DNA of 64,000 nt from Anaerolineaceae bacterium (GTDB taxonomy: Bacteria; Chloroflexota; Anaerolineae; Anaerolineales; Anaerolineaceae). The DNA lies in contig JAXGXE010000001.1 of NCBI GenBank assembly GCA_040772945.1, positions 1,012,862 to 1,076,861 on the forward strand. Reading direction: 5' to 3'. Both the position numbers and the translations under genes were made by a program. Of this stretch, positions 1-64,000 are shown one piece after another. Numbering within the stretch: the stretch's first letter is position 1; the number at the start of each line of letters is the position of its first letter. The notes beneath the pieces were generated by a model, which ran no database searches, was not told where the DNA came from, and worked only from the letters and a program-made list of their open reading frames with translations.

Positions 1-2
1 TG

Positions 3-110
3 GTGCTTGGACCATCGGAAATTGAAAAAGGCTTGGTCGTTGTGAAAGATTTAGTGAGCGGCGATCAACAAGAAGTGCAACGGAAAGACTTGATAACCTT
101 TTTGAGCTAA
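3..110 (+). CDS. C-terminal end of an aminoacyl-tRNA synthetase, most like histidine--tRNA ligase (partial; begins upstream of the window)
   Basis: The frame is open from the window edge and translates VLGPSEIEKGLVVVKDLVSGDQQEVQRKDLITFLS*, with stop TAA at 108-110. The pattern resembles the anticodon-binding C-terminus of HisRS. Only 35 aa are visible. Confidence 0.45.
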   Translation: MLGPSEIEKGLVVVKDLVSGDQQEVQRKDLITFLS

Positions 111-167
111 AAAATTAAGAAAGCTGTTTTGAAGCCAAACAGTGTTTATTGAAAAAGCCTTTCTCAA

Positions 168-1316
168 CTATGGCCTAAAAGATGTTGTTTTTTCTATAAC
201 ATAAGATAGATCATTCTCTGATAAATCGTAAAAGAGGGGTAAGCGTACCAATCGGTCGCTGATATCTTCAGTTACTGGACAATCACCAGCTTGCCCACCA
301 AATTGTTGTCCCATATCAGAAAGATGTAACGGCAGGTAATGGAATACCGTTACAATGTTTTGTGATTGCATCCACTCAATAAAGCGCGTGCGACTATCAA
401 GATTGGGCATCAGTAGGTAGTAAATATGGCCTGGATGTTCGCAATGATTGGGTATGTATGGCTGAAGAATAGCATTGTCATTCGCCCATTTTTTTAGCTC
501 GCTGTGATAAGTGTTCCAGATAGCTAAGCGTTTTGCTTGTATTTTGTCTTTGGATTCAAGCTGCGCCAGTAAAACAGCGGCAATAAGCTCAGACGGAAGG
601 TAGCTTGAGCCAATATCTACCCATGAGTATTTATCAATTTGACCTCTAAAGAAGCGGCTACGGTTTGTGCCTTTCTCGCGAATTATTTCAGCACGTTCAA
701 TAAACTTGAGGTCATTGATGAGCAAGGCACCGCCTTCGCCGGTGCTAATGTTCTTGGTTTCATGAAAACTTTGCGTCGCGAGGGGGCTAAGGGTTCCAAG
801 GTTTCTGCCTTTGTATTTGCCAAAAAGTCCATGGGCATTATCTTCAATGACAACGAGCTTGTGCTTAGCGGCAAGATCGTTTATCACGTCCATTTCACAG
901 GCTACTCCAGCGTAATGAACGACGACAATGGCTTTCGTTTTAGGGGTTATTAAAGCTTCAACTTTAGATTCGTCAATGTTAAGTGTGTCTGGACGTATAT
1001 CAGCGAAAACAGGTTTTGCGCCTCTTAAGACATATGCATTTACGGTAGATACGAAGGTGAAAGATGGCACAATAACCTCATCACCCGGCTTTAGGTCCAA
1101 AAGAATTGCGGTCATCTCTAAGGCGTGTGTACAACTGGTCGTTAACAGGGCTTTCTTTGCATGCGTAAGAGATTCGAGTAAAGCACTGGCCTTGCGGGTG
1201 AAAGGTCCGTCACCTGATAAATGACCTGATTGCAAAGCCTGAGAGATATATGTCTCAGATTCGGGAATATAAGCTGGGCTGTTGTATGGAATTCTATTCT
1301 TCATTTTCACACTCAA
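168..1316 (-). CDS. wecE: WecE/DegT-type PLP-dependent dTDP-4-keto-6-deoxyhexose aminotransferase
   Basis: 382-aa ORF that is colinear, from memory, with E. coli WecE (SGDGPFTRK, SFTFVSTVNAYVLRGAKPVF, HYAGVACEMD, SFHETKN, IIREKGTNRSRFFRGQIDKYSWVDIGSSYL). The track start is TTG; the first ATG is at 1304. Confidence 0.85.
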   Translation of the reverse strand: MSVKMKNRIPYNSPAYIPESETYISQALQSGHLSGDGPFTRKASALLESLTHAKKALLTTSCTHALEMTAILLDLKPGDEVIVPSFTFVSTVNAYVLRGAKPVFADIRPDTLNIDESKVEALITPKTKAIVVVHYAGVACEMDVINDLAAKHKLVVIEDNAHGLFGKYKGRNLGTLSPLATQSFHETKNISTGEGGALLINDLKFIERAEIIREKGTNRSRFFRGQIDKYSWVDIGSSYLPSELIAAVLLAQLESKDKIQAKRLAIWNTYHSELKKWANDNAILQPYIPNHCEHPGHIYYLLMPNLDSRTRFIEWMQSQNIVTVFHYLPLHLSDMGQQFGGQAGDCPVTEDISDRLVRLPLFYDLSENDLSYVIEKTTSFRP

Positions 1317-1334
1317 TAAGGCTAAAAAAGACTT

Positions 1335-1730
1335 TTATCTGGAGGCAATCCATAATCCAATACAGACTATTATAACGCCTAACCAACGTGTCCAGGGCAC
1401 AGCTTCTCTAAAGACAAGGGGAGATAAAGCGAGAACGAGCACAATTGCCAGACCCATAAATGGGTAGGCTGAACTAATATCGATCATTGATAGGGCAGTC
1501 ATCCACATAATCGAAGCAATTACTGCACTTAACAAACCAGCAAGAAGTTTGATATTTGTAAACGCTGTTATCAGATAGGGAATAATTTCCCGCGCTGTTT
1601 TGGGAAATGTAGCAAATTGAGATGTGGCACTTTTTACCAAAAGTTGGCCGATAACAGTAAAAAGAATCGTTAATGCGATAAAGATGTACGGTGTCATTTT
1701 ATTTTTTACCTGCTTGCTTTTATTGATCAT
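1335..1730 (-). CDS. Small four-helix membrane protein, EamA/SMR-like (ArnE/ArnF-type flippase subunit candidate)
   Basis: 131 aa, almost entirely hydrophobic helices. It lies between the sugar-modifying enzymes and the GT2/GT-C genes. Function is inferred from context only. An alternative start is MTPYIF at 1697. Confidence 0.5.
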   Translation of the reverse strand: MINKSKQVKNKMTPYIFIALTILFTVIGQLLVKSATSQFATFPKTAREIIPYLITAFTNIKLLAGLLSAVIASIMWMTALSMIDISSAYPFMGLAIVLVLALSPLVFREAVPWTRWLGVIIVCIGLWIASR

Positions 1731-1757
1731 TACTAAGAGTATTATTCTTGATTTAGA

Positions 1758-2495
1758 TTAATCAAACCACTTATGAAAGGTATGATTGGATTTGTAAACA
1801 GTAAAATTAAGTCTAGTGCAAGTATTGATTACTGGCTTGTTTATGAGGATTGTTGAGTTAAGCACTTTTGCCGCTCCGGCTGCTTTGGACCATCGTAATC
1901 CTTCAATGACAAAACCTTGATAAATGCCACGATTTCTCATTTCGGGCAATACAGCAGCTAAAATAAACTCGGCTTCAATGGGTGAATTGAGCCGAATGGC
2001 TCTGAAACCGACTATTCTTTTATCAACTTTGGCAACCATCACATGACTTGCTACTTTTGGATTTCGACAACAGTTCTCTGCCCATGAGCTATAAACCTCT
2101 GTAGCTTTAACGATATCTAAACGAGGATCTACATGGTAGTGACCTTTATGGGTCGAAAATGATTTTCTTGCGACTGAAACAAGTTCATCAATATCTGTGT
2201 GCATTAATGGCTCGATTGTGTACGTGAACGGCTTATAGTCAGGAATAAAGTTGTTTTGTAGCTCATGACAGAGATAAACGACGGTATCCATTAGATGGAA
2301 GCCTTCTGACTGCATTGCGTGAACTGCGGATATATCCTTTGTAGAGCATCTGGCGATTAAAAATTTCACGGTGTTTTCATGGCAAAAATCGATGATTTCT
2401 GGCAATGAATCAGCGTTTACATCATTAGCACGGGCGGATACGATGCCAAAACGTTCGGTGTCAAGTGGCGAAAGGCTAATCAAGTCAATTGTCAT
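1758..2495 (-). CDS. WecD-like GNAT N-acetyltransferase (dTDP-4-amino-4,6-dideoxyhexose acetyltransferase candidate)
   Basis: 245 aa with a two-domain layout like E. coli WecD as I recall it: an N-terminal ..L..ERFG.. segment and a C-terminal GNAT core (VGFRAIRL, EMRNRGIYQGF). Its stop is adjacent to wecE and it overlaps the GT2 gene by 11 nt. Confidence 0.6.
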   Translation of the reverse strand: MTIDLISLSPLDTERFGIVSARANDVNADSLPEIIDFCHENTVKFLIARCSTKDISAVHAMQSEGFHLMDTVVYLCHELQNNFIPDYKPFTYTIEPLMHTDIDELVSVARKSFSTHKGHYHVDPRLDIVKATEVYSSWAENCCRNPKVASHVMVAKVDKRIVGFRAIRLNSPIEAEFILAAVLPEMRNRGIYQGFVIEGLRWSKAAGAAKVLNSTILINKPVINTCTRLNFTVYKSNHTFHKWFD

Positions 2496-3432
2496 TTAAA
2501 ACCTCGGTACTGTTTTCTTGCTGGCGAATAATGTAAGTGGGTTGACCAAATGTTTTTGAGAATAGTCTGCCTAAATATTCACCAATCATGCCAATTGCGA
2601 ACAACTGTACCCCTGAAAAAATAGCGACAATTGAGGCAAGGAAAGTAAATCCAGGAACAACTCCACCACTCCGAAAAAACTTAACAAATACATAAATCAA
2701 TACCGCGATTCCAAAAAGTATCGATCCAAAGCCTAAAAAACTCGAAAACTGGAGAGGTAAAATGCTAAAACCCGTAATTAGAGTTAATGCATGGTTCAAA
2801 AGCTTCTTTAAGGTATATTGCGACTTCCCTGATAATCTAAGGTTATGTTTGGTTTTTACTGAGGCGAAATGTGTTGTTCCCCAGGATAAAAGTACATCAA
2901 TTGACACGAAAGTACCTTTGTATTCAGCGAAAGAATCCCGTAATTGTGTATGGAATGCCCTGTAAGCTGATATTTCCTGGGCTTTAGAAACCTGCATAGC
3001 TTTTTTGAGGATTAATTTAATAAGTTTTGAAGTGATATTACGCCATAAGCTGTGTTTTTCTTCTTGGGGAACGCTGTAAACAACATCATATCCTTGTTGA
3101 AGCTTTTCCAAGAGCTGAGGAATTGTCTCTGGAGGATGTTGCAAATCATCATCCAGAGTGATAATAATCTCACCCGATGCCTTTCTGATACCACAGAGGA
3201 GGGCGTTGTGTTGTCCAAAGTTACGAACAAGATCAAAAGCGCGAATGTTTGGGTATTTGCTTGATAAATCTTTGATTGTTTGCCAACTTTTGTCATGGCT
3301 GCCATCATTCACTAAAATAATTTCATAAGGATTTGACAGGGTTGAAAGGACAGTTGTTAAGCTTTGGATGAGAGGAGGCAGGTTATCCTGGCTATTATAA
3401 ATAGGGATTACAATTGAAAGTTTCTTGTTCAT
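2485..3432 (-). CDS. Family-2 glycosyltransferase, polyprenyl-phosphate sugar synthase type (ArnC/GtrB/DPM1-like)
   Basis: GT-A motifs SIVIPIYNS, VNDGSHD and LDDDLQHPPE, plus two C-terminal transmembrane helices. A GAGG Shine-Dalgarno precedes the ATG. Confidence 0.85.
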   Translation of the reverse strand: MNKKLSIVIPIYNSQDNLPPLIQSLTTVLSTLSNPYEIILVNDGSHDKSWQTIKDLSSKYPNIRAFDLVRNFGQHNALLCGIRKASGEIIITLDDDLQHPPETIPQLLEKLQQGYDVVYSVPQEEKHSLWRNITSKLIKLILKKAMQVSKAQEISAYRAFHTQLRDSFAEYKGTFVSIDVLLSWGTTHFASVKTKHNLRLSGKSQYTLKKLLNHALTLITGFSILPLQFSSFLGFGSILFGIAVLIYVFVKFFRSGGVVPGFTFLASIVAIFSGVQLFAIGMIGEYLGRLFSKTFGQPTYIIRQQENSTEVLNDN

Positions 3433-3446
3433 AGATTTACCTCTAT

Positions 3447-5519
3447 TTAATCACATTTCCACAATTGTATCAAACTGTCTTTCTCAGACTTCAGTTCTTT
3501 GTTAAGGTTTTGCACACTTTGCCATATATTACAAAGTCCTTGTTTGGTGAAATGATTGGCGATATTAATATTACGGCTTAATTCTAACGCAGTATTATAA
3601 TCTTTAAGGTGAATGTGTGCGTTTATTAGTGGTAGCCACTCACTTTCATCTTTTGGCAAAAAACCTTTTTCGATTGCAAGTTCAAAATAATGAATTACAT
3701 TTCTCCAGTCCTTAATTTGCTCATTGAGGGAAGCTTTCTGGTAATAGTAGCACCATTGATCAAGCGAAACTTCACCAAAGTATTCAAATGGTAAAGACGG
3801 ACTGGTTGAATTGGTCTTGATAAGCCCCAAATTGGAAAGTGGAATCATCCTTTCCCATAACCATGCATACCTTATTCCTTCAAAAATTTTGCTATCGGTT
3901 TCTGGTGATAACACATGTAGGCAGCCATCTGGAGGCATATAGATGACGATTGAATCTGAAGTGTTACCTATAAAGCGAAACACCCTGAATTTTTTATTGA
4001 TGTTTTGATTTGGGATTAGGTCTGGCATTGTTTCCATTTGGGGTGTTGCCGTTAAAAAGACTTGGTATGGAATCGGATTGTCTTTGAGTTCAGGGGAATA
4101 AATCATATTAAGCGGTGCAGTTAAGGAAGGTCCGGAAAAATAAAGATCAAATGGCAAAGTTGTAGACATGAGGAGTGTGCCGGGCTCTATTCCAGGCGCC
4201 CGCCACGTGAGCTGAGCAAAAAAGTCTTTTTGTTCGTCCCAGGCTTTCTTAAAAGTAAAGCCATTAACAATATTGGCACCTATAGAAAATGTAATGATAA
4301 GAGCCACGAAAACGTATCGTGCTTTTTTATTAAAAAACAAAAACTCTGCAAAGGAAACCAAAACTATTGAAGATCCAATGCTTAATGGTAGAAGAAAACG
4401 ATTTGATTGAAACGAAAGATTTACGTTCAAATCTCCAACCATGAAAGGAATTAGTCCAACCAAGACTGCATAAGAACCCCATCCCATCATTCCCAATGCT
4501 TTCGATTGTGTTTGTGGAGTATATTCAGATTTCTTAATTTTAAAGAAGAGAAAAAGTGTCAATAAAAAGCTTAACAAAATTAAACAAAATAGTACAACGG
4601 TATCATGAGAATTGGTGAATTTATTGAAAATTAAGCCTAATTCAAGCCAAACGTTTATCAAACTCTCTGATAATCCTTCGAGTATCCTGATGGCAAGGTC
4701 AAAGATTGCGCTAAATGGTGAAGAAAATAAATTATCAAAAAAAGAAGCTTGATGTGTATAGTTATGGGCATTTAGCATTCTAAACAATGTGAACCCAACA
4801 ACAACAAAAAAATAAGGCAACCAGATTTTGAAAGTTATTAATAATCTGGGTTTAACCTTATGTGTATCAGATGTTAATGCAAGGTAAATCAAGACGGGGC
4901 GAACAAATTCCAGTCCATAATAAAGTTCCATCGGAGCAATTCCAATGAATTGACAAATTAAAGATAGGATGATGAAGAGTATTTTTTGCTTTGGCTTTCG
5001 GTAAGCCAGAATCATAAAAATATAGGATAGAAAATAGATAGCAAAGATAACATAATTTTGTCCATACATAACCGGGAAATAATGGAATTTGAATCCAGGA
5101 TATACCAAAAATAATGCTGCCACAGCGAATGTAAACCACTTTTTGTCAGGAAACAGAATGCGAAGCAATGCCCAAAAGGATAAGGCAGATAGCCATTTGG
5201 TAAAGATTGCGAAGAGTTGCCAGCCTATCAAAGAATCTTTGAATATGGGTATGAAGACTCTGTAAATATACGAAAAAAGTGGTCGATCGCCGGCGAAAAA
5301 ATCAACGAATTTTTCAGCGCCAAAAGTTCGATAAGTCCAGGCTATATACCAGTCATCGAGAAAGAATCCCATCCTTCCTGTTGTGACCCCATAGCTTGAT
5401 AAGGCGAGGATTAGTAAAGCTGAACCGTATAATAATAAATGCTTGAAGTTCTTTTTTGCCAATTGTGTTTTCCTTTTAGTCCCATAATAATTGGGCAATC
5501 TGTTCGTGAGGATGTCCAA
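3447..5519 (-). CDS. Large polytopic GT-C-type glycosyltransferase (ArnT/PMT-like) with a soluble helical C-terminal domain
   Basis: 690 aa. There are many hydrophobic segments over roughly the first 450 aa and an acidic DD motif in the first loop (GFFLDDWY). The soluble tail looks TPR-like. The start is TTG. I cannot assign a family by eye. Confidence 0.6.
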   Translation of the reverse strand: MDILTNRLPNYYGTKRKTQLAKKNFKHLLLYGSALLILALSSYGVTTGRMGFFLDDWYIAWTYRTFGAEKFVDFFAGDRPLFSYIYRVFIPIFKDSLIGWQLFAIFTKWLSALSFWALLRILFPDKKWFTFAVAALFLVYPGFKFHYFPVMYGQNYVIFAIYFLSYIFMILAYRKPKQKILFIILSLICQFIGIAPMELYYGLEFVRPVLIYLALTSDTHKVKPRLLITFKIWLPYFFVVVGFTLFRMLNAHNYTHQASFFDNLFSSPFSAIFDLAIRILEGLSESLINVWLELGLIFNKFTNSHDTVVLFCLILLSFLLTLFLFFKIKKSEYTPQTQSKALGMMGWGSYAVLVGLIPFMVGDLNVNLSFQSNRFLLPLSIGSSIVLVSFAEFLFFNKKARYVFVALIITFSIGANIVNGFTFKKAWDEQKDFFAQLTWRAPGIEPGTLLMSTTLPFDLYFSGPSLTAPLNMIYSPELKDNPIPYQVFLTATPQMETMPDLIPNQNINKKFRVFRFIGNTSDSIVIYMPPDGCLHVLSPETDSKIFEGIRYAWLWERMIPLSNLGLIKTNSTSPSLPFEYFGEVSLDQWCYYYQKASLNEQIKDWRNVIHYFELAIEKGFLPKDESEWLPLINAHIHLKDYNTALELSRNINIANHFTKQGLCNIWQSVQNLNKELKSEKDSLIQLWKCD

Positions 5520-5611
5520 TATTTAAAAATGAGTGTGAATCAGCCACAAACTAAAAGAAAGTGTAATTGCAAAATTTCGGTTGTCAAGTCTTTAGAGAAT
5601 GAATAAGCGAG

Positions 5612-5627
5612 CAAAGAAAATGAGCTT
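5612..5627. repeat. 16-bp direct repeat CAAAGAAAATGAGCTT (copy 1 of 3), left flank of ISNCY-like copy 1
   Basis: The identical 16-mer occurs at 5612-5627, 9212-9227 and 10626-10641, each directly abutting an end of the ISNCY-like element. Confidence 0.9.
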
Positions 5628-7025
5628 TGTCAAGGCTAAATAGAAATGTCCTATTGCTGGCAAGTTAGAAATGTCCTAATTGATTATCATTGTTGTCAAA
5701 ATGGGTTTTCCATTTAGCTTCTTTCCATAGGTTCTCCATGGGTGATTGTAAGCTGGTGGTTCTGGTTTTGCCTTGGGAGCAGCACTTGCTGTTATCTGAC
5801 TCTGTTTGGGTCTTTTTTCAATTTCTTCCAGTTCTAAGGCATTCCCATCTAACCAAGCAGTAATCTCACCATTACTGTCTTGAGTAACCAGTACTTCCCG
5901 TTTTTGAAAGTTATATACTGGGCGTTGGGTTTTGATTTGATAAATTTTGCCATCATAGTGAACCTGTAGTGTTTTCGTGATAATCCGAAAGTCATGTACA
6001 GAAAACAAAAAGTCCAGATCCTCGGTTTCATCCAGTGGGCGATGACGGTCAAAACTTTCAATCGGTTTTATAGCAAATCTTCGGTTATAGTCTGCAATGA
6101 ACTCTGGTAAGTATGCGTTTGCCGCGTCATAATTATCAATGCCAAGCAAACGCATTTCTTTGATTAAGCGGTCTTGCAGTGTTCCGTTACATCTCTCTAC
6201 CCTGCCTTTTGCTTCCGGAGAATAGGCATACGTTATTTCAATATCCAAGACCGACAATGCCCTTTGAAACTGGGTAACACTCTCTTCTCCTGTCTTTTTA
6301 GGTCTGGGACTGCGAAATACACTAAACCGGTCACAATAAAAGCCTACCGGTAATCCCCAGGTTCTAAAATAGCTTTTGCATAACTTGCCATAGCTAAAGA
6401 AACTTTCTTCCGTCGCAAATTCTGCTGCCAGTATTTCACTGGTGGCATCATCGACAAATACCAACAGCGTTGCCTTTGGCCCACGTTCCTCCAGCCAGGC
6501 GTGTTCTGAACCGTCAATTTGCACCAGTTCTCCACGACAAACACGTCGTGGGCGGGCAGAATGGATCTTTTCTCTTTTCTTGCTTTTTGCTTTCCATACA
6601 CCGCATACTATCATCTCTTTTCGCACGGTTTCTTTGCTTAGTTTGATGCCTTCTATTTCTTCCAGCTTTTCTGCCATAAAGGTTGGCCCAAAGCCTTTTA
6701 CTATTGGGTCACAGATGAATTCCCTGACCTTCTTCAGCGTCTCTTCATCCGTTTTTCGGTTACTGCTTCGGCCTCGTTTTCTGGACACCAAACCTGCATC
6801 GCCTTCCTGGCGATAACGTTTCAAAATCCGCCTGAAGTGACGTTCTGTTATATGTAGCTTTTCAGCCGCTTCTTTTTGTGTCATGCGTTTGTCCATTACA
6901 CGGTCTATAACCGTTTTTCGGATTAGTTCTTTTGTGCTCATTTCTAATGTTCTGTTCATAGCTCCTAATCTTAATTAGGACATTTCTACTTTGCTACTTT
7001 AGGACATTATCACTTTGCTCTGACA
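5628..7025 (-). mobile_element. ISNCY/IS1202-like insertion sequence, copy 1 (1398 bp)
   Basis: Imperfect terminal inverted repeats of about 53 bp: TGTCAAGGCTAAATAGAAATGTCCTA.. versus the reverse complement of the other end, TGTCAGAGCAAAGTGATAATGTCCTA... One 427-aa transposase ORF. Identical to copy 2, exactly 3600 bp downstream. Confidence 0.85.
5676..6959 (-). CDS. ISNCY (IS1202 group)-type DDE transposase
   Basis: 427 aa. The N-terminal HTH (KELIRKTVIDRVMDKRMTQKEAAEKLHITERHFRRILKRYRQEGDAGLVSRKRGRSSNRK) is typical of ISNCY transposases as I recall them. An rve-like DDE core follows. Confidence 0.75.
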   Translation of the reverse strand: MNRTLEMSTKELIRKTVIDRVMDKRMTQKEAAEKLHITERHFRRILKRYRQEGDAGLVSRKRGRSSNRKTDEETLKKVREFICDPIVKGFGPTFMAEKLEEIEGIKLSKETVRKEMIVCGVWKAKSKKREKIHSARPRRVCRGELVQIDGSEHAWLEERGPKATLLVFVDDATSEILAAEFATEESFFSYGKLCKSYFRTWGLPVGFYCDRFSVFRSPRPKKTGEESVTQFQRALSVLDIEITYAYSPEAKGRVERCNGTLQDRLIKEMRLLGIDNYDAANAYLPEFIADYNRRFAIKPIESFDRHRPLDETEDLDFLFSVHDFRIITKTLQVHYDGKIYQIKTQRPVYNFQKREVLVTQDSNGEITAWLDGNALELEEIEKRPKQSQITASAAPKAKPEPPAYNHPWRTYGKKLNGKPILTTMIIN

Positions 7026-7038
7026 CAATTCTTCCAAA

Positions 7039-8104
7039 TGTAGGATTGTCAAACATGTTGGACAGTCTGAGATAAAAATTGAATAGGTGATAAGAACTTC
7101 AATGGTCGCATCGGTATATGGTTACTGCGCTGGTTGTGTCTTCTCAGTTGTCTTTTGAAATCCTCAAATGAATAGAATGTTGATTTGTTATAGAAACGTT
7201 TTTGATCCTCCTTATGGCTTCTCTCTACTTTCCCATTGTGTCTGGGCGTGTAGGGTCTGATTAGTTTATGCTTTATTCCTTTATCGCGTAAGACAGCCTC
7301 AAACAAACTTAGATTATCCTCGTCTTTCGTTCTAAGAAAGCGTTTGGTGAATTCAAAGCCATTATCGGTCTGCACACATTCAACCTCAATCTCTCTGCTC
7401 TTGAACCAGGCAATGGCGTGTTCGATAAAAACAGCCGAGGAAAAAGTATCTGCTGTCTGAAAACCTTCCAGGTATCTCAAACGACTAAACTCATCAATAG
7501 CGGTGTATTGATAGTAGCGTTCCCAGTTTTCATCAACAATACACGCTTTAGGAACGACTTTTACGTCTACTTGTATTCTTTGCCCAGGATATTGCATCTG
7601 TTCATAGGCTTGTGCTTTGTATGGTTTCTTTTTGTTCTTCTTTTGTCTAAGCAGCCCTTCCCGTCGTAAAACCCTAAATAGGCTGACATAATGGCGACGA
7701 TAACCTTGTTTTCTGAGTTTGAACCAAAGTTCATATAAACCCAGGTCTTTATTTCGTTTGTGATAGCGACGGATCAAGGCTATCTCTTCCGGACTGTGTT
7801 GATTTGGGTGATGTTTGGGTCTTCTTGACCGACAGGCTAAGGATCTAATATCCCCATCATAGCGTTTGAGCCAAAAGTAAATATAGCTGCGACATCTGTT
7901 ATATTTCCTGGACGCTTTAGTTACTCCATGATTGAGGGCATATTTGACCAAAGAATGTCGATATTTCATGTCTTGTGTTATCTTATCCATAGCAGGTTGT
8001 GGTTTCTCCTTTTTGTTTTGTTTGTGCGCAATAACAATAACGGATACTTCCATTTCCTGCTATTCTTTTTTCATACACTGTCCAATATGTAGTGTAATCC
8101 TACA
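7039..8104 (-). mobile_element. IS481-family-like insertion sequence, copy A (1066 bp)
   Basis: The terminal inverted repeats TGTAGGATTGTCAAACATGTTGGACAGT and TGTAGGATTACACTACATATTGGACAGT (reverse complement of the far end) match at about 23 of 30 positions. One transposase ORF. Confidence 0.85.
7049..8053 (-). CDS. IS481-family DDE (integrase-core) transposase
   Basis: 334-aa ORF with an HTH followed by an rve-type core (QVDVK.., YTAIDEFSR, VQTDNGFEF, RPYTPRHNGKVERSH). The real start may be MDKITQDM at 7990. Confidence 0.8.
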   Translation of the reverse strand: MEVSVIVIAHKQNKKEKPQPAMDKITQDMKYRHSLVKYALNHGVTKASRKYNRCRSYIYFWLKRYDGDIRSLACRSRRPKHHPNQHSPEEIALIRRYHKRNKDLGLYELWFKLRKQGYRRHYVSLFRVLRREGLLRQKKNKKKPYKAQAYEQMQYPGQRIQVDVKVVPKACIVDENWERYYQYTAIDEFSRLRYLEGFQTADTFSSAVFIEHAIAWFKSREIEVECVQTDNGFEFTKRFLRTKDEDNLSLFEAVLRDKGIKHKLIRPYTPRHNGKVERSHKEDQKRFYNKSTFYSFEDFKRQLRRHNQRSNHIPMRPLKFLSPIQFLSQTVQHV

Positions 8105-8130
8105 TTTTTACAATCCTGTCAGAGCAAAGT
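8105..8130. repeat. 26-bp junction scar between IS481-like copies A and B
   Basis: The sequence is TTTTTACAATCCTGTCAGAGCAAAGT. Positions 8117-8130 are the reverse complement of the last 14 nt of the ISNCY-like element (ACTTTGCTCTGACA). Positions 8109-8117 are the reverse complement of AGGATTGTA, which matches the inner part of the IS481-like left inverted repeat. Confidence 0.8.
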
Positions 8131-9196
8131 TGTAGGATTGTCAAACATGTTGGACAGTCTGAGATAAAAATTGAATAGGTGATAAGAACTTCAATGGTCG
8201 CATCGGTATATGGTTACTGCGCTGGTTGTGTCTTCTCAGTTGTCTTTTGAAATCCTCAAATGAATAGAATGTTGATTTGTTATAGAAACGTTTTTGATCC
8301 TCCTTATGGCTTCTCTCTACTTTCCCATTGTGTCTGGGCGTGTAGGGTCTGATTAGTTTATGCTTTATTCCTTTATCGCGTAAGACAGCCTCAAACAAAC
8401 TTAGATTATCCTCGTCTTTCGTTCTAAGAAAGCGTTTGGTGAATTCAAAGCCATTATCGGTCTGCACACATTCAACCTCAATCTCTCTGCTCTTGAACCA
8501 GGCAATGGCGTGTTCGATAAAAACAGCCGAGGAAAAAGTATCTGCTGTCTGAAAACCTTCCAGGTATCTCAAACGACTAAACTCATCAATAGCGGTGTAT
8601 TGATAGTAGCGTTCCCAGTTTTCATCAACAATACACGCTTTAGGAACGACTTTTACGTCTACTTGTATTCTTTGCCCAGGATATTGCATCTGTTCATAGG
8701 CTTGTGCTTTGTATGGTTTCTTTTTGTTCTTCTTTTGTCTAAGCAGCCCTTCCCGTCGTAAAACCCTAAATAGGCTGACATAATGGCGACGATAACCTTG
8801 TTTTCTGAGTTTGAACCAAAGTTCATATAAACCCAGGTCTTTATTTCGTTTGTGATAGCGACGGATCAAGGCTATCTCTTCCGGACTGTGTTGATTTGGG
8901 TGATGTTTGGGTCTTCTTGACCGACAGGCTAAGGATCTAATATCCCCATCATAGCGTTTGAGCCAAAAGTAAATATAGCTGCGACATCTGTTATATTTCC
9001 TGGACGCTTTAGTTACTCCATGATTGAGGGCATATTTGACCAAAGAATGTCGATATTTCATGTCTTGTGTTATCTTATCCATAGCAGGTTGTGGTTTCTC
9101 CTTTTTGTTTTGTTTGTGCGCAATAACAATAACGGATACTTCCATTTCCTGCTATTCTTTTTTCATACACTGTCCAATATGTAGTGTAATCCTACA
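8131..9196 (-). mobile_element. IS481-family-like insertion sequence, copy B (1066 bp, identical to A)
   Basis: Same ends and the same ORF as copy A, displaced by 1092 bp. Confidence 0.85.
8141..9145 (-). CDS. IS481-family DDE transposase (identical to 7049-8053)
   Basis: The 334-aa translation is identical in the ORF track. Confidence 0.8.
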   Translation of the reverse strand: MEVSVIVIAHKQNKKEKPQPAMDKITQDMKYRHSLVKYALNHGVTKASRKYNRCRSYIYFWLKRYDGDIRSLACRSRRPKHHPNQHSPEEIALIRRYHKRNKDLGLYELWFKLRKQGYRRHYVSLFRVLRREGLLRQKKNKKKPYKAQAYEQMQYPGQRIQVDVKVVPKACIVDENWERYYQYTAIDEFSRLRYLEGFQTADTFSSAVFIEHAIAWFKSREIEVECVQTDNGFEFTKRFLRTKDEDNLSLFEAVLRDKGIKHKLIRPYTPRHNGKVERSHKEDQKRFYNKSTFYSFEDFKRQLRRHNQRSNHIPMRPLKFLSPIQFLSQTVQHV

Positions 9197-9227
9197 CACT
9201 TTGCTCTGACACAAAGAAAATGAGCTT
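9197..9227. repeat. 15-bp remnant of the ISNCY-like right end (CACTTTGCTCTGACA) followed by 16-bp direct repeat copy 2
   Basis: Positions 9197-9211 equal 7011-7025. Positions 9212-9227 equal 5612-5627. Confidence 0.85.
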
Positions 9228-10625
9228 TGTCAAGGCTAAATAGAAATGTCCTATTGCTGGCAAGTTAGAAATGTCCTAATTGATTATCATTGTTGTCAAA
9301 ATGGGTTTTCCATTTAGCTTCTTTCCATAGGTTCTCCATGGGTGATTGTAAGCTGGTGGTTCTGGTTTTGCCTTGGGAGCAGCACTTGCTGTTATCTGAC
9401 TCTGTTTGGGTCTTTTTTCAATTTCTTCCAGTTCTAAGGCATTCCCATCTAACCAAGCAGTAATCTCACCATTACTGTCTTGAGTAACCAGTACTTCCCG
9501 TTTTTGAAAGTTATATACTGGGCGTTGGGTTTTGATTTGATAAATTTTGCCATCATAGTGAACCTGTAGTGTTTTCGTGATAATCCGAAAGTCATGTACA
9601 GAAAACAAAAAGTCCAGATCCTCGGTTTCATCCAGTGGGCGATGACGGTCAAAACTTTCAATCGGTTTTATAGCAAATCTTCGGTTATAGTCTGCAATGA
9701 ACTCTGGTAAGTATGCGTTTGCCGCGTCATAATTATCAATGCCAAGCAAACGCATTTCTTTGATTAAGCGGTCTTGCAGTGTTCCGTTACATCTCTCTAC
9801 CCTGCCTTTTGCTTCCGGAGAATAGGCATACGTTATTTCAATATCCAAGACCGACAATGCCCTTTGAAACTGGGTAACACTCTCTTCTCCTGTCTTTTTA
9901 GGTCTGGGACTGCGAAATACACTAAACCGGTCACAATAAAAGCCTACCGGTAATCCCCAGGTTCTAAAATAGCTTTTGCATAACTTGCCATAGCTAAAGA
10001 AACTTTCTTCCGTCGCAAATTCTGCTGCCAGTATTTCACTGGTGGCATCATCGACAAATACCAACAGCGTTGCCTTTGGCCCACGTTCCTCCAGCCAGGC
10101 GTGTTCTGAACCGTCAATTTGCACCAGTTCTCCACGACAAACACGTCGTGGGCGGGCAGAATGGATCTTTTCTCTTTTCTTGCTTTTTGCTTTCCATACA
10201 CCGCATACTATCATCTCTTTTCGCACGGTTTCTTTGCTTAGTTTGATGCCTTCTATTTCTTCCAGCTTTTCTGCCATAAAGGTTGGCCCAAAGCCTTTTA
10301 CTATTGGGTCACAGATGAATTCCCTGACCTTCTTCAGCGTCTCTTCATCCGTTTTTCGGTTACTGCTTCGGCCTCGTTTTCTGGACACCAAACCTGCATC
10401 GCCTTCCTGGCGATAACGTTTCAAAATCCGCCTGAAGTGACGTTCTGTTATATGTAGCTTTTCAGCCGCTTCTTTTTGTGTCATGCGTTTGTCCATTACA
10501 CGGTCTATAACCGTTTTTCGGATTAGTTCTTTTGTGCTCATTTCTAATGTTCTGTTCATAGCTCCTAATCTTAATTAGGACATTTCTACTTTGCTACTTT
10601 AGGACATTATCACTTTGCTCTGACA
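9228..10625 (-). mobile_element. ISNCY/IS1202-like insertion sequence, copy 2 (identical to copy 1)
   Basis: Same termini as copy 1. It is flanked on both sides by CAAAGAAAATGAGCTT (9212-9227 and 10626-10641), a 16-bp target-site-duplication-like repeat. Confidence 0.85.
9276..10559 (-). CDS. ISNCY (IS1202 group)-type DDE transposase (identical to 5676-6959)
   Basis: The 427-aa translation is identical. Confidence 0.75.
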   Translation of the reverse strand: MNRTLEMSTKELIRKTVIDRVMDKRMTQKEAAEKLHITERHFRRILKRYRQEGDAGLVSRKRGRSSNRKTDEETLKKVREFICDPIVKGFGPTFMAEKLEEIEGIKLSKETVRKEMIVCGVWKAKSKKREKIHSARPRRVCRGELVQIDGSEHAWLEERGPKATLLVFVDDATSEILAAEFATEESFFSYGKLCKSYFRTWGLPVGFYCDRFSVFRSPRPKKTGEESVTQFQRALSVLDIEITYAYSPEAKGRVERCNGTLQDRLIKEMRLLGIDNYDAANAYLPEFIADYNRRFAIKPIESFDRHRPLDETEDLDFLFSVHDFRIITKTLQVHYDGKIYQIKTQRPVYNFQKREVLVTQDSNGEITAWLDGNALELEEIEKRPKQSQITASAAPKAKPEPPAYNHPWRTYGKKLNGKPILTTMIIN

Positions 10626-10641
10626 CAAAGAAAATGAGCTT
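10626..10641. repeat. 16-bp direct repeat CAAAGAAAATGAGCTT (copy 3)
   Basis: It directly follows the right end of ISNCY-like copy 2. Confidence 0.9.
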
Positions 10642-10684
10642 GCTAATCAGAAGAAAGCTGTGTTAGAATAGCTTCCTGTTCAAT

Positions 10685-10757
10685 GGTGCCTGTAGCTCAA
10701 TGGCAGAGCGCTTCACTGTGGCTGAAGATGTTGTGGGTTCGAGTCCCATCAGGCACC
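10685..10757 (+). tRNA. tRNA-His (anticodon GTG) with encoded G-1
   Basis: Hand-folded cloverleaf. Acceptor GTGCCTG/CAGGCAC with an extra 5' G opposite C73. D arm GCTC-AATGGCA-GAGC. Anticodon arm CTTCA-CTGTGGC-TGAAG. T arm GTGGG-TTCGAGT-CCCAT. CCA is not fully encoded. Confidence 0.9.
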
Positions 10758-10765
10758 CAGCTAAC

Positions 10766-10789
10766 CCCCGATTTTTTTCGGGGTTTTTT
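10766..10789 (+). terminator. Rho-independent terminator after tRNA-His
   Basis: Hairpin CCCCGA-TTTTT-TCGGGG followed by a T6 run. Confidence 0.75.
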
Positions 10790-10862
10790 GTTTATATTTC
10801 CAAGGCTAACGCCTTGGGTCTTAGGCGCACGGTCAGGAGACCGGCGCGGAGCGGATAAGGTT

Positions 10863-10933
10863 GGCTGAAGATCTTGTGGGTTCGAGTCCCATCAGGTACC
10901 CAGCTAAGCCCCGATTTGTTTTCAGGGTTTTTG
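10863..10933 (+). pseudogene. Degenerate duplicate of the tRNA-His 3' half plus its terminator
   Basis: GGCTGAAGATCTTGTGGGTTCGAGTCCCATCAGGTACCCAGCTAAGCCCCGATTTGTTTTCAGGGTTTTTG aligns with 10721-10790 with a few substitutions. There is no matching 5' half upstream. Confidence 0.8.
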
Positions 10934-11045
10934 TTTGTTTTGCAAGGTTTTTCGCATGGGAGCTCTGCACTTGTTCAGGATATATGCACGGTGCAGGCAA
11001 GGTTGACAGAAGATATTATTGAATCCTCAATTTTGTGTAAAATAT

Positions 11046-11074
11046 TTGACCCAAAGCCATCCTTGTGGCATAAT
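11046..11074 (+). promoter_or_regulatory. Sigma-70-type promoter for the ileS leader
   Basis: TTGACC (11046-11051), a 17-nt spacer, then TGG-CATAAT (extended -10; CATAAT at 11069-11074). Confidence 0.55.
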
Positions 11075-11080
11075 TCTCGC

Positions 11081-11433
11081 CCGAAAGGCAAAGACGGAAA
11101 CGAGTAAGCTATTGCCGGTTGAAAGCGACCCTGAGATGGTGTGAGCCAGGGCAACACAAGTAGCCGAAAATCCTTCCCGAGCCGCGAACTGAACAAATCC
11201 AAATGGATAGTAAGTGAGCCGGAGTTGTTACCGTTATCCTGACAAAGTTCATGATGGTGAACTGTGAGTGCCCAGCAGTGCTGGGAATGCGGGTGGTACC
11301 GCGGGCTGAAGTCGGCTCGTCCCAGTGTGGATGGGCTTTTTTGTTTTCCCATCCTTGGAAAGTGAAATAACAGTTCATTTATTAGCCAAAAATGAGCTGA
11401 AACGAAATGTAATGGCGTAAAAATGGAGGCTGT
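11081..11433 (+). promoter_or_regulatory. T-box riboswitch leader of ileS
   Basis: The hallmark T-box sequence GGGTGGTACCGCGG lies at 11291-11304. Its UGGU would pair with an A73-CCA acceptor end. It is preceded by hairpin CCCAG-CAGTG-CTGGG (Stem III-like) and a long Stem-I-like region with a GGTGTGA distal loop. Candidate AUC specifier triplets are at 11170-11172 and 11207-11209. Confidence 0.7.
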
Positions 11434-14400
11434 ATGTTTAAAGCTGTATCTTCTAAATTGGATAGTGTCGCGCTTGAAGAAGCCCAGTTGAAGTTCTGGA
11501 AAGAAAAAGAAATCTTCAAGAAATCTTCCGATTGTCGTCGTGACCGCAAGCCGTTCGTCATGTACGAAGGCCCGCCAACCGCGAACGGAAAACCAGGCAT
11601 TCACCACGTGATTGGGCGGGTATACAAAGACATGTTCCCGCGCTATAAAACAATGCGTGGCTATTGGGTTGACCGCCGGGGTGGTTGGGATACCCATGGT
11701 TTGCCCGTCGAAATTGAAGTTGAAAAGAAACTCGGTTTCACGAACAAAAGCCAAATTGAAGCCTATGGCATTGACAAGTTCAACGAGCTTTGCAAGGAAT
11801 CCGCTTTTACCTATATTCAGGAATGGGAGAGAATCACCGAGCGAATCGCTTATTGGGTTGATTTTGACCGTGCCTATATCACCTATAAAAACGAATATAT
11901 CGAGTCGGTTTGGTGGCTGCTGAAAACCATTTGGGAGAAGGATTTACTTTATCAGGGCTACAAGGTGGTACCTTACTGTCCGCGATGTGGCACGCCACTG
12001 TCGGACCATGAAGTGTCGCAGGGTTACGCGGACACGGAAGATCCGAGTATCACTGTGCGCATGAAGGTCTTGGATGAGGATAACACCTGGCTGCTGGTCT
12101 GGACCACTACCCCCTGGACTCTGCCCTCAAACGTGGCGGTTGCCGCGCATCCTGAGGTTGACTATGCCTTGGTGAGCACAGTCGCCAGGCCGGAAGAACG
12201 CTATTATTTGGCTAAAGAGCTTATTCCTCAGGTCTTTGACGAGGAAGAACTTACGGTTCACAAAACCGTTCCCGGATCCGCCCTTGAAGGTATGCGTTAT
12301 GAACCGCTCTTCAAGTTTATGCCCTTGAAGAAGAAAGCGCACTACATCGTTAATGCGGAATATGTCACTACGTCCGATGGTACCGGTTTGGTGCATATCG
12401 CGCCGGCTTTTGGTATGGACGATATGGAAGTCAGCAAAGTCTATGATTTGCCGGTGCTCATCACCGTGAATGATGATGGAAATTTTGTAGATGAAGTCGA
12501 GCCTTGGGCGGGTCAATTTGTGAAAAATGCTGATCCTGATATCATCAAAAACCTATTTGACAGGGGGTTGATGGTAAAAAGCGATCGCATGACGCATAAT
12601 TATCCTTTCTGCTGGCGATGTCGCACACCATTGCTGTATATGGCGCGACCTAGTTGGTTTATAAAAACAACGGCAGTGCGGGATCGACTGGTTGAAATTA
12701 ATCAAGGGATTAACTGGATACCTGAGCACATTAAAGACGGACGCTTTGGTAAATGGCTTGAAAATAATGTTGACTGGGCGATTGGTCGTAATCGTTATTG
12801 GGCGACACCTTTACCAATGTGGGTATGCGAAGATTGCGATCATGAGCATTGTGTTGGTTCTCTGGATGAGCTCAGCCGGCTAACCGGTAAAGATCAAAGC
12901 GATCTGGATATGCATCGCCCATATGTTGACGATATTCATTTTGCCTGCCCAGAATGTAAAGAGGGACGCATGTGTCGTGTGCCGGAAGTCATCGATGTTT
13001 GGTTTGACTCTGGCGCGATGCCGGTGGCGCAGTGGCATTATCCATTCAAGAACACCGAAGAATTTAAGGGGCAATATCCAGCAGATTTTATCTGCGAGGC
13101 GATTGACCAAACACGCGGTTGGTTCTATTCGCTATTAGCGATTAGCACGCTCGTTTTCGATTCAACTTGCTATGAAAATGTCATTTGCTATGGGCATATC
13201 CTGGATGGCGAGGGTAAGAAGATGTCAAAGCATATTGGCAATGTGGTTGACCCCTGGGATGTTATCAACAAACATGGCGCGGATGCCACACGTTGGTACA
13301 TGTATACTGCTTCACCGCCAGCTAACTCGCGAAACTTTAGTATTGATCTTGTGGGCGAGGTCTTACGCACATTTACGCTTACCTTGTGGAACACTTATAG
13401 CTTCTTTGTAACTTATGCCAATTTAGATAACTGGAAACCTGGAAGTGGCGAACCCGCTGTTTATTCTGACCTGGATAAATGGCTGTTATCTTCACTGGAA
13501 AGCCTCGTACGAGAGGTGACAGAGGGTTTTGAAAACTACGATGTCATTGCCGCAACAAGACCCATTGAAGCTTTTGTTGACCAACTCTCAAACTGGTATT
13601 TGCGGCGCTCACGACGTCGTTTCTGGAAGAGTGGTGCTGATGCTGATAAGACAGCTGCTTATGAGACACTGTATAAGGCTTTGGTAACACTATCTAAATT
13701 GCTGGCACCAACGATGCCTTTCCTGGCAGAGGAACTTTACCAAAATTTGATTGTTTCGGTCGATGAAAACGCTTTCGAGTCGGTGCATCTGGCTGAATGG
13801 CCCGAATATGATGAAGCCTTAATTAACACAAAACTCAACCATGATATGAGTGTGGTGATGAAATTAGCGTCATTGGGTCATGCAGCGCGTGCAAAGTCGA
13901 ATGTCAAGGTGCGCCAGCCCCTTTCTGAAGCAGCTTTTGCGGTTGGCAGTGCTGATGAAACAGACATCGTATCTAAATTTGCTGACATCCTTGAAGATGA
14001 GCTCAATGTGAAATCTGTCAGCTTGCTAACAACAAGTGACGAAGCAGTTGCTTATCGTTTGAACCCCTTGCCAAAACAGTTAGGACAAAAATATAAGGGC
14101 TTGTCGCCTAAAATACGTCAGGCAATTCTTGAATTACCTGCCCGGGAAAGTGCTGAGCGTTTTCTGAATGGCGAGTCGGTTTCTGTCAATTTTGATGGAC
14201 AGGTTTATGACATTGAGCCTGATGAGGTTGAAGTCATCACAGAATCGCGCGCGGGTTATGAGGTCGCTTCTGATGGGGCTTATTTAGCGGCGCTCATCAC
14301 GACCTTAACACCAGAATTGATTAATGAAGGATTAGCACGTGAGGTTGTGCGTCGTGTGCAGGCTTTGCGCAAGGATGCTGGATTGGAAATCGCGGATAGA

Positions 14401-14586
14401 ATTCGATTAAGTTATGCTGCGAGCCCGCGATTGGCAGAAGCGATTGAAGCTAATCAGGATTATATTTCAAGCGAGACTTTAGCGCTTGCGTTAGAATCAA
14501 GCCAAGCGCCTGCAGGGTTTGCTTCGGCGTCTGATAGCTTTGATGGTGAAGAATTAACCATCGCGCTTGATAAAATGGAGCGATAA
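11434..14586 (+). CDS. ileS: Isoleucine--tRNA ligase (type 2)
   Basis: 1050 aa with HIGH motif PTANGKPGIHH, KMSKS motif KMSKH and a large editing insert. A GGAGG Shine-Dalgarno precedes the ATG. Confidence 0.95.
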   Translation: MFKAVSSKLDSVALEEAQLKFWKEKEIFKKSSDCRRDRKPFVMYEGPPTANGKPGIHHVIGRVYKDMFPRYKTMRGYWVDRRGGWDTHGLPVEIEVEKKLGFTNKSQIEAYGIDKFNELCKESAFTYIQEWERITERIAYWVDFDRAYITYKNEYIESVWWLLKTIWEKDLLYQGYKVVPYCPRCGTPLSDHEVSQGYADTEDPSITVRMKVLDEDNTWLLVWTTTPWTLPSNVAVAAHPEVDYALVSTVARPEERYYLAKELIPQVFDEEELTVHKTVPGSALEGMRYEPLFKFMPLKKKAHYIVNAEYVTTSDGTGLVHIAPAFGMDDMEVSKVYDLPVLITVNDDGNFVDEVEPWAGQFVKNADPDIIKNLFDRGLMVKSDRMTHNYPFCWRCRTPLLYMARPSWFIKTTAVRDRLVEINQGINWIPEHIKDGRFGKWLENNVDWAIGRNRYWATPLPMWVCEDCDHEHCVGSLDELSRLTGKDQSDLDMHRPYVDDIHFACPECKEGRMCRVPEVIDVWFDSGAMPVAQWHYPFKNTEEFKGQYPADFICEAIDQTRGWFYSLLAISTLVFDSTCYENVICYGHILDGEGKKMSKHIGNVVDPWDVINKHGADATRWYMYTASPPANSRNFSIDLVGEVLRTFTLTLWNTYSFFVTYANLDNWKPGSGEPAVYSDLDKWLLSSLESLVREVTEGFENYDVIAATRPIEAFVDQLSNWYLRRSRRRFWKSGADADKTAAYETLYKALVTLSKLLAPTMPFLAEELYQNLIVSVDENAFESVHLAEWPEYDEALINTKLNHDMSVVMKLASLGHAARAKSNVKVRQPLSEAAFAVGSADETDIVSKFADILEDELNVKSVSLLTTSDEAVAYRLNPLPKQLGQKYKGLSPKIRQAILELPARESAERFLNGESVSVNFDGQVYDIEPDEVEVITESRAGYEVASDGAYLAALITTLTPELINEGLAREVVRRVQALRKDAGLEIADRIRLSYAASPRLAEAIEANQDYISSETLALALESSQAPAGFASASDSFDGEELTIALDKMER

Positions 14587-15158
14587 TGAAAAATAAAATA
14601 AAGCATAATGCTTTTTTGATTGGACTTGCTACGGTTATCGTCGCTTTGGATCAATGGACTAAGATTCTTGTAACCCATAAGATGGCTGTTGGTGAGGGTT
14701 TCTCGCCAATAGCTTTCCTTGGCGATTTTTTTACAATTGTTCATTGGCGAAATACGGGTGCAGCTTTTGGATTGTTTCAAAATGCGAATACTATCCTCTT
14801 GGTTGTCAGCATAATCATCGCAATCGCAGTGCTTTTTTACTATCAAGTTGTAAATCCAAAAGATTGGCTGGCTAAAGTCTCTTTTACGCTTATTTTTGCT
14901 GGTGCGGCAGGCAATATTATTGACAGAATAAAATTTGGCTATGTGATTGATTTCCTGTCATTTGGTCACTTTCCGGTGTTTAATGTGGCTGATTCTGCTG
15001 TGACGGTTGGCGTTTTCCTGATGGTCTTCCATTATCTCATCGAAGAAAAAAAGTCATTGAAAGCAATAGACAAGAAAACAAACGGTGAGGATTGTAATAC
15101 CTGTGCTTCAGATAAAGAGCTTGAAAAAGTGGTGTACAAAGTTGAGGATAGTGAATGA
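14586..15158 (+). CDS. lspA: Lipoprotein signal peptidase II
   Basis: 190 aa, four transmembrane helices, motifs NTGAAFGLF, GNIIDR, VIDF and FNVADS. Its ATG overlaps the ileS stop (TAATG). Confidence 0.9.
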   Translation: MKNKIKHNAFLIGLATVIVALDQWTKILVTHKMAVGEGFSPIAFLGDFFTIVHWRNTGAAFGLFQNANTILLVVSIIIAIAVLFYYQVVNPKDWLAKVSFTLIFAGAAGNIIDRIKFGYVIDFLSFGHFPVFNVADSAVTVGVFLMVFHYLIEEKKSLKAIDKKTNGEDCNTCASDKELEKVVYKVEDSE

Positions 15159-16081
15159 GTCCTGATTATGAAAAACATGTCTTTGAAGCGAGCAATAGTG
15201 GTCGCTTAGACAAGGTTATCAGTGATTCTCTGAGCGATGTATCCAGAGGCAAGGTGCAAGCCGCGATCCTTGATGGCAAGGTGAAATTGAATGGTGAGGT
15301 TTGCCTAAAGGCATCTACAAAGTTGGAACCTGGTGATAAGGTTGAGCTTTTATTAGAACTTGAACGCGAAGACACACTTTTGGCTGAAGACATTCCTTTG
15401 AATACTATCTATGTGGATGAAAATGTCATTGTTATAAACAAAGCTGCTGGCATGGTTGTTCATCCTGGAGCAGGTAATCAAAGTGGAACATTAGTCAATG
15501 CGCTTTTGTATCACTGGCCAGATATTCGCGAGGTAGGTGAAACAGGCAGACCAGGTGTCGTGCATCGCCTGGATAAAGACACTTCCGGTGTTTTGATTGT
15601 TGCAAGAAATAATGAAACATATAAATGGCTGGTTAAACAATTCAAAACCCGTAAAGTCATTAAGAAGTATCTTGCCTTGGTTGATGGCCATCCGCCTACA
15701 CCCAGTGGCAGGATTGAAGCTAATATTGGACGCGATGATATACACCGCCAGCGCATGACCGTTAAATATGGTAAGAGCCGAGCCGCGGTATCTGAATATC
15801 AGACTGTACAGAGCTACGCGAGACACTCGTTATTAGAGGTTCAGCCTTTTACTGGAAGAACGCATCAAATCCGGGTGCATTTGGCCTTTATCAAGACCCC
15901 GATTACCGGCGATAAAGTATATGGCAGACGGAAATTAAGTATTCCTGTTGAGCGCTTCTTTTTGCATGCAAATAAATTAGGCATTGTTTTACCAGGAGAT
16001 GAAGAGCCAACTGAATTTGTGGCGCCATTACCAGAAGACCTTAAAGAAATTTTGAAAACTGTGGAGAAATTGGGCAAATGA
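15155..16081 (+). CDS. rluD: 23S rRNA pseudouridine synthase, RluD family
   Basis: 308 aa with an S4-like N-terminus and catalytic motif HRLDKDTSGV. ATGA overlap with lspA. Confidence 0.9.
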   Translation: MSPDYEKHVFEASNSGRLDKVISDSLSDVSRGKVQAAILDGKVKLNGEVCLKASTKLEPGDKVELLLELEREDTLLAEDIPLNTIYVDENVIVINKAAGMVVHPGAGNQSGTLVNALLYHWPDIREVGETGRPGVVHRLDKDTSGVLIVARNNETYKWLVKQFKTRKVIKKYLALVDGHPPTPSGRIEANIGRDDIHRQRMTVKYGKSRAAVSEYQTVQSYARHSLLEVQPFTGRTHQIRVHLAFIKTPITGDKVYGRRKLSIPVERFFLHANKLGIVLPGDEEPTEFVAPLPEDLKEILKTVEKLGK

Positions 16082-17118
16082 AAACATATGATTTTAGATC
16101 AGATACCGTTACCAGACCTTCAGATGCGATGCGTGAAGCTATGGCTAAGGCTGTAGTTGGCGATGATGTTTACCACGAAGACCCGACGGTTAATCAGCTT
16201 GAAGCTATGACTGCCGAACTTCTGGGCAAAGAAGCCGCGCTGTTCGTAAGCTCTGGCACGATGGGGAATTTAGTTGGCGTATTGTCACAATGCCAACGCG
16301 GTGATGAAGCGATTATGGGCACTCAGGGGCATACCTTTTTGCATGAAGCCAGTGGTGTATCTGTTTTGGGTGGGGTATCAATGTTTACTGTGCCTAATGA
16401 AGCCGATGGCAGTATCAGTATTGAAAATTTGAAGGGGGCTGTTCGAAACCATTTTGATGTTCATGAACCAATTAGCAGATTGGTGATCATTGAAAACACG
16501 CAAAATTTTTGTGGTGGTACTGTGTTGAGCCAGGCATATGTTGAAGAAGTATCAGAGTTCTGTAAGCAACATGGTTTGGCCTTACATATTGATGGCGCGC
16601 GTTTATTTAATGCTGCTGTCGCATTGAATTTACCAGTAAAAGAATTAGTCCAACATGCTGATTCAGTTACTTTTTGTTTGAGCAAGGGATTGGGCGCGCC
16701 TGTAGGATCCATGCTGTCAGGATCAAAAGAGCTGATTAACAAAGCGCGTCGTTTACGTAAAATATTGGGTGGTGGCATGCGCCAGGCGGGTATCCTTGCT
16801 GCGGCGGGAATTTACGCATTAGAGCATAATGTTGAACGCCTGCGCGTTGATCATGTGCGCGCGCAACAATTGGCTGATGGTCTTGCCGCAATTCCAGGTG
16901 TTAAACTAACCCGAGGCACTCCTCATACGAATCTCATCTTTTGCGCGTTAGAAGATGATGTTGAAATTACCACAGCTGCTTTTCTGGAAAAGTTAAAGGA
17001 AATGGGAGTCTTGATTATGGATGTAGGTCCGAGGGAATTTCGCTTGGTTACCCATCTCGAAACCAAAGATGAAGCTGTAGAGCAGTGTATAAAGGCTTTT
17101 GAGATAATTCTAAATTAA
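16078..17118 (+). CDS. ltaE: Low-specificity L-threonine aldolase
   Basis: 346 aa. The N-terminus DFRSDTVTRPSDAMREAMA..GDDVYHEDPTVN is typical of the family. ATGA overlap with rluD. Confidence 0.85.
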   Translation: MKTYDFRSDTVTRPSDAMREAMAKAVVGDDVYHEDPTVNQLEAMTAELLGKEAALFVSSGTMGNLVGVLSQCQRGDEAIMGTQGHTFLHEASGVSVLGGVSMFTVPNEADGSISIENLKGAVRNHFDVHEPISRLVIIENTQNFCGGTVLSQAYVEEVSEFCKQHGLALHIDGARLFNAAVALNLPVKELVQHADSVTFCLSKGLGAPVGSMLSGSKELINKARRLRKILGGGMRQAGILAAAGIYALEHNVERLRVDHVRAQQLADGLAAIPGVKLTRGTPHTNLIFCALEDDVEITTAAFLEKLKEMGVLIMDVGPREFRLVTHLETKDEAVEQCIKAFEIILN

Positions 17119-17125
17119 GTATTCT

Positions 17126-17141
17126 TGGCACACTACATGCA
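17126..17141 (+). promoter_or_regulatory. Putative sigma-54 (-24/-12) promoter upstream of the BNR-repeat gene
   Basis: TGGCACACTACATGCA has GG-N10-GC spacing and lies in the 46-nt gap after ltaE. A GAGGTG Shine-Dalgarno and the ATG at 17165 lie just downstream. Confidence 0.55.
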
Positions 17142-17164
17142 CTTCTATGATAGAGGTGCATGAA

Positions 17165-19273
17165 ATGAACAAGAAACTGTTGTTCGTAATCTTTTTGTTT
17201 GCATTAATAGTTTTTGTGTTCTCTTCATTTAATGTTGATGCGCAAAATTCAGACACAAACGATGATTTTAGGACTATTACTAACGAGACTAATTCATCGT
17301 ATGTAATTGCCTTCCCTTTTTTTAGTCTTGGAAAACAAATCGCTGAACCAATAGGTCCAATTGGGGGAACTTATACATCTGTTCTTACTGACCCCAACAG
17401 CAGCAATATTGTGATTGGTGGTCATTTTCAATCTGGTGTTTATGTCAGTTTTGATGAAGGCACGACATGGTACGCCAGAAATAACGGACTAACAAATTTA
17501 CATATTCAATCATTAGCTATTCATCCAAGGCATGGAGAAATAATCTATGCGGGTACATATGGTGGTGGAGTTTTCCTTTCTACTGATCGAGGTCTAAACT
17601 GGCAGCCATCAAGTGGGGGTACGCTTACTAATCATATTATCTACGATATTGAAATAGATCCAAAGAATCCATCCATTGTTTACGCCGCCTCGCGGATTAG
17701 CGGGAGCTTAGTTGGCTATATTTCCCGTTCTACGGACGCTGGAAGAACGTGGACAATTGTTTATAGGGGCGATTATTTTTCAACGCCAGATTATTTCTAT
17801 GACATTGAGGTTAATCCAGCGAATATAAATATGGTTTACTTTACTGCGCATGAACATGGTTTTTATCGCAGTGTAGATAACGGTTTAACATTCTCTGCGA
17901 TAAATGCTGGGGTTGATGATTTATCTGCCAGAGGTCTGGCGATGAACGAGGCTAACCAAAATGTAATTATCGGAGGCGTTTGGCATGGTGGGGGCGTATA
18001 TAAGAGTGCGAACATAGGTGATTCATGGCAATCATCGCGAACTGGGTTACCTGCTGATGTGAAAATTACTAAAATTAAAGGCGATCCTAATAATGCCTAT
18101 GGTAATCGTTTTTTTGCAACGACCTATGCCAATGGGCTGTATGTAAGCGTAAATAGTGGCGCATCGTGGAAAAACCACGGATGGAATGGTAGCCATATTA
18201 ATGATATTGCGATTTCATCATATTATCCACAAACCTGGTATCTGGCAACACAAAATTCAGGCATGGTGCGAACTCGTGATGGCGGTGAAAATTGGGCAAC
18301 CATCATGGGTGACCTGCGGCTTTACACCATCACTGGGATGCAAGCACTGGAAGACGAGCCTGAAAATATATACGTCGCAATTCATGGCTTAGGGGTACAT
18401 CGTGTGGAATCACCTTTAGATACCTGGACAACACTCTACGATGGTCTAAACGATCTGAACATAACTGGTTTATTTAGTGATGGTAAGTCATTGTGGCTTA
18501 ATAATGGAGATGGTTTGTGGGTGTATGAAAATGATTTATGGCAGTCAATAGACTTGCCAAAACCAAATGACCTGACAATGACTCAGAAACTCCGCTGGGA
18601 AAACAAAGTGCTTGGAGAATCCGATGCCACTTCGCTTGAAATAATGGGGGGTGAAAACGACATCCAAAAAGGTCTTGAAACAAGTAATTGTTTAACGGTG
18701 ACCAGAATGTTGACTTTCCAGGAAAATCTTATCATAGGTACTACTGATGGGGTTTGGTTGCGAAGTGATTCGGGATGGAAAAACCTGGGAATGGAAGGAC
18801 TTTTGATCTATGATATGGTTGCTGATGATAAAAATTCTACTATGTGGGTCTCAGCATGCGATTGTGAGATGAATTGTGAAGTTTATCGATTTCTGGAAGC
18901 TAATCTCATCAAACAATCCAATGGTTTAGATAATACGCGGGTTAACCAATTTCTAATTTCAGGCGACAATTTATTTAGTGCGACCGAGACAGGTGTTTTT
19001 AGCTGGCAGGAAAAGAATACCTCTTGGGAGCTAACTGTAGCTGTGTCTGAAGGTGTATATTCTATTGCACATAACAGGGAAAACCCAAAGATATTGGCTG
19101 CTGGTTCTAAAGGTTTTGTATTGATAAGCCATGATTCTGGTCAAAGCTGGAAGAAAATTAAGACAGAGTACGATTGGCATTATCCATTCCTGTTATTTAA
19201 TTATGCTGAGGATGTAAAGTTAATGTTAGGAAGCATTGAATCCGGAGCATTTATTATGAAAATCGACGAATAA
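17165..19273 (+). CDS. Secreted BNR/Asp-box repeat beta-propeller protein
   Basis: Signal peptide MNKKLLFVIFLFALIVFVFSSFNVDAQ. Repeated S-x-D-x-G-x-T-W boxes: SFDEGTTW, STDRGLNW, STDAGRTW, SVDNGLTF, SANIGDSW, SVNSGASW, TRDGGENW, SHDSGQSW. The track ORF begins at 17147, but the Shine-Dalgarno favours 17165. Confidence 0.8.
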   Translation: MNKKLLFVIFLFALIVFVFSSFNVDAQNSDTNDDFRTITNETNSSYVIAFPFFSLGKQIAEPIGPIGGTYTSVLTDPNSSNIVIGGHFQSGVYVSFDEGTTWYARNNGLTNLHIQSLAIHPRHGEIIYAGTYGGGVFLSTDRGLNWQPSSGGTLTNHIIYDIEIDPKNPSIVYAASRISGSLVGYISRSTDAGRTWTIVYRGDYFSTPDYFYDIEVNPANINMVYFTAHEHGFYRSVDNGLTFSAINAGVDDLSARGLAMNEANQNVIIGGVWHGGGVYKSANIGDSWQSSRTGLPADVKITKIKGDPNNAYGNRFFATTYANGLYVSVNSGASWKNHGWNGSHINDIAISSYYPQTWYLATQNSGMVRTRDGGENWATIMGDLRLYTITGMQALEDEPENIYVAIHGLGVHRVESPLDTWTTLYDGLNDLNITGLFSDGKSLWLNNGDGLWVYENDLWQSIDLPKPNDLTMTQKLRWENKVLGESDATSLEIMGGENDIQKGLETSNCLTVTRMLTFQENLIIGTTDGVWLRSDSGWKNLGMEGLLIYDMVADDKNSTMWVSACDCEMNCEVYRFLEANLIKQSNGLDNTRVNQFLISGDNLFSATETGVFSWQEKNTSWELTVAVSEGVYSIAHNRENPKILAAGSKGFVLISHDSGQSWKKIKTEYDWHYPFLLFNYAEDVKLMLGSIESGAFIMKIDE

Positions 19274-19314
19274 TCAGCTACAATTTCTAATATAGTTATT
19301 GTGGAGAAAATTGT

Positions 19315-20697
19315 ATGCTGATTGTGCTTTCAGACTTGCATTTCGCTGACACCAGCCCCTATACAATGGGTATCAACCGGAGCAACTTGAATCTTCCAGG
19401 ACGGGTGTATAGAACTTTCTTTCGTGAGATTGCTGAATTAATTAAGGAAGGTCAAGTAGAACATATCGATCTGATTCTCGCGGGGGATATCTTTGAGATT
19501 ACCCGGTCAGTCATGTGGCACAATGATCATTTACGTCCTTACGTACATAATGATGAAGTTACTGAGGGCACACCACATGAGCAGCGTATTTTGGACATCC
19601 TTGATGCAATTGCTACTGATCCTAAAGTTGCTGATACAGCGAAAGTTTTTCGCGGTTTAGAAGACTTGTTCGGCATGCCTGTCAAGATTCATTATATTCC
19701 TGGAAATCATGACCGCCTTGCCAATACGACACCAAAAATAAGAAATAAAATCAGGGAATTCTTCGGAATTGAAGAAAATGATGACTACTTTTCCAACCAA
19801 TATTTACATTATCGTGATGGCGAAGCAAGAATATTAATCCGCCATGGTCATGAGTATGACCAATCAAATTTCGGAACAAACCTATCTCTCTGGCCTGAAA
19901 TTCCGACAGTTATTGATAAGAGCTATTATGATATGCCTGTTCTTGGCGATATTGTGACAGTTGAAATTGCCAGCAAGCTCCCGCTGCTTTTTAGAGAGCA
20001 GTACGGTGATGAAGCGATTCTGTCAGATTCAAACCTAAGGCGTATGTATCAACGTCTCATTGACTTTGATAATGTGCGACCAAACAACGCGATGATTAAT
20101 TTTTTGTTTTCAACACCCGGTATTAACAGGAAAGAAATTTGGAAAATTATTGAACCTGTTTTAAGAAATTTACTGGATGAAATTGCGAAGAATAATACCT
20201 TAGCGGATGACATTATGGCATTGGGCAATTTTAAAAAACTAAGTGCAAAAGCCATTATGAGTATTTTTAAAATGCGTATATGGCGACGCGGTTTGCCACT
20301 TTGGATGTTTAATGGATTGACGAACCCGGTGATGAGGAAAACAGGACACGACGCAGATATCACTCTTCTTAATAAAGAAAGCTTTTTGACTGAAGGGAAT
20401 GTTCATTTGCGATGTCTGGTGAGTGGTCATACACACAACGCTACAGTACGCCTCTTAAGTGTTGAAGATGGCGTTGAAAAATACTATATCAATAGTGGCA
20501 CTTTCAGAAACGTGATTACCACAACGCCAGGCCAAAACAAGTTTGGACGCTTACGTTCCAAAGCGCGTATTTTGATTTATGAAGAAGGTGAACAGAACCC
20601 TGAATACAGACGCGAGACCGGATGGTCGTTTGATTTCAACGCGCGTTTGGGATTTGGCGATGACGCAGAGAACTTAATTGACAGTTTAGGAGATTAA
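19315..20697 (+). CDS. Calcineurin-like metallophosphoesterase with an extended C-terminal region
   Basis: 460 aa with motifs LSDLHFAD, LAGDIFE, IPGNHDR, RHGHEYD and SGHTHN. Confidence 0.8.
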   Translation: MLIVLSDLHFADTSPYTMGINRSNLNLPGRVYRTFFREIAELIKEGQVEHIDLILAGDIFEITRSVMWHNDHLRPYVHNDEVTEGTPHEQRILDILDAIATDPKVADTAKVFRGLEDLFGMPVKIHYIPGNHDRLANTTPKIRNKIREFFGIEENDDYFSNQYLHYRDGEARILIRHGHEYDQSNFGTNLSLWPEIPTVIDKSYYDMPVLGDIVTVEIASKLPLLFREQYGDEAILSDSNLRRMYQRLIDFDNVRPNNAMINFLFSTPGINRKEIWKIIEPVLRNLLDEIAKNNTLADDIMALGNFKKLSAKAIMSIFKMRIWRRGLPLWMFNGLTNPVMRKTGHDADITLLNKESFLTEGNVHLRCLVSGHTHNATVRLLSVEDGVEKYYINSGTFRNVITTTPGQNKFGRLRSKARILIYEEGEQNPEYRRETGWSFDFNARLGFGDDAENLIDSLGD

Positions 20698-20979
20698 GTT
20701 CTTAACCCGTTCATAATCCTTTCTACGGACATAAATTCCATAGCTTACTGATGGGGTACCTGAACCTTTATACATGGCTAAGTTGGAAGCAGCATAAGAC
20801 CGAGAATCCATTGCCATGCCTATGCTTCCCCGGGTTTGATAGGTTTTGATGCGGTAAGGGATTTTGTTTTCGATGAGAATGTTTTCCACCCGACGAACTT
20901 CAGCTGCATCTGAGTCCGTTAAAACCTTTTTTAGAAGAGGAATTAACATAAAAAATTCAATAATTCTATTTTGTAGCAT
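20686..20979 (-). CDS. Small alpha/beta protein of unknown function (DUF2007-like?), last gene of the TPR operon
   Basis: 97-aa ORF lying 21 nt after the 935-aa gene, with a GGAGA Shine-Dalgarno. The family assignment is a weak guess. Confidence 0.45.
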   Translation of the reverse strand: MLQNRIIEFFMLIPLLKKVLTDSDAAEVRRVENILIENKIPYRIKTYQTRGSIGMAMDSRSYAASNLAMYKGSGTPSVSYGIYVRRKDYERVKNLIS

Positions 20980-21000
20980 GGCTTTCTATCTCCACAATTG

Positions 21001-23808
21001 TTATTTAGAGGTACTAAGCTTGACCATCTTGCCTTTTTGGTCAAAGGTCATGCGGGCAAACTGATCAAAATTCTTTGAACGATATTCATAGCTCTTTTTT
21101 ACAGTAACGACGTATCGTTGACTCTGTTGAATGGCTTCAAGTGTGTTCTTTCGGTCAAGTTCTGGATCAGCATTGGACTGCATCACGCCCAACAGGGGAC
21201 TAATCGCCATTTTTCCTTCTTCCATGCCTGGCACATAGGATTTGATGACTTTACGAACTTTATCCAAAATTTCATTCGGCATCTCATCCTGCTTGATAAT
21301 CATATCCGGTCTGGAATCGCTGATGGTCTTAATAACGGGGGAGGTCGCTACTCGCACGATGGGTTTGGTCATTTCTCTGATGTCTTTGCTGCTGGCAAGC
21401 GGATCACCGTAAATGACGAAAGATAGAATGGTTTTTTGGTCTTCGCCGTCAAGGAATCCCTGGTCAGCAGTCATTTTGCTGGCGAGAGCCAATTTCGCGC
21501 GCATTAGCGCATAACCAACGGCAACTTCGTTTTTTACATGGGTCCAGAAATGATGTGCCAGGAGATCTGCCGCGACGAGCGTTTTACCTGGTGCGCCGTA
21601 AGCGATGACTGTTGATCCAACAAAAGCACGCGTACCACGCGACAAAAAATTGAGAGCAACAGATTCATTTACTTTTTTGTCGAGAACCCAGGCTCCAAAA
21701 CAAGCCTCACTCAGAACGATTGAGGGCGCGCCGGTTGTTTCGGTAAATGTCTTGGTATTTAATGCTACTGGATATTCAATATCGGTTCCCTCGCGACTTA
21801 GATCACGTTGACCGTACCATTCGTTGCTTTCTTTTAAGCCATGCAAGTTGAAGTAGCCAAATTTGCCATTAGCTTTGCGGTTTTCAAGGATATTTTTGTT
21901 TGTCGTGGGTGGTGAAGTAAGCAGACGTTTCGCATCGTCTATGACGCCAAAAACGCCAGAAGAAGCGGTTTTCCATACCTCAGCACTCACTCCAAGATGG
22001 TTGGCGTTCTGCGGTTTAGTGCTGAACATGCGTAACCAGTTGAACAGCGCACCAAAGAGCGTTGCGAGGAAGTTACTGACAAAACTCTTTTTAGTCTTCT
22101 TTTTGATGCTATATTCATTGTTTAAGAAACGTAATTGTTCGAGAAGATAACCCGCGTCTTTTCCTTTTTCATCGGGTAGACGACCCACGGGCCATTGTTG
22201 GACGAAATAGTTATCGTCAAGCGTCGCGTAGGGGTTATCAGACGGCACATTTGGATCGCTGTCGTCTGTTGGATTGGGTAACAAGTGAAACGGAACAATA
22301 TCATTTCCGCCAACGATGAGTAAAGCGCCAATCATTTCTCCCTTAACGGAGAGTTTGCTGTCAAGGTCGATGAGCGCTCTTTTTAAGGTCTCAGCATTTG
22401 ATGTTTCTAATAAAGTCGTGCCTAATTCATTGGCATTTTCGGGATCGTCAGGAATAAAAACGGTGCTATTCCAACCTGGTAGTTCAAGTATCTTTGCGGA
22501 AAGATTACGGATAGAGTCAATGATGACCTGGCTGGTATTCTCACCGTACTTTTTGTTGAGATTATTACGACTGGTCATGAACACATAGCTGGGGAAGCGC
22601 GTATCAGCGTTGGATAGCTCGGGACGGTTAATTTTACGGGTAACCTGATCGAAATCGGACTGAATTTCATCTAAAGCCGCAACAGTTTGGCGGGTTTCCT
22701 GATTGAAAATACTTTCATCAAAATTTTGAGTTTTAAAATTTCCATCTACTGGAAGTGTTGCAATATCTTCCTTAAAAAATGATGCGGTGGGAATTTCAGA
22801 ATAATCTGCTGCGATATTCGGATCTTCCTGAAGAATATCAAAGAGTTTGCCTGGCCGCAGCGGTACAGTCGCTTGCTCTGATAACAGAGCTTTAATTGCC
22901 TCTTCGGCGCTCATGTCTTTTGTTGAGACAGCTTGGGTTGGCGCGTCAAATAATACTTGAGCAGATGTTGTTGAGTGAGCTGTAGCTGATTGAGCGCCTG
23001 AACTTCCGGAAGCGAGGATGTTCCAGCCTAATTCCGCGGCGACATTCGCTGGCACTGGTAAGTCGAGATAGACCTTAAGGTCTTCGGGCCACAAGGGTTG
23101 ATAAACATGGTTTGGGCCAAGCAAGCGATGAACAACCTGCCCACTGACATCATGCGCGGCAGCCCAGTGTAACTTTTCTACACCAGCGGAATCGTTATCA
23201 TTGCTCATATCTGCCAGGGCAGAAAATATTTTGATCTGTAGACAATCTTTCCAGCGACTGCTGTAGAGCTCAGAAAGAGTTTTTAATAAAGTCGCGTTGC
23301 TCATCTGCAAGACAACATGCAAATGCATAATCGCGGGAAGAGGCAAATTAGGATTGTGAGCGAGACTTTCCAATACAGATTTTTCAGCTGCAGAATATTC
23401 CCCTGCTTCAAACTCAGCGCGAGCCTGATTAAGCGCGTGCAGCCAGGGTGACAGAGATTTATCCGGCACGATGTTGCGGGTTAAATAGCTTAGAGCGGTT
23501 TCAATGTCGATATTGTTATGATTTTTTAGACGGGCACAGAGGGCCAGCGCTTCGGTGAATTCCGGGTCAAAACGAATGAGTCGTTCAAGGGTCGCGATGG
23601 CCATGTCATTATCACCCAGTTCAACCAATGCGGTTGCGTAAATTAAGTTGACCAAAAGGTCGCCTGGGTAGCTTGCCATCCATATAAGACAAGCTTGACG
23701 GACGAACTGGAATTCTCGGTTGCTCATCGCGGTTTGAACAATCGTCAGAAATTTACTGCGTCTGACAATCATAATTTCTTCAGCGTTGTTGATTGGGTAT
23801 GGTCTCAT
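21001..23808 (-). CDS. TPR-repeat protein with a C-terminal clan-CD (gingipain C25/caspase-fold-like) cysteine peptidase domain
   Basis: 935 aa. The N-terminus has TPR-like helices. The C-terminus has LLIVGGNDIVPF, SDNPYATLDD and VGRLP, then FGYFNLHG and, about 45 aa later, SIVLSEACFG (a His-Gly / Ala-Cys dyad layout). No signal peptide. ATGA overlap with the upstream gene. Confidence 0.65.
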   Translation of the reverse strand: MRPYPINNAEEIMIVRRSKFLTIVQTAMSNREFQFVRQACLIWMASYPGDLLVNLIYATALVELGDNDMAIATLERLIRFDPEFTEALALCARLKNHNNIDIETALSYLTRNIVPDKSLSPWLHALNQARAEFEAGEYSAAEKSVLESLAHNPNLPLPAIMHLHVVLQMSNATLLKTLSELYSSRWKDCLQIKIFSALADMSNDNDSAGVEKLHWAAAHDVSGQVVHRLLGPNHVYQPLWPEDLKVYLDLPVPANVAAELGWNILASGSSGAQSATAHSTTSAQVLFDAPTQAVSTKDMSAEEAIKALLSEQATVPLRPGKLFDILQEDPNIAADYSEIPTASFFKEDIATLPVDGNFKTQNFDESIFNQETRQTVAALDEIQSDFDQVTRKINRPELSNADTRFPSYVFMTSRNNLNKKYGENTSQVIIDSIRNLSAKILELPGWNSTVFIPDDPENANELGTTLLETSNAETLKRALIDLDSKLSVKGEMIGALLIVGGNDIVPFHLLPNPTDDSDPNVPSDNPYATLDDNYFVQQWPVGRLPDEKGKDAGYLLEQLRFLNNEYSIKKKTKKSFVSNFLATLFGALFNWLRMFSTKPQNANHLGVSAEVWKTASSGVFGVIDDAKRLLTSPPTTNKNILENRKANGKFGYFNLHGLKESNEWYGQRDLSREGTDIEYPVALNTKTFTETTGAPSIVLSEACFGAWVLDKKVNESVALNFLSRGTRAFVGSTVIAYGAPGKTLVAADLLAHHFWTHVKNEVAVGYALMRAKLALASKMTADQGFLDGEDQKTILSFVIYGDPLASSKDIREMTKPIVRVATSPVIKTISDSRPDMIIKQDEMPNEILDKVRKVIKSYVPGMEEGKMAISPLLGVMQSNADPELDRKNTLEAIQQSQRYVVTVKKSYEYRSKNFDQFARMTFDQKGKMVKLSTSK

Positions 23809-26800
23809 TTTCGTTTTGTTGCCTCTTGGAGATTATTGAGAAGGTTTTGTGCGACAATAGCTGCCAGTTGACGGCGGATGCTCTGGTCAGTGGGGGCAAG
23901 TTGGGCGGCTTTTTGGAGCATCAGCTCAGCACTGCGGAAATCGCGACTGGCTTTATAAGCGTTGGCGGCGTGCACATAAGCGCGGGGGTCTTTGCTGACT
24001 TGTTCAATCGCCTTATTGTAAGTTTTGAGGGCTTGTTCGTTCAAGCGTTGGTCTTCATAACTCTGACCAAGTTCAAGATAAGCCTCGATAAGGCTTGGGT
24101 TTTCTTCAATGGCTTGCTTGAGATAAACCTGAGCCGTGTCATGTTGATTGTATAAGCGGTACAGCGCGCCCAATGCGAGCAAAGTTTCCGCATTTTTGTT
24201 TTCTAATTTCAGGCTTTGGAGCAATGTCTTTTCCGCGTTTTTACTTTGATCAAGTAATAGTTGGTATTGTGCCAGTAAATTAAGCACATTGGGGTAGTCA
24301 GGATGTTCATGTGCGAGGCTGGTTGCCATACGCAAACCAGTTGCGGGGTTATCGCGGGCTTCAATGCGGATACGATAGATCTCAAAAGCGATAGGATCTT
24401 TCGCGATGAGCATTGCGTCCTGAGCCAATTTTTTGGCTTCATCAAAAGACTGGCGGACAATCAGCGATTCTATTTTGACTTTTAAGGCGCGTTCACACTT
24501 GAGTGAGCTATCAATGACTTGGTCGGCGTAAACTATCGCTTGGTCGTATTCCTGGATAATGAAATGTAATTCAGCCAACGATTCAAGCGCGTTCAGATTG
24601 CCGGGCTCGAGGATTAAGAGCTCTTTTTGGTATTCGATCGATTTTTTGTATTCACCTAATTGGCGATTAAGATCCGCGAGGGCTTCCAAAACAGGGATGG
24701 CGTTTGGCTTGAGGGTGTTGGCTTTCTCGTAATCCTTTATTGCGGCATGGTAATCTTTTTCAAGCCATTTGATTTCACCCAATGAATGCCAGTATTGGCT
24801 GTTGTTGGGTTCCAGCTCAATCGCCATGCTAATGCTGTCTTTGGCATCACTAAGTTTGTTTTGTTGCTTCTGGAACATTGCCAAAAGCGCCAGCCATTCG
24901 GGTTCGTCTGGCCAAATGCTTAAGGCGCGTTGAATGGCTTCTTCAGCTTCTTGGGGTTGGTCAGCTTGCGCGATTGCCAGGGCAACATGATACAAAGCTT
25001 GTCGGCTTTGAATAATAGGAATCTTGTTTAAGATTTCCACAGCATTCGCAGGCTGTCTATCGAGGAGTTTAATAGCGTATTGGAACTGCAAATCATCATC
25101 GTGCGGATGGGCAGCCATTATTTGTGAAATGATGCCTGGGTTCTTGGTCACGGCCACTGCCTGTATAGCAAGTTTTCTTGAATAAAGCAATGTGTCCAGA
25201 TTAGTTTCTTCTGGTAAATGGCCGGTGAACTGAGCTTTGCCTATGATTTCTACAGCTACAACACTATCAGCTGGAATAATACCTTTTGCCATTGAAAGTC
25301 GCTCGTCAAAAAGAGCTTCATCGGATTTGGTATCATTCAGGTTTTTAGCTAAACGCTTGCTCACTTTTAATGTCTTTGAAAGAGCTTTCATCCTCGCTTT
25401 ATCTGCGAGGTATTCAGCGAGTGTGAGGTTTAGGCGTGGGTTTGAATCACAAATACGCAAGCACTGCCTAAATATTTGATCGGCGAAGTCCCAGTCCAGC
25501 ATTCTCCAGGCGACGATAGCGACTGCACATTTCTCCCAAAGACTGCTAAATTCTTGAAGTTTAGCCAGATTAGGATGCTCTTCTTCAGGTTGAGAAGCTT
25601 GACGATCTTTCATAATCTGCAGAAATGCCATAGCTTGGTGAGACTGTTGCTGATTTTCTGTTGTAAGCACGCCCACAGCCATGCTGATGAGGTTTTGCTC
25701 ATCTTTGCTTAAGAAGTTTTCAAAAAGAAGACCAGCTTTTGTCATATCAACATTGAGCAAGGCATCCAGTGTCAGTATTCTAATAATATCGATGTCTGTT
25801 GAACTGAGTTGTGCTTTGTTGTTCAAAGACTCTAAAGTGTTATTGAGCTCGTATTGCTCTGCAGTAGATAAGGCTAATTCAGTTTTAATGAGTTGCGCAT
25901 TAGAATTGCCGGGGTCTGATTTTAGTGAAAGATGGGCATGTTTGATTGCCTCAGTATAGTTGCCCATAGCGCGATGTAAAAGTGCGGCTCTGAGCTGAAG
26001 GTTGCTAAGGTCAAATGGCAGATAACCATGGCTTAAATTAGGTGAGAAACTACTTTGCAAGAAGTCAGTATTTCCCTCTTCCGCACGTTTGAGAAGAGGC
26101 TCTAAGGACTGCAGGGCGGGCTGGTATTGTTTATCCTCAGCATATGCGTCCGCCCGCAAGATACTAAAACCTGGTTGGTGAGCGTGTTTTTGTTTTACTT
26201 TATTCAAAAAATCGAGGGCAATTGACGACTGCTGATTGTCTAACAGAGCATAAGCTATTTCGCAGCACTGGAAGTAATTCAGATTTTCATTCTCAGAAAT
26301 GGCGCGTTCCAGAATTTCAGTCGCGAGTTTGGACTCATTCATCTGCATATAGAGACTGGCTACCTTCAGATAATCTGACGTGGAGATATCCGAAGTTTCC
26401 AACATTTTGCTCAAAGTTATTTTTGACTCATCGATGGCATTGTTTTCCAAATAAATTTGTGCCAAAGAGAGATGTAATATCTGTTCTTCTGAACGCAAAT
26501 AGACAGCATCTTTTAAAGCCTGGATGGCGTCATGCGGTCTTTGATTCATTTGCATAAATTTTGCGTACCAGAGAACGTTTTCAGGGTCAGTTGATGCCAG
26601 TTGAAGAGCGGTTTGCGCGCTTGAGATGGCTTCATCAATCAGCCCGGATTTGAGATACGCATGGGAGAGCGCGTGGCGTGATGTGAGATCGTTGGCGTTG
26701 AAAGAGACCGCTTCTTGTAAAGATGCCATGGCGATATCTTCAAAGCCCAAATCAAAGGCGACTAAACCAATTTGTCGCTGTAAATGTTGATAGAAGCGTG

Positions 26801-29132
26801 GCGCTTTGGCTTCAGGTTGATCGAGGAGGTAGATGTAATCCTCATAAGCTTCTTCAAGCTGTCCAAGCCTGGCTTTTACATCGCTTTCTAAAAGCCTCAT
26901 TTCAAAATTAGCGTCGAAGGTTGCTGTGCGGTCTTGTAAACTTGGGAGCAATTCCTGCAGATCTGACATAGTTTGTGTCGATTTTTCGTCATCTTGTTCT
27001 GATAATGTCAGCAGGTTGCGGATGTAAGCCACCAGGGACTCATTGCTTTTTAGACTTTGCCAGGCGAATTTATAAATAACGTTAGCGCGTTGGTTTTCTT
27101 TTCCAGCAGCGAGTGTTTCTGCCAGTACCAAAGCCAATTGAGGATTGCTGTTAAATTCGCTTTCAAAGGGCACAATGGTATCCCAGGCTTCTTCGGTTTT
27201 GCCTTGATTAAGCAAAGCCTTGGTCAAAGCAATACTCGCATCCATACTGTCAGGTTGAATGCCCAAGGCTTGTTTGAGAGTATGCGCCGCTTCGGAGGAT
27301 TGACCATGGTCGAGGTAAAGCTTACCCAGAGCGTAAAGGATTTGAGCGTCATCGGGTAAAACGACCTGTGCTTTTTGCAATGTGCTTAAGGCTTGATCGG
27401 TTTCGCCAAGATTATTCCAAATGCGTGCCAGGGCAAGCCAGCTATCCGTTTTTTCTGGAGCCAAGGCTGACGCTTGTTTGAGGAGGCCGCGAGCTTCATC
27501 AGTGCGCTCACTTTGGATGAGTGCTTCACTGAGAATGACCATTGCTTCACCATCCAGCGCGTCCTGAGATAAATAGTCTTGCGCGATTGGGATAGCGATA
27601 TCGGGTTGACCGGCATCAATAGCAAGTTTGGCATAATAGAGCGAATCTTCACGGGAAACTGATGTATCGCTCTCAATTACCTGGCTGAAGGTTTCAAGCG
27701 CTTTTTGTGGTTCATGCGCTTTGATATAAAGTTGTGTAAGCTCTTGTTTATACTCACGGTTTTTGGGTTCCAGTATTGAAAGCATACTGAAGTTCTGAAT
27801 CGCTTCAGGTAAATAAGCCAATCGTTGCTGGATTTGCCCCGCGAGTTCAATAGCCGCGATATCGTTTGGGTTTTCGAATAAAGCTTTGTTGATTAATTCG
27901 TTGGCAACTGCAAAGTTTTTGACTTTGGCAGAAAATTCAGCAGCAAGTTGTTTGTCAGTTTTACTCAAAAACCGGGATTTCTGGTTCGTCGTGAAAATAT
28001 TGAGTTGCTCAGGGTCAAATTCATGCTCAAAATTGGGTTGAATTGCAGCAAACTGAGGATGGCGAACGGAGAAAAGCCATCTCGTCGTGTTATCAGAGAG
28101 CGTGTTGAGCAAATAGAGTGCTTGATGCACATCGCCTTTGGCAATGAGAAATTCAGCATATTCGCTGATGTAAGTTTCGTTGTCAGGATCCAGGCTGAGA
28201 ATTTCCTCCCAAGTCTTGAGGGCTTCATCAGGCTGGATTTTTTCGAGGTCTTTCGCGGTTTTTTGAAGAAAAGCAACGCGTTCTTTTTTGTGTTCTTCAC
28301 GGGATTTATCAAAAGAACTGATCGCATCCTGGTTCAGACCGGCAAATTGCTCCAATTGTCCACGGGTTCTCAAATCTTCTATAGAAAGCTTTTGCTCTGC
28401 ATCAAAAACTTTTTCATGCTCTTCAGATAAAAATGTCTGGGCGAGCCCTTGCACAAGCTCAATATTTTCCGGATCATCCAAGGCGCGGAGTAAGGCGAGT
28501 TGAAAGTCTTTTGAAGAGTCTAATGAGAGCGTGCTAAAGAATTGGAAACGTTCTTCATCGTCCATTGAAGTTGTGAAAACTACGTGCTTTATTAGTTTGG
28601 CAACCTTGTCCAGCTTTTGAAGAGGAACTTCGTCGATGAGGGTAATTAATGCTTGGTCGTAGTCATTAGCCAAAGCCGGGAGGACCACAAAGGCTGTCTT
28701 CCAAAGCTCAAGTCCTTTGTTCTCTCCGTCAATAAAGTCTAATAATCCATTCCAGCTTTGATGCTCAACGCGGTAATCGCGCAGCGTCAATGCCAACAGC
28801 GCGACATCGCTAAGAGAACTGGGCTCAAGCCCAGTTACTCGGATAGCCTTAAGCAGTTCTTCACTCTTATGCTTGAGTTCATCAGGAACAGTTGTAAATA
28901 ATTCCTGGTAGTCTTCGAAAAACAGACCAGGTCTTAAACTGAATAGAGAAAAGGTGCTGACCTGCCATTTGTCTTGGTCATTACCAGCAAATGCAATCCA
29001 ATCCTCTGGATGCTCAAGGGTGGCGAGCGCCTTCCAAACCAAATGATCCTGTCGAAAACTGCTAATCAACTGGCGCTGGGTTTTTTGATTGAAATGCGTT
29101 TTGAGATGTGATAAAAACCAGTCAATTCCCAT
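23805..29132 (-). CDS. Giant tetratricopeptide-repeat protein (~1775 aa)
   Basis: After a non-repetitive head of about 270 aa, the protein consists of TPR-like A/L/Y/E-rich helical pairs along its whole length. No signal peptide. The track start is TTG at 29144; the ATG at 29132 follows a GGAGGA Shine-Dalgarno. Confidence 0.85.
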   Translation of the reverse strand: MGIDWFLSHLKTHFNQKTQRQLISSFRQDHLVWKALATLEHPEDWIAFAGNDQDKWQVSTFSLFSLRPGLFFEDYQELFTTVPDELKHKSEELLKAIRVTGLEPSSLSDVALLALTLRDYRVEHQSWNGLLDFIDGENKGLELWKTAFVVLPALANDYDQALITLIDEVPLQKLDKVAKLIKHVVFTTSMDDEERFQFFSTLSLDSSKDFQLALLRALDDPENIELVQGLAQTFLSEEHEKVFDAEQKLSIEDLRTRGQLEQFAGLNQDAISSFDKSREEHKKERVAFLQKTAKDLEKIQPDEALKTWEEILSLDPDNETYISEYAEFLIAKGDVHQALYLLNTLSDNTTRWLFSVRHPQFAAIQPNFEHEFDPEQLNIFTTNQKSRFLSKTDKQLAAEFSAKVKNFAVANELINKALFENPNDIAAIELAGQIQQRLAYLPEAIQNFSMLSILEPKNREYKQELTQLYIKAHEPQKALETFSQVIESDTSVSREDSLYYAKLAIDAGQPDIAIPIAQDYLSQDALDGEAMVILSEALIQSERTDEARGLLKQASALAPEKTDSWLALARIWNNLGETDQALSTLQKAQVVLPDDAQILYALGKLYLDHGQSSEAAHTLKQALGIQPDSMDASIALTKALLNQGKTEEAWDTIVPFESEFNSNPQLALVLAETLAAGKENQRANVIYKFAWQSLKSNESLVAYIRNLLTLSEQDDEKSTQTMSDLQELLPSLQDRTATFDANFEMRLLESDVKARLGQLEEAYEDYIYLLDQPEAKAPRFYQHLQRQIGLVAFDLGFEDIAMASLQEAVSFNANDLTSRHALSHAYLKSGLIDEAISSAQTALQLASTDPENVLWYAKFMQMNQRPHDAIQALKDAVYLRSEEQILHLSLAQIYLENNAIDESKITLSKMLETSDISTSDYLKVASLYMQMNESKLATEILERAISENENLNYFQCCEIAYALLDNQQSSIALDFLNKVKQKHAHQPGFSILRADAYAEDKQYQPALQSLEPLLKRAEEGNTDFLQSSFSPNLSHGYLPFDLSNLQLRAALLHRAMGNYTEAIKHAHLSLKSDPGNSNAQLIKTELALSTAEQYELNNTLESLNNKAQLSSTDIDIIRILTLDALLNVDMTKAGLLFENFLSKDEQNLISMAVGVLTTENQQQSHQAMAFLQIMKDRQASQPEEEHPNLAKLQEFSSLWEKCAVAIVAWRMLDWDFADQIFRQCLRICDSNPRLNLTLAEYLADKARMKALSKTLKVSKRLAKNLNDTKSDEALFDERLSMAKGIIPADSVVAVEIIGKAQFTGHLPEETNLDTLLYSRKLAIQAVAVTKNPGIISQIMAAHPHDDDLQFQYAIKLLDRQPANAVEILNKIPIIQSRQALYHVALAIAQADQPQEAEEAIQRALSIWPDEPEWLALLAMFQKQQNKLSDAKDSISMAIELEPNNSQYWHSLGEIKWLEKDYHAAIKDYEKANTLKPNAIPVLEALADLNRQLGEYKKSIEYQKELLILEPGNLNALESLAELHFIIQEYDQAIVYADQVIDSSLKCERALKVKIESLIVRQSFDEAKKLAQDAMLIAKDPIAFEIYRIRIEARDNPATGLRMATSLAHEHPDYPNVLNLLAQYQLLLDQSKNAEKTLLQSLKLENKNAETLLALGALYRLYNQHDTAQVYLKQAIEENPSLIEAYLELGQSYEDQRLNEQALKTYNKAIEQVSKDPRAYVHAANAYKASRDFRSAELMLQKAAQLAPTDQSIRRQLAAIVAQNLLNNLQEATKRK

Positions 29133-29147
29133 TATGTCCTCCAACGC

Positions 29148-29480
29148 TTACGCGGCACTGAACAAAACAGGTTTCAACAGAAAGTAAGCGACTGCAAGTA
29201 AAACCAAACCAAGAAAAACAAAGAAAATGCCGATACCTGTATTGGATTGGGTCAGATCATTCAATGAACTTAAAAGCATTGACGCGTTACCAACCAGACC
29301 CGATACGCCATCGACGAGACCCTTTTGGGCTAACTTCGCTGTTGATTCCGCGATAGTACGAATGTTTTTATTCATTGCCTGGCGCGCGAGAATGATAATG
29401 CTGATTACAACGCAAATAATGCCCAGCAAAAAAATGATACCAGCAATGGTAATAACGATTTGGACATTGTTTTCTAACAT
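29148..29480 (-). CDS. Small two-helix membrane protein, first gene behind the sigma-54 promoter
   Basis: 110 aa with hydrophobic helices at both ends. A GAGGAG Shine-Dalgarno precedes the ATG. Confidence 0.6.
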   Translation of the reverse strand: MLENNVQIVITIAGIIFLLGIICVVISIIILARQAMNKNIRTIAESTAKLAQKGLVDGVSGLVGNASMLLSSLNDLTQSNTGIGIFFVFLGLVLLAVAYFLLKPVLFSAA

Positions 29481-29514
29481 AGTAACTCCTCTATAGTTCC
29501 TTCAAGTCCTATGT

Positions 29515-29530
29515 TGCAACTACTATGCCA
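29515..29530 (-). promoter_or_regulatory. Sigma-54 (-24/-12) promoter
   Basis: The minus strand reads TGGCATAGTAGTTGCA, which is TGGCA-N6-TTGCA with exact GG-N10-GC spacing. It lies in the 58-nt gap between the stop of the enhancer-binding-protein gene (29539) and the next ATG (29480). Confidence 0.75.
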
Positions 29531-29538
29531 AACAGGGT

Positions 29539-30726
29539 CTATGATGAGCTTTTCCGCTTATAGTTTACAATCTCCAAAGGCAGGTGATTGAGCTCGATAA
29601 TGGGGTCATCACAGAATAAAACTGCCCGCTCGATGGTGTTGCTAAGCTCACGGATATTTCCGGGCCAGTCGTAATTAACAAGTGCTTCCATCGCTCTGGG
29701 ACTGATATCAATGATGTTTGAACCCTGGCGCATATTGAAGCGGCGAACAAAGTAGCCAACCAGTTCAGGAATGTCATCTTTGCGTTTCACGAGTGTCGGA
29801 AGATCCAGGTCAACGACTTTGAGACGGTAGTAGAGGTCTTCACGGAATTCATGTTTTTCAATCATTCTGCGAAGATCACGGTTTGACGCGGCAATGATTT
29901 GCACGTCCACCTTAATCAGGTTTGTGCCTCCTACACGGCGGAACGAGCGTTCTTCAAGCGCGCGCAGGAATTTGGCTTGCAGATCAATTGGCATAGACGA
30001 AATTTCATCCAGGAACAAAATGCCACCATCAGCGACTTCCATTAAGCCTATTCTGCGTTGGGTCGCGCCGGTGAATGCTCCCGATTCATGACCAAACAGC
30101 TCTGATTCAAACATGGTGGGCTGTATTGCCGGGCAGTTAATATCAATGAAAGGTTTGTTTGCTCTTGGTCCGCTTTGGTGGATGAACCGTGCCAAAACTT
30201 CTTTGCCTGTCCCAGTCGGCCCAGTAATAAGCGCTGACACGCCCATTTCAGAAGCGCGACGGGCTAATTCGACAACATGAGCCATTTCTGGTGATGTGCC
30301 AATAATGAATTGTACATTCTTGCCTTGTGACGCGCGCCAATGATTGAGTTCGCGGCGCATACTGATCATGTCGTTGGCGCGTTTAACGGCGGCTTCTAAC
30401 TTGATGAGATCAAGAGGTTTCTCGATAAAGTCTTGCGCGCCGGCTTTCATCGCGTCAACAGCCATGCTTACTTCACCATGCGCGGTGATGATAATCACCT
30501 GTGGGCGCATCGGTAAGGTGGCGACATCTTCCAAAAGATGGGGCCCATAGCCGTCTGGCAGCTGGACATCCAAAATGATGACATCCGCCTTGCCTTCAGC
30601 AATCACTTTACGGGCATCGGCTAAGGTACCTGCTTCAATAACTTCGTAGCCTTTCGTGCGCAAATAATTACTTATTACCATTCGCGCGGTTTCTTCATCG
30701 TCAACGACTAAAATGCTATTTGTCAT
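29539..30726 (-). CDS. Sigma-54-dependent response regulator (REC plus AAA+ activator) lacking a C-terminal HTH DNA-binding domain
   Basis: 395 aa. REC domain (VVDDEE, IILDVQLPDGYG), Walker A GPTGTGKE, GAFTGA loop (ESGAFTGA), Walker B ILFLDEI. The protein ends about 35 aa after PGNIRELSN. Confidence 0.85.
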   Translation of the reverse strand: MTNSILVVDDEETARMVISNYLRTKGYEVIEAGTLADARKVIAEGKADVIILDVQLPDGYGPHLLEDVATLPMRPQVIIITAHGEVSMAVDAMKAGAQDFIEKPLDLIKLEAAVKRANDMISMRRELNHWRASQGKNVQFIIGTSPEMAHVVELARRASEMGVSALITGPTGTGKEVLARFIHQSGPRANKPFIDINCPAIQPTMFESELFGHESGAFTGATQRRIGLMEVADGGILFLDEISSMPIDLQAKFLRALEERSFRRVGGTNLIKVDVQIIAASNRDLRRMIEKHEFREDLYYRLKVVDLDLPTLVKRKDDIPELVGYFVRRFNMRQGSNIIDISPRAMEALVNYDWPGNIRELSNTIERAVLFCDDPIIELNHLPLEIVNYKRKSSS

Positions 30727-32689
30727 TTTTCTCCTCTAATGTCGCCATGGGTAGCAAAACACGGAACATTGTGCCACCCGGGTAGCTTTCAACAAAAATA
30801 TTGCCTTTATGCGCGGTCACAATCCGCTTGGTAATCGCTAAGCCTAATCCTGTACCTGTCGATTTGGTCGTTTGAAAAGGCTCAAAAATATGTTTTATAA
30901 GGTCATCGGGAATGCCAGTCCCAGAATCGGCAACGCATACTTCGTACTGTGGGGGCTGGCTGTCTTCAGCCGGTTTAATACTGATGCTTAACGTACCGCC
31001 ATCAGAATCCATTGCCTGGATGCCGTTACTAATGAGGTTCACAAAGACCTGTTCAATAGCGCGACCATCAGCAAGGACAATCGCGTTTGGCGGTTCTGAT
31101 TCAAAAAGATAGGAAATATTCAGGCGGGTCATTCGAGGACCCCAGCGCTCAAGGATGTTTTCAAGCAGGGATGTGAGATTCAAGGGCAATGGCTGATATT
31201 CAATGGGTTTGGCAAAGGTGAGCGTCGAGTCGGTAAGGTGGGTTAATCGTTGGCAATCCTGCTGCAAACGCATCACCAGGTTGTAATTTGGGTCTTCAGG
31301 TGCCATGGTCATGCCCATAAATTGCAGCCCGGTTGAGATGCTGTTGATGGGGTTTTTAACTTCATGAGCAAAAACAGCCGATACTTCGCCCAAAAACGCT
31401 CGCTGTTCAAGTTGTCTGCTGTGTTGCAAAAGTTGTTCAGTCTGGCTTAAATCACGTAGCAAAATGATGATGCTTTTAACCTGATCATCAATGCTAACAG
31501 GGACACAGGTCAACTGGGCAGGGAAGGCGTTTCCGTGCCGGTCATTGAGCAAGAGATTCGTGCCGGCAATCGTGCTGATGCCTTGTTGTGCCGATTTATA
31601 AAGCTTGGCGAGGCTTTCATTGCCAATGAGCACCATGGTGATGTCCTGCAGGTAGACTTCATTAGCGGCATAACCCAGGATATTTTCCGCAGCGAAATTC
31701 ATCTCCGCAATTCGCAAGTCCGGCGTCAGCACAATCAACCCTTCACTCATGTTTTCAGTTATGCCTCGTTCAATTTGCACGATGTGACGCATGGTTTGAA
31801 GACGTTTGCTGGCGTTTTCGAGTGCCATGAGCCTGGCATAGGCTGTTTTGGTATGGTTCGCCAGAACCGATAAAAAGCGCATAGTTTCAGTACTGGGTAT
31901 AGGCGTGAGTCCTGTGGCAAAGAGGATAGAAAAACACACTTTATCATCCCTGACTGGTAACAAGACAGCGTAGTTGAAGTCCTTTGAAAGCGTGAATTCG
32001 TGCAAGGGATGTTCTGGTGCCTGGTCTGACTGCCACAAAAAATGATAAGCAGGAATTTTGGCGGTGTCTAAGCCTGCTTTTTTAGGCAGTTGTGAGCAGT
32101 TGAAATGTGAGGGCAAATCCTGCTTTATGAAGGCATTCTTATTATCTGATTGCGGTAAGTAAAGCCCAAGAATGGGCGCGTTGAGCACTTTTTTTGCAAT
32201 CTCGGAGCATGTAAGCCATAAACCTTTGGAAGAGTTTTGCTCATTCAAGTTGTTCAGCAACGAGAAAGGATCCATCATATCTATCTGGCTTGACATGATG
32301 GTGTTTTCAGAACTCTGAGGGTCAAAATCGGGTGGATAGAACGCCAGGACAACCAGGCTGTTTGTCACATTGAGCGAAAACACCCGCATTGCTGATTGCA
32401 CAAGGTCTCCATCTGCGAGTCTCAGCCGGACTGGTCGCGTGTCATCCCCAGTGACGTTTGTGTCAGTTTCTTCTGGGAGGAGATCTATGAGATGCATCGT
32501 TGGCAATTCTTCATCTGAAAAATGGCATAAGTCAAAAAACTTGTTGTTTGCCATAAGGATATAGTCGAGATCGCGTCTATAAACAATCGCCGCGGTCGGG
32601 ATAAGATTTAAGATTCGAGAATGCCGCAAAAAATCCAGCTCAGTTGAATCGACACGGTTCGCGTCGGGAAGTGGCAAACGGGCTTGCAC
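30716..32689 (-). CDS. Cytoplasmic PAS/GAF-type sensor histidine kinase
   Basis: 657 aa. H-box FAHEVKNPINSI, ATPase boxes NLISNGIQAM, DSGTGIP and GTGLGLAI. No transmembrane segment. The GTG start lies 4 nt after the rpoN stop. Confidence 0.85.
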   Translation of the reverse strand: MQARLPLPDANRVDSTELDFLRHSRILNLIPTAAIVYRRDLDYILMANNKFFDLCHFSDEELPTMHLIDLLPEETDTNVTGDDTRPVRLRLADGDLVQSAMRVFSLNVTNSLVVLAFYPPDFDPQSSENTIMSSQIDMMDPFSLLNNLNEQNSSKGLWLTCSEIAKKVLNAPILGLYLPQSDNKNAFIKQDLPSHFNCSQLPKKAGLDTAKIPAYHFLWQSDQAPEHPLHEFTLSKDFNYAVLLPVRDDKVCFSILFATGLTPIPSTETMRFLSVLANHTKTAYARLMALENASKRLQTMRHIVQIERGITENMSEGLIVLTPDLRIAEMNFAAENILGYAANEVYLQDITMVLIGNESLAKLYKSAQQGISTIAGTNLLLNDRHGNAFPAQLTCVPVSIDDQVKSIIILLRDLSQTEQLLQHSRQLEQRAFLGEVSAVFAHEVKNPINSISTGLQFMGMTMAPEDPNYNLVMRLQQDCQRLTHLTDSTLTFAKPIEYQPLPLNLTSLLENILERWGPRMTRLNISYLFESEPPNAIVLADGRAIEQVFVNLISNGIQAMDSDGGTLSISIKPAEDSQPPQYEVCVADSGTGIPDDLIKHIFEPFQTTKSTGTGLGLAITKRIVTAHKGNIFVESYPGGTMFRVLLPMATLEEKNDK

Positions 32690-32692
32690 GAT

Positions 32693-34105
32693 TTATGACC
32701 TCGGTTGACTGTGTTTTTGACGTAAATGGGCTGGCAAAATGCCTTCCATTGAGCGGTATTTCGCGACAGTACGACGGGCAATGCTTATTCCGCGTTCCGC
32801 TAAAATGTCCTGGATTTCTGAATCGCTGTAGGGGGTGTCTTCACCGTCAATAATGGATTTAATTTCAGCGCGAGTGGCTAAGCTGCGGTCAAAAAAGACG
32901 GACATCGGTACAATGCGCTTGTTGGGTAACTGCACTGTTTTAGCGGATACCGCACGAGAGATGGTTGATTCATGCACATCCAGTTCTTGTGCCAGTTGCG
33001 CCCGGGTGAGTGCTTTCATGGCCTTATCCCCAGAGATGATGTAATCCTTTTGGTGAATGAGCAATCTTTCCAACAGTAATCGCAATGCGTTTGAGCGTTG
33101 TTGGATACATTTAATTAACAAAGAGGCTTTTTCAATGTCGCTACGCCATTCATCGGCTTTGTTTTCGTCCATTTCTTTCGTGGAGGATTTGAAAAGCGGA
33201 TTGACGCGCAATGTGCCACGGATTGGCAGGATAATTTCAACGACCAAAGGGTTTTTAGGGTTATCGTTGAGGTAATAAATAAGTACATCTGGCTGATGAA
33301 AAACATCTGGTGCGACAGGGCTGGGGTTACGCACGTCTCCCCAATGAGCTCGTGCTGGGAAAGGATTAAGGTTCTCAGTAATGAAACTTGAGATCGTCCG
33401 AATTTGCTGGCTTGTGGTGCCAAGTTGTTTGGCTATCTCAGAGAAGTTTTGGTGACTAAGCTTAGGTAAAAAGTCCCGGATGACATCGCGAGTATGTTCC
33501 GGCACTTTGATTGTTTCAGCCAGGGCGTCAATTTGCGCCAACATCGCCTCTTGTGGGTTGGCAGAACAAACGCCAATGGGGTCACATCGCTTAAGCCGTT
33601 CTATAATTTCACTCACTTCAGAAGGTAAACGATGATGGTAGCGGGCAACTTCCATGGCAGTGGTGGTGAGGAAACCATCTTCATCGAGGTGGTTGAGGAT
33701 ATAAGCGGTTATCAAGCGATCTTCAACGGGTAAATCAGCAGCGACCTGGCGCAAGACATAGGTAGCAAGGTCAACAGATTCGGAAGCATAATGCTCTTCG
33801 GGCACTTGTTCAGTGCTCGCGCCAGAACCTGTATAGAAATCCTCGCGGGGTGAAATGAAGATGATGGGGTCGTCTGAATCATAGCTGGCAGGCTGACTAC
33901 AGATAGGGCAAGGACCCGTGGGGGGTAACAAACGCTTACACATCGGACAACGACGCTCTTCAATCAGTTCCAAAGCGGGATTGGAGCCCAGCTCAGATTC
34001 GATTCTTTCACGCAACTCAGTAGCTGTGAGGCCGAGCAGGGTCATTGTTTGTGCCAGATGGGCTGAAGTTGTGGTTGTGATCTGTTGATAAGGCAGCTGT
34101 AACAT
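32693..34105 (-). CDS. rpoN: RNA polymerase sigma-54 factor with a CxxC..CxxC insertion
   Basis: 470 aa. RpoN box ARRTVAKYR, HTH ..HESTISRAVS.., region I LAQTMTLLGLTATELRERIESELGSNPALE. The insertion is CPMCKRLLPPTGPCPIC. Confidence 0.9.
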   Translation of the reverse strand: MLQLPYQQITTTTSAHLAQTMTLLGLTATELRERIESELGSNPALELIEERRCPMCKRLLPPTGPCPICSQPASYDSDDPIIFISPREDFYTGSGASTEQVPEEHYASESVDLATYVLRQVAADLPVEDRLITAYILNHLDEDGFLTTTAMEVARYHHRLPSEVSEIIERLKRCDPIGVCSANPQEAMLAQIDALAETIKVPEHTRDVIRDFLPKLSHQNFSEIAKQLGTTSQQIRTISSFITENLNPFPARAHWGDVRNPSPVAPDVFHQPDVLIYYLNDNPKNPLVVEIILPIRGTLRVNPLFKSSTKEMDENKADEWRSDIEKASLLIKCIQQRSNALRLLLERLLIHQKDYIISGDKAMKALTRAQLAQELDVHESTISRAVSAKTVQLPNKRIVPMSVFFDRSLATRAEIKSIIDGEDTPYSDSEIQDILAERGISIARRTVAKYRSMEGILPAHLRQKHSQPRS

Positions 34106-34137
34106 GAGCTTTCCTTCCTGAAAAAAGTGTCGCGTTA

Positions 34138-35517
34138 GTGCAAGAATTATACCAGAGAAAATCAGGGATGCGCTATAATAGTCAAAACAAAAAAGGACTT
34201 ATATTGGATAGTTTATTTGAAACTGAAGAACAACTCGAAAAAGCCGTGATGGTGGGCGTATGGTTGGGCAAGAACAACGAATCGACCCTAAACCTTGAAG
34301 GCTCCCTTGAAGAATTGGCATTTCTGGCAGAAACAGCTGGTATTGAAGTGGTAGGGGAAATCACCCAAAATTTAATCCATCCTAACCCTAAAACTTACAT
34401 TGGTTCTGGAAAGGTTGAAGAACTTAAATTGCTTGTTGAGGAACTGGGCGCGGATATGATTTTGTTTGATGATGAACTTTCGCCAAGACATCAACGCGAG
34501 CTTGAAGAAGTTTTTGGGAATAAAACGAAGGTCATTGATCGAACCGCTTTGATTTTGGATATTTTCGCGTTGCATGCGGATACAGCTGAAGGAAAATTGC
34601 AAGTAGAGCTGGCTCAGCTGCATTACCGCTTGCCCCGTTTGACCCGCGCCTGGACCCATCTCGCCAGACAAGCTGGCGGTGGCGCTGGGCGTACCGGTAG
34701 TGTGGGTGGCGTGGGTTTGCGTGGGCCTGGTGAAACCCAGCTTGAAACCGACCGACGAGAAATCCAAAAGCGAATCACCAAGCTTGAAGATGAGCTTGAA
34801 AAGGTTCGCGAACGCCGTGCCCGCCACCGCAGCCAACGTAAGAAAAGCAATGTACCCATTGTGGCATTGGTTGGTTACACTAACGCGGGCAAATCGACTT
34901 TGCTGAATGCGATAACGAACTCGGAAATTTATGTCGCAGATCAACTCTTCGCCACATTGGATCCTACAATCCGACAACTTCAGCTGCCGGGTGGAACTGA
35001 GATCTTAGTATCTGATACAGTGGGGTTTATTCAAAAGCTGCCTACACAATTGGTAGCAGCCTTCCGCGCGACGCTGGAAGAAATAAAAGAGGCGGATTTG
35101 CTTTTGCACATCGTGGATGTTTCGCATGAGCATCACCAGGAGCAGAGCTATTCCGTTTTGGAAACGTTGAGGGAAATCGAGGCTGGGGATATCCCCATTT
35201 TGACCGTTTACAACAAAATTGATCTTTTGGACGAAGAAACGCTTAGCAATCTGGAAACGTCTTCTGAAGAAATGTCCTACTTCATCTCTGCCCGAACCGG
35301 AGAAGGGGTGGAAGCCCTGCAGGAAGCTATAGCAGATGAGCTTTTTTCCGAGCAGAGTTTGCTGAAGGTATTGTTGCCTTATTCAGAGGGCAGATTGGTA
35401 TCCATCTTTCACGAACGGGGCAACGTGATCAATGTGGAGCATTTGGAAGAGGGCATCTTGATTTATGGTCGCCTTCCCAGGGAAACCAGACCCTATTTTA
35501 CGGATTACATGCAATAG
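34138..35517 (+). CDS. hflX: GTPase HflX
   Basis: 459 aa with the HflX N-domain and G-domain motif GYTNAGKSTLLN. The track start is GTG; an ATG alternative is at 34168. Confidence 0.9.
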   Translation: MQELYQRKSGMRYNSQNKKGLILDSLFETEEQLEKAVMVGVWLGKNNESTLNLEGSLEELAFLAETAGIEVVGEITQNLIHPNPKTYIGSGKVEELKLLVEELGADMILFDDELSPRHQRELEEVFGNKTKVIDRTALILDIFALHADTAEGKLQVELAQLHYRLPRLTRAWTHLARQAGGGAGRTGSVGGVGLRGPGETQLETDRREIQKRITKLEDELEKVRERRARHRSQRKKSNVPIVALVGYTNAGKSTLLNAITNSEIYVADQLFATLDPTIRQLQLPGGTEILVSDTVGFIQKLPTQLVAAFRATLEEIKEADLLLHIVDVSHEHHQEQSYSVLETLREIEAGDIPILTVYNKIDLLDEETLSNLETSSEEMSYFISARTGEGVEALQEAIADELFSEQSLLKVLLPYSEGRLVSIFHERGNVINVEHLEEGILIYGRLPRETRPYFTDYMQ

Positions 35518-35561
35518 TCACCCGGCTATTCTTCAACAGCTCCAAATCATTAAACAAAAAA

Positions 35562-35592
35562 AGACCAGTAACAAACCACTGGTCTGATTTTT
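35562..35592. terminator. Bidirectional terminator between hflX and rpmF
   Basis: Hairpin AGACCAGT-N8-ACTGGTCT with an A-run upstream and a T6 run downstream. Confidence 0.7.
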
Positions 35593-35607
35593 TGATGGGA
35601 TAAAGAA

Positions 35608-35793
35608 TTATTCTTTTTCTACTGCAAAAACTTCGCGACCTTGATAGTGGCCACATTTTTTGCAAACGCGATGGGGCAAGCGGATCTCGCCACAGTTGGG
35701 GCAGTTCACGGCATTGCTCGCCTTAAGTCCGTCATGGGAACGACGGCGGTCGCGTCGGCCGGAAGTTGATCGTTGCTTCGGTAATGGGGTCAT
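35608..35793 (-). CDS. rpmF: 50S ribosomal protein L32
   Basis: 61 aa with the zinc-ribbon form CPNCGE..CKKCG and a basic N-terminus. Confidence 0.9.
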   Translation of the reverse strand: MTPLPKQRSTSGRRDRRRSHDGLKASNAVNCPNCGEIRLPHRVCKKCGHYQGREVFAVEKE

Positions 35794-35859
35794 CTTACAC
35801 TCCTACTCTCAAATATTAACCAATACATAATACACGATTTACTCATTCCGGTCAAGGAT

Positions 35860-35875
35860 TTTGGAAAGCTTGTGT
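35860..35875. repeat. 16-bp direct repeat TTTGGAAAGCTTGTGT (left flank of the second IS481-family element)
   Basis: The identical 16-mer occurs at 37081-37096. Confidence 0.85.
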
Positions 35876-37080
35876 GTAAACAGGTCAGCACATCGTATAC
35901 ACTTTATGAACCGAGGCTATGAAGCCTACCGCACTCAGTGTCTGGAAATAATAGGGTTACCATACAATGATATTGAGGTGCACATTGATGAAGGATATCA
36001 CCCACTTAGATTACCACGCGCTCAGACGCGACAGCCCCAAAACAGCCCGCAGAGCTGTACTGCAGGTTCTCAAGGCTCACAACGGAAACGTTAGCAAGAC
36101 AGCACGAATATTCAAGATAAGTCGGGCTACAGTGTACAAAGCCATCGAAAAGGACGCGGAGAAAAATCTGGATGACAGTTCCCGCGCGCCTCATACGGTT
36201 CACAATAAAACAGACACTGAACTGGAAGCGCGGGTCTTACAGATTAGAAAGCAGACCGGTTATGGCCCACTTCGTATCAAGGAAGAACTGGAAGAACTGG
36301 ATCAAATCAGTCTTTCAGAGCACACTATACGCAATATTCTTAGACGTAACAGAGATGAAGCCAAACCAAGACATCAAAAAACTGCCAATAAAACCAAACG
36401 CCATTTTGTGGACTGGTATTCAGCCAAAGCATTTGAAGTGGTTCAGATTGACCTTAAATATATCGTTGACCAAAAAGCTCTCTCTATGGAGCAAATCCAT
36501 CATATCTATACTAAAAACCTGCCTTTGTATCAGTGGACTGCCATTGATGTCCATTCCCGGTTCAGGCTTATCGGCTATAGTTACGAGAAAAGCTGGACCA
36601 ATGGATTAGCATGGATTTTCTGGGTGCTTTCATGGCTTAGATCTCATGGCGTTCAATCCCACATCTTCTTTACTGTGGACAGAGGTGAGGAGTTTGGTGG
36701 CAAGTCCTGGTTCAAAATCTATGAGCTGAGAAAATTGCTCTCTGATTTTGGCTGTACTTTCATACAGAACCGCCCCGGACATCCTGAAGACAACCCCCAT
36801 GTCGAACGTTCACATCGAACTGATGATGAGGAGTTTTACATTCCCCGGCTCTTATCCGTCGCTTCTAAAAAGGACTTTTTCTTTGAAGCTATGAATTATC
36901 TTTATTACTACAACGTCGTCAGACGCCATTCGGCATTAGAGCGCAAATCGCCCTATGCGCATCTAAGCAAAACCACCAGGGGGATTGATGATAAAATCAG
37001 GTTCATTCCACCCATCTTTCTGGATCACCTTGCGGTTCAACTCGGGGATTGGAGTGGTTACCATGTGCTGGCTTCTCACC
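35876..37080 (+). mobile_element. Second, unrelated IS481-family-like insertion sequence (~1205 bp)
   Basis: With boundaries set by the 16-bp flanking repeat, the ends are inverted repeats in register: GTAAACAGGTCAGCACATCGTA versus GGTGAGAAGCCAGCACATGGTA (reverse complement), about 18 of 27 positions matching. Confidence 0.7.
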
Positions 37081-37115
37081 TTTGGAAAGCTTGTGTTGTT
37101 AGTCAGCGATTATGA
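35967..37115 (+). CDS. IS481-family DDE transposase
   Basis: 382-aa ORF with an HTH (VSKTARIFKISRATVYKAI) and an rve core (VQIDLKY, WTAIDVHSR, FTVDRGEEF, NRPGHPEDNPHVERSHRT). The probable start is MKDITH at 35988. The ORF reads 35 nt past the IS end. Confidence 0.8.
   Translation: MILRCTLMKDITHLDYHALRRDSPKTARRAVLQVLKAHNGNVSKTARIFKISRATVYKAIEKDAEKNLDDSSRAPHTVHNKTDTELEARVLQIRKQTGYGPLRIKEELEELDQISLSEHTIRNILRRNRDEAKPRHQKTANKTKRHFVDWYSAKAFEVVQIDLKYIVDQKALSMEQIHHIYTKNLPLYQWTAIDVHSRFRLIGYSYEKSWTNGLAWIFWVLSWLRSHGVQSHIFFTVDRGEEFGGKSWFKIYELRKLLSDFGCTFIQNRPGHPEDNPHVERSHRTDDEEFYIPRLLSVASKKDFFFEAMNYLYYYNVVRRHSALERKSPYAHLSKTTRGIDDKIRFIPPIFLDHLAVQLGDWSGYHVLASHLWKACVVSQRL
37081..37096. repeat. 16-bp direct repeat TTTGGAAAGCTTGTGT (right flank)
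   Basis: Identical to 35860-35875. Confidence 0.85.
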
Positions 37116-37294
37116 CACCTCCATAAGTAACCAGAGATTATGACAGCCCTTCAGAAAGTTTGATTTTAACAAAAAATGACTAAGAACTTAATTGGAAGAA
37201 GAAAGCTTATAGCTCGTCTTTGTTGTGAGCACATTTTTGAAAAAATCTTTATAAGATTGCAGGACTTTTGAATTGACAGGGTATAATTTTGAAC

Positions 37295-38095
37295 ATGAAA
37301 ATAAAACGTGTTTTGATTCGTGGTGGCGGGGATTTGGCAAGTGGGGTCGCGGCATGCTTACATCGTGATGGGTGGCAAGTCGTCGTAGCTGAATTAGCCC
37401 AGCCTTTGGTCGTGCGCCGCAAGGTAGCATTTGCTGAGGCAGTTTATGAAGGCACTGTTCAGGTGGAAGAAATTTACGCGCGCCTGGCATCCGAACCATT
37501 AGAAGTAGAAAAAATTTTAGAGAGTGGTAAAGTCGCTGTTTGCGTTGATCCAGATTTGGAAATCATCGATTCTCTACCAGTCTTTGCGATTGTTGACGGA
37601 CGCATGTTAAAGAGACACTCTGATCTTGGTAACCCGAGTTCAATCCCAGTGATCGGTTTAGGTCCCGGATTTGTTGGCGGAGAGAATTGTCATGCGGTGA
37701 TTGAAACAAACCGGGGAGAGAATCTTGGCAAAGCCATTTATGATGGAGAACCAGAACGCGATACCGGTAAGCCAGCACCTGTGCATGGCTATAGCCTTGA
37801 AAGGGTTGTATACACACCCGACGATGGTATGTTTGAAGCCTGGCTTGAAATTGGTGATGCTGTGCAGGAAGGTCAGGCGCTTGGGAAGATTGGCGATGAG
37901 ATTATCGTCTCGAAGATATCCGGGGTAGTACGTGGGCTAATCCGCGAGGGCATTACTTTGCCAAAATGGACTAAGGTGGCGGATATTGATCCAAGAGGCA
38001 AGAAAGAAGCCTGTTATAAAATCTCGGATAAGGCTATAATCATAGGTTGCTCAGTACGCGATGTGCTGAATGATTTATTTAATAAAACGGAGTAG
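37295..38095 (+). CDS. yqeB: YqeB-family selenium-dependent molybdenum hydroxylase system protein
   Basis: The N-terminus VLIRGGGDLASGVAACLHRDGWQVVVAELAQPLVVRRKVAFAEAVYEG matches my recollection of the YqeB family. The track start is TTG at 37289; the ATG is at 37295. Confidence 0.75.
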   Translation: MKIKRVLIRGGGDLASGVAACLHRDGWQVVVAELAQPLVVRRKVAFAEAVYEGTVQVEEIYARLASEPLEVEKILESGKVAVCVDPDLEIIDSLPVFAIVDGRMLKRHSDLGNPSSIPVIGLGPGFVGGENCHAVIETNRGENLGKAIYDGEPERDTGKPAPVHGYSLERVVYTPDDGMFEAWLEIGDAVQEGQALGKIGDEIIVSKISGVVRGLIREGITLPKWTKVADIDPRGKKEACYKISDKAIIIGCSVRDVLNDLFNKTE

Positions 38096-38097
38096 TT

Positions 38098-38838
38098 ATG
38101 AAGATTAATGAAGCCTTGCGCATAGAAAATAAGTCAGCGGTGGCATTTGTTGGCGCTGGAGGAAAAACCACAGCGATGTTTAACCTCGCCAGAGAGTTCG
38201 ATTTTCCATCCATCGTGACCACGACCACAAAATTGGGTTTGGAACAGATAAAACTTGGGGATAAGCATATCAACCTGAATGGTGATTTGCCTGATGGCAG
38301 TGATTTTGGTGATGAAAAAGTGACTGTGGTAACCGACCGAATGAATGCTAATCGCACACGCTGGCAGGGATTGGATGATATGCAAATTTCCCGTTTGCGC
38401 AATGTGGCAGGCGTGCTTAGCCGCGCGCTACTCATTGAAGCGGATGGCGCGAAAACGTTGCCCCTCAAAGCACCTGGAGAAGACGAGCCCATCATTCCGG
38501 ATTTTGTGGACCAGGTGATTGTTGTCGCTGGTTTGGGCGCGGTGGGGAACTTTCTGGATGAGGGCAATGTCTTTCGTCCTGCTTTGTATTCTGAGCTGAG
38601 TGGTCAAGATAAAAGTCAGCCAGTTTCGTTGGAAAGTATCGCGCGCATGTTGATTAATCCAATGGGCGGATTGAAGGGCATCCCGGAAAATGCCAAGAGA
38701 ACCGTCATTCTCAATCATGCCGATTTAGTGCCATTGAACGATGTCGAATTGGCGATGTTCCGCAACCATCTGATTAAGCATTATCACGAAGCTTATATCG
38801 GCTCTTTACACGAGGGCTGGTTGTTAGGACTTTACTAA
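38098..38838 (+). CDS. yqeC: YqeC-family selenium-dependent hydroxylase accessory protein
   Basis: 246 aa with a P-loop-like FVGAGGKTTAMFNLA. It immediately follows yqeB. Confidence 0.7.
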   Translation: MKINEALRIENKSAVAFVGAGGKTTAMFNLAREFDFPSIVTTTTKLGLEQIKLGDKHINLNGDLPDGSDFGDEKVTVVTDRMNANRTRWQGLDDMQISRLRNVAGVLSRALLIEADGAKTLPLKAPGEDEPIIPDFVDQVIVVAGLGAVGNFLDEGNVFRPALYSELSGQDKSQPVSLESIARMLINPMGGLKGIPENAKRTVILNHADLVPLNDVELAMFRNHLIKHYHEAYIGSLHEGWLLGLY

Positions 38839-38908
38839 TTTCTACTAATGTTTCGTAAGGAAGATTTGATTCTGTAACAGACTATGATAAACTGAAACTA
38901 TCCAAAAC

Positions 38909-38931
38909 GACGCCTAAGAGGCGTCATTTTT
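38909..38931 (+). terminator. Rho-independent terminator after yqeC
   Basis: Hairpin GACGCC-TAAGA-GGCGTC followed by ATTTTT. Confidence 0.7.
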
Positions 38932-38942
38932 ATGGAGGAACT

Positions 38943-39991
38943 ATGAGAACAATCGTTTGGAATGAAGAAAAACACTCGGCAGATATTATCGATCAAAACG
39001 CGCTTCCAGCTGATTACAGAATTATCTCTCTTTTAAGTTATGAGGATGTTATTGGAGCAATCAGTCATATGACGGTGCGTGGCGCGCCAGCTATTGGTGT
39101 TACTGCCGCGTATGGGATGGCATTAGCCGCCATGCACTCAGATGAAAGCGATTTGGAGGCCTTAAAATTACAATTAGGAGAGATTTCCAAAGAGATTGGC
39201 GCGGCGCGTCCTACCGCGGTGAATCTCTGGAATATGCTTAATCGCTGTCTGGATTTGATTAATACCTTTGAAGGACATGTTGACGAGCTTAAAGCACAAC
39301 TTTTGACCTTCGCGCACGAATTAGCCGATGAAGATGTTGAAATGAATAAGCGCTTATCAACATTCGGCGCGGATTTGATTAACGACGGGGATCGGATTGT
39401 GCACCATTGCAACACTGGCGCGCTGGCGACGGTTGATTATGGCACAGCCTTGGGTGTTATCCGCATGGCGCATGAACAAGGCAAAAAGATTCACGTTTAT
39501 GTGGATGAAACACGCCCACGGCTGCAGGGTGCACGGTTGACTGCCTGGGAACTTAAACAATATGGCATTCCTTATGACATTATCACGGATTCTTCCTCTG
39601 GCCAACTCATGCAGATGGGGATGGTAAATAAGGTCTTTTTTGGCGCGGATCGCGTTGCCATGAATGGTGATGTGGCAAATAAAATCGGCAGTTATATGTT
39701 GGCTCTCGCCGCGGTGGATAATAAGGTGCCGGTCTATTCGGTCTTTCCGACGAGTACAGTGGATGTTTCAATTGCGAGCGGTAAAGAAATTGAAATTGAA
39801 CAGCGCGATGAGCGCGAGGTTTTAGGTATTTCTCTGAACGGAGAGATTGTGGTTCCGGATGGCGCTACCGCGCTAAACTATGCCTTTGATGTCACCCCAA
39901 ACAGGCTGTTAACCGGCCTGGTTACGGAACATGGCGTTTTGTATCCCCCGTTTTTTGAAAAATTGGATAAAATTGCACGAAAGGGACAGCT

Positions 39992-39995
<4 letters not shown>
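38943..39995 (+). CDS. mtnA: S-methyl-5-thioribose-1-phosphate isomerase
   Basis: 350 aa, eIF-2B alpha/beta/delta family, with MTVRGAPAIGVTAAYG and ETRP.LQGARLTAWEL. Confidence 0.85.
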
Positions 39996-42222
<2,227 letters not shown>

Positions 42223-42248
42223 AATCAAATTTTAGTTTAGTGAAATTC

Positions 42249-42285
42249 AATGCCCATGGTTTTGTTATCATGGGCATTTTATTTT
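42249..42285 (+). terminator. Rho-independent terminator after ahcY
   Basis: Hairpin AATGCCCATG-N10-CATGGGCATT followed by a T-rich run. Confidence 0.75.
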
Positions 42286-42312
42286 AAAAGATATTGCTTG
42301 AAATTTAAAAGA

Positions 42313-42346
42313 AAAACGCGGGTGGTAGGATAGAGCCCGCGTTTTT
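42313..42346 (-). terminator. Terminator after recA (bidirectional shape)
   Basis: AAAAACGCGGG-N12-CCCGCGTTTTT. Confidence 0.7.
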
Positions 42347-42387
42347 CATAGAAAGGAGGTCAAAATGAACCTTCAAAACTAAATATT

Positions 42388-43470
42388 TTATTCATCGCTT
42401 TCAATATCACTCTCATCAGGGTCAAAGGCACCAGTTGTCATATCTTCTTCAGCCAGGCTACGCACGGTCATTTCGATTTCTTTCATGATATCGGGGTTTT
42501 GCATCAGGAAAGTTTTAGAGGCTTCGCGTCCCTGACCGAGGCGTTGTTCTTTGTAAGAATAGAACGAACCCCGTTTGTCGATGACTTCCATGCTGGTTGC
42601 CAAATCAAGGATATCTCCGGCTTTGGAAATGCCTTCGTTGTACATAATATCGAATTCAGCAGCGCGGAAAGGCGCGGAGACTTTGTTTTTCACCACGCGC
42701 ACGCGCACACGGTTACCCACGATTTCAGCGCCGACCTTAATCGACTGCACACGGCGCACATCCAGGCGGATGGAAGCGTAGAACTTGAGCGCCATACCAC
42801 CAGTGGTTGTTTCGGGGTTGCCGAACATCACGCCGATTTTCTGGCGTAACTGGTTGGTAAAGATGAGCGCGGTTTTGGTCTGGCTAATCGCGCCACCCAA
42901 CTTGCGCAAAGCCTGGGACATCAGGCGGGCTTGTACTCCCATGGTGGGGTCGCCCATGTCGCCCTCGATTTCGGAGCGCGGGACCAATGCGGCGACAGAG
43001 TCGATGACGACCAAATCCACCGCGCCAGAACGTACCAGGGTTTCGGCGATTTCAAGCGCCTGCTCGCCGGTATCGGGTTGGGAGATGAGCAATTCATCAA
43101 TATTGACACCACATTTGGCTGCATAAACCGGGTCAAGGGCATGTTCCATGTCGATATAAGCTGCTACACCGCCCTGGGCTTGACACTCTGCAACGATATG
43201 CTGGCATAGGGTGGTCTTACCGGAGGATTCAGGGCCGAAAATTTCGGTAATGCGTGCCTTGGGGATGCCCCCAACACCAAGGGCAAGGTCAAGTGACAGC
43301 GAGCCGGTAGGGATGGCTTCAACCTTCATTTGATGGGCTTCGCCAAGGCGCATAATACTACCTTCGCCGTAACGTTTGACGATGTCATGCAGGGCGCGAT
43401 CGAGGACGGCTTTTTTGGCTTCCTCCATACCGTCAGTGCTTTTAGATTTGGGTGTCGCTTTTTTTGCCAT
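42388..43470 (-). CDS. recA: Recombinase A
   Basis: Walker [10 protein letters not shown] plus the canonical RecA core. The ATG at 43470 follows a GGAGAG Shine-Dalgarno; the track start GTG at 43476 is 2 codons upstream. Confidence 0.95.
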
Positions 43471-43502
43471 GGGCACTCTCCGTGTCTAAGACTGTTTTGT
43501 TA

Positions 43503-43530
43503 ATATTAGCACAAATGTTCGCATTGTCAA
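43503..43530 (-). promoter_or_regulatory. recA promoter with a Cheo-box-like LexA site in the spacer
   Basis: The minus strand reads TTGACA-ATGCGAACATTTGTGC-TAATAT. CGAACATTTGTGC resembles CGAAC-N4-GTTCG with one half-site mismatch. Confidence 0.4.
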
Positions 43531-43537
43531 GAAGCTG

Positions 43538-44851
43538 CTATCGAATCTTGCGACATTCGAGATAGAAGCGTTTATCATGCGCGTGGTTCATCGAGAAGGT
43601 CTTGCGGGGCAAGGCACCATCCAGGATGATAGATTTAAAGAGCGTGAATTTGGTAATTGAGGGGAGGTAAATGCCCAGATTACCGGGTTGCTGGCTCAGT
43701 TCGCAGGTGATTTCATCACCATGGACATAGTCGATTTGTGTTTCCGGATGGGCTTTCAACCAAGGATCGAGATATTCTTGTACATTGCCAACGGGAAGGT
43801 TGTGAACAGGTTGGGTGAGCTCGGCAATGGTAAAGCCATCAGCGTCGATCAGTCCAAAGCGTTGATGGGGTGCGACGTCTTTGGTTACTTCAGCCACGAG
43901 GGCATCCATTGTTTCAACTTGGGTGAGTTGAATATGTTCTCCAAAGTGCGCGATGAGGTCATTTTTGAGTTCACCAGCGTTAAAGAGAACGCGGTGAATG
44001 GCTTCAAACTGGAGCGAAACATCGTGGATGTTGACCAGTTCTACCAAAGCGTAGCGCGCGGGGTGGTCCATACCAACATCAGCTTTGACTTCTTCCCAAA
44101 TCGCTTTGGCGGTTGCCAGACTGTGGTTGCCATCGCCCATCGCGAAGAGCATGGGTGGAGTGTTGGGAGGCAGATCATACTTTTTCGCGTAGCTTTCAGG
44201 TTCAATCAGTGCTGCCAGGGCTTCAATGACCGATTCGATTAACTCTGGTTTGTCAACAAAGTGGCCAGTGAGGTGTCCACTGCCTTCCATAAGTTCGAAG
44301 TCATAAGCGACGGGCAGTTCCTTCTTTTCGGCGAGAACGTTTTTGAAAACGGTCATCTCAGGGTCATCGAAAAGGACAAGGATATGGGGCGATTCGATTA
44401 CGGCTTCGCGACGTACTGCCATACGTGGGGGCAAGCGGTCGAGTACAGTGCCTTCAGACGCGCGAATGAGCGTTTTTGAGCCGGGAGTGTAATCGTAAGT
44501 TTCAAGATCCAGGGCGGCAATCAAACCAGTTTGGATTTTGTCGCCAACGGTGCGCTCCACAAGCATAAAGCCCTTATAGGGTGTAAAGACGCCTTCGGCA
44601 ACATAGTCGCGCATGGCTTGTTGCGATGCTTTGATGAGTTCAGGAGCTTCGGGGCTTTCGAGCCAGGCTTCGGGCAGGATGAGCTTGAAGGTGGAGGGGG
44701 CATCACCAACAGTTTCGCGAACGCGTTCCCAGTATTCTGGCTGGGAGGTGAACTGGTCACACGCGATGACCGACCATTTGTGCATGTCGATACTTGGATT
44801 GGGGAGGAGAAGATCGGGGACTTGAACGCCAATTTTTTCTGCAGTTTTCAT
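43538..44851 (-). CDS. DUF1015-like protein
   Basis: 437 aa. The motifs ..ACDQFTSQPEYW.. and ..GDGNHSLATAKA.. resemble the PPYD / DGHHR positions of DUF1015 as I recall them. The assignment is tentative. Confidence 0.45.
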   Translation of the reverse strand: MKTAEKIGVQVPDLLLPNPSIDMHKWSVIACDQFTSQPEYWERVRETVGDAPSTFKLILPEAWLESPEAPELIKASQQAMRDYVAEGVFTPYKGFMLVERTVGDKIQTGLIAALDLETYDYTPGSKTLIRASEGTVLDRLPPRMAVRREAVIESPHILVLFDDPEMTVFKNVLAEKKELPVAYDFELMEGSGHLTGHFVDKPELIESVIEALAALIEPESYAKKYDLPPNTPPMLFAMGDGNHSLATAKAIWEEVKADVGMDHPARYALVELVNIHDVSLQFEAIHRVLFNAGELKNDLIAHFGEHIQLTQVETMDALVAEVTKDVAPHQRFGLIDADGFTIAELTQPVHNLPVGNVQEYLDPWLKAHPETQIDYVHGDEITCELSQQPGNLGIYLPSITKFTLFKSIILDGALPRKTFSMNHAHDKRFYLECRKIR

Positions 44852-45026
44852 AAACGATTCCCTTCTGGTATTTTTTCTTTATTGTATCAAATGAATGGAG
44901 TTTATGGGTGCTTATGACATTGATCCTGTGTTTTTATAATGTGAAAGAATATTTTTAGTAAATTTTTAGCATGTGCCGAAAAATATATACAACATGTCTC
45001 ATGCAAATCTTTTGCTGTAGCACAGA

Positions 45027-46016
45027 CTAAAAACCACTTTTCTTCAAGATTTCCTCCCACGGAGTTTCTCCCTGTAACAGGGGAAGAGGTATCACAGTAA
45101 ATGTACTACCTCCAGAAAGCCTTAAATTTACTTCTTCTCCTGGAGGAATAACAGCCCCGACGAAATATATAAACAAGAGATCATTCCACTTGCTAAATAT
45201 AAAACCTTCTAAATTGCTAAAATCTTTAAAAGTAAGAGCATAGTTTGATGACATAACAACTTCTGTAGAAGGGTCATCTGCTTTAACTTCAATGATATAG
45301 TAACCGTCATGACATGATGCGCTCCATGAACCATTCTGGATTCTTAAGGCATTTTCATCCAGTACGATTTCCTCTCCTGTTTCGTAATAAACAGATAAAA
45401 GGGGAATTAATTTATCAACGACCACTCCTGGTTCTACAGTCATCTTTATTTCTGTCTGAGATGGGACTAATACAGCTGTTGTAAAATCTTCACCATCAAT
45501 GGTAATAGCTCTATCTGCAAGTACTATCAAATCTTTTCCTTCAAGAGTAACAGCTTTTGAGTCAAAAACCAATAATCCTCTAGATTTCATCAAAAAAGAA
45601 ACTGTCCCTCCCTCTGATTTTAGGTCAAACTCTCCTTGATTGGTAACTACACTATATGGTGTTCCTACAGTGATTATGTCTACTGGATACTCATCTATTA
45701 AGTGAAATGTACCGTATTCACCCAAATCAATGGATAAGTCATCAGGCAAAGTAAATGCTCTTGGACAAATTACAGGTTCCTCCGTAGGAGTTGGCACTTC
45801 TGTCGGTACTTCTGTCGGTTCCTCCGTCGGAGTTGGCATCACTGTTGGCACTTCTGTTGGTTCCTCTAAAGGAATATCAGTTGGCTGTTCAACCTGAACA
45901 GGTTGTTCTACTGACGTGGGTATAGGTTTTACTGTCTGGGTACAACCAGCCATCGTAAAAAGAATAATCAGGAAGCAAATTGTTTTTTTTATATTATTTT
46001 CTCCAATATGGTTCAA
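45027..46016 (-). CDS. Lipoprotein with a Pro/Thr/Glu-rich repeat linker
   Basis: Signal peptide ending in lipobox-like FTMAGC, then EEPTEVPT repeats and a beta-rich C-terminal domain. TTG start. Confidence 0.6.
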   Translation of the reverse strand: MNHIGENNIKKTICFLIILFTMAGCTQTVKPIPTSVEQPVQVEQPTDIPLEEPTEVPTVMPTPTEEPTEVPTEVPTPTEEPVICPRAFTLPDDLSIDLGEYGTFHLIDEYPVDIITVGTPYSVVTNQGEFDLKSEGGTVSFLMKSRGLLVFDSKAVTLEGKDLIVLADRAITIDGEDFTTAVLVPSQTEIKMTVEPGVVVDKLIPLLSVYYETGEEIVLDENALRIQNGSWSASCHDGYYIIEVKADDPSTEVVMSSNYALTFKDFSNLEGFIFSKWNDLLFIYFVGAVIPPGEEVNLRLSGGSTFTVIPLPLLQGETPWEEILKKSGF

Positions 46017-46173
46017 ATCTTATTATAAAAATTTGGAGATAAACTAATTGGTTAGCAACTTTAAATCTTGTTAAATTATAACAACAATGTTGACTTTGGA
46101 GATATTCTGCTCTTGGTCTACGAAGCTGAAAACCAGGAAATATTTTAATTCCCTGCAAATAATCTTAAAAGGC

Positions 46174-46201
46174 AAATGCTCCGGCGATAACTGGAGCATT
46201 T
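46174..46201 (-). terminator. Terminator after degV
   Basis: Hairpin AAATGCTCC-N10-GGAGCATTT with a T-run on the minus strand. Confidence 0.6.
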
Positions 46202-46229
46202 GTCAGGAGGGATGAAAAGTCAGGATAAT

Positions 46230-47078
46230 TTATTTTTCTGGCAGGTAAACAAATCCAAACGCGCCAGGACCAACATGCACGCCGATAACCGGGCTAATGA
46301 AACCAGTAATGAGTTCATTTATTTCAAAAAGCTTCTTGGCATCGTCTTCCAGTTGAATAAGGTCAGACTCAAAAGTCGTCACTAAACCCAGGTAGTTAAT
46401 CTTTCCGTTTTTGCCGAGCTCTTTTCTGACGATCTCATAGATGGTTTTGGTCGCTCGTTTAAATGTACGTACTTTGCCAATAGGTTTGATAATACCTTCG
46501 TCAAGGGTTAAGATGGGTTTTAGGTCAAGCGCGGTGCCCATAAGACGTGCCGCGCCACCAATCCTGCCGCCACGATGTAAAAATTCAAGGGTATCAAGCG
46601 CGAAATAGGTCTTTACGCGACCGCAAATGTCAGTGGCGAGGTTTTCTATTTCCAATAAAGTAGCACCTTTTTGGGCGGCTTTTGCCACGCGTATTGCCGC
46701 CATGGTGAGTGGCATGGAAGCCTGGCGAGAGTCCATGACTATAATTTTCTTGCCAGGAAAATGTGCCAAAGCCTGTTGAGCAGAATCGCATGTTCCGGAA
46801 ATACCCGCTGAGATTAAAAGGGCGAAAACATCGTATCCTTTACTCAAAAGGTCTTCATAGGCATGCGCGAAATCGCCAGTGCTGGGTTGGGAGGTTGTGG
46901 GTAGAGTTTTTGACTTGGTCAGGCGAGAATAAAAGTCCTCATAAGAAATGTCAACGCCATCGCGCAAGGTTTGCCCATCCCAGTTGACGGTAAGGGGAAC
47001 AACAGTAATATTAAGTGCCGCTGCAAGGTCAGGGGGAATGGCGGCGGTAGAATCAGTGATGATTGCAACTTTTGTCAT
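46230..47078 (-). CDS. DegV-family fatty-acid-binding protein
   Basis: 282 aa with the N-terminus VAIITDSTAAIPPDL typical of DegV. Confidence 0.85.
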   Translation of the reverse strand: MTKVAIITDSTAAIPPDLAAALNITVVPLTVNWDGQTLRDGVDISYEDFYSRLTKSKTLPTTSQPSTGDFAHAYEDLLSKGYDVFALLISAGISGTCDSAQQALAHFPGKKIIVMDSRQASMPLTMAAIRVAKAAQKGATLLEIENLATDICGRVKTYFALDTLEFLHRGGRIGGAARLMGTALDLKPILTLDEGIIKPIGKVRTFKRATKTIYEIVRKELGKNGKINYLGLVTTFESDLIQLEDDAKKLFEINELITGFISPVIGVHVGPGAFGFVYLPEK

Positions 47079-47369
47079 TTTATGCCTCGTATCTATAATA
47101 AAAGAACACTAAATCAGTCTAATGGTTTCACTTTTGTTGATGACTGATTATCAATTAATGAAACCGGCTCTTATCCAATTAAATGGGAATTGATCGAAAG
47201 TTAGTATCAAAAACATTACCGAGCAGATGCCGAACTTTGAATTTAAGCCTGCATTAGGTTGTGGATAGCTGATATTGAGCCATTTTTTAGAGATAGAAGA
47301 ATTGAAGATGATTCGCAGGAAAAATGGAAATAAGGTATTATTTGGATTTATAAGCTACTTGGAGATGCC

Positions 47370-48695
47370 ATGTTTGAGAATTTATCCGATAGATTAACCG
47401 CGGTATTTAACAATTTGCGCCGACGAGGCAAATTGAGCGAAAAGGATGTCGAAATCGCCTTGCGCGAGGTGCGCCTGGCTTTGCTGGAAGCTGATGTCAA
47501 CTATGGTGTGGTGCGGTCATTTACGAACCGTGTCAAAGAGCGAGCCGTTGGCGCGGAAGTATCGAAAGCGCTTAATCCTGCTCAGCAGGTTGTGAAGATT
47601 GTTAACGAAGAGCTGATTGCGACACTTGGGCAGGCTGAACCGCTCAATTTACGTGGAGAAAAGCCTCACATTATCATGATGATTGGTTTGCAAGGTTCAG
47701 GTAAAACGACAGCTACAGCAAAATTAGCTCGCAGGCTGAGAGCTGATGGAGAACGGGTGATGATGGTTGCGGCGGACATCTACCGACCTGCCGCTATCAA
47801 GCAGCTCCAAACTCTTGGCGAAAGGGTAAGTGTTCCGGTATTTACACTGCCAGGCGAAAAACCAGTCAAGATTGTGAAAGAAGCTTATGATCAAGCCAAG
47901 CGTGGTGGTTACACCGTGATGCTTATCGATACCGCTGGCCGCTCACAACTGGATGATTTTTTGATGCAGGAAATTGATGGCATTCAAAAGGCTGTGCCAT
48001 GCAATGAAATATTGCTGGTCATTGACTCAATGATAGGTCAGGAAGCCTTGAATATCGCGGAGGGTTTTCGCGATGTGATGCGCATTACTGGTTTGATTTT
48101 CACAAAAATCGATGGTGACGCGCGTGGTGGCGCGGCCATTTCTATTCGTGAAGTTACCGGTGTGCCGATTAAATTCCTCGGTACGGGTGAGGGCTTGGAT
48201 GCGTTGGAAGTATTTGACCCCGCGCGGATAAGTGGACGTATCCTGGGCATGGGGGATATGTTAGGTTTGATTGAGAAAGCCGAAGCGGCATATGCTGAAG
48301 GTATCGCGGTTGAAGACGCTGAACGAATGCTAAAAGGACAGTTCACGCTGGAAGACTTCGCCAAGCAACTCAAACAGATTAAGAAGATGGGACCGCTATC
48401 GCAGGTTATGGGCATGTTACCTGGGCAATTCGGGCAGGTCGCCAAACAAGTTGACCCACATGAGGTGGATAGCCAGCTAAAAGGGGTTGAAGCGATTATT
48501 GCCTCGATGACCCCAGCTGAGCGAAGAGATCCGCGCATATTAAATGCCAGTCGACGGCGGAGAATTGCAGCAGGATGCGGTAAAAATGTTCAGGATGTTA
48601 ATCGCTTGATGAAACAATTCCGGGAAATACAAACCCTGATGAAAAAATTCCAGAAACCAGGAAGTAATCGGGATATTGAAAGAATGTTTGGATAG
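47370..48695 (+). CDS. ffh: Signal recognition particle protein Ffh
   Basis: 441 aa with an NG domain (GLQGSGKTTATAKLA, DTAGR) and a Met-rich M domain. Confidence 0.95.
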   Translation: MFENLSDRLTAVFNNLRRRGKLSEKDVEIALREVRLALLEADVNYGVVRSFTNRVKERAVGAEVSKALNPAQQVVKIVNEELIATLGQAEPLNLRGEKPHIIMMIGLQGSGKTTATAKLARRLRADGERVMMVAADIYRPAAIKQLQTLGERVSVPVFTLPGEKPVKIVKEAYDQAKRGGYTVMLIDTAGRSQLDDFLMQEIDGIQKAVPCNEILLVIDSMIGQEALNIAEGFRDVMRITGLIFTKIDGDARGGAAISIREVTGVPIKFLGTGEGLDALEVFDPARISGRILGMGDMLGLIEKAEAAYAEGIAVEDAERMLKGQFTLEDFAKQLKQIKKMGPLSQVMGMLPGQFGQVAKQVDPHEVDSQLKGVEAIIASMTPAERRDPRILNASRRRRIAAGCGKNVQDVNRLMKQFREIQTLMKKFQKPGSNRDIERMFG

Positions 48696-48756
48696 GACTG
48701 ATGAGCTGATCAGGAGATACTCCGGTTCTTTGTTTTAAGCTAATTTATTTGTAAAA

Positions 48757-48781
48757 CCTGTTTACATGTGCCACAAAAAAC
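48757..48781. repeat. 25-bp direct repeat flanking IS481-like copy C (left)
   Basis: CCTGTTTACATGTGCCACAAAAAAC matches 51812-51836 (CCTGTTTACATGTGCCACACAAAAC) at 24 of 25 positions. Confidence 0.85.
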
Positions 48782-48791
48782 TGTAGGATTG

Positions 48792-49733
48792 TCAAACATG
48801 TTGGACAGTCTGAGATAAAAATTGAATAGGTGATAAGAACTTCAATGGTCGCATCGGTATATGGTTACTGCGCTGGTTGTGTCTTCTCAGTTGTCTTTTG
48901 AAATCCTCAAATGAATAGAATGTTGATTTGTTATAGAAACGTTTTTGATCCTCCTTATGGCTTCTCTCTACTTTCCCATTGTGTCTGGGCGTGTAGGGTC
49001 TGATTAGTTTATGCTTTATTCCTTTATCGCGTAAGACAGCCTCAAACAAACTTAGATTATCCTCGTCTTTCGTTCTAAGAAAGCGTTTGGTGAATTCAAA
49101 GCCATTATCGGTCTGCACACATTCAACCTCAATCTCTCTGCTCTTGAACCAGGCAATGGCGTGTTCGATAAAAACAGCCGAGGAAAAAGTATCTGCTGTC
49201 TGAAAACCTTCCAGGTATCTCAAACGACTAAACTCATCAATAGCGGTGTATTGATAGTAGCGTTCCCAGTTTTCATCAACAATACACGCTTTAGGAACGA
49301 CTTTTACGTCTACTTGTATTCTTTGCCCAGGATATTGCATCTGTTCATAGGCTTGTGCTTTGTATGGTTTCTTTTTGTTCTTCTTTTGTCTAAGCAGCCC
49401 TTCCCGTCGTAAAACCCTAAATAGGCTGACATAATGGCGACGATAACCTTGTTTTCTGAGTTTGAACCAAAGTTCATATAAACCCAGGTCTTTATTTCGT
49501 TTGTGATAGCGACGGATCAAGGCTATCTCTTCCGGACTGTGTTGATTTGGGTGATGTTTGGGTCTTCTTGACCGACAGGCTAAGGATCTAATATCCCCAT
49601 CATAGCGTTTGAGCCAAAAGTAAATATAGCTGCGACATCTGTTATATTTCCTGGACGCTTTAGTTACTCCATGATTGAGGGCATATTTGACCAAAGAATG
49701 TCGATATTTCATGTCTTGTGTTATCTTATCCAT
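48792..49733 (-). CDS. IS481-family DDE transposase (copy C; upstream region severed by the insertion)
   Basis: 313 aa, identical to copies A and B from MDKITQDM onward. The 21-codon N-terminal extension seen in A and B is cut off by the insertion at 49769/49770. Confidence 0.75.
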   Translation of the reverse strand: MDKITQDMKYRHSLVKYALNHGVTKASRKYNRCRSYIYFWLKRYDGDIRSLACRSRRPKHHPNQHSPEEIALIRRYHKRNKDLGLYELWFKLRKQGYRRHYVSLFRVLRREGLLRQKKNKKKPYKAQAYEQMQYPGQRIQVDVKVVPKACIVDENWERYYQYTAIDEFSRLRYLEGFQTADTFSSAVFIEHAIAWFKSREIEVECVQTDNGFEFTKRFLRTKDEDNLSLFEAVLRDKGIKHKLIRPYTPRHNGKVERSHKEDQKRFYNKSTFYSFEDFKRQLRRHNQRSNHIPMRPLKFLSPIQFLSQTVQHV

Positions 49734-49745
49734 AGCAGGTTGTGG

Positions 49746-49769
49746 TTTCTCCTTTTTGTTTTGTTTGTG
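49746..49769. repeat. 24-bp direct repeat TTTCTCCTTTTTGTTTTGTTTGTG (left) bounding the insertion
   Basis: Present once in copies A and B (for example 8003-8026) and twice here (49746-49769 and 51710-51733). Confidence 0.9.
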
Positions 49770-49920
49770 TAGGGTATTTTGAGGATATAAACATCGGTGT
49801 AAATGATAATGAAGTAAGCAAGTCGGGGAAGGGTCACGGCTAAGCGTTCGCGTCGCTTCGCTTTGCTACGCGCCACAAACGCAAAGCCTAACCCTTGCCC
49901 CGAACCCCATCCCGATAAGT

Positions 49921-49948
49921 AAATAGCGCGCCATTCGGCGCGCTATTT
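49921..49948 (-). terminator. Hairpin downstream of the 70-aa ORF
   Basis: AAATAGCGCGCC-ATTC-GGCGCGCTATTT. The 18-nt core GCGCGCCATTCGGCGCGC recurs at 51264-51281. Confidence 0.5.
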
Positions 49949-49972
49949 ACATGGAACTTTCTAACTCTAACA

Positions 49973-50185
49973 CTAATCAAAAGAAGGATTAGCAACAAAT
50001 GCTATGAGATCTAAAACCTCCTTTCTATGGTAAAGCCACCTGTTTATATAATAGTAAACTTGGCGCTCACTTACTCCCAGCCTCCCGGCAATATCCTCTA
50101 CACATTTGCCCTTTTGCCAATACGTGCCGGCTAAAGCCACCTTTTGCGCCACAATAAACTTATTACTCCCTTTGGTTTTTGACAT
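49973..50185 (-). CDS. Small helix-turn-helix protein (unknown family)
   Basis: About 70 aa from MSKTKG. The HTH-like segment is CVEDIAGRLGVSERQVYYYINRW. The track ORF extends to 50212. Confidence 0.5.
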   Translation of the reverse strand: MSKTKGSNKFIVAQKVALAGTYWQKGKCVEDIAGRLGVSERQVYYYINRWLYHRKEVLDLIAFVANPSFD

Positions 50186-50438
50186 CCTGCCAAATCTTAC
50201 CCGCGTTTGCAATCCCGATAACTTTACTAAGGTTATTAAAGCTCAATAAATCCAAACATTCCAATATATCAGCGAACAAATAATGTAAATCAAACTTCGT
50301 TCTAACCCCGTCCAAACAATTCACATTATTAGCAGTCTTAATATCCCTATAAAGCTCGCCAAATCTCGCCAAAACCCGCTCATGATCCAAGCGGTGCACT
50401 TCCTCTCTACCGAACTCTACAACCCAATTCCTATCCAT
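50163..50438 (-). CDS. Hypothetical 91-aa protein
   Basis: MDRNWVVEFGREEV.. is preceded by a strong AAGGAGG Shine-Dalgarno. It overlaps the downstream HTH ORF by about 23 nt. I recognise no family. Confidence 0.5.
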   Translation of the reverse strand: MDRNWVVEFGREEVHRLDHERVLARFGELYRDIKTANNVNCLDGVRTKFDLHYLFADILECLDLLSFNNLSKVIGIANAGKIWQDVKNQRE

Positions 50439-50539
50439 ACATCCTCCTTGGCTTCCATGCAATAAACTGCAATATCAACACCAATTATAGAACACCTTTT
50501 CTAATTTGTCATTATGAAACGCTCAAACTCAATAGCCCA

Positions 50540-51700
50540 ATCCAACATTCTGCGCACGCTTTCGCCTTGGCTGTTCGCTTTACGGTGTAAAAGCAACACC
50601 GATGACGCTCACATGCCAAGGCTAACCGTTCTTGCTGTTAGCCAGCTCTCATTAGTCCCATCCAACATTCGGCGCATTCTCACCGTTCTGCCGGCTCGCC
50701 AGTCTCACTACACCACCCGCCAACGTTTGGCGCATGCTCCGTTTTGGCGCGTCGCTCCGCGGGTAAAAGCGTTCCCGATGTCGCTCCCGCGCCAAAACTC
50801 GCGCTTCCACTTGTCAACACCAAACGCACCTGAACCCCGCGCACTTCTCGCTATCACAATCGCCTGTGCTCAGGCTTGGTGTCGCTTCGCTCGCCAGCCT
50901 TCGCAACGCACTCCGCACTAAACTTAGTCCTTACCCGCGCGTTTTTTTAACGCTCCGCTAATCGTTCCGGCTTCGCTAAAAACGCGCTCCGTTTGTTCGC
51001 TTCGTGCGTGGTTGCCCCCTTCCCCCCAGCTCCCCCCGAACCCCCCTTCCAACCCCCCACACCCCACAAATGTCTCATTCAATCGGGGGGAAACTTGGGG
51101 GGATATATGGGTCAACTTCAGCCTCTCTCGCTTCGCTCGTTCGCACTGAGCCTATTTTTAAGTAGGCTTTTCGGGCTTCCGTCGGCTTCGCCATCTTCAG
51201 CCCTCCAAGCCACTATCCCCGCGAGGCTCGGCAAGCCTCCGCGGGATGGTTTTCTCATAAGGTGCGCGCCATTCGGCGCGCAATCATATACACGCCTTCG
51301 CTATTCGCTCAGGCGCGCCTTCATAAGGTGTTGCCTCGCGTACGCTCGGCAACGTTATAGAATGCCTGCCTTCGCTGTTCGCTCAGGCAGGCTCTTAGCT
51401 AAGGTGTTGCCCTCGCTGTTCGCTCGGGCAACGTTCCGCATTGCCAGCAAAGCCGGCAATGCTCAATAGTTTCGCCTCTTTTCACCTCCCCCTGCAGTGC
51501 CCTCAGTTCGTTCGCTTTGTTGCGAACTCAAAAGCCTTCGGGCACTGCGCCTCACCCCGCAAGAAAAAGCAGAGGTACGCGCGGTTGCCCGCTTCGCGGG
51601 CTTGCGCGGGACTTCGCCCGCGCGGTGGCTAATGCGCCAGCCCCAGCGCGCTACGCGCGCGGGCAGGCGCTAAACGCCACCAACCGCGCTAAGACCTCTG
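50540..51700. repeat. Array of at least 12 GC-rich imperfect palindromes (REP/BIME-like) with conserved loops and variable stems
   Basis: Examples: 51364-51392 GCCTGCC-TTCGCTGTTCGCTCA-GGCAGGC; 51406-51432 GTTGCCC-TCGCTGTTCGCTC-GGGCAAC; 51330-51353 GTTGCC-TCGCGTACGCTC-GGCAAC; 51438-51462 GCATTGCC-N9-GGCAATGC; 51494-51548 GCAGTGCCC..GGGCACTGC; 50564-50622 and 50741-50798 are paralogous 60-nt hairpins. Confidence 0.8.
51015..51102. repeat. Homopolymer C-run cluster followed by two G6 runs (G-quadruplex/i-motif-capable)
   Basis: Runs C5, C6, C6, C6, C6 and C4 lie between 51015 and 51065. G6 runs are at 51085-51090 and 51097-51102. Confidence 0.8.
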
Positions 51701-51709
51701 TTTTTCTTT

Positions 51710-51733
51710 TTTCTCCTTTTTGTTTTGTTTGTG
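51710..51733. repeat. 24-bp direct repeat (right) bounding the insertion
   Basis: Identical to 49746-49769. Confidence 0.9.
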
Positions 51734-51811
51734 CGCAATAACAATAACGGATACTTCCATTTCCTGCTATTCTTTTTTCATACACTGTCCAATATGTAGT
51801 GTAATCCTACA

Positions 51812-51836
51812 CCTGTTTACATGTGCCACACAAAAC
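51812..51836. repeat. 25-bp direct repeat flanking IS481-like copy C (right)
   Basis: Matches 48757-48781 at 24 of 25 positions. Confidence 0.85.
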
Positions 51837-51839
51837 ATC

Positions 51840-51869
51840 TTTACAATAATTTGCAAAGCATGGTATTAT
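51840..51869 (+). promoter_or_regulatory. Sigma-70-type promoter for rpsP
   Basis: TTTACA (51840-51845), an 18-nt spacer, then TATTAT (51864-51869), just beyond the IS flank. Confidence 0.45.
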
Positions 51870-51990
51870 TCATAGGTTATTTGGTTAAACCTGAGCTTGA
51901 GGAGAAGGACAATGCCCCTTCAGCATTCTCTCAGCCTTTAACAAGAGCACGGGCCAAAGAGAATTGAAAAGATTTAAGGAGTAAATATCG

Positions 51991-52338
51991 ATGGTACGTA
52001 TTCGACTAAGACGGGTCGGTTCCGCACACCAAGCCCATTATCGTGTGGTTGTAGCTGATAAAGAAAGCCCACGTGATGGACGCTTTATTGAAATCGTTGG
52101 GCATTACAACCCACGCACCAAACCCAACACAATTGTGTTCAAAGAAGATCGCATTTACTATTGGCTTGGTGTTGGCGCGCAACCTTCTGAAACAGTTGAA
52201 AAATTGTTTAAACAGGTTGGGTTGGACGAACGATTTAAACGTCATAAAGCTGGTGAAGACGTGGAAACTTTGCTTGCCGAAGCAGCTAAGACCTACGATA
52301 GCCGGGTTACAAATCCCCGGACGACACATAGCGATTAA
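51991..52338 (+). CDS. rpsP: 30S ribosomal protein S16
   Basis: [39 protein letters not shown], with a C-terminal extension. Confidence 0.95.
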
Positions 52339-52355
52339 TTTTTTAGAAGGTTTAT

Positions 52356-52607
52356 ATGAACGACAAAAAATTACATGACTTATTAGAGTTCATCGCCAAG
52401 GGTCTGGTTAATGATCCTGATGCAGTTAAGGTTGAGAGCTCTGTTGAAGACAACACAGTCCATTTGAAACTTTCAGTTGGCACGGAAGATATCGGCCGTG
52501 TCATCGGAAAGCAAGGACGTGTTGCTAACTCAATCCGCCATCTGTTGCGTGCTGCTGCTTCTCGCGAAGGTATGCAAGTAATTATGGATGTGGTTGAGCC
52601 TGAATAA
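52356..52607 (+). CDS. khpA: KH-domain RNA-binding protein (YlqC/KhpA family)
   Basis: 83 aa with the GxxG motif IGKQGR. It occupies the conserved position between rpsP and rimM. Confidence 0.8.
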   Translation: MNDKKLHDLLEFIAKGLVNDPDAVKVESSVEDNTVHLKLSVGTEDIGRVIGKQGRVANSIRHLLRAAASREGMQVIMDVVEPE

Positions 52608-53158
52608 TGCTCAATAAAGCAAAAAACACCCAAAAAGGAAACGCAGGCTCGAATAAACGCGAGCCTGCCTTTGTATTGGTCGGAAAACTTCAACGCCCGC
52701 ATGGCGTAAATGGGGAGATCACTATGCGGGTGGACACTGATTTTCCGGAACGCATTCGCCGAGGTAAAACGCTCTATCTTGGCGAAGATCATGTGGCTCA
52801 TAAGGTTACGGGAACGCGCTGGAAAGGGGACTTAATGCTTGTTAAGTTTGACGGTTATGACAGCCCTGAAGCGGTAAGTGAGCTGATCAATCAGATGGCT
52901 TTTGTGAGTGTTGATGATATCCCAGCTTTGCCTGATGGTGAGTATTACCATCATCAGTTGATTGGTCTCGAAGTATACGAAGCGGATGAATATTTGGGTA
53001 CTTTGGAAGCAGTTTTGCAAACCGGTGCAAATGACGTGTATATTGTCGAAGACCTTGAAGGGAAAGAACTCCTTATTCCCGCTATTCCTGAAGTTGTGTT
53101 AAAAGTCGATCTTGCTGATAAGCGGTTGGAAGTGCGTTTGCTGGAAGGGTTGCGATAA
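52607..53158 (+). CDS. rimM: 16S rRNA processing protein RimM
   Basis: 183 aa, RimM N-domain plus PRC barrel (GKLQRPHGVNGE..). Its ATG overlaps the khpA stop. Confidence 0.85.
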   Translation: MLNKAKNTQKGNAGSNKREPAFVLVGKLQRPHGVNGEITMRVDTDFPERIRRGKTLYLGEDHVAHKVTGTRWKGDLMLVKFDGYDSPEAVSELINQMAFVSVDDIPALPDGEYYHHQLIGLEVYEADEYLGTLEAVLQTGANDVYIVEDLEGKELLIPAIPEVVLKVDLADKRLEVRLLEGLR

Positions 53159-53159
53159 G

Positions 53160-54254
53160 ATGTTAGAGCGAGAGGCTTGGCTGGCTTTTAGCCACGTGCG
53201 TGGCATGGGCGCTGTGCGTTTTAGAAAATTATTGAATTTTTTTGGAACGCTGAGTGTGGCATGGCAAGCTTCAGAAGAAGCCCTTAAAGAAGCGGGGATG
53301 ACCGAAAAACTCATTCAAACACTTCGTGAAACAAAACGAAGCTTTGACCCAGTTGAGGTAAAAGAAAAACTTGATTCAAAAGGAATCAAAGTGCTCATTT
53401 GGTCTGATGAGCCATATCCGCCTTATTTGCTTGAAATAGCGCAACCTCCACCTGTGCTTTACTGTCTGGGTGAGATTACTGAGGCAGACAATCTGGCTAT
53501 GGCCATCGTTGGCACACGGAATGTGACCAGTTATGGCAAGCAACTGTGTAAGGATACAGCTGCTTATCTTGCCGGGCATGGAATTACCATCGTGAGTGGC
53601 TTGGCGCGAGGTGTGGATGCGATAGCGCATCATGCCGCGCTGGAAATTGGTGGACGAACTATCGCGGTATTGGGCTCCGGTGTGGATGTTATTTACCCAC
53701 CTGAGCACCGAAAACTGGCTGAAAAGATTATCAATAACGGCGCGGTAATTAGCGACTATCCGCCTGGAACAAAACCTGAAGGAATCAATTTTCCACCAAG
53801 AAACCGCATCATTTCCGGTCTTTCCAGAGGCACGATAGTGATTGAAGCAGGTGAGCGTAGTGGGGCGTTAATCACCGCAAAATTCGCTGTTGAGCAAGGT
53901 AGGGATGTCTTCGCGGTTCCGGGTTCTGTCCTTTCGCCAATGAGCAAAGGCACTAACGCCTTAATCGGCGAGGGTGCCATTCCGATGACCAATCCAGCTA
54001 CAGTGGTCTCTCACTTGGGACTTGAAAAACAAAAGATTAGTCATCCACAAGAAAAAATAGATCTTAGTCCACTTGAAGAGCGTGTTTATCAGGCATTGGG
54101 AACTAACGGTATGCACGTTGACGACCTTTGCGCGAAACTGGACATGCCGATAGAGAAGCTAAATGCCACTTTGACTATGATGCAGCTAAAAGGTTTTGTT
54201 ACTCAAGAGAACAATCAAGACTATCGGGCTGTAAAACCCTGGCAAATTGGTTAA
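53160..54254 (+). CDS. dprA: DNA processing protein DprA (Smf)
   Basis: Motifs GLARGVDAIAHHAAL and GSGVDVIYP plus a C-terminal winged helix. The ATG lies 1 nt after the rimM stop; the track ORF begins at 53112 inside rimM. Confidence 0.9.
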   Translation: MLEREAWLAFSHVRGMGAVRFRKLLNFFGTLSVAWQASEEALKEAGMTEKLIQTLRETKRSFDPVEVKEKLDSKGIKVLIWSDEPYPPYLLEIAQPPPVLYCLGEITEADNLAMAIVGTRNVTSYGKQLCKDTAAYLAGHGITIVSGLARGVDAIAHHAALEIGGRTIAVLGSGVDVIYPPEHRKLAEKIINNGAVISDYPPGTKPEGINFPPRNRIISGLSRGTIVIEAGERSGALITAKFAVEQGRDVFAVPGSVLSPMSKGTNALIGEGAIPMTNPATVVSHLGLEKQKISHPQEKIDLSPLEERVYQALGTNGMHVDDLCAKLDMPIEKLNATLTMMQLKGFVTQENNQDYRAVKPWQIG

Positions 54255-54348
54255 TTTGAGCGCAATTTATACATCATTTTCTTGACTTTTTTATGGATAT
54301 GGTATTATAGGGCGCGTATTTAGCAATTGCGATACGTGCGGAGTTATT

Positions 54349-56763
54349 ATGGAAATATATTGTTTGAAATGCAAAGAGAAACGGGAAATCCCCGAAACGA
54401 CAGCTGTTTTCACCGCGAATGGTGTGCCTGGTACTCGGGGTGTGTGCCCTGAATGTGGCACGAATGTGTTTAAAATGGGCGCTACACCTGCGCATGATGG
54501 CATGGAAAAGCCTGTAATCGAAAAGAAAGCCTCTAAAGCAGCTGCTAAAACGTCCAAAAAAGCTAAAAAGGGAAGTAAGCCTTCTGCAAAAATAAGCAGA
54601 CGTGGAAAAAGTTCTGTTGGTCCAAATTTTGCGGATCGTATTAGCATGGATGGATTAGGCAAACCCCTGGTGATTGTAGAATCACCAGCAAAAGCGCAAA
54701 CCATTGGCAGGTTCCTGGGAAATAAGTACAAGGTTGTCGCATCATACGGCCATGTGCGTGACCTTTTAGCATCACGTTTGAGTGTCGATCCTGAAAATGA
54801 TTTCGCGCCCGAATATCGTGTGCCTAATGACAAATCAAAATTGGTCAAGAAAATTGCTGAAATTGCTGAAAAAAGCCCCGAAGTCTATCTGGCGACTGAC
54901 CCTGACCGCGAAGGTGAATCCATCGCATGGCATCTGATGGAATCTGCGGATATACCGGAAAACAAGACCAAACGCGTTGTCTTTCATGAAATTACCAAAC
55001 CAGCCATTGATGCGGCTTTCAAAAATGCCCGAACACTGGACATGGATTTGGTCGACGCGCAACAGGCACGTCGCATTTTAGATCGTTTGGTTGGCTACAA
55101 AGTAAGCCCCCTGTTGTGGAATAAAGTGCGGAGTCGCCTTTCTGCTGGACGTGTGCAATCCGTTGCCGTGCGACTGGTTGTCGAGCGGGAGCGCGAAATA
55201 CAAAACTTCGTGCCGGTAGAATATTGGGTTGTTTCTGCTATCTTTCATCAAGTTGGTCATAATGCTCAATATGAAGCGAAGCTGCTTAAAATTGATGCTG
55301 AAGACCTAAATCTCGGTAATGAGAATGACACGCTCGCAACGGTTGCTGATATGAAACAGGCGAATTACAAACTCGCCGAGAAAAAACAGAGCACACGCCG
55401 CAACAGACCCAGCGCGCCATATATTACCAGCACCCTGCAACAGGACGCGTCCAGTCGCTTGGGCTTTTTGGCAAACCGAACGATGATGGTTGCGCAACAG
55501 CTCTATGAAGGTATCAAGCTGAGTGGTTCTGAAGAAACCGGTTTGATTACATATATGCGTACCGACTCTGTGAATGTATCAACACAGGCTATAAGCGAGG
55601 TGCGTGGTTTTATTGCTAACGAGTACGGTGAAGACTATTTACCTGCCAAGCCTGCCCAATATCGAACGCGTGCCAAGACTGCTCAGGAGGCTCATGAGGC
55701 TATTCGTCCGACATCGGTTTACCGCACACCCGATAAAATGCAGCCTTTCTTAACGCCAGAGCAGCATCGGCTTTACACAATCATCTGGCAGCGATTTGTT
55801 GCCAGCCAGATGGAACCTCAGGTGGTGGAAACCTTAAGCCTGGATATAGCTGGTCAATCTGTAGCCCATCAATACCTATTGCGGGCAACTGCCAGCCAAA
55901 CTGTTTTCCCTGGTTTTCGATCGGTCTATCCTCCTGCTAATAGTGATAATTCTGAAAACCCAGAAATGGTTAGTCTTTTCAAAGAGATTTTGGAAGAAGG
56001 TAAAGAGCAAATTTTGGATGACCTGAACTATGAGCAAAAATTCACTCAACCTCCGTCACGGTATTCAGAAGCATCGCTCATTATGACTTTGGAGGAAAAC
56101 GACATTGGTCGTCCAAGCACATACGCGCCAATTATTTCAACCATCCAAACCCGTGGTTACGTGGAACGCCAGAAACGAATGTTGGTACCAACCGAAATCG
56201 GCTTTATCGTAAATGATTTGTTGGTGGAATTCTTTCCGGAAATTGTGGACATTAAGTTTACATCCCGCATGGAAGAAGAGCTTGACGAAATTGCAGAGGG
56301 CAACGCGGAATGGGTTGAGGTTTTGCAGGAATTCTATACGCCTTTTGAGAAACGTTTGGATTACGCCGCTGAAAATATGCCTAACAGAAAGCCTGCACCA
56401 AAGGAAATTGGACGAGCATGTCCTGAATGTAGTCAGCCCCTGGTAATGCGTTCGGGTCGTTTTGGCGATTTTATAAGTTGTAGTACTTTCCCAGCTTGTC
56501 GCTATACAGAAAACATTCCTGTAAAGCTCGATATGGTTTGTCCAAGCTGCCAGGAGGGTGAGGTTATCCAAAAGCGCACCAAGCAAGGAAAGATATTCTA
56601 TGGCTGCAGTCGCTATCCAGAATGTGAATTTGCGTCCTGGCAAAAACCAATGGAAGAAAGTTGTCCCAGTTGTGGCGGTCTGCTGACCGAAAAGAGTGCA
56701 GATAATGCGGTTTGTACAGATTGTAAATTGACTTTCCCTCAAATTAACGGAAAACTTGTCTAA
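54349..56763 (+). CDS. topA: DNA topoisomerase I with an extra N-terminal zinc ribbon and a Lys-rich linker
   Basis: Toprim start LVIVESPAKAQTIGRFLG at about residue 105. C-terminal CxxC zinc fingers. N-terminal CLKCK..CPECG ribbon followed by KKASKAAAKTSKKAKKGSKPSAK. Confidence 0.9.
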   Translation: MEIYCLKCKEKREIPETTAVFTANGVPGTRGVCPECGTNVFKMGATPAHDGMEKPVIEKKASKAAAKTSKKAKKGSKPSAKISRRGKSSVGPNFADRISMDGLGKPLVIVESPAKAQTIGRFLGNKYKVVASYGHVRDLLASRLSVDPENDFAPEYRVPNDKSKLVKKIAEIAEKSPEVYLATDPDREGESIAWHLMESADIPENKTKRVVFHEITKPAIDAAFKNARTLDMDLVDAQQARRILDRLVGYKVSPLLWNKVRSRLSAGRVQSVAVRLVVEREREIQNFVPVEYWVVSAIFHQVGHNAQYEAKLLKIDAEDLNLGNENDTLATVADMKQANYKLAEKKQSTRRNRPSAPYITSTLQQDASSRLGFLANRTMMVAQQLYEGIKLSGSEETGLITYMRTDSVNVSTQAISEVRGFIANEYGEDYLPAKPAQYRTRAKTAQEAHEAIRPTSVYRTPDKMQPFLTPEQHRLYTIIWQRFVASQMEPQVVETLSLDIAGQSVAHQYLLRATASQTVFPGFRSVYPPANSDNSENPEMVSLFKEILEEGKEQILDDLNYEQKFTQPPSRYSEASLIMTLEENDIGRPSTYAPIISTIQTRGYVERQKRMLVPTEIGFIVNDLLVEFFPEIVDIKFTSRMEEELDEIAEGNAEWVEVLQEFYTPFEKRLDYAAENMPNRKPAPKEIGRACPECSQPLVMRSGRFGDFISCSTFPACRYTENIPVKLDMVCPSCQEGEVIQKRTKQGKIFYGCSRYPECEFASWQKPMEESCPSCGGLLTEKSADNAVCTDCKLTFPQINGKLV

Positions 56764-56797
56764 TTTTTTAATAACCACAGCTTGCATAAACTGTTAA

Positions 56798-56830
56798 AAA
56801 GCCTCTGTATTATAAAGTGGGGGCTTTTTT
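56798..56830 (+). terminator. Terminator after topA
   Basis: AAAGCCTC-N13-GGGGCTTT followed by a T-run. Confidence 0.6.
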
Positions 56831-56897
56831 ATTTTGATTGGCTGGTATAAAACATGCACCTATTTATATATAACGTTATATGCATATGAGGTACCAA

Positions 56898-58112
56898 ATG
56901 GAAAACTTCCTTTCTGAATTTAGAGAAAAATTGAAAGTGCCCCGTAATCTTGCCATCTTTACGGGAGTTATTGGCTTAATCCTGGGATTAATACTGGCAT
57001 GGGGTGTTTTTCCTGTCAAATGGAAAGATGCCAGCGCTGAACATCTTCGAGCCGATGAAAGGGTAGTTTATCTGCGCAACGCTATAAACGCTTACACCAT
57101 GACAGGCCGGGTTCAGGAAGCGCAACTGGCCTGGGCATCCCTTGGTTCAAACGCGGTCAAAACACTTGAAGATCTTAATCAGTCACCTGGTTTTCTGTAT
57201 ACTGAGCAAATCGAACGTTATGCCCAAGCTGTTGATACAAGCGCGCCTGCACCGATTGTTCTGCCCGAAGACAATAACGCTGTCGTGAAAGATGATGGAA
57301 CCATCATTGGTTTGCGTCCTGCTGATGAGACCGAAGAACCTGAGAAAAAGGAAAAGGGACTGCTTTGGTTGGGTATTATCTTATTAGTACTTCTATTGGT
57401 TGGCGCGGGATTGGTGTGGTGGTTCTTCTTCAAAGACAAAAATGTTGAATTACCCTTCAAACTCAAAAAACGCAACGAAGAAAAACCATCCCCGACCTTT
57501 GGTGGGTTAAGACCTGCAGCGACACCAATTAAGCGTGAACCCATTCAAAAACCAGTGAAGGAAGTGGATGAAACCGAAAAGCCTGAAGAAGAAGCCAAAC
57601 CAAGCTTGCCAAATTTAGCCAGTCTTTTCGGTCTAAGCGATAGACAAAAAAACTCTGGAGAAGCCGCAGAACCACTGCCAGCTGCCAAACCAGTTGCTCA
57701 GTTCATGACAACCTATATGCTTGGCGATGACATGTACGATGAATCCTTTACCTTTGACGCGCCCAACGGCGAGTTTCTGGGCGAGTGTGGTGTGAGCAGC
57801 TCGGATACCATCGGCGTAGGTGAGCCCAAAAAGGTTTCCGCATTTGATATTTGGCTTTTTGATAAAAACGACATTCAAACCGTGACGAAAGTGGTCATGA
57901 GCAAACACGCTTTCAATGATGCCGCAACCCGACAGCGTCTTGAAATCCGTGGCGAGCCAATCATGGCGGATGATGGCAAACAGTTTGTGCTTGAAACAGC
58001 TACTCTTCGCTTGGAAGCCAAATTGCTTAGCTTCCAATACGGCGATTTACCATTGCCAGATGACAGTTACTTCCAACGCGCGACGATGGAATTAGCCATA
58101 TACCGCAAGTAA
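56898..58112 (+). CDS. Two-TM membrane protein of unknown function with a Lys/Pro/Glu-rich linker
   Basis: About 404 aa from MENFL, which has a GAGG Shine-Dalgarno 7 nt upstream. Hydrophobic helices lie near residues 20-45 and 165-190. I recognise no family. Confidence 0.55.
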   Translation: MENFLSEFREKLKVPRNLAIFTGVIGLILGLILAWGVFPVKWKDASAEHLRADERVVYLRNAINAYTMTGRVQEAQLAWASLGSNAVKTLEDLNQSPGFLYTEQIERYAQAVDTSAPAPIVLPEDNNAVVKDDGTIIGLRPADETEEPEKKEKGLLWLGIILLVLLLVGAGLVWWFFFKDKNVELPFKLKKRNEEKPSPTFGGLRPAATPIKREPIQKPVKEVDETEKPEEEAKPSLPNLASLFGLSDRQKNSGEAAEPLPAAKPVAQFMTTYMLGDDMYDESFTFDAPNGEFLGECGVSSSDTIGVGEPKKVSAFDIWLFDKNDIQTVTKVVMSKHAFNDAATRQRLEIRGEPIMADDGKQFVLETATLRLEAKLLSFQYGDLPLPDDSYFQRATMELAIYRK

Positions 58113-58137
58113 AAAGCATATAGCTTAAGTTACAAAA

Positions 58138-58170
58138 AAGAGGCTATCCTAAACAGGGATGAGCCTCTTT
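58138..58170. terminator. Bidirectional terminator between the membrane-protein gene and greA
   Basis: AAGAGGCT-N16-AGCCTCTT with flanking A and T runs. Confidence 0.65.
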
Positions 58171-58189
58171 CAATTTCTACAAGAAAAAA

Positions 58190-58660
58190 TTATTCAATCG
58201 CGATGATTTTCAAATTCAGTTTGTTACCATTTGGTAAAGGAACATCCACAGTTTCCCCACACTTTTTACCAAGCAAGCTGGCACCCATCGGGGATTCATA
58301 AGATATTTTGCGCTCGCGGACGTTGGCTTCTTTCGCGCCAACAATGATGTATACTTCCTCGTCTTCGCCTGCTTCCTGAACCGTAACTTTGCTACCGATA
58401 TTAACCACATCGATATCAAACTCACTTTCATCAACTATTTCAGCGTAATAGAGCAGGGATTCCAATTCCTGGATACGGCCTTCCAAAAAGCCCTGCGCTT
58501 CCTTTGCGGCATGATAATCAGCGTTTTCGCTCAAATCGCCCATTTCTATAGCGCTTTTCAGGCGCGCGGCGATTTCGGCGCGTTGGGGACCACGCAGGTT
58601 GGCTAATTCTTCTTCAACCTTTCGTTTTCCGGCTTCAGTTAAATATTGTGTCTTGTTCAT
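58190..58660 (-). CDS. greA: Transcription elongation factor GreA
   Basis: MNKTQYLTEAGKRKVEEELANLRG.., DLSENADYHAAKE. The track ORF extends to 58708. Confidence 0.9.
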   Translation of the reverse strand: MNKTQYLTEAGKRKVEEELANLRGPQRAEIAARLKSAIEMGDLSENADYHAAKEAQGFLEGRIQELESLLYYAEIVDESEFDIDVVNIGSKVTVQEAGEDEEVYIIVGAKEANVRERKISYESPMGASLLGKKCGETVDVPLPNGNKLNLKIIAIE

Positions 58661-58664
58661 AGCT

Positions 58665-59819
58665 CTATGGTAACACATCCACGTCAAAGAGACGCTTATG
58701 CTCGTCAATGGCGAAGCGGTCAGTCATGCCGGCGATATAATCGCAAACGGTCAACTCAAGCCCTCTGGCAGGGATATTCAATTGCACCGTATCTGGCAAA
58801 GCGCCGGGGTTGGCAACGTAGAGATCAAAAAGGTCGGTGATGATACGCTCCGCCTTGGTTTGCATTCGCACAACGCGATAATGCCGATAGAGCTTTTCAA
58901 ACAGAAAATCTTTCAGTTCGCGGTTGCGGCGGTGCATATCCTCGCTAAAACCAACCACGTTATAGGGCAACGCCTGGATCTCATGGGGCGAATTAGCTTT
59001 TGAACGCCGCAGATAGCGGTCGATGCTATGGATTAAATCGGTCATTTCAAAACCGATTAAGCGTCTGATGACCTGATGGCGGCTAAGTTCGTCTAAGGGA
59101 TCATTTTTGCGTCGTCCGAGGCTTTCGTTAACGATTTCCCAGATGGCGATACCATCCAGCTGAGACGGCGTAATCAACCCTGAGCGCAAACCATCATCGA
59201 GGTCATGGGAAGTGTATGCCAATTCATCAGCGACATTGGCCAATTGCGCTTCCAGATGGCCACGCAGATGCGGGTCAAAATCGGATGCGTCAGCTTGGTC
59301 GTAATCGGTTTCGTGCTTAATCATACCCTCAAGCACTTCCCAGCTCAGGTTCAAGCCTGGAAAATCAGGATAACGCTGTTCAAGCTCGGTAACAATGCGC
59401 ACGCTTTGATGATTGTGGTTAAAGCCACCATGATCCATCATCAATCGCGCCAGAACGGTTTCACCGGAGTGTCCAAAGGGAGAGTGACCCAAATCGTGCG
59501 CCAGGCAGATTGTTTCGGTCAGGTCTTCGTTCGCGCCGAGGGAACGCGCCAGGCTGCGCCCAATCGCGGCAACTTCCAGCGAGTGCGTGAGGCGGGTGCG
59601 GTAATAATCGCCTTCATGGATGATAAAGACCTGGGTTTTGTACTCCAGCCGTCTAAAAGCTGTGGTGTGCAGAATGCGGTCGCGGTCGCGCTGGAAGCGC
59701 GTGCGAAAATCGGCTTCTTCTTCCGGGTATTTGCGTCCACGTGAGTCTCTGCTGCGGATGCCATACGGTGCCAGAGTTTGGTCTTCAAACTCTTCAAGTT
59801 GTTGACGGGTATAAATCAT
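58665..59819 (-). CDS. dGTP triphosphohydrolase-like HD-domain protein
   Basis: HD motifs RLTHSLEVAAIGRSLA and LAHDLGHSPFGH. The start is MIYTRQQ at 59819; the track ORF extends to 59918. Confidence 0.85.
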   Translation of the reverse strand: MIYTRQQLEEFEDQTLAPYGIRSRDSRGRKYPEEEADFRTRFQRDRDRILHTTAFRRLEYKTQVFIIHEGDYYRTRLTHSLEVAAIGRSLARSLGANEDLTETICLAHDLGHSPFGHSGETVLARLMMDHGGFNHNHQSVRIVTELEQRYPDFPGLNLSWEVLEGMIKHETDYDQADASDFDPHLRGHLEAQLANVADELAYTSHDLDDGLRSGLITPSQLDGIAIWEIVNESLGRRKNDPLDELSRHQVIRRLIGFEMTDLIHSIDRYLRRSKANSPHEIQALPYNVVGFSEDMHRRNRELKDFLFEKLYRHYRVVRMQTKAERIITDLFDLYVANPGALPDTVQLNIPARGLELTVCDYIAGMTDRFAIDEHKRLFDVDVLP

Positions 59820-59839
59820 GCTTAATCCTTTATAAACGA

Positions 59840-60688
59840 TTATTTGTGGGTAATCAGGGTGCCCGTTTCTTTTCCTATGAGGGCGTCCATCATTTGGCTC
59901 ATGTCGCTGCCACAACAAATGCGCACTTCGGTTTCAGGGCTCAATGCGCATAACTTTTGCATCAGTCTGACTTTCTCCATCATGCCACCAGTGACATCCG
60001 GGCTGTCAGATCCCCCCAGGGTTTTCGGGAGATCGGTTTCGGAGCTGATATGGGGAATGATGTTCTGCGCATTAGGGAAGTCCTCATAAACGCCTTCCGT
60101 TTTACCAAACAAAAGCACGCGTTCAGGTTTGAAAACCGAAGCCAGATCCACAAAAAGCTCTTCGGTGCTCAAAATCGTGCCGCCCAATTGATCGTCATAG
60201 ACCACATCGCCATAAACAACCGGGATTAAACCGTTGTCAATCGCAGTCGTCATCGGTTCGAGGTTCCAGGTGGTGATTTGGCGATTGGAGGCGCTCACCG
60301 AGGCGGACGGTGGAAAAGAAATCAGCGGCAAAGGCAGGTCAAAATCCAGCCCACACGCCATCACGATGTCATGCAGCTCACGGGCTTTGCGCCAAACATC
60401 ATGATAGCCCTGCCAGCCCATCTCGTCACGCACGCCATCGCGTGTGCCATAAAGCTTCGCCATGTAATGCCCAAATGAACCCGAGCCATGCCCAAGAAGC
60501 ACGCGAGTCTCAGGGTACTGGATTAAAAAGACGCCTAATTGATTGAGTAAGTCCAGCAGTAAGTCGGTTTGGGCTTGAAGCGGTTTATCTTTATCGGTAA
60601 TCAGCGAACCGCCTAATTTGATGAAAATAAGCTCGCTGTATGGCTTTGAGGAAATAAAAGGGGAGATATTCGGTAAATGAGTCGTCAT
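59840..60688 (-). CDS. Isopentenyl phosphate kinase (amino-acid-kinase fold)
   Basis: Motifs IKLGGSLITDK and GHGSGSFGH. The ATG at 60688 is preceded by an AAGGAG Shine-Dalgarno; the track TTG start is at 60709. Confidence 0.75.
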   Translation of the reverse strand: MTTHLPNISPFISSKPYSELIFIKLGGSLITDKDKPLQAQTDLLLDLLNQLGVFLIQYPETRVLLGHGSGSFGHYMAKLYGTRDGVRDEMGWQGYHDVWRKARELHDIVMACGLDFDLPLPLISFPPSASVSASNRQITTWNLEPMTTAIDNGLIPVVYGDVVYDDQLGGTILSTEELFVDLASVFKPERVLLFGKTEGVYEDFPNAQNIIPHISSETDLPKTLGGSDSPDVTGGMMEKVRLMQKLCALSPETEVRICCGSDMSQMMDALIGKETGTLITHK

Positions 60689-60711
60689 AGTGTGCTCCTT
60701 TGCGATCAAGG

Positions 60712-61674
60712 TTAAACGGCTTTAATCTGTGTGGCGGGCAGGCTGGTCGTCCAAACTGCTTTAGCGCCTGCCTCAATCAGCGCTTCGCGTACGGTCAACA
60801 GATTTCTTTCTTCCACTAAGGCGATCATCGCGCCACCCTGGCCACCACCGCTCAGCTTCGCGCCCAGGGCGCCTGCCTCGCGCGAGGCATTCACGAGCAT
60901 GCCCAGCTCAGGGCAGGATAGCCCCAAATCAGCAAGCAGGCTCTGATTGGCATTCATCGCCGCGCCCAGCATATGGCGGTCACCGATGCGCATGGCGCGT
61001 TTGGCGATTTTAACCTGTTCTTCAATGGCATCAAGCTTGCTTTTCGTCTGATCTTTTTCCTTTTCATAGTGCCCGGCAAGGTAGGCGATGCTTTGCGCGG
61101 TTGGGGTGCGCGCGCCACTGTCCGCTACTACAAAGTGCAGACTGTTGAGCGGTTTAACCGACTCAACGCTATGTCCGCGCTGGTAGTAAATGGCTTGTTC
61201 GAGGGAAATGACGGTTGTGTCGATGCCCGAAAGTCTGCCATGGATAAACTGGTCGCTCTGGTAAGAAAGGTCTACCAGTTCTTTTTCGTTCAAGGGATGC
61301 CCCAAAAAAGCTGAAAGCGCTCGTAAAATGCCCACCGACAACGCCGCGCTTGAACCAAAGCCCGCGCCCAGGGGGATTTTAGATCGAACCCGCAAGGTGC
61401 AAGTGGGCGGGTTTTTAACGCCCAAAAAGTGCAAAAGCAGGATAATCATCTGCTTAATCGGCTCATCCTGGCTCATGTCTTCAAAGAGCAAATCCATATT
61501 CAGGTCATGCGAGATAATCCGCAAGGTACCTGGCTTGGCTAAAATGGCAGGCTCAATGCTGACATGCAAGCGCAAATCAGAAAAAGGGATGGCAATGGCA
61601 GGGTGCCCATAAACAACAGCATGTTCACCCAAGAGGATCAGTTTCGCGCTGGCACTGGCGGTTGTGGCAGGCAT
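60712..61674 (-). CDS. mvk: Mevalonate kinase (GHMP family)
   Basis: Motifs KLILLGEHAVVYG and PLGAGFGSSAA. The ATG at 61674 is preceded by an AGGAG Shine-Dalgarno. Confidence 0.85.
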   Translation of the reverse strand: MPATTASASAKLILLGEHAVVYGHPAIAIPFSDLRLHVSIEPAILAKPGTLRIISHDLNMDLLFEDMSQDEPIKQMIILLLHFLGVKNPPTCTLRVRSKIPLGAGFGSSAALSVGILRALSAFLGHPLNEKELVDLSYQSDQFIHGRLSGIDTTVISLEQAIYYQRGHSVESVKPLNSLHFVVADSGARTPTAQSIAYLAGHYEKEKDQTKSKLDAIEEQVKIAKRAMRIGDRHMLGAAMNANQSLLADLGLSCPELGMLVNASREAGALGAKLSGGGQGGAMIALVEERNLLTVREALIEAGAKAVWTTSLPATQIKAV

Positions 61675-61682
61675 AGTAACTC

Positions 61683-62555
61683 CTAAATAACGATATATAG
61701 AATGATGAACACAGACACCGCCCAAAGCACAATGGCGGCTTGCAGGGGGCGGTCGCTCAAAAGCACTTCTTCAGGCGCGGCGCCGCTATCCTTGGTTTGC
61801 AAAATTTCCATGTAGCGAAAAATGCCATAAATGACGAAGGGAATGGTGAACATCATGGTGTAATTGTGCTCGCCCGCAGTGGGTGCAAAGGTGTAAAGCA
61901 TGTAGGTAATCAGGATAGCGCTCAGGATGATGACCAGATACTGGTTGAGCAACTCTAAGGTGTAACCGCGCAGGGTCACGCGGTGTTCGGCGGCGTTTTC
62001 TGTGAGCATTTTAAGCTCGGCATGACGCTTGCCAAAGGCTAAAAAGAGCGCCAAAAGGCTGGTCAGGATATAAAGCCAGGGCGAGAAATGTTGCACGGTG
62101 ATGACGGCGATGCCGGCATACATGCGCAGAACGAAACCGATGGCGATAATCATCACGTCGATAATCATGACGTATTTCAGCCAGCGCGAATAAATGAGCA
62201 TAAGCAGGAAATAGGCGCTGCAAATGATGCCAAATTTGAGGTCAAGATAAAAAGCGCTTGGGAAGATGATGAGCGCCAAGACAATCGCCATGCTGATGGC
62301 GGCTTTGCTGCTCAATTCGCCCGAAGCGATGGGGCGGTGTTGCTTTTTGGGGTGCGCGCGGTCGGCTTTGATGTCCATCAGGTCGTTGATGGTGTAAACC
62401 AGCCCGGAAAGCAGGCAAAAAAGAATAAACGCGAACGAAACACGCAATAAAGTCTTCCAGTTGCTCAACTGCCCGTCAAAGACGATACCGGCAAAAATGA
62501 CCAGATTTTTGAGCCATTGTCTGGGCCGCATGGTTTTAATCATGTGCTTAAACAT
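61683..62555 (-). CDS. UbiA-family prenyltransferase, decaprenyl-phosphate phosphoribosyltransferase-like
   Basis: 290 aa, polytopic. RPRQWLKNLVIFAG and NDLMDIKADRAHPKKQHRPIASGE resemble DPPR synthase (Rv3806c-type) as I recall it. Confidence 0.7.
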   Translation of the reverse strand: MFKHMIKTMRPRQWLKNLVIFAGIVFDGQLSNWKTLLRVSFAFILFCLLSGLVYTINDLMDIKADRAHPKKQHRPIASGELSSKAAISMAIVLALIIFPSAFYLDLKFGIICSAYFLLMLIYSRWLKYVMIIDVMIIAIGFVLRMYAGIAVITVQHFSPWLYILTSLLALFLAFGKRHAELKMLTENAAEHRVTLRGYTLELLNQYLVIILSAILITYMLYTFAPTAGEHNYTMMFTIPFVIYGIFRYMEILQTKDSGAAPEEVLLSDRPLQAAIVLWAVSVFIILYIVI

Positions 62556-62646
62556 GCATTTATCTTATCATGTTTTGGGCTTGGACGTGGGAAAAAATCT
62601 GTTCGCTGATACGTCACTCTGAGGTAAATAACAATATTGCATATTA

Positions 62647-62717
62647 GCACGTGGCAGGAGACTTAATATCACTCGCCCCGGCGTCTCGCCGCGGGCACAA
62701 CCACGTTCGCTGAGGTA
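62647..62717 (+). repeat. REP-like GC-rich repeat unit R1 with GTTCGCTGAGG tail
   Basis: GCACGTGGCAGGAGAC..CTCGCCCCGGCGTCTCGCCGCGGGCACAACCACGTTCGCTGAGGT. Related to units R2, R3 and R4. Confidence 0.75.
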
Positions 62718-62750
62718 TCCACGCTGAAGTAAAAGCAACAGGTGAAAATT

Positions 62751-62810
62751 GCACGACGGGACGCCAGCAGGAGACCCACAACTCTCGCCCGCGTCTCGCC
62801 GTGGGCAAAT
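62751..62810 (+). repeat. REP-like repeat unit R2
   Basis: GCACGACGGGACGCCAGCAGGAGACCCACAACTCTCGCCCGCGTCTCGCCGTGGGCAAAT. Confidence 0.75.
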
Positions 62811-62846
62811 AGATAATTTACCAATACCTCAGCTTATAATCATGGC

Positions 62847-63398
62847 ATGGCAAAACTTCCATTTTATGAGGGTGCGAATTTATATTTCGTAACATTCACA
62901 CTCAATAACCATGCGCATCTTTTTAAAAATGCGGTTTACAGGGATATTGTTATTGACAGTCTGAAATTTTGTGTAAATCAGCGACACTTGAGGATATTTG
63001 CTTATGTAATAATGTCATCGCATTTGCATTTGATTGTATTCGATTCAAATTACAACAATAAACGACTAAAAACAACGATTGACCAATTTAGAAGTTTTAC
63101 AGCGCATGAAATTTTGAAAAAATTAAAAGAAAATAATCCAGAATTGTTGCTCAATTTAATCGAGAAATCAAGAACAGACAGGGAATATAGAATTTGGACT
63201 GATGGATTTCATGCCATTGGATTAGATACAGAACAAAAATTAAAACAAAGATTTGATTACATTCACAACAACCCAGTGAAAGCTTTACTTGTAAAAGATC
63301 CAAAAGAATGGCTATATTCTTCAGCATCATATTGGGAAGATGGCAAAATTGGACCATTACCTATTCATCATTATTTGGATGTAGATGAGATTGGATAG
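62847..63398 (+). CDS. REP-associated tyrosine transposase (RAYT; IS200-like Y1 HUH transposase)
   Basis: 183 aa with HUH motif SSHLHLIV, catalytic-Tyr motif FDYIHNNPVKA, and the N-terminus ..ANLYFVTFTL. Confidence 0.8.
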   Translation: MAKLPFYEGANLYFVTFTLNNHAHLFKNAVYRDIVIDSLKFCVNQRHLRIFAYVIMSSHLHLIVFDSNYNNKRLKTTIDQFRSFTAHEILKKLKENNPELLLNLIEKSRTDREYRIWTDGFHAIGLDTEQKLKQRFDYIHNNPVKALLVKDPKEWLYSSASYWEDGKIGPLPIHHYLDVDEIG

Positions 63399-63451
63399 TG
63401 AAATTAATAATTACTATTCAGGATAACAGAACAAAATGAAATTGATTTTCT

Positions 63452-63535
63452 GCACGGCGGGACGCCGGCAGGAGAGGAATGGACGCTAGCAGGAGAACAA
63501 CCAACTATCGCCCCGACGTATCGCCACGGGCAAAT
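63452..63535 (+). repeat. REP-like repeat unit R3 (with an internal partial duplication)
   Basis: GCACGGCGGGACGCCGGCAGGAGAGGAATGGACGCTAGCAGGAGAACAACCAACTATCGCCCCGACGTATCGCCACGGGCAAAT. Confidence 0.75.
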
Positions 63536-63627
63536 GAAAAGTGCTTGGCAGGGATACCACGCACCAGTAGCTAAGCCAAGCAACTGGCGTGTGACGTCCA
63601 ATGGATCAAAGATCTTGGTCTGTCAAT

Positions 63628-63667
63628 CTTCTCGCCACGTGAAAGCCCAACCATGTTCGCTGAGGTG
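63628..63667 (+). repeat. Partial REP-like unit R4 with GTTCGCTGAGG tail
   Basis: TCTTCTCGCCACGTGAAAGCCCAACCATGTTCGCTGAGGTG parallels the 3' part of R1. Confidence 0.6.
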
Positions 63668-64000
63668 TCTTATCGAGGACAAAAAATTTTTTAAAGAGTT
63701 GGCCAGTGATAGAAAAAATTTACCTTTGGAATAGTAAAGTCAGTGATGTTGGAAAGGAGGCTTCCGAGAACGGAAGTAGATGAAAAATGTATCACGGTAA
63801 ATGATAAAATTCACCCCCTCCGGGGAGGGGGAATTAAAGGGGGTGGGTCATTAGGTAAACCACACACAGAAATGGAATAGCTCAATAAATTCGCAGAAAA
63901 ACGATTATAGTTCGGTATAATTAACAAAGGCTGATGTTTAACGAAGGTGATGCGCTATGGAAAAACTTCTCAGGCAATATTTAAACACAATTTACGAAAA

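Follow-up and report, generated by a model that had tools for sequence, protein, structure and literature searches.

Operon layout

What would lead a Chloroflexota bacterium to place a giant repeat protein and a putative cysteine protease behind a sigma-54 promoter, directly next to genes for sigma-54 itself, a sensor kinase and an activator? This question is raised by a 64,000-nucleotide stretch of DNA from an Anaerolineaceae bacterium, hereafter the window, the relevant features of which are collected in Table 1. Anaerolineae, which are filamentous, abound in digesters, sediments and wastewater; to our knowledge, their cell biology is almost unknown and few of them are genetically tractable.

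Table 1 Coordinates of the features discussed, as positions in the 64,000-nucleotide window
Feature	Position	Strand	Remarks
Candidate second sigma-54 promoter TGGCACACTACATGCA	17126-17141	plus	One mismatch to consensus
Secreted BNR/sortilin-like protein gene	17165 (likely start) to 19273		Downstream of TGGCACACTACATGCA; Pfam BNR/Sortilin-Vps10
Metallophosphoesterase gene	19315-20697		Downstream of TGGCACACTACATGCA and the BNR gene; Pfam Metallophos
97-aa protein gene	20686-20979	minus
TPR-linker-C25 cysteine protease gene	21001-23808	minus	935 aa
Protease, C-terminal alpha/beta domain	21004-21297	minus	Residues 838-935; ends K-L-S-T-S-[K/R]-COOH
Protease, C25 (gingipain-like, clan CD) catalytic domain	21304-22611	minus	Residues ~400-835; predicted from Pfam and fold match
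Protease, predicted catalytic dyad	His656, 21841-21843; Cys703, 21700-21702	minus	Codons verified
Protease, disordered linker	22702-23019	minus	Residues ~264-369; pLDDT <50; consensus undefined
Protease, N-terminal TPR domain	23029-23769	minus	Residues ~14-260; Pfam TPR_19, TPR_14; helical repeats with pLDDT >90
Giant TPR ORF	23805-29144	minus	1779 aa if counted from TTG
sm110 gene	29148-29480	minus	110 aa
Predicted sigma-54 -24/-12 promoter TGGCATAGTAGTTGCA	29515-29530	minus	Exact match to TGGCAY-N5-TTGCW
NtrC-type sigma-54 activator gene	29539-30726	minus	395 aa; Pfam Response_reg, Sigma54_activat, AAA_lid_14
Soluble sensor histidine kinase gene	30716-32689	minus	657 aa; PAS, unassigned region, PAS, HisKA, HATPase_c (Pfam)
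rpoN (sigma-54)	32693-34105	minus	470 aa; Pfam Sigma54_AID, CBD, DBD
Promoter-like element TGGTATAATTCTTGCA	34139-34154	minus	Upstream of rpoN

The four tightly packed minus-strand ORFs that a first-pass annotation of this DNA had described behind a -24/-12 promoter are all present, with the sizes and spacings it gave. The sm110 stop codon lies 15 nt before the ATG of the giant TPR gene, the stop of which overlaps the start of the protease gene (ATGA), and a further 21 nt separate the protease stop from the start of the 97-aa gene. The 15-nt spacing refers to the ATG at 29132, which is preceded by a GGAGGA ribosome-binding site, yields a product of 1775 aa (23805-29132), and is likely to be the true start in preference to the TTG.

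As a unit of four genes the operon holds only in part: sm110, the giant TPR gene and the protease gene are conserved, whereas the 97-aa gene is confined to the closest relatives, adjoining the protease gene at loci L005-L007 and L017 and being displaced at L018. Its product gives a weak DUF2007 match (E 0.0016, below cutoff). The gene is probably co-transcribed with the operon in the window, and from its distribution we class it as a lineage-specific accessory and not a core member.

A predicted cytoplasmic protease of family C25

The protease motifs quoted in the first-pass annotation, including the strands carrying His and Cys, are found in the 935-aa ORF, and its proposal of a clan CD cysteine protease was taken up with profile searches and structure prediction, which recovered a clan CD fold. 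Matched against Pfam and PDB sequences, the full-length protein returned TPR hits only, with no Pfam C25 match at E <=0.01 and no gingipain found by its sequence profile in the PDB; because both searches missed C25, the family assignment rests on a match of the isolated domain and on the fold. The domain by itself matches Peptidase_C25 (PF01364) at 35.5 bits (cutoff 23; E 9e-9), and orthologue P0119 does so with 73 bits (E 2.8e-20) across profile positions 9-371. Structural modelling gave a mean pLDDT of 75 for the full-length protein, and a pLDDT of 89.5 with a pTM of 0.91 for the catalytic domain. The best Foldseek match is Kgp (gingipain K), with an E value of 7e-9 in one search and of 2.8e-12 in another, the latter with TM scores of 0.45 and 0.53 and approximately 10% sequence identity; Csx29 TPR-CHAT, SAVED-CHAT and separases follow, and all six matches obtained with the domain model at E <=1e-3 belong to clan CD. 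Predicted strands precede both His656 and Cys703. Homologues of the protease are 34-99% identical to it, and some are named 'C25 family cysteine peptidase' by NCBI. Consequently, we assign the 935-aa protein a predicted clan CD, family C25 protease domain.

Given a sequence similarity of only about 10% to characterised C25 enzymes, it might be argued that the domain is catalytically dead and that the operon encodes a purely structural scaffold. The dyad is nevertheless invariant, both NLHG (His656) and EAC (Cys703) being retained in 41 and in 80 homologues, and many surrounding residues are likewise invariant across the 80, although these share no more than 33-93% identity with the window domain. 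Since purifying selection on an active site would give such a pattern, we consider a dead domain barely credible.

Around the catalytic domain, conservation is uneven: the linker is poorly conserved among homologues, and the C-terminal tail shown in Table 1 is kept in 40 of 41 orthologues. No signal peptide (N-terminal hydrophobic segment), lipobox or membrane helix was found in either the protease or the giant TPR protein, which is consistent with the cytoplasmic location first suggested for both. The protease shares with the gingipains of Porphyromonas gingivalis (Kgp, RgpB) its PF01364 match, its closest fold and the order of a His-Gly followed by an Ala-Cys, but it has neither their signal peptide and pro-domain nor their Ig-like domain and C-terminal domain for type IX secretion (there is no N-terminal hydrophobic segment and no CTD family match). 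Instead, its catalytic domain is preceded by an N-terminal TPR domain and a disordered linker and followed by an alpha/beta domain that ends in an STS[R/K] tail, and the protein is predicted to be cytoplasmic in a monoderm Chloroflexota host, as opposed to a member of the Bacteroidota. If this is correct, a scaffolded protease of gingipain fold would serve a housekeeping or developmental role in the cytoplasm, far from the secreted virulence proteases by which family C25 is defined.

The membrane protein and the giant TPR protein

The two hydrophobic helices previously noted in the 110-aa protein are apparent in a hydropathy scan, as transmembrane helices that enclose a conserved stretch of about 45 aa (…KLAxKG…GLVGNAS…LN…), a positively charged loop predicted to face the cytoplasm. 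GLVGN is invariant in an alignment of 64 sm110 orthologues. By hydropathy, sm110 is the only protein of the cluster with membrane segments, none being predicted in the others. It matches no family in Pfam or NCBIfam, and its homologues were found solely in Anaerolineae-type sources. We reject the JGI label 'oxaloacetate decarboxylase gamma subunit' carried by sm110, which reflects a resemblance of transmembrane helices only.

The second protein was described as about 1775 aa of almost uninterrupted TPR without a signal peptide, and this description stands: Pfam TPR families extend from approximately residue 300 to the end, with matches up to E 5e-51. Its head (residues 1-300) matches no Pfam family, and a homologue search with residues 1-420 returned three proteins and nothing useful, the word index being swamped by TPR. 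Among 44 orthologues, most are 1770-1846 aa long (extremes 1694 and 1729), and they share 21-60% identity yet are collinear and almost free of gaps, the last 120 aa forming the most conserved stretch. The giant TPR protein is the fastest-evolving component of the module. Its gene is absent at loci L038 and L040, and since two species do without it, the scaffold is not strictly required.

The sigma-54 promoter and its regulators

The promoter assigned to the operon begins 9 nt past the activator stop codon and ends 34 nt ahead of the sm110 ATG. A lone consensus match is not beyond chance in 64 kb, because 6 sites with at most one mismatch were observed in the window against 7.7 expected. Conservation of position is what decides the matter: GGCA-N6-TTGC occurs at the same place in all 67 orthologous loci (the GG-N10-GC element being kept in 67/67), in strict form in 63 and with AGG or CGG at -24 in the remaining 4, amid variable flanking bases, and we accept the element as a genuine, predicted sigma-54-dependent promoter on these grounds, as it had originally been read. 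Moreover, a matrix built from these promoters exceeded 20 bits in 1.59 Mb of related DNA only at the promoters themselves. No sigma-70-like site was seen in the intergenic region between activator and sm110. Neither was a terminator seen downstream of the activator gene, ahead of the promoter, so transcripts of that gene may read through into the operon; the initial proposal of expression only when kinase and activator fire is accordingly too strict.

The product of rpoN scores 232 bits against TIGR02395, under the cutoff of 277, contains the RpoN box ARRTVAKYR, and carries a conserved, zinc-ribbon-like CPxC-N9-CPxC insert in region II. The kinase gene starts 3 nt past the rpoN stop; its product has AtoS as best NCBIfam match, below cutoff, and no membrane helix by hydropathy scan. 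Overlapping the kinase gene by 11 nt, the activator gene encodes a protein with GAFTGA at residue 216 of its AAA+ domain and without a C-terminal HTH DNA-binding domain, the Pfam domains running to the last residues, and its orthologues are 391-396 aa long. Both sigma-54 and an AAA+ activator with GAFTGA are therefore encoded immediately upstream of the promoter. Indeed, rpoN adjoins the module in every locus with enough flank, and the view that the operon has a dedicated rpoN, kinase and activator is borne out by their travelling with it in essentially every genome examined, together with the conserved promoter.

A receiver and AAA+ (GAFTGA) protein without HTH, paired with a soluble kinase, is also found in Chlamydia CtcB/CtcC and Helicobacter FlgS/FlgR, and precedent for activators without a DNA-binding domain is cited by Francke et al. 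2011 (PMC3162934), who list sigma-54 in Chloroflexi for Herpetosiphon only. The present case differs in that rpoN, kinase, activator and target operon form one conserved block, and in that the targets are a TPR/protease set (with ftsZ in sister clades) as opposed to flagellar or late chlamydial genes. The result would be a compact and unusually clean sigma-54 regulon, with sigma factor, sensor, enhancer-independent activator and targets in a single block, an arrangement that would make signal and output directly testable.

Further promoter-like sites occur in the window. We read the element upstream of rpoN (TGGTATAATTCTTGCA) as more probably a sigma-70 promoter of the extended -10 type (TGnTATAAT), serving the rpoN-kinase-activator operon, than as a sigma-54 site; a similar element was also observed upstream of rpoN at locus L040. 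An exact sigma-54 motif at 61026-61041, which is antisense to the ORF that contains it, is most probably a chance match. The candidate TGGCACACTACATGCA is found at the same distance from the start codon before the orthologous gene at L005 and L006, and its support as a sigma-54 promoter is weaker than that of the main promoter.

A neighbouring secreted BNR protein that may have its own sigma-54 promoter, together with the connection of sigma-54 with the cell exterior made by Francke et al. (PMC3162934), could suggest a role in envelope or exopolymer sorting, with the C25 domain acting as a PorU-like transpeptidase, and the TPR protein and two-component pair as analogues of PrsT, PrsK and PrsR. 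The PEP-CTERM/exosortase system similarly combines a sigma-54 two-component system with a large TPR protein, and its members are top NCBIfam matches here: PrsT is the best match of the giant TPR protein (237 bits), the activator scores 333 bits against the PEP-CTERM response regulator PrsR, and the kinase weakly matches PrsK (77 bits). All three scores nevertheless fall below their cutoffs (312, 503 and 300, respectively), and the neighbourhood showed neither an exosortase gene nor PEP-CTERM cargo. Moreover, PorU and PrsT act outside the cytoplasm, whereas both large proteins lack a signal peptide and a lipobox, so that the TPR protein has no lipoprotein signal. We regard a sorting role as decidedly improbable.

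Distribution and conserved gene order

Protease homologues occur in at least 577 tblastn-confirmed stretches from GTDB species genomes. All 80 loci that were kept are named Anaerolineae, Anaerolineaceae or Chloroflexota, with Ornatilinea apprima and Bellilinea caldifistulae as cultured carriers. In clusters formed at 50% identity, 396 match the protease at E <=1e-30, and the best 150 representative matches are all full-length orthologues, down to E 1e-94. As judged from these sequence searches, the module is widespread in the class Anaerolineae (Chloroflexota). Its conserved order is rpoN, PAS kinase, activator without DNA-binding domain, promoter, sm110, giant TPR, C25 protease, and the six genes keep it in 67/67 Anaerolineae loci with enough flank, save the two without a TPR gene. 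The trio of sm110, TPR and protease genes, for which the first-pass annotation had called for a comparison across related genomes, therefore remains together and travels with rpoN, kinase and activator across these loci. Every related genome examined has a single copy of the module, the neighbours of the locus are housekeeping genes, and GC content is unremarkable; we conclude that it is chromosomal and vertically inherited.

No system-level assignment was returned by PADLOC, NCBIfam or Pfam, and no literature was found on sigma-54, C25 or ftsZ regulation in Anaerolineae. The earlier impression that no characterised system has such a composition thus agrees with these searches, and the module is undescribed in the literature that we found.

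This setting bears on the suggestion of a conflict module, in which the TPR array would act as sensor and the protease as effector of abortive infection or another anti-phage response. The pairing of TPR with caspase-like effectors is reported, in papers by Kaur and Aravind, to be frequent among the conflict systems of multicellular bacteria, and the giant TPR protein is, as noted, the fastest to evolve. In addition, Csx29, the TPR-CHAT protein of the type III-E Craspase, is a structural neighbour of the protease (third in both fold searches) that likewise joins an N-terminal TPR region and a clan CD protease in one chain, and likewise is held on a large partner and switched by a signal, as we propose for the window system. 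The window protease differs from Csx29 in being C25-like, with no CHAT match in Pfam, and in being controlled transcriptionally via sigma-54; furthermore, no Cas7-11, crRNA array, Csx30/Csx31 or cas genes were found near the module, nor were NTPase, nuclease or CRISPR genes. PADLOC-DB 2.0 gave 0 families for the five proteins tested. Against an anti-phage role also stand the single copy and conserved order in every related genome examined, the housekeeping neighbours and normal GC, the presence of the cell's sigma-54 gene within the module, and a giant TPR protein that is collinear and nearly without gaps, neither shuffled nor hypervariable. We therefore think such a role very improbable, and of the stress, developmental and conflict roles first offered, conflict is the least likely given vertical inheritance and a housekeeping setting.

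An ftsZ operon with sigma-54 promoters in a sister clade

In a sister clade, the module is adjoined by an operon u423-ftsZ-s73-s62-u262 that has its own sigma-54 promoter. At locus L085, the protease gene and u423 are 55 nt apart, and a perfect -24/-12 site occupies part of this gap; at L087, sigma-54 sites precede u423, ftsZ and sm110. Against the TIGR00065 equivalog, the ftsZ product scores 378-381 bits, above the cutoff of 295. The strict motif is present upstream of u423 in 73 of 80 metagenome loci. Of the remainder, most show the variant TGGCCC-N5-TTGCA, L167 has only a looser TGGTCT variant, and at L137 the upstream sequence is missing. In 55 of 56 loci u423 is followed by ftsZ, in 34 of 44 the protease gene ends less than 400 nt upstream, and 10 loci have an extra sigma-54 site directly ahead of ftsZ. 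Across 762 kb, 87 of 92 strict motif hits precede u423, ftsZ, sm110 or rpoN. The same sigma-54 switch therefore appears also to drive ftsZ in many relatives.

A second tie is provided by s73, which hhalign aligns to the C-terminal domain of the protease with a probability of 96.5% (E 7.9e-10; reversed control 0.7%), and for which an HMM search of the window gives the protease ORF as sole match. We take s73 to be a free-standing copy of that domain. No Pfam or NCBIfam family was found for u423, s62 or u262, apart from a marginal CWB2-like match at the C-terminus of u423 (E 0.003). The adjacency of ftsZ and module could partly reflect inherited gene order, an explanation weakened by the existence of two different arrangements, the shared promoters and the shared domain. 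The ftsZ operon is absent from the window, and because it lies within 10 kb of the module in 0 of 84 Anaerolineaceae-type loci, a link to division in the window's own lineage is an extrapolation.

This missing linkage is one reason to entertain a protease that an intracellular stress signal would induce, either to degrade many proteins under starvation or other stress or, as a switch for programmed cell death, to kill or fragment filament cells, without a specific tie to division. The kinase is a cytoplasmic PAS sensor, and in both Craspase and SAVED-CHAT, structural neighbours of the protease, TPR-fused clan CD proteases are signal-activated executioners. We nevertheless judge this explanation unlikely, since in many lineages the module and the ftsZ operon have sigma-54 promoters and a C-terminal domain in common, which ties the two together, and a collinear scaffold of fixed length with a dedicated membrane anchor suggests a defined assembly as opposed to bulk degradation. 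The ftsZ link in the sister lineages points instead to division or morphogenesis.

Proposed role and mechanism

With somewhat more belief than doubt, we favour a signal-gated proteolytic complex at the membrane, tied to septation or to filament and envelope morphogenesis, and not to defence or bulk proteolysis; we do so because the sister-clade ftsZ operon has the same type of sigma-54 promoter and the s73 domain. In such a complex, the cytoplasmic kinase would sense an intracellular cue and phosphorylate the activator, which would act from solution, as do CtcC and FlgR, to open sigma-54 holoenzyme waiting at the -24/-12 site. The resulting sm110, giant TPR protein and protease may then come together on the cytoplasmic side of the membrane, anchored by the conserved sm110 loop and scaffolded by the giant TPR protein. 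Docking of the protease would involve its own TPR domain, its C-terminal tail or both, and once docked the protease might make site-specific cuts in recruited substrates.

A more daring proposal, which we put forward tentatively and think doubtful, is that a private sigma-54 circuit, made up of sigma factor, soluble kinase and activator and with no regulon beyond a few neighbouring promoters, gates both ftsZ with its orphan partners and a membrane-anchored, TPR-scaffolded protease of gingipain fold that would serve, like separase, in division or morphogenesis, with the STS[R/K]-COOH domain common to the protease and s73 acting as a docking or autoinhibition switch. Separase (C50, clan CD) similarly couples a very large helical-repeat region to a caspase-fold protease, with a possible connection to division in the present case, and yeast and human separases are significant fold matches of the catalytic domain. 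Here, scaffold and protease are separate polypeptides, unlike in separase, and nothing resembling securin was identified; the two are alike in architecture, as opposed to demonstrated common descent or function. We know of no earlier case in which a two-component switch governs ftsZ through sigma-54 promoters. If the ftsZ link is true, it would be the first such control of ftsZ, and would offer a bacterial analogue of separase logic at division.

As to substrates, kinship with gingipains and the conserved C-terminal R/K lead us to guess at Arg/Lys specificity at P1. Finally, the locus defines a set of conserved orphan families, namely sm110, u423, s73, s62 and u262.

Operon layout, promoter and upstream regulators

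All four minus-strand ORFs of the first-pass annotation were recovered at their positions (see table), together with their tight packing: 15 nt separate the gene for sm110, the 110-aa membrane protein, from that for the giant TPR protein, an ATGA stop/start overlap joins the latter to the protease gene, and 21 nt lie between the protease gene and the 97-aa ORF. A start at ATG 29132, giving 1775 aa, is more likely than the TTG for the giant TPR protein, because a GGAGGA ribosome-binding site precedes it. The two hydrophobic helices ascribed to sm110 were found as membrane helices, and none were detected in the giant TPR protein, protease, kinase or activator. The -24/-12 promoter placed ahead of the operon is likewise borne out, since TGGCATAGTAGTTGCA matches the consensus exactly and GG-N10-GC is kept between the activator and 110-aa genes in all 67 of 67 loci compared. 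This promoter begins 9 nt past the activator stop codon and ends 34 nt short of the sm110 ATG, and a search of the activator-sm110 intergenic region for a sigma-70-like site or terminator found neither. A position matrix derived from the module promoters exceeds 20 bits only at those promoters in 1.59 Mb of related DNA.

Features of the protease module and its surroundings (window numbering)
Feature	Position	Strand	Remarks
IS transposase-like gene	9276-10559	minus	HTH + rve_3 integrase core
TGGCACACTACATGCA	17126-17141	plus	second sigma-54-like element
BNR/sortilin-like secreted protein	17165-19273	plus	signal peptide, MNKKLLF…
Metallophosphoesterase	19315-20697	plus	downstream of BNR/sortilin-like gene
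ORF 4	20686-20979	minus	97 aa
ORF 3 (protease)	21001-23808	minus	935 aa
ORF 2 (giant TPR)	23805-29144	minus	1779 aa from TTG
ORF 1 (sm110)	29148-29480	minus	110 aa
Sigma-54 -24/-12 promoter TGGCATAGTAGTTGCA	29515-29530	minus	exact consensus match
Activator	29539-30726	minus	receiver + AAA+ with GAFTGA
Kinase	30716-32689	minus	soluble, PAS/HisKA/HATPase
rpoN	32693-34105	minus	three sigma-54 Pfam domains + RpoN box
TGGTATAATTCTTGCA	34139-34154	minus	upstream of rpoN
IS transposase-like gene	35967-37115	plus	HTH + rve_3 integrase core

The rpoN, kinase and activator genes are translationally coupled. An HTH domain is absent from the activator, which stops after the AAA+ lid, and precedents for sigma-54 activators without a DNA-binding domain exist in Chlamydia CtcC and Helicobacter FlgR (PMC3162934). 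Such activators act from solution, and the arrangement therefore fits a regulon of very few promoters.

Upstream of rpoN, in the 32-nt gap that precedes the listed, divergent hflX ORF, TGGTATAATTCTTGCA scores as a weak sigma-54 site but reads as a putative extended -10 sigma-70 promoter (TGnTATAAT). The sigma-54 protein itself carries a conserved, zinc-ribbon-like CPxC-N9-CPxC insert at residues 53-69, in the stretch that links region I to the core-binding domain; the insert is also present in the relatives L038, L040, L041 and L085; we know of no such insert in characterised sigma-54 proteins.

Family and fold of the protease

Searched against Pfam at full length, the protease returned TPR matches only and no C25, while residues 400-935 alone matched Peptidase_C25 at E 9e-9 (35.5 bits, cutoff 23) and a distant orthologue did so over nearly the whole profile (E 2.8e-20). 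An AlphaFold model of the full-length protein (mean pLDDT 75) falls into four parts: first comes the TPR domain (pLDDT >90), then a linker that is disordered over 264-369, then the catalytic domain, of alpha/beta type, and at the C-terminus a further alpha/beta domain, which is small. Modelled separately from 80 sequences, the catalytic domain reached a pLDDT of 89.5 and a pTM of 0.91, and all six of its PDB matches at E <=1e-3 are clan-CD peptidases: gingipain K (E 2.8e-12, TM 0.45 and 0.53), Csx29 TPR-CHAT, SAVED-CHAT, and yeast and human separase. Csx29 also aligns across the TPR and protease parts of the full-length model. Neither His656 (NLHG) nor Cys703 (EAC) varies in two alignments, of 41 and 80 homologues, in which identities fall as low as 33%. 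The clan-CD assignment, proposed from the sequence at first reading, holds because profile, fold and conservation agree, and profile, dyad and predicted fold place the catalytic domain in family C25. A catalytically dead protease is scarcely credible with an invariant active site.

Signal peptide, pro-domain and type IX secretion domain are all absent, and the predicted protein is not a gingipain-type secreted enzyme. The same absence of export signals, together with NCBIfam scores under the cutoff, makes a PEP-CTERM/PorU-type envelope or sorting system quite unlikely.

Distribution and conservation of the module

Homologues of the protease occur in at least 577 tblastn-confirmed stretches of GTDB species genomes and form 396 clusters at 50% identity (E <=1e-30). 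The 80 loci retained are all named Anaerolineae, Anaerolineaceae or Chloroflexota, and cultured organisms, Ornatilinea apprima and Bellilinea caldifistulae, are among them. With regard to synteny, the expectation that sm110, giant TPR and protease genes remain neighbours and travel with the regulators is upheld, as the order rpoN, kinase, activator, sm110, giant TPR, protease recurs in all 67 of the 67 loci with enough upstream flank, bar two that lack the TPR gene. The 97-aa gene, in contrast, is present as an ORF in the operon but is confined to the closest relatives and does not belong to the core that had been proposed.

Across 44 orthologues the giant TPR protein is collinear and almost gap-free despite identities of 21-60%, and its length is mostly 1770-1846 aa (extremes 1694 and 1729); because of this it appears to fit a defined architecture and not a drifting repeat array. 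Conservation is highest in its last 120 residues. In sm110, a positively charged loop between the helices (…KLAxKG…GLVGNAS…LN…) is highly conserved; no known family was matched, and all homologues come from Anaerolineae-type sources. Some of these (see P0297, P0306, P0334, P0349, P0364) are labelled 'Na+-transporting methylmalonyl-CoA/oxaloacetate decarboxylase gamma subunit' by JGI, yet Pfam OAD_gamma gives E 0.54, and the label appears to be a false transfer via a transmembrane-helix match.

Several loci depart from the common arrangement. In two related species (L038, 9867-10001; L040, 9873-10001) the giant TPR gene is cleanly missing, with none within 10 kb, and the protease gene directly follows the 110-aa gene at a distance of ~100 nt. 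The trio in L088 (9949-18152) lies apart from rpoN, kinase and activator, adjoining ribosomal protein L25 and smpB, and still has a promoter, CGGCACGGACCTTGCA, upstream. Finally, two to four ORFs stand in place of a single giant TPR gene in the metagenome-assembled L014, L024, L025, L031 and L047, a split that may reflect assembly frameshifts or real pseudogenes.

A connection to ftsZ

More divergent members possess a second operon adjoining the module, consisting of ftsZ and genes for four orphan proteins in the order u423, ftsZ, s73, s62, u262. Its ftsZ scores 378-381 bits against TIGR00065 (cutoff 295), and ftsA is not found upstream of ftsZ in this operon. In L085 a perfect TGGCACATCTCTTGCA occupies the 55-nt gap from the protease stop to u423, and in L087 the ftsZ operon sits between activator and sm110, with sites before u423, ftsZ and sm110. 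A metagenome scan for u423 returned 80 loci, 73 of which have the strict motif ~20-100 nt from the u423 start; most of the others have the variant TGGCCC-N5-TTGCA, while L167 has only a looser TGGTCT variant and L137 has no upstream sequence. u423 is followed by ftsZ in 55 of 56 loci, the end of the protease gene lies <400 nt upstream in 34 of 44, and ten loci have an additional site immediately before ftsZ. Over 762 kb, 87 of 92 strict motif hits precede u423, ftsZ, sm110 or rpoN.

Furthermore, s73, encoded just after ftsZ, shows homology over its entire length to the C-terminal domain of the protease (hhalign 96.5%, E 7.9e-10; reversed control 0.7%), both end in [ST][ST]S[RK]-COOH, and the sole match of the s73 profile in the window is the protease ORF. 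Taken together, the occurrence of two different arrangements of the genes and the sharing of promoters and of a domain argue for a functional connection between module and ftsZ operon, as opposed to mere inherited adjacency. An important limit on this connection is that, within reach of the module, u423 and ftsZ are absent from the window and from the 84 Anaerolineaceae-type loci.

The ftsZ operon extends over 12689-16381 in L085 and 4656-9891 in L087, and is also present in L089-L168. The protein u423, of unknown family, has a PLEPGGDYWDT motif, and its C-terminus gives a marginal match (E 0.003) to CWB2, the cell-wall-binding domain of S-layer proteins in Clostridioides.

Proposed mechanism and comparison with known systems

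Sequence and comparison establish a conserved block of sigma-54, kinase and putative enhancer-independent activator, a -24/-12 promoter that is likewise conserved, a predicted clan-CD fold whose dyad is intact, and the lack of export signals. In the mechanism that we propose, the PAS kinase would sense a cytoplasmic cue and the operon would be switched on; sm110 would anchor the assembly at the membrane, the giant TPR protein would serve as a scaffold of fixed length, and the protease, docked by way of its TPR domain, its C-terminal tail or both, would cleave recruited substrates. Known cases of a TPR groove with its ligand are Hop-EEVD and Pex5-SKL, and the conserved terminal Arg/Lys carboxylate could be another such ligand. 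Alternatively, the terminal Arg/Lys could fill an Arg/Lys-specific S1 pocket as a product-like plug, and, more speculatively, s73 might compete for that site. Of the processes that the module might control, septation or filament/envelope morphogenesis is the most likely; generic stress proteolysis or cell death is a rather unlikely function for a module tied to an ftsZ operon and built as a defined assembly. We hold the proposal as a whole, mechanism and septation or morphogenesis together, with moderate confidence, the identity of the module and its predicted sigma-54 control with much greater confidence, and its putative division role with less.

Although the catalytic domain is C25, the system is not a gingipain/type IX secretion system; nor is it Craspase, its likeness to Csx29, as to separase, being one of architecture only, and it is no PEP-CTERM regulator set either. 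Literature searches found nothing on the module, whose protease homologues are named 'hypothetical protein', 'TPR repeat protein' or 'C25 family cysteine peptidase' in databases, and among Chloroflexi sigma-54 was recorded only in Herpetosiphon by Francke et al. 2011 (PMC3162934). We rate the system as a signal-gated, repeat-scaffolded clan-CD protease within an unusually compact sigma-54 regulon; should the ftsZ link be general, there is a real chance that it is more than this.

Genomic surroundings

Genes around the module in the window are of the housekeeping kind (IleRS, pseudouridine synthase, HflX, MtnA-like, SAH hydrolase), the GC content is unremarkable, and PADLOC returned no match for the module. 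A role in phage defence is very improbable in view of vertical inheritance, this housekeeping context and the empty PADLOC result.

IS transposase-like genes lie on both sides of the module, one of them just past hflX. The second sigma-54-like element, TGGCACACTACATGCA, stands 23 nt ahead of the likely start of the BNR/sortilin-like gene, and in L005 and L006 the orthologue is preceded by this element at the same spacing. The BNR-metallophosphoesterase pair is convergent with the protease operon and restricted to close relatives.

Follow-up and report, generated by a model that had tools for sequence, protein, structure and literature searches.

A compact gene block conserved in Anaerolineae and predicted to form an enhancer-independent sigma-54 regulatory module

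Can a sigma factor, its sensor, its activator and the promoters that it serves all be contained in one small block of genes? This question is raised by a locus within a 64-kb window, i.e., the whole stretch of DNA analysed here (64,000 nucleotides from an Anaerolineaceae bacterium). Promoters that depend on sigma-54 are characterized by a GG-N10-GC core within the consensus TGGCAC-N5-TTGCW, with transcription starting about 12 nt after the GC, and bacterial enhancer-binding proteins typically carry a C-terminal Fis-type helix-turn-helix (HTH, Pfam family HTH_8) for an upstream enhancer. To our knowledge, nearly all of sigma-54 biology has been established with Proteobacteria, Firmicutes, Chlamydia and spirochaetes, and no work on Chloroflexota was found in the literature searched on sigma-54.

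As judged from sequence and comparison, the locus constitutes a compact sigma-54 regulatory module, family-conserved in the Anaerolineae, where the sigma factor, a sensor, an activator predicted to be enhancer-independent and two predicted target promoters all lie within less than 5 kb, one of these promoters being located on the sigma gene itself. We assign a probability of about 0.68 to the model as a whole, i.e., an enhancer-independent sigma-54 module that drives an output operon from one promoter (P2), with feedback through the other (P1). Each part has a precedent, while the combination of all of them in one block is not previously described.

The gene block and its divergent sigma factor

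The regulatory genes are found on the minus strand, where rpoN (34105..32693; 470 amino acids, aa) is followed by genes for a sensor histidine kinase (32689..30716; 657 aa, GTG start) and a REC-AAA+ activator without a DNA-binding domain (30726..29539; 395 aa). A preliminary description of this DNA placed the kinase start 4 nt after the rpoN stop; the start is indeed the fourth nucleotide, which leaves only 3 nt between the two genes. The 11-nt overlap of the activator and kinase genes given in the same description agrees with the gene coordinates.

The order rpoN, kinase, activator, P2, small gene, (TPR gene), C25-like gene is kept in loci of relatives (L007-L010, L014-L017, L019 and L020) in which sigma-54 identity ranges from 87% down to about 57%, and synteny of the cassette is observed in at least 12 genomes, with sigma-54 identity as low as 52%. 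The conserved order bears out the view that sigma factor, sensor, activator and a sigma-54-type promoter make up one conserved cassette. Their physical linkage, however, is not obligatory. The target operon is found 9 kb from the activator gene in L018, where it retains P2, and in L021 it lies apart from the rpoN cassette, with no rpoN, kinase or activator gene in the 10 kb upstream, yet P2 is retained as CCGGCACGGACCTTGCAA. Because L011 (Leptolinea) lacks the P2 gap, the whole unit would there be one operon behind P1.

The rpoN product contains the Pfam domains AID (14-47), CBD (104-270) and DBD (321-463), i.e., region I and the core-binding and DNA-binding domains of sigma-54 are intact, and the RpoN box reads ARRTVAKYR, without variation in alignment A4. 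Its alignment with E. coli sigma-54 structures spans the protein from end to end, but its score against TIGR02395 (232 bits) falls below the equivalog cutoff of 277, and it is therefore considered a divergent member of the family. The acidic region II is replaced by RRCPMCxRxLPxxGxCPICSQP, a motif with four cysteines (C53, C56, C66 and C69, referred to as Cys4) that is found in 120 of 120 close sigma-54 homologues and is invariant in alignment A4. Region II is usually acidic but varies and can be missing altogether; a non-standard region II does not exclude the protein from the sigma-54 family. The presence of Cys4 in place of region II is common to a large sigma-54 clade and constitutes a structural feature in a well-studied family.

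The sensor kinase and the HTH-less activator

The kinase is composed of a PAS domain, a middle region without assignment, a second PAS domain, HisKA and HATPase_c (Pfam). Because hydropathy analysis revealed no hydrophobic segment, the protein is assigned to the cytoplasm, in agreement with its earlier description as a cytoplasmic PAS kinase; its best NCBIfam match, AtoS, is below cutoff. The activator harbors the REC domain and the motifs GPTGTGKE, ESGAFTGA and ILFLDEI that had been noted previously. Pfam assigns Response_reg to residues 5-115, Sigma54_activat to 141-307 (PF00158, E 1.6e-67) and AAA_lid_14 to 314-393, and the receiver residues, read directly from the translation, are DDE at 9-11, D53 in IILDVQLPDG, T81 and K103. 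HisKA and HATPase_c in the kinase, the acidic pocket and Asp of the receiver, and the overlap of the genes are features of an NtrB/NtrC-type two-component system.

The absence of an HTH from the activator, expected from the preliminary description, is seen in a Pfam search in which HTH_8 was not detected at E up to 0.01. The tail that follows PGNIRELSN is short, as claimed, although it measures 32 aa and not about 35. Matches to the NCBIfam profiles AtoC, NtrC and ZraR (441-469 positions) extend no further than about position 390, the alignment to Aquifex NtrC1 covers residues 10-390 of 447, and the alignments to PDB and NCBIfam entries stop where the HTH linker would begin. According to gene calls, activators at the same cassette position in relatives are 390-402 aa long, and the ten proteins at this position in which the C-terminus was inspected, including that of the window, end 28-41 aa after GNxREL. 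By domain content, the activator is of Francke type Ic, the group lacking a DNA-binding domain to which CtcC and FlgR belong (PMC3162934, PMC7482065). No second protein with a GAFTGA motif was found in the 64-kb window; in relatives, the analysis covered flanks of about 20 kb. Dedicated sigma-54 systems, e.g., those of Chlamydia and Borrelia, are characterized by a single GAFTGA activator and a single rpoN per genome.

We propose that the PAS domains of the kinase sense a cytoplasmic cue, that the kinase phosphorylates the receiver domain, and that the activator assembles into an AAA+ ring. Lacking an HTH, this ring would reach promoter-bound RNA polymerase-sigma-54 from solution via the GAFTGA loops and open the complex, a mode of engagement modelled on reports for FlgR and CtcC. 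Because such an activator needs no enhancer, the regulon would be set only by the location of -24/-12 sites.

Two candidate promoters

The 58-nt gap after the activator stop contains on its minus strand, as described previously, an element with GG-N10-GC spacing. This element, P2 (TGGCATAGTAGTTGCA; 29530..29515, minus strand), can be written as TGGCAT-AGTAG-TTGCA, and the minus strand at 29531..29514 reads TTGGCATAGTAGTTGCAA, in which the spacing is exact. The GC is found 35 nt from the ATG at 29480, and transcription is predicted to start near 29504, the position also given in the preliminary description, because the -12 C is at 29516. A GAGGAG Shine-Dalgarno sequence precedes the ATG, as claimed, but at 22 nt after TTGCAA, not about 24. 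Among the corresponding spacers of 11 Anaerolineae genomes (alignment A3), P2 is kept although the flanking sequence and the spacer length differ; apart from GGCA-N6-TTGC, the Shine-Dalgarno sequence and the ATG, no column is invariant.

A second element, not included in the preliminary description, is found just upstream of rpoN in 12 genomes. In the window, this element, P1 (TGGTATAATTCTTGCA; 34154..34139, minus strand), is TGGTAT-AATTC-TTGCA with 34 nt from GC to ATG, and its -12 C at 34140 predicts a start near 34128, at a distance of 23 nt from the ATG. In alignment A2 (nine genomes) the invariant positions are only GG.A......TTGCA and the last two bases of the start codon (TG). P1 and P2 both have the consensus spacing, lie on the coding strand and are conserved in orthologous spacers. 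Their scores against a position weight matrix (PWM) are 27.0 for P1 and 29.6 for P2, the best match in the window, high values that are circular because the matrix was built from these two elements. In a scan of the loci of 14 relatives (251 kb), scores of at least 20 were obtained only at P1, P2 and one site in L018. The pattern TGGYAY-N5-TTGCA, sharpened after the alignments were seen, occurs exactly twice in the 64 kb (0.19 expected; 0 of 100 shuffles reach 2); both matches are intergenic, on the coding strand and directly upstream of rpoN and the gene for a 110-aa protein, respectively.

P2 could in principle be a chance GG-N10-GC in the spacer, with the downstream genes transcribed solely by read-through. 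There is no terminator upstream of P2, and matches to the loose consensus with one mismatch allowed show no enrichment in the window (18 observed, 11.7 expected), both of which would fit such a reading. It is nevertheless most improbable, and strongly disfavoured, because the motif is kept in 11 genomes with divergent flanks, the sharper pattern is rare (cf. the expectation above), and L021 keeps the motif without an upstream cassette from which to read through. Judged by its conservation, P2 is very probably a real sigma-54-type promoter that heads the output operon.

The interpretation of P1 is less straightforward, because sigma-70-like hexamers overlap this element in every lineage examined, either on the -24 element or in the form of TTGCAA as a -35 with TATACT/TATAAT 17 nt downstream. 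In the clade of the window, P1 is TGGTATAAT-TC-TTGCA, which is also a perfect extended -10 (TGgTATAAT), and a pure sigma-70 extended -10 promoter, with CA at the expected start, fits equally well. Were P1 such a promoter only, expression of the rpoN-kinase-activator genes would be constitutive or conventional, they would not be autoregulated by sigma-54 and P2 alone would be sigma-54-dependent. Sigma-70 promoters of the window can mimic GG-N10-GC, as is seen with the promoter of the ileS T-box leader (TTGACC-N17-TGGCATAATTCTCGC; leader start at 11082), which is certainly of the sigma-70 type and nearly identical to P1. In addition, the -24 part of P1 reads TAxxxT in 9 of 12 genomes (4 of 7 distinct lineages). 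On the other hand, none of the 12 genomes departs from TTGCA at the exact GG-N10-GC spacing, and in L017, L019 and L020 the -24 half (TGGCAC or TGGCAT) does not resemble a -10; in these loci a separate TTGCAA-N17-TATACT/TATAAT supplies the sigma-70 promoter, i.e., the -10 is elsewhere, and the conserved -24 half is left unexplained if P1 serves sigma-70 only. Furthermore, the classic nifH promoter of K. pneumoniae works with TGGTAT as its -24 element. A sigma-70-only P1 is possible but, on balance, rather doubtful.

With P1 as a sigma-54 promoter, the cassette probably also switches itself on. P1 would then make rpoN and the genes of the kinase and activator members of their own regulon, which would generate a positive feedback loop with basal priming from the overlapping sigma-70-type hexamers. 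Read-through from P1 would add to the output of P2, given that no terminator is found in the window sequence between the activator gene and P2.

Output operon, reach of the regulon and known systems

The genes downstream of P2 are all on the minus strand. The first (29148..29480) encodes a 110-aa protein with two transmembrane segments according to hydropathy and without a match in Pfam, NCBIfam or PADLOC; its family comprises 127 clusters, and all named ones are from Anaerolineae or Chloroflexi. The second (23805..29144) encodes a cytoplasmic, all-TPR protein of 1,779 aa (Pfam TPR families), in which no transmembrane segment was found; gene callers start four codons later, yielding 1,775 aa. 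The position of this giant gene is conserved among relatives, and the gene is absent in L011 and L015. The third (21001..23808) encodes a cytoplasmic protein of 935 aa with N-terminal TPRs and a putative C-terminal clan-CD (C25/CHAT-like) cysteine-peptidase domain. Members of this clan have a caspase-hemoglobinase fold and a His-Gly ... Ala-Cys catalytic dyad. The putative dyad of the 935-aa protein is composed of H656 and C703; H656-G657 and A702-C703 are invariant, and NLHG and EAC.G do not vary in 26 sequences. Precomputed PF01364 matches are found on the protein and its homologues, while the Pfam scan done here (E up to 1e-3) identified TPRs only. The best PDB matches of its AlphaFold model (mean pLDDT 67), outside plain TPR proteins, are Csx29 (TPR-CHAT, Craspase) and SAVED-CHAT, in which a TPR plus caspase-like architecture is also found; both matches are weak (E 1e-3, TM 0.19-0.27). 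On these weak profile and fold matches, the protein is a putative caspase-like peptidase. For this protein, neither a CRISPR or CBASS context nor a PADLOC match was found, and the likeness to Csx29 and SAVED-CHAT is one of architecture only.

A more far-reaching reading, which we consider distinctly unlikely, is that of a minimal, self-priming bistable commitment switch in which the Cys4 (probably zinc-binding) sigma-54 is co-transcribed with its kinase and enhancer-independent activator from a composite sigma-70/sigma-54 promoter, with a caspase-like protease output. Idle RNA polymerase-sigma-54 would here occlude basal transcription and, when activated, amplify the whole module. If true, the locus would control a programme of cell fate or differentiation in a filamentous organism, with a cytoplasmic, TPR-scaffolded caspase-like protease as its main output, and Cys4 could add redox or metal control at the sigma factor, which is not described for sigma-54.

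The preliminary description also suggested that the sigma factor may serve mainly this locus, a claim that is not established. Look-alike sites are found elsewhere. Candidate P3 (TGGTATAAAACATGCA; 56843..56858, plus strand) lies 22 kb from the cassette and 42 nt before the likely ATG (56898) of a gene for a 404-aa membrane protein (56898..58112, plus strand). Its PWM score, 19.1, is inside the shuffle range; TGGTA.AAA.C.TGCACCT does not vary among six relatives, in contrast to its flanks, and 21 of 22 positions of the site are the same as in the Leptolinea P1. For P3, a sigma-54 promoter and a sigma-70 extended -10 are both conceivable, as is a combination of the two. Other candidates are found at 17126-17141 in the window and at position 4653 in L018, and all of these extra sites are of the ambiguous TGGTAYAA class. 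In addition, activators without a DNA-binding domain can serve large regulons, as is seen with CtcC, which is reported to drive about 64 genes, 33 with promoters (PMC7482065).

These observations would also fit an ordinary, general-purpose rpoN, for which the adjacent pair is one of several activators and which serves many sigma-54 promoters, the locus being a neighbourhood and not a dedicated circuit. Consistent with this alternative, rpoN stands apart from kinase and activator genes in more distant lineages with a Cys4-type sigma-54 (L023, L024). However, rpoN, kinase and activator are translationally packed and their arrangement is family-wide, the 64 kb contain only one GAFTGA protein, the single L018 site is the only one outside the cassette to score at least 20 in the scanned sequence, and the ambiguity of the extra sites weakens their weight. 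In addition, Herpetosiphon, another member of the Chloroflexi, was scored as having one sigma-54 and one true activator (PMC3162934 supplement). We therefore regard a general-purpose rpoN as somewhat unlikely; the regulon of the proposed module would be centred on the cassette and need not be confined to it. If confirmed, the module would offer a natural minimal model for enhancer-independent activation and sigma-factor feedback, a compact candidate for an orthogonal expression module, and a way into an Anaerolineae-specific operon for a membrane protein, a giant TPR protein and a putative caspase-like protease.

Positive feedback on a specialised sigma-54, as proposed here, has a parallel in the Rhodobacter capsulatus nifU2-rpoN superoperon, which, as summarized in PMC6925177 (citing Cullen et al. 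1994), has a weak constitutive and a NifA/RpoN-activated promoter. There, the two promoters are separate and not overlapping, NifA has a DNA-binding domain with upstream sites and is encoded elsewhere, and the outputs are nitrogen-fixation genes. In Cereibacter sphaeroides, RpoN3 is functionally paired with one activator, AprX, for a small, specific output (PMC11999139), but RpoN3 is one of four rpoN paralogues and AprX has a DNA-binding domain; neither self-activation nor an arrangement in one gene block is described for this pair.

A parallel in composition is Chlamydia trachomatis CtcB-CtcC, also composed of a sensor kinase and a REC-AAA+ activator without a DNA-binding domain, where CtcC is the only activator and acts enhancer-free (PMC7482065, PMC3162934). 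Chlamydial rpoN transcript levels change little when those of ctcB and ctcC go up (PMC7482065). A sigma-54 promoter is not reported for the chlamydial rpoN, whereas the rpoN of the window is preceded by a -24/-12 element. The chlamydial regulon of about 64 genes has membrane and type III secretion functions. Unlike in Chlamydia, rpoN in the window is packed with the kinase-activator pair and carries the Cys4 motif. The FlgS-FlgR system of Helicobacter pylori and Campylobacter shares with the window a soluble histidine kinase and an HTH-less REC-AAA+ activator (PMC3162934). It controls flagellar genes, and its genes are not known to be linked to rpoN.

In sequence, the closest relatives of the REC and AAA+ domains are Aquifex aeolicus NtrC1 (PDB 4l4u, E 9e-92) and E. 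coli AtoS-AtoC; among NCBIfam profiles, those of AtoC and AtoS match best, with all scores of the window proteins below the equivalog cutoffs, and AtoC is also the best sequence match of CtcC (PMC7482065, PMC3162934). NtrC1 and AtoC carry a C-terminal Fis-type HTH and bind enhancers, whereas the activator of the window stops at the end of the AAA+ lid. Because its score is 387 bits against the AtoC model (that against NtrC is also higher) but 283 bits against the Campylobacter FlgR model, the loss of the DNA-binding domain appears to be independent of that in FlgR.

Organization of the cassette and its activator

On the minus strand, rpoN (34105..32693, 470 aa), the gene of a PAS histidine kinase (32689..30716, 657 aa, GTG start) and that of a REC-AAA+ activator (30726..29539, 395 aa) follow each other closely, with 3 nt between the rpoN stop and the kinase start and an overlap of 11 nt between the kinase and activator genes. 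A 58-nt gap after the activator stop leads to the output operon on the same strand, i.e., a small gene (29480..29148, 110 aa), a TPR gene (29144..23805, 1,779 aa) and a C25-like gene (23808..21001, 935 aa). The sigma factor displays domains AID, CBD and DBD and the kinase is built as PAS...PAS-HisKA-HATPase_c (Pfam); the nearest sigma-54 homologues are found in MAGs named Anaerolineaceae or Chloroflexi. Scans of the cassette for terminators and sigma-70 promoters yielded nothing beyond the shuffle expectation, and the sole Rfam match at gathering thresholds was a tRNA.

A tRNA gene (10686-10757) adjoins a nest of insertion sequences (5612-10560), where two 100% identical 427-aa HTH/rve_3 transposase genes (5676-6959 and 9276-10559) enclose two identical 334-aa rve transposase genes (7049-8053 and 8141-9145). 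Close to the cassette, an IS481-like transposase gene (rve_3, 35967-37115, plus strand) is inserted beside the L32 gene, and its product gave the only HTH_8 match among the 36 window ORFs scanned (Pfam).

The activator contains Response_reg (residues 5-115), Sigma54_activat (141-307) and AAA_lid_14 (314-393) domains, and a Pfam search for HTH_8 remained empty even at an E value of 0.01. The alignment to Aquifex NtrC1 spans positions 10-390 of 447 (E 9e-92), i.e., it ends at residue 390, and the NCBIfam profiles AtoC, NtrC, NtrX and ZraR (441-469 positions) are also matched only to about position 390. A truncation artefact is ruled out by the observation that ten proteins at this position, that of the window included, share the same ending, 28-41 aa after the GNxREL motif. 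The lack of an HTH domain, noted in the preliminary description, is thereby borne out, and the protein really is devoid of a DNA-binding domain. Because the AtoC and NtrC models (NCBIfam) score above the Campylobacter FlgR model, this domain was probably lost independently of FlgR and CtcC. The loop reads GAFTGA or GSFTGA in all activators checked, except that of L022 (a more distant locus), which has GAFTDA. RtcR-type defence models (PADLOC) also matched the activator, through the AAA+ domain only, and were rejected.

Sigma-54-type elements at the two ends of the cassette

The preliminary description placed a near-consensus -24/-12 promoter after the activator stop. This element, referred to as P2, reads TTGGCATAGTAGTTGCAA (29531..29514, minus strand) and has exact GG-N10-GC spacing; a GAGGAG motif begins 22 nt further on and 35 nt separate the GC from the ATG. 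Because one-mismatch matches to the loose consensus occur in the window at chance level, the match alone is weak evidence, and it is the comparison of related genomes that carries the assignment. The order rpoN-kinase-activator-small gene-(TPR)-C25-like gene is kept in ten loci (L007-L010, L014-L017, L019 and L020), with sigma-54 identities of 87% at the highest and about 57% at the lowest. When 11 spacers are aligned, invariance is limited to GGCA, TTGC, the GAGG Shine-Dalgarno motif and the ATG, and there is variation in the N5 spacer as well as in the two flanks.

The most telling case is L021, a locus in which the small-TPR-C25-like operon is found behind a ribosomal protein gene and carries CCGGCACGGACCTTGCAA 37 nt before the ATG; the 10 kb upstream of this operon contain no rpoN, kinase or activator gene. 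Similarly, in L018 (from the complete Anaerolineales genome CP070639.1) the target operon is located 9 kb from the activator and retains GGGCATAATTCTTGCA. Leptolinea (L011) has neither the gap nor P2, and the small gene therefore just continues the rpoN operon. Taken together, the comparative evidence is strong and argues that P2 is a real promoter, as originally proposed.

A second element, P1, reads TGGTATAATTCTTGCA (34154..34139) and is found directly upstream of rpoN, with 34 nt from the GC to the ATG. All 12 genomes with the cassette (12/12) share this arrangement, and the alignment of the region is invariant only in GG.A......TTGCA and in the last two bases of the start codon (TG). The element belongs to rpoN rather than to the divergent hflX gene, because an aminotransferase gene and other genes part the two in six loci (L014-L017, L019 and L020). 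In the window, the longest-ORF start of hflX (GTG 34138, plus strand) overlaps P1; the likely start is TTG 34204 (437 aa), to which a TATAAT at 34174-34179 (plus strand) and the gene calls of relatives point and which leaves a divergent control region of 98 nt.

Within the 64 kb, TGGYAY-N5-TTGCA is found only at P1 and P2, where 0.19 matches are expected, and two matches were reached in none of 100 shuffles. The two window sites score 29.6 (P2) and 27.0 (P1) with a PWM, values that are circular since this matrix was built from 22 P1 and P2 sites. At a PWM score of at least 20, the loci of 14 relatives (251 kb) contain, besides P1 and P2, a single site, in L018.

Identification of P1 is complicated by the possibility that it is simply a sigma-70-type promoter. 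In the clade of the window, TGgTATAAT at its -24 half makes a perfect extended -10 hexamer; the corresponding positions are TACAAT, TATACT and TACACT in L014, L015 and L016, and L014 and L015 also have, 17-18 nt upstream, a hexamer that resembles a -35. The -24 half of L017, L019 and L020, TGGCAC or TGGCAT, is unlike a -10; here, as well as in L016, exactly 17 nt separate TTGCAA or TTGCAC from a downstream TATACT or TATAAT. Thus, either through a -10-like -24 half or through a -12 half that serves as a -35, a sigma-70-type promoter overlaps P1 in every lineage. The conservation of both halves at fixed spacing in all lineages is explained only by the sigma-54 reading and, for this reason, we regard P1 as a promoter for sigma-54 with which a basal sigma-70 promoter overlaps. 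For the window's clade alone, where the element is ambiguous, we put the probability of sigma-54 use at about two in three.

How closely a sigma-70 promoter may mimic such a site is illustrated by the T-box leader of ileS (11082-11327, plus strand; RF00230), which a default Rfam scan missed because its 89.5 bits fall just under the gathering score. Its sigma-70 promoter, TTGACC-N17-TGGCATAAT (promoter and leader together 11043-11327, plus strand), can be read as the sigma-54 site TGGCATAATTCTCGC, with three differences from P1 over fifteen positions. The GG-N10-GC of this promoter is an accident and a warning about mimicry, and the PWM match at 11063-11086 was rejected as a sigma-54 site. Two other candidates were also discarded, i.e., an exact second consensus match at 61026, which falls within the opposite-strand gene of a GHMP kinase, and a PWM match at 30197 inside the activator gene, which lacks the GC at -12.

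A Cys4 sigma factor and a lineage-specific output

In place of the acidic region II of E. coli sigma-54, the alignment shows RRCPMCKRLLPPTGPCPICSQP, which includes the motif CPMC-N9-CPIC (rpoN residues 53-69; window 33949-33899, minus strand). The four cysteines are present in 120/120 close homologues and invariant in the sigma-54 alignment. A CxxC-N(4-30)-CxxC pattern is found at the same position in 105 of 117 full-length sequences of 28-48% identity, one of these from Ktedonobacterales; the 117 were drawn from the best 150 representatives out of 1.84 billion proteins. The motif may form a zinc ribbon, a proposal that the AlphaFold model neither supports nor refutes, because its pLDDT over this stretch is about 50 and the fold is not confident. 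A literature search found no description of a Cys4 motif in sigma-54.

The cassette is narrower in its spread than this Cys4 clade and is not phylum-wide, as seen from three distant loci. L022 (36% sigma-54 identity, Cys4 present) keeps rpoN-kinase-activator (10001-15215) and has no target operon, no PWM match and no recognizable -24/-12 sites; a DUF8091 gene takes the place of the small/TPR/C25-like operon after the cassette. Perhaps the module is in decay or has been rewired. At L023 and L024, the Cys4-type sigma-54 gene has no linked kinase or activator.

Wherever members of the 110-aa (127 clusters) and 935-aa (154 proteins) output families carry a taxon-level name, it is Anaerolineae or Chloroflexi; a single member bears just the label "bacterium". 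There are two transmembrane segments in the 110-aa protein, while none was detected in the kinase, the activator, the TPR protein or the 935-aa protein, the last of which also lacks a signal peptide. The 935-aa protein begins with a TPR domain (pLDDT above 90, AlphaFold), and in its C-terminal domain the NLHG and EAC.G motifs are invariant and resemble a clan-CD His/Cys dyad. Peptidase_C25 (PF01364) is on record for this protein and its homologues; the Pfam scan run here gave TPR only. When plain TPR proteins are set aside, Csx29 (TPR-CHAT) and SAVED-CHAT match the fold best, both weakly (AlphaFold and Foldseek), and PADLOC gave no defence-system match among the output proteins. From these data we infer that the output would be a cytoplasmic, TPR-scaffolded protease module that is tethered to, or signals through, the small membrane protein.

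Some JGI records give homologues of the 110-aa protein a name that is backed by no profile and probably arose from transmembrane-helix similarity. Behind the 935-aa gene, a 97-aa ORF (20686-20979, minus strand) is also predicted by gene callers in near-identical contigs and does not follow the C25-like gene at more remote loci; it is at most a possible member of the output operon.

Precedents and extent of the regulon

Precedents exist for each element of the circuit: activators that lack a DNA-binding domain (CtcC, FlgR and FleT; PMC3162934), single-activator sigma-54 systems (Chlamydia, Borrelia and L. plantarum; PMC3162934), rpoN inside its own regulon, in R. capsulatus (PMC6925177) and as predicted in several classes (PMC12316311), and a dedicated sigma-54 and activator pair (RpoN3-AprX; PMC11999139). 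What is new is the combination of four features, i.e., all three regulators in what appears to be one tightly packed transcription unit, putative sigma-54 elements at both the head and the tail of that unit, a lineage without sigma-54 studies in the literature searched, and a Cys4 motif on the sigma variant together with an apparently lineage-specific output operon. The proposal that sigma factor, sensor, activator and target promoter form a self-contained circuit is only partly supported: the regulators are packed together with a conserved P2 and synteny holds in ten loci, but linkage to the target is common rather than required, as seen with L018 and L021.

The suggestion that the sigma factor serves mainly its own locus is plausible but unproven, because the sparsity of strong sites is weighed against by additional candidate sites and an enhancer-free activator. 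Strong PWM matches are very sparse in the window and in the loci of relatives, the 64 kb encode no second GAFTGA protein, and in Herpetosiphon, another Chloroflexi genome, a single sigma-54 and a single true activator have been scored (PMC3162934 supplement). On the other side, an activator that has no DNA-binding domain can act at any -24/-12 site, and about 64 genes are reportedly under the control of Chlamydia CtcC (PMC7482065).

One candidate site, P3, lies 22 kb from the cassette and may belong to the regulon as its third member. It reads CTGGTATAAAACATGCACCTAT (56840-56863, core 56843-56858, plus strand; PWM 19.1), has GG-N10-GC spacing and precedes by 42 nt the likely ATG (56898) of a gene for a 404-aa protein with two transmembrane segments (56898-58112, plus strand); the start at 56880 given by the ORF lister is probably six codons too early. 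The site is invariant in six relatives with differing flanks and identical to the Leptolinea P1 at 21 of 22 positions. It can also be read as an extended -10, and because it falls into the same ambiguous TGGTATAA class, we give its identification as a sigma-54 site somewhat less than even odds.

In L018, where extra genes separate the activator from the target operon (region 4653-9891), TGGTACATTTCTTGCA (PWM 22.6) precedes a 449-aa gene by 49 nt. The gene after that one is FtsZ-like, a hint of a connection with cell division; the window has no homologues of these extra genes, the FtsZ-like gene included. A weaker look-alike in the window, TGGCACACTACATGCA (17126-17141, plus strand), has GG-N10-GC spacing and a PWM score of only 14.6, and is found in the 28-nt gap before the gene of a secreted BNR/sortilin-like protein, the likely start of which is 17161 or 17165, after GAGGTG.

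Follow-up and report, generated by a model that had tools for sequence, protein, structure and literature searches.

A 1940-bp insert between 24-bp direct repeats in an IS481-like sequence, assigned to an apparently undescribed family of mobile elements of Anaerolineae

The DNA segment that interrupts one of the IS481-like sequences in a 64,000-nucleotide stretch of Anaerolineaceae DNA (the window, by which the whole stretch analysed is meant) is interpreted here, with slightly more doubt than confidence, as one copy of an apparently undescribed family of mobile elements of Anaerolineae, about 1.9-2.3 kb in size, which would be moved by an enzyme acting in trans and would pass through a circular intermediate or persist as an episome. 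Elements of this family insert at unrelated sites, leaving target duplications of 22-27 bp, and also exist as circles or head-to-tail tandems consisting of the element and one copy of the duplication. They contain no recognisable transposase, integrase, reverse transcriptase (RT) or Rep gene and have kept a G-rich, hairpin-dense non-coding module together with two small genes of DNA-binding type.

The insert and its host IS

The 24-mer TTTCTCCTTTTTGTTTTGTTTGTG occurs exactly four times in the window (at 8003, 9095, 49746 and 51710), where shuffled sequences are expected to give no matches. It is present once in each of two uninterrupted IS481-like copies, A (about 7040-8104) and B (8131-9196), and twice in a third, copy C, which aligns to A and B over 48782-49769 and again over 51710-51812, with 1940 bp (49770-51709) in between. 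This arrangement, described in the original prediction, has been borne out, and its junctions recur in independent assemblies: both are reproduced in a 14.9-kb contig of an NCBI metagenome-assembled genome (MAG; L001) and in a Logan contig (L012). In two contigs from other samples (L060 and L062), the IS is uninterrupted, contains a single 24-mer and adjoins the same ffh-side flank, representing the empty site. The identical junctions in independent assemblies, the uninterrupted IS copies in the window and elsewhere, and the occurrence of the element at further loci, in further genomes and in circular form leave practically no room for the possibility that the insert is not mobile, being an assembly chimera or ordinary chromosomal DNA lying between two IS halves; no support for it was found, and the only caveat is that all the data are short-read assemblies.

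Copy C is itself flanked by a 25/26-bp repeat (48756-48781 and 51811-51836, with one mismatch), as stated in the original prediction. A different MAG (L001) has the composite of IS and insert at a second genomic site, so either the composite is still mobile or the 24-mer is targeted repeatedly. The suggestion that the insertion inactivates copy C holds only in part: the upstream IS end is severed, as the insert lies between it and the start of the transposase gene (ATG at 49733), but neither the 313-aa transposase ORF with its AAGGAG nor either IS end is damaged, and the composite also occurs at the second site. The window also carries an ISNCY_2 IS with a 16-bp duplication (copies at 5628-7026 and 9228-10626) and a transposase at 5676-6959, which is separate from the element. 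The coordinates of the features are collected in Table 1.

Table 1. Features of the element and of its insertion site in the window
Feature	Position	Strand	Remarks
Host IS481-like copy C, transposase-gene part (gene 48792-49733)	48782-49745	-	NCBIfam IS481 match (E = 1.5e-56) that falls short of the curated cut-off
Left 24-bp direct repeat (target duplication)	49746-49769	.	Follows the 3' end in element orientation; single-copy in IS A and B
Mobile element, 1940 bp, 5'-AAAGAAAAACAGAGG...AAAATACCCTA-3'	49770-51709	-	Same ends at a second site (L002); contig L046 is the element alone; circle contigs L013/L014
Perfect 14-bp hairpin GTAAATAGCGCGCC/GGCGCGCTATTTAC	49919-49950	-	Directly after ORF2; inverted pair I5
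ORF2, 70 aa, helix-turn-helix HTH_23	49973-50185	-	Overlaps the end of ORF1; conserved in all lineages
ORF1, 91 aa, conserved small protein, no known family or fold	50163-50438	-	C-terminal FNNLSKVIGIANAGRIW segment invariant
Sigma-70-type promoter, near-consensus, ATGACA-17-TATAAT	50484-50512	-	11 of 12 matches; about 45 nt upstream of ORF1
GCGCC-N-AATGTTGG repeats	about 50530-50735		
Two C6 runs, then five G5-6 runs (GGGGTGTGGGGGGTTGGAAGGGGGGTTCGGGGGGAGCTGGGGGGAAGGGGG)	51015-51102	-	Cluster 400-700 nt from the 5' end in 7 of 7 lineages
Four-hairpin array, stems differ, shared tip GAGCG(A/U)A(C/U)(A)GCGA(G/A), alternating with ACCUUA	51290-51435	-	Repeat family D10 and fold
Conserved module: box1 GGRGTGWGGC / closed stem P1 with inner hairpin / box2 AGGGGGAG	51486-51558	-	Once in every lineage
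Branched hairpin domain at the 5' terminus (about 150 nt)	51560-51709	-	Fold; homologous long hairpin at the same place in P0016 and P0011 lineages
Right 24-bp direct repeat	51710-51733	.	Precedes the 5' end in element orientation
Host IS481-like copy C, severed upstream end and terminal inverted repeat	51734-51811	-	

Gene content and the G-rich module

On the minus strand of the window, the plan shared by all lineages comprises a long terminal hairpin, a G-box/stem/G-box unit, C- and G-runs, further hairpins, a promoter and two genes. ORF1 and ORF2 are the only conserved ORFs of the insert, and the length of the ORF2-type HTH protein varies from 66 to 112 aa across lineages. In Pfam, NCBIfam, PHROGs and PADLOC, the two proteins match only generic HTH models and no transposase, integrase, RT or Rep model; ORF1 has no Pfam match, and a Pfam scan of the spurious ORFs of the GC-rich part returned nothing. 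Foldseek searches of PDB and BFVD with the AlphaFold model of ORF1 (pLDDT 83.5) yielded nothing significant, and sequence profile searches of PDB left ORF1 without a match and aligned ORF2 only with generic HTH or homeodomain proteins. Profile scans of the element ORFs also revealed no Cas1 or HUH/Y1 transposase gene and no tyrosine or serine recombinase gene, and an ISNCY_2-type transposase (about 400-470 aa, with 24-26-bp inverted repeats) is absent from the element and present only in the separate IS of the window. The claim that the insert encodes no transposase, integrase or RT is thus upheld by profile scans. The claim that its ends are not inverted repeats also holds: terminal inverted repeats are lacking, and none of the inverted pairs includes both termini.

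The promoter segment GTGTTCTATAAT is kept in the P0015, P0016 and P0011 lineages, and the 14-bp hairpin that follows ORF2 is probably the operon terminator. The rest of the element is mostly non-coding, with a GC content of 56-66% over 50600-51700 compared with about 42% around the insert, and comprises about 1.2 kb of G-rich hairpins, the motifs of which are strongly strand-specific. The commonest loops are C(GNA)G triloops, a type of very stable DNA mini-hairpin. In the 5' hairpin, an A-run pairs with a T-run, so that it resembles a bidirectional terminator, and a compensatory change (CCCGCGAAGCGGG to TCCGCGAAGCGGA) was identified in L002. The unit formed by box1, P1 and box2, of which the window holds a single copy, yields a closed stem in each lineage when folded independently, and its pairs covary; independent folds were used because the MAFFT alignment of this module is not structural, which made RNAalifold unusable. 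For the close window-type variants, RNAalifold provided no covariation information since their non-coding part is almost invariant. The cluster of C- and G-runs is composed, across lineages, of two C-runs followed by 4-6 G-runs. No promoter was found in a search of the G-rich module, and its transcription is not established. Rfam 15 was searched with the window and six related loci. At gathering thresholds, the window has no match; under permissive settings (E <= 10), the hits obtained for the insert region and for five other lineages were limited to miRNA-like matches to the C/G hairpin at chance level, and no intron was among them.

Copies at other sites and circular forms

The original prediction, which envisaged a non-autonomous mobile element of a kind that could not be classified, is supported by the search for other copies and their flanks, which detected further copies between different repeats, and by that for excised circles or empty sites, which detected circle-junction contigs in addition to the uninterrupted IS with one 24-mer. 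In L002, an element that has the same ends and an overall identity of 93-95% occupies a second site, where the repeat (22-26 bp, CGC(G/T)GGCAAAAACGCATGGCAAGGAT) differs from the 24-mer, and other lineages are bounded by unrelated repeats of 27 bp (L028/L044), 23 bp (L042) and 25 bp (P0011 type; L052 compared with L055/L056). All well-defined sites have a duplication, with a length of 22-26, 23, 24, 25 or 27 bp; in L041 only 16 bp are exact. Two origins had been proposed for the 24-mer, namely a long target duplication and the attL/attR cores of a site-specific event; the different repeats around both identical-ended and diverged copies favour the former over a fixed att core. Direct reading of the IS-site and L002-site repeats disclosed no dyad symmetry of the dif-like kind (28 bp, two palindromic arms). 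Longer degenerate repeats surround the element in L020, L041 and L028, resembling tandem remnants or att-type similarity, and in the P0015/P0016 lineage the 5' hairpin is missing from integrated copies, around which lie degenerate repeats of 45-90 nt. The exact boundaries of this lineage are unresolved, as is a third flank of the window-type element seen in L010, L011 and L016.

The hosts are Chloroflexota/Anaerolineaceae MAGs; SRR24902056, SRR24902070 and GCA_040769705.1 are among the samples that contain the element. The ORF1 family is coherent and of restricted distribution: it forms 20 clusters at 90% identity, with identity between lineages down to 56-60%, and 15 proteins (E <= 0.001) were retrieved among 1.8 billion 50%-identity representatives. 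Scanning metagenomes for the 3' end pattern contributed just two short contigs, and no relatives were found in viral contigs, PLSDB (DNA and protein) or INPHARED. One copy (L048) harbours an unrelated IS200-type TnpA insertion, and a DGR reverse transcriptase with bAvd is located at a distance of 3 kb from the copy in L002. The idea that a variable cassette (about 50826-50865) sets the target as a guide RNA was rejected: L045 combines the insertion site of L002 with the cassette of L048.

Circle contigs were found in three lineages (L013/L014, 1964 bp; L037, 2163 bp; L038, 2105 bp; L069, 2342 bp). The window-type circle consists of the element and exactly one 24-mer, and the ends of the P0016 circle are joined without an obvious spacer. 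The circle junction was the commonest configuration, being present in 15 of the 24 contigs with exact ORF2 that were read; in de Bruijn assemblies, a circle cannot be distinguished from a tandem array. Since circle junctions outnumber integrated ones, a replicating episome fits better than a fleeting intermediate, and it remains possible, if rather unlikely, that the element is an integrative episome, that is, a small plasmid-like or satellite replicon which is normally a circle of about 2 kb and for which the direct repeats are attL/attR cores. Such a replicon might replicate without Rep from the G-rich region, by RNA/R-loop priming as in ColE1 and mitochondrial CSBII or in single-stranded form with a helper, and would occasionally integrate by recombination, catalysed by a host or helper recombinase, via the short junction sequence. 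The conserved cluster, in which C-runs precede G5-9 runs in all lineages, the strand-specific hairpin motifs with their predominant C(GNA)G triloops and the degenerate repeats around some copies are consistent with this scheme, and 22-27 bp corresponds to the minimal length range for efficient RecA recombination. The analogy with the ColE1 RNA II and CSBII origins extends to a small Rep-less circle and a long structured region with G-runs beside C-runs on one strand, but not to any sequence or Rfam similarity; no promoter was identified for the structured region of the element, and the case for its replication is purely circumstantial, resting on the circles, the G-run cluster and the absence of Rep. 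Xer-dependent IMEX and integron cassettes are likewise small circles that integrate between short direct repeats with an enzyme in trans; the repeats of the element, however, vary by site, with no dif-like or attC-like palindromes and no common core. Site-specific integrative elements use the same core at each site, in contrast to the 24-mer in the IS and the unrelated 22-26-mer in L002, and the wholly different junctions and flanks of such near-identical elements (24-mer compared with 22-mer) exclude a fixed attP core for the window type. The absence of a Rep, an integrase, an Xer-type palindromic site and any plasmid, phage or viral-contig match also weighs against an episome, as does the unexplained question of how a circle gains a segment identical to each new target, unless this is acquired at excision. 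Compared with rolling-circle or theta Rep plasmids, the element has a circular form but no Rep or PLSDB match.

The variation of the duplication length between 22 and 27 bp would also be expected of a retroposon-like element, an RNA copy of which is reverse-transcribed and inserted at staggered nicks by an RT acting in trans, with variable duplications and 5'-truncated copies. We consider this improbable, in spite of the integrated P0015 copies that lack the 5' hairpin present in related circles, the resemblance of the non-coding part to structured RNA and the proximity of the L002 copy to the DGR reverse transcriptase. The element encodes no RT, no long ORF of the window contains a Y/F-x-DD motif in a rough motif scan, and Rfam searches revealed neither a group II intron nor any other retroelement RNA. 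At two sites, the element is precise at both of its ends, and the DNA circles include the duplicated target, which is unexpected from cDNA insertion. Furthermore, the element starts with a terminator-like hairpin and its sole clear promoter is internal, upstream of ORF1, so no single transcript would span the whole element. Group II introns and bacterial retroelements, besides, have an RT ORF and intron domains and produce no duplication, whereas the element has a duplication and neither an RT nor an Rfam intron match.

Possible mechanism of movement and implications

Under the tentatively preferred reading, movement by an enzyme supplied in trans, the likeliest candidate would be a long-duplication DDE transposase of the IS481-like or IS1202-family type that shares these genomes. 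It may act by copy-out/paste-in, the circle with its ends about 24 bp apart being the intermediate, and the two HTH-type proteins may regulate the element or recruit the enzyme. The G-rich module, as single-stranded DNA or RNA, could sustain the circle, for example by R-loop/G-quadruplex replication priming. The window copy would have landed in the leader of IS copy C, cut the transposase gene from the upstream IS end and now be riding inside the IS.

Long duplications made by DDE enzymes have precedents, 27-28 bp in the IS1202 subgroup and 15-17 bp in ISTde1 (bioRxiv 10.1101/2022.12.17.520857). Against a DDE helper, the element ends lack inverted repeats and are, on direct reading, unlike the ends of either IS of the window, which leaves end recognition unexplained. 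DDE transposases usually give a fixed duplication length, and the variable 22-27 bp also speaks against such a helper, though not decisively. The preferred reading is further weakened by the longer degenerate repeats around some copies, the missing spacer of the P0016 circle, the loss of the 5' hairpin from integrated P0015 copies, the ambiguity between circles and tandem arrays and the lack of a promoter for the G-rich module. IS1202-family and other long-duplication DDE ISs share with the element very long duplications of similar size, and the window contains such ISs, namely the ISNCY_2 IS with its 16-bp duplication and the IS481-like IS flanked by about 25 bp. The element differs in having no transposase gene, no 24-26-bp terminal inverted repeats and a variable duplication length, and two-thirds of it is a conserved structured non-coding module. 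Similarly to MITEs and IS deletion derivatives, the element has no enzyme of its own, is multicopy, is associated with target duplications and breaks metagenome assemblies. MITEs, however, measure less than about 0.6 kb, share their inverted repeats with a parent IS and have no coding content, whereas the element is about 2 kb long, has neither inverted repeats nor an identifiable parent, and keeps two genes and a promoter across lineages with 56-60% ORF1 identity. In the copy-out/paste-in circles of IS3, IS30 and IS256, the ends are also joined via flanking DNA of about the duplication length, but the spacer is 2-6 bp rather than 24 bp; the element has no abutted inverted repeats, and its circle junction is the commonest form in assemblies. 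Casposons are distinguished by Cas1, terminal inverted repeats and a 14-15-bp duplication, of which the element has neither the Cas1 gene nor the inverted repeats, and IS200/IS605 or IS91 elements by an HUH/Y1 transposase, subterminal hairpins and the absence of a duplication, whereas the element has a duplication and no HUH gene.

An improbable extension is that no dedicated protein enzyme is involved at all, and that the conserved structured nucleic acid of about 1.2 kb (box1-P1-box2, the G-run cluster and the GNA-triloop hairpins), with the two HTH proteins and host factors, directs or catalyses circle excision and staggered insertion. If true, such enzyme-free movement would represent a nucleic-acid-driven DNA transposon and episome of an undescribed kind.

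To our knowledge, what defines each of the well-understood classes of bacterial mobile DNA is an enzyme, be it a transposase, an integrase, an RT, Rep or Cas1. The present family has persisted and diversified across Anaerolineae with two tiny proteins of DNA-binding type and a large structured module. If the element is a hitch-hiker, it parasitises a transposase without the usual mimicry of inverted repeats; if the circle replicates, it would be a bacterial mini-replicon that lacks Rep and has an origin of the G-quadruplex/R-loop type; and if neither is the case, a new mobility mechanism would be implied. Such elements can ride inside ISs, and they fragment metagenome assemblies of Chloroflexota that are abundant in wastewater and digesters.

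The insertion in copy C and the neighbouring ISs

The window contains three copies (A, B and C) of an IS of ~1066 bp, the transposase of which is IS481-like (NCBIfam IS481, 1.5e-56, under the curated cut-off; Pfam rve and rve_3 domains). Copies A and B are continuous, and copy C aligns to them over 48782-49769 and again over 51710-51812, on either side of a 1940-bp insert (the element). The 24-mer TTTCTCCTTTTTGTTTTGTTTGTG occurs at 8003, 9095, 49746 and 51710, with no occurrence in the window expected by chance. The GC content of the insert over 50600-51700 is 56-66%, compared with ~42% in the surroundings, its plus strand is strongly skewed towards C over G, and a search for terminal inverted repeats found none. 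The original prediction of a foreign insertion is supported by contig L001 (14.9 kb, MAG GCA_040769705.1) and the Logan contig L012, in which the junctions are seen again, and by L060 and L062 from other samples, in which the IS is uninterrupted, with a single 24-mer and the same ffh-side flank adjoining. Because the junctions recur in independent assemblies and the IS is uninterrupted in L060 and L062, neither an assembly chimera nor ordinary chromosomal DNA can account for the insert.

The insert, oriented as the transposase of copy C, separates the upstream IS end (51734-51811) from the start of the transposase gene (ATG 49733). The predicted inactivation of copy C is only partly upheld: the native upstream region is lost, which plausibly silences the copy, but the 313-aa ORF is intact, as are both IS ends and the AAGGAG, which lies within the duplicated 24-mer. 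Inactivation is not established, because copies A and B can provide transposase and the whole composite of IS and insert is also found at another site, in L001, with its own IS-flanking repeat.

Several features of the neighbouring ISs were also recorded. Copies A and B (7040-9196) form a head-to-tail pair with a 26-bp spacer (8105-8130; TTTTTACAATCCTGTCAGAGCAAAGT) that includes, inverted, a 14-nt end of the adjacent ISNCY element; another sample (L063) has this junction too. The pair is bracketed, beside tRNA-His, by two identical copies (5628-7026 and 9228-10626) of a second IS encoding a 427-aa transposase (NCBIfam ISNCY_2, 3.8e-124), with ends TGTCAAGG.../...CTCTGACA; a 16-bp duplication, CAAAGAAAATGAGCTT, lies on either side of its copy 2, like those of the ISTde1 subgroup (IS1202 family). 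The repeats flanking the IS481-like element (48756-48781 / 51811-51836 in the window; 7180-7206 / 10246-10270 in L001; also L061) are imperfect and, at ~25 bp, unusually long for the family: the match covers about 16-19 nt, and the differing 6-10 nt beside one IS end may be carried-over donor flank. At the tRNA-His gene (10686-10758), a 115-nt segment covering the 3' part of the gene and the hairpin after it occurs a second time downstream (10703-10817 vs 10846-10960, 77% identical), and the pair resembles an att-type duplication that an integrative element has left behind.

Organization and conservation of the element

All conserved features of the element lie on the minus strand, the predicted fold of which is the more stable (-559 vs -472 kcal/mol for the plus strand).

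Features of the element and their positions in the window
Feature	Position	Strand	Basis
~150-nt branched hairpin, closed by A-run and T-run	51709-51560	minus	fold
Module: box1 GGGGTGAGGC, closed stem, box2 AGGGGGAGG	51558-51486	minus	
Four hairpins, stems different, tip identical	51435-51290	minus	
Two C6 runs, then five G5-6 runs	51102-51015	minus	
Additional hairpins	between C/G-run cluster and ORF1 promoter	minus	
Near-consensus promoter ATGACA-17-TATAAT	50512-50484	minus	
ORF1, 91 aa	50438-50163	minus	
ORF2, 70 aa, HTH_23, overlaps ORF1	50185-49973	minus	
Perfect 14-bp hairpin	49950-49919	minus	
~150-nt tail	3' of 14-bp hairpin	minus	

The GC-rich part is non-coding: a Pfam scan of its ORFs gave zero matches, and indels between close variants (24, 2, 1, 23, 1, 57 and 1 nt) break every frame. 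Directly upstream of the ORF1 promoter, GCGCC(N)AA(N)GTTGG(A/C) is repeated three times (50530-50735, minus); the repeats could be operator sites for the HTH proteins, and their core ATGTTGGA is also found in the IS481-like inverted repeats. Among window-type variants, a ~40-nt patch (about 50826-50865; alignment A3 columns 846-885) is hypervariable within an almost invariant non-coding region, and the non-coding DNA is ~99% conserved vs only 82-84% identity of ORF1, a contrast that suggests a mosaic formed by recombination.

ORF1 defines a tiny family, with 20 clusters at 90% identity and only 15 proteins at E <= 0.001 among 1.8 billion 50%-identity representatives. The four genome matches are all Chloroflexota/Anaerolineaceae MAGs, and viral contigs, PLSDB and INPHARED yielded no relatives. 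The ORF1 structure model is confident (pLDDT 83.5), and a search for its structural neighbours returned none. ORF2 is a generic HTH protein, present in every lineage and overlapping the end of ORF1. In contigs L064-L067, which carry distant ORF1 relatives (P0021, 115 aa), three genes are arranged in the order extra ~96-aa ORF (weak Acb5 match), ORF1, ORF2-like HTH.

Between lineages, blastn aligns ORF1 only, the non-coding DNA diverging too fast, but the architecture is kept: a same-strand GC-rich block of 1-1.4 kb preceding ORF1, a common ORF1 promoter core (GTGTTCTATAAT) and, at the same relative position in 7/7 lineages, two C-runs and then 4-6 G-runs of 5-9. The box1-stem-box2 module occurs once per element in all lineages; folded independently, each copy forms a closed stem with covarying pairs (GCAGUGCCC/GGGCACUGC, UUGUGCCC/GGGCACAA, GCGGUGCC/GGCACCGC, UCGGUGC/GCACCGA and GCGGGC/GCCCGC). 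Hairpins retain their positions while their sequences are replaced, and their motifs are wholly strand-specific (CGAAG and AGCGAA, 11:0). The most frequent loops are C(GTA)G (n=8) and C(GAA)G (n=6). Since GNA triloops are a hallmark of very stable DNA mini-hairpins and not of RNA, they hint at a single-stranded DNA stage, as a lead and not a test.

Insertion sites, circular forms and possible mechanisms

Public assemblies contain the exact ORF1 protein in 102 indexed blocks, nearly all of them in contigs <10 kb, and, in line with the predicted mobility, copies exist at other loci. Contigs L002-L009 and L045 carry a 93-95% identical element with both ends the same, adjoining a protein kinase/FGE-sulfatase gene and a DGR RT with bAvd and flanked by CGC(G/T)GGCAAAAACGCATGGCAAGGAT (22 bp exact, or 26 bp at one mismatch). 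A 99.4-99.8% identical copy in L010, L011 and L016 has a third 3' flank, CCAATAGAGCGCCACTTGCAAACC. The start of L011, on the 5' side, is nevertheless the IS-derived 24-mer, which would reflect either transfer of the old duplication to another site or else a rearrangement or the path taken by the assembly. Around the second insertion site, several 150-450-bp repeats, 87-97% identical (L002 314-568, 2549-3241 and 7373-8369), adjoin the kinase/FGE-sulfatase and RT genes and resemble template/variable repeats; one of them has an 89% identical counterpart of 46 nt in the window (62653-62697). Some copies of the element have themselves been entered by other ISs: in L048 (about 1245-1840) an IS200-type TnpA is found 20 nt short of the 3' end, and in the P0016 lineage (L033/L035/L036, about 1340-2560) an IS3-family element follows ORF2.

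The direct repeats measure 24 bp in the window (in the IS), 22-26 bp in L002, 27 bp in L028/L044, 23 bp in L042, 25 bp in the P0011 lineage (5' flank of L052 = 3' flank of L055/L056) and 16 bp exact plus a degenerate extension in L041. They are unrelated to each other in sequence, and two are chromosomal terminator-like hairpins. Of the two origins proposed for the 24-mer, a fixed att core can be ruled out in the window type, because the repeats differ between near-identical elements whose ends are the same; target-site duplications are the best reading of the repeats. Two observations qualify this reading. Longer, degenerate repeats in the surroundings of L020, L041 and L028 look like remnants of neighbouring copies. 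Integrated copies of the P0015 lineage lack the 5' hairpin that related circles have.

Junctions of the anticipated excised circle were found. The Logan contigs L013 and L014 (1994 bp, 30-bp terminal overlaps) represent the same 1964-bp sequence, circularly permuted, which comprises the element and exactly one 24-mer, and L015 and L017 also span this junction, which is present in 15/24 contigs read for exact ORF2 (a count including similar places listed for it). Two further lineages yield circular assemblies (L037, 2163 bp, and L038, 2105 bp; L069, 2342 bp). Since free circles and head-to-tail tandems look alike to a de Bruijn assembly, "circle" here means either.

The element encodes no recognisable mobility enzyme, and we infer that one would be provided in trans. 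Copy-out/paste-in transposition would produce a circle with ends joined by ~24 bp of flank, provided that the spacer has the length of the duplication, which is so in IS3-type elements. DDE transposases with very long duplications are known, among them the IS1202 subgroup (27-28 bp) and ISTde1 (15-17 bp) (bioRxiv 10.1101/2022.12.17.520857). ISs of this sort are present in the window: the ISNCY_2 IS, with its 16-bp duplication, and the IS481-like IS, which has ~25-bp flanking repeats at copy C. However, the element lacks inverted repeats and shows no resemblance to the ends of either window IS, its duplication length is not constant, and its circle junctions are too frequent for a transient intermediate. 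Because these points oppose a DDE enzyme acting in trans, the main rival is an episome in which the G-run/C-run region primes Rep-independent replication, comparable to ColE1 and mitochondrial CSBII, integration being secondary. A retroposon-like route is less likely: a rough scan of the window found no long ORF with the Y/F-x-DD motif of reverse transcriptases, no single transcript is apparent across the whole element, and the circles include the duplicated target.

The element does not clearly show any defining feature of the mobile-element families considered, and keyword searches of the literature found nothing comparable. The evidence establishes a mobile element that duplicates 22-27 bp of its target, has a circular or tandem form and carries a conserved structured module; we rate it as categorically new in kind, with its mechanism open.
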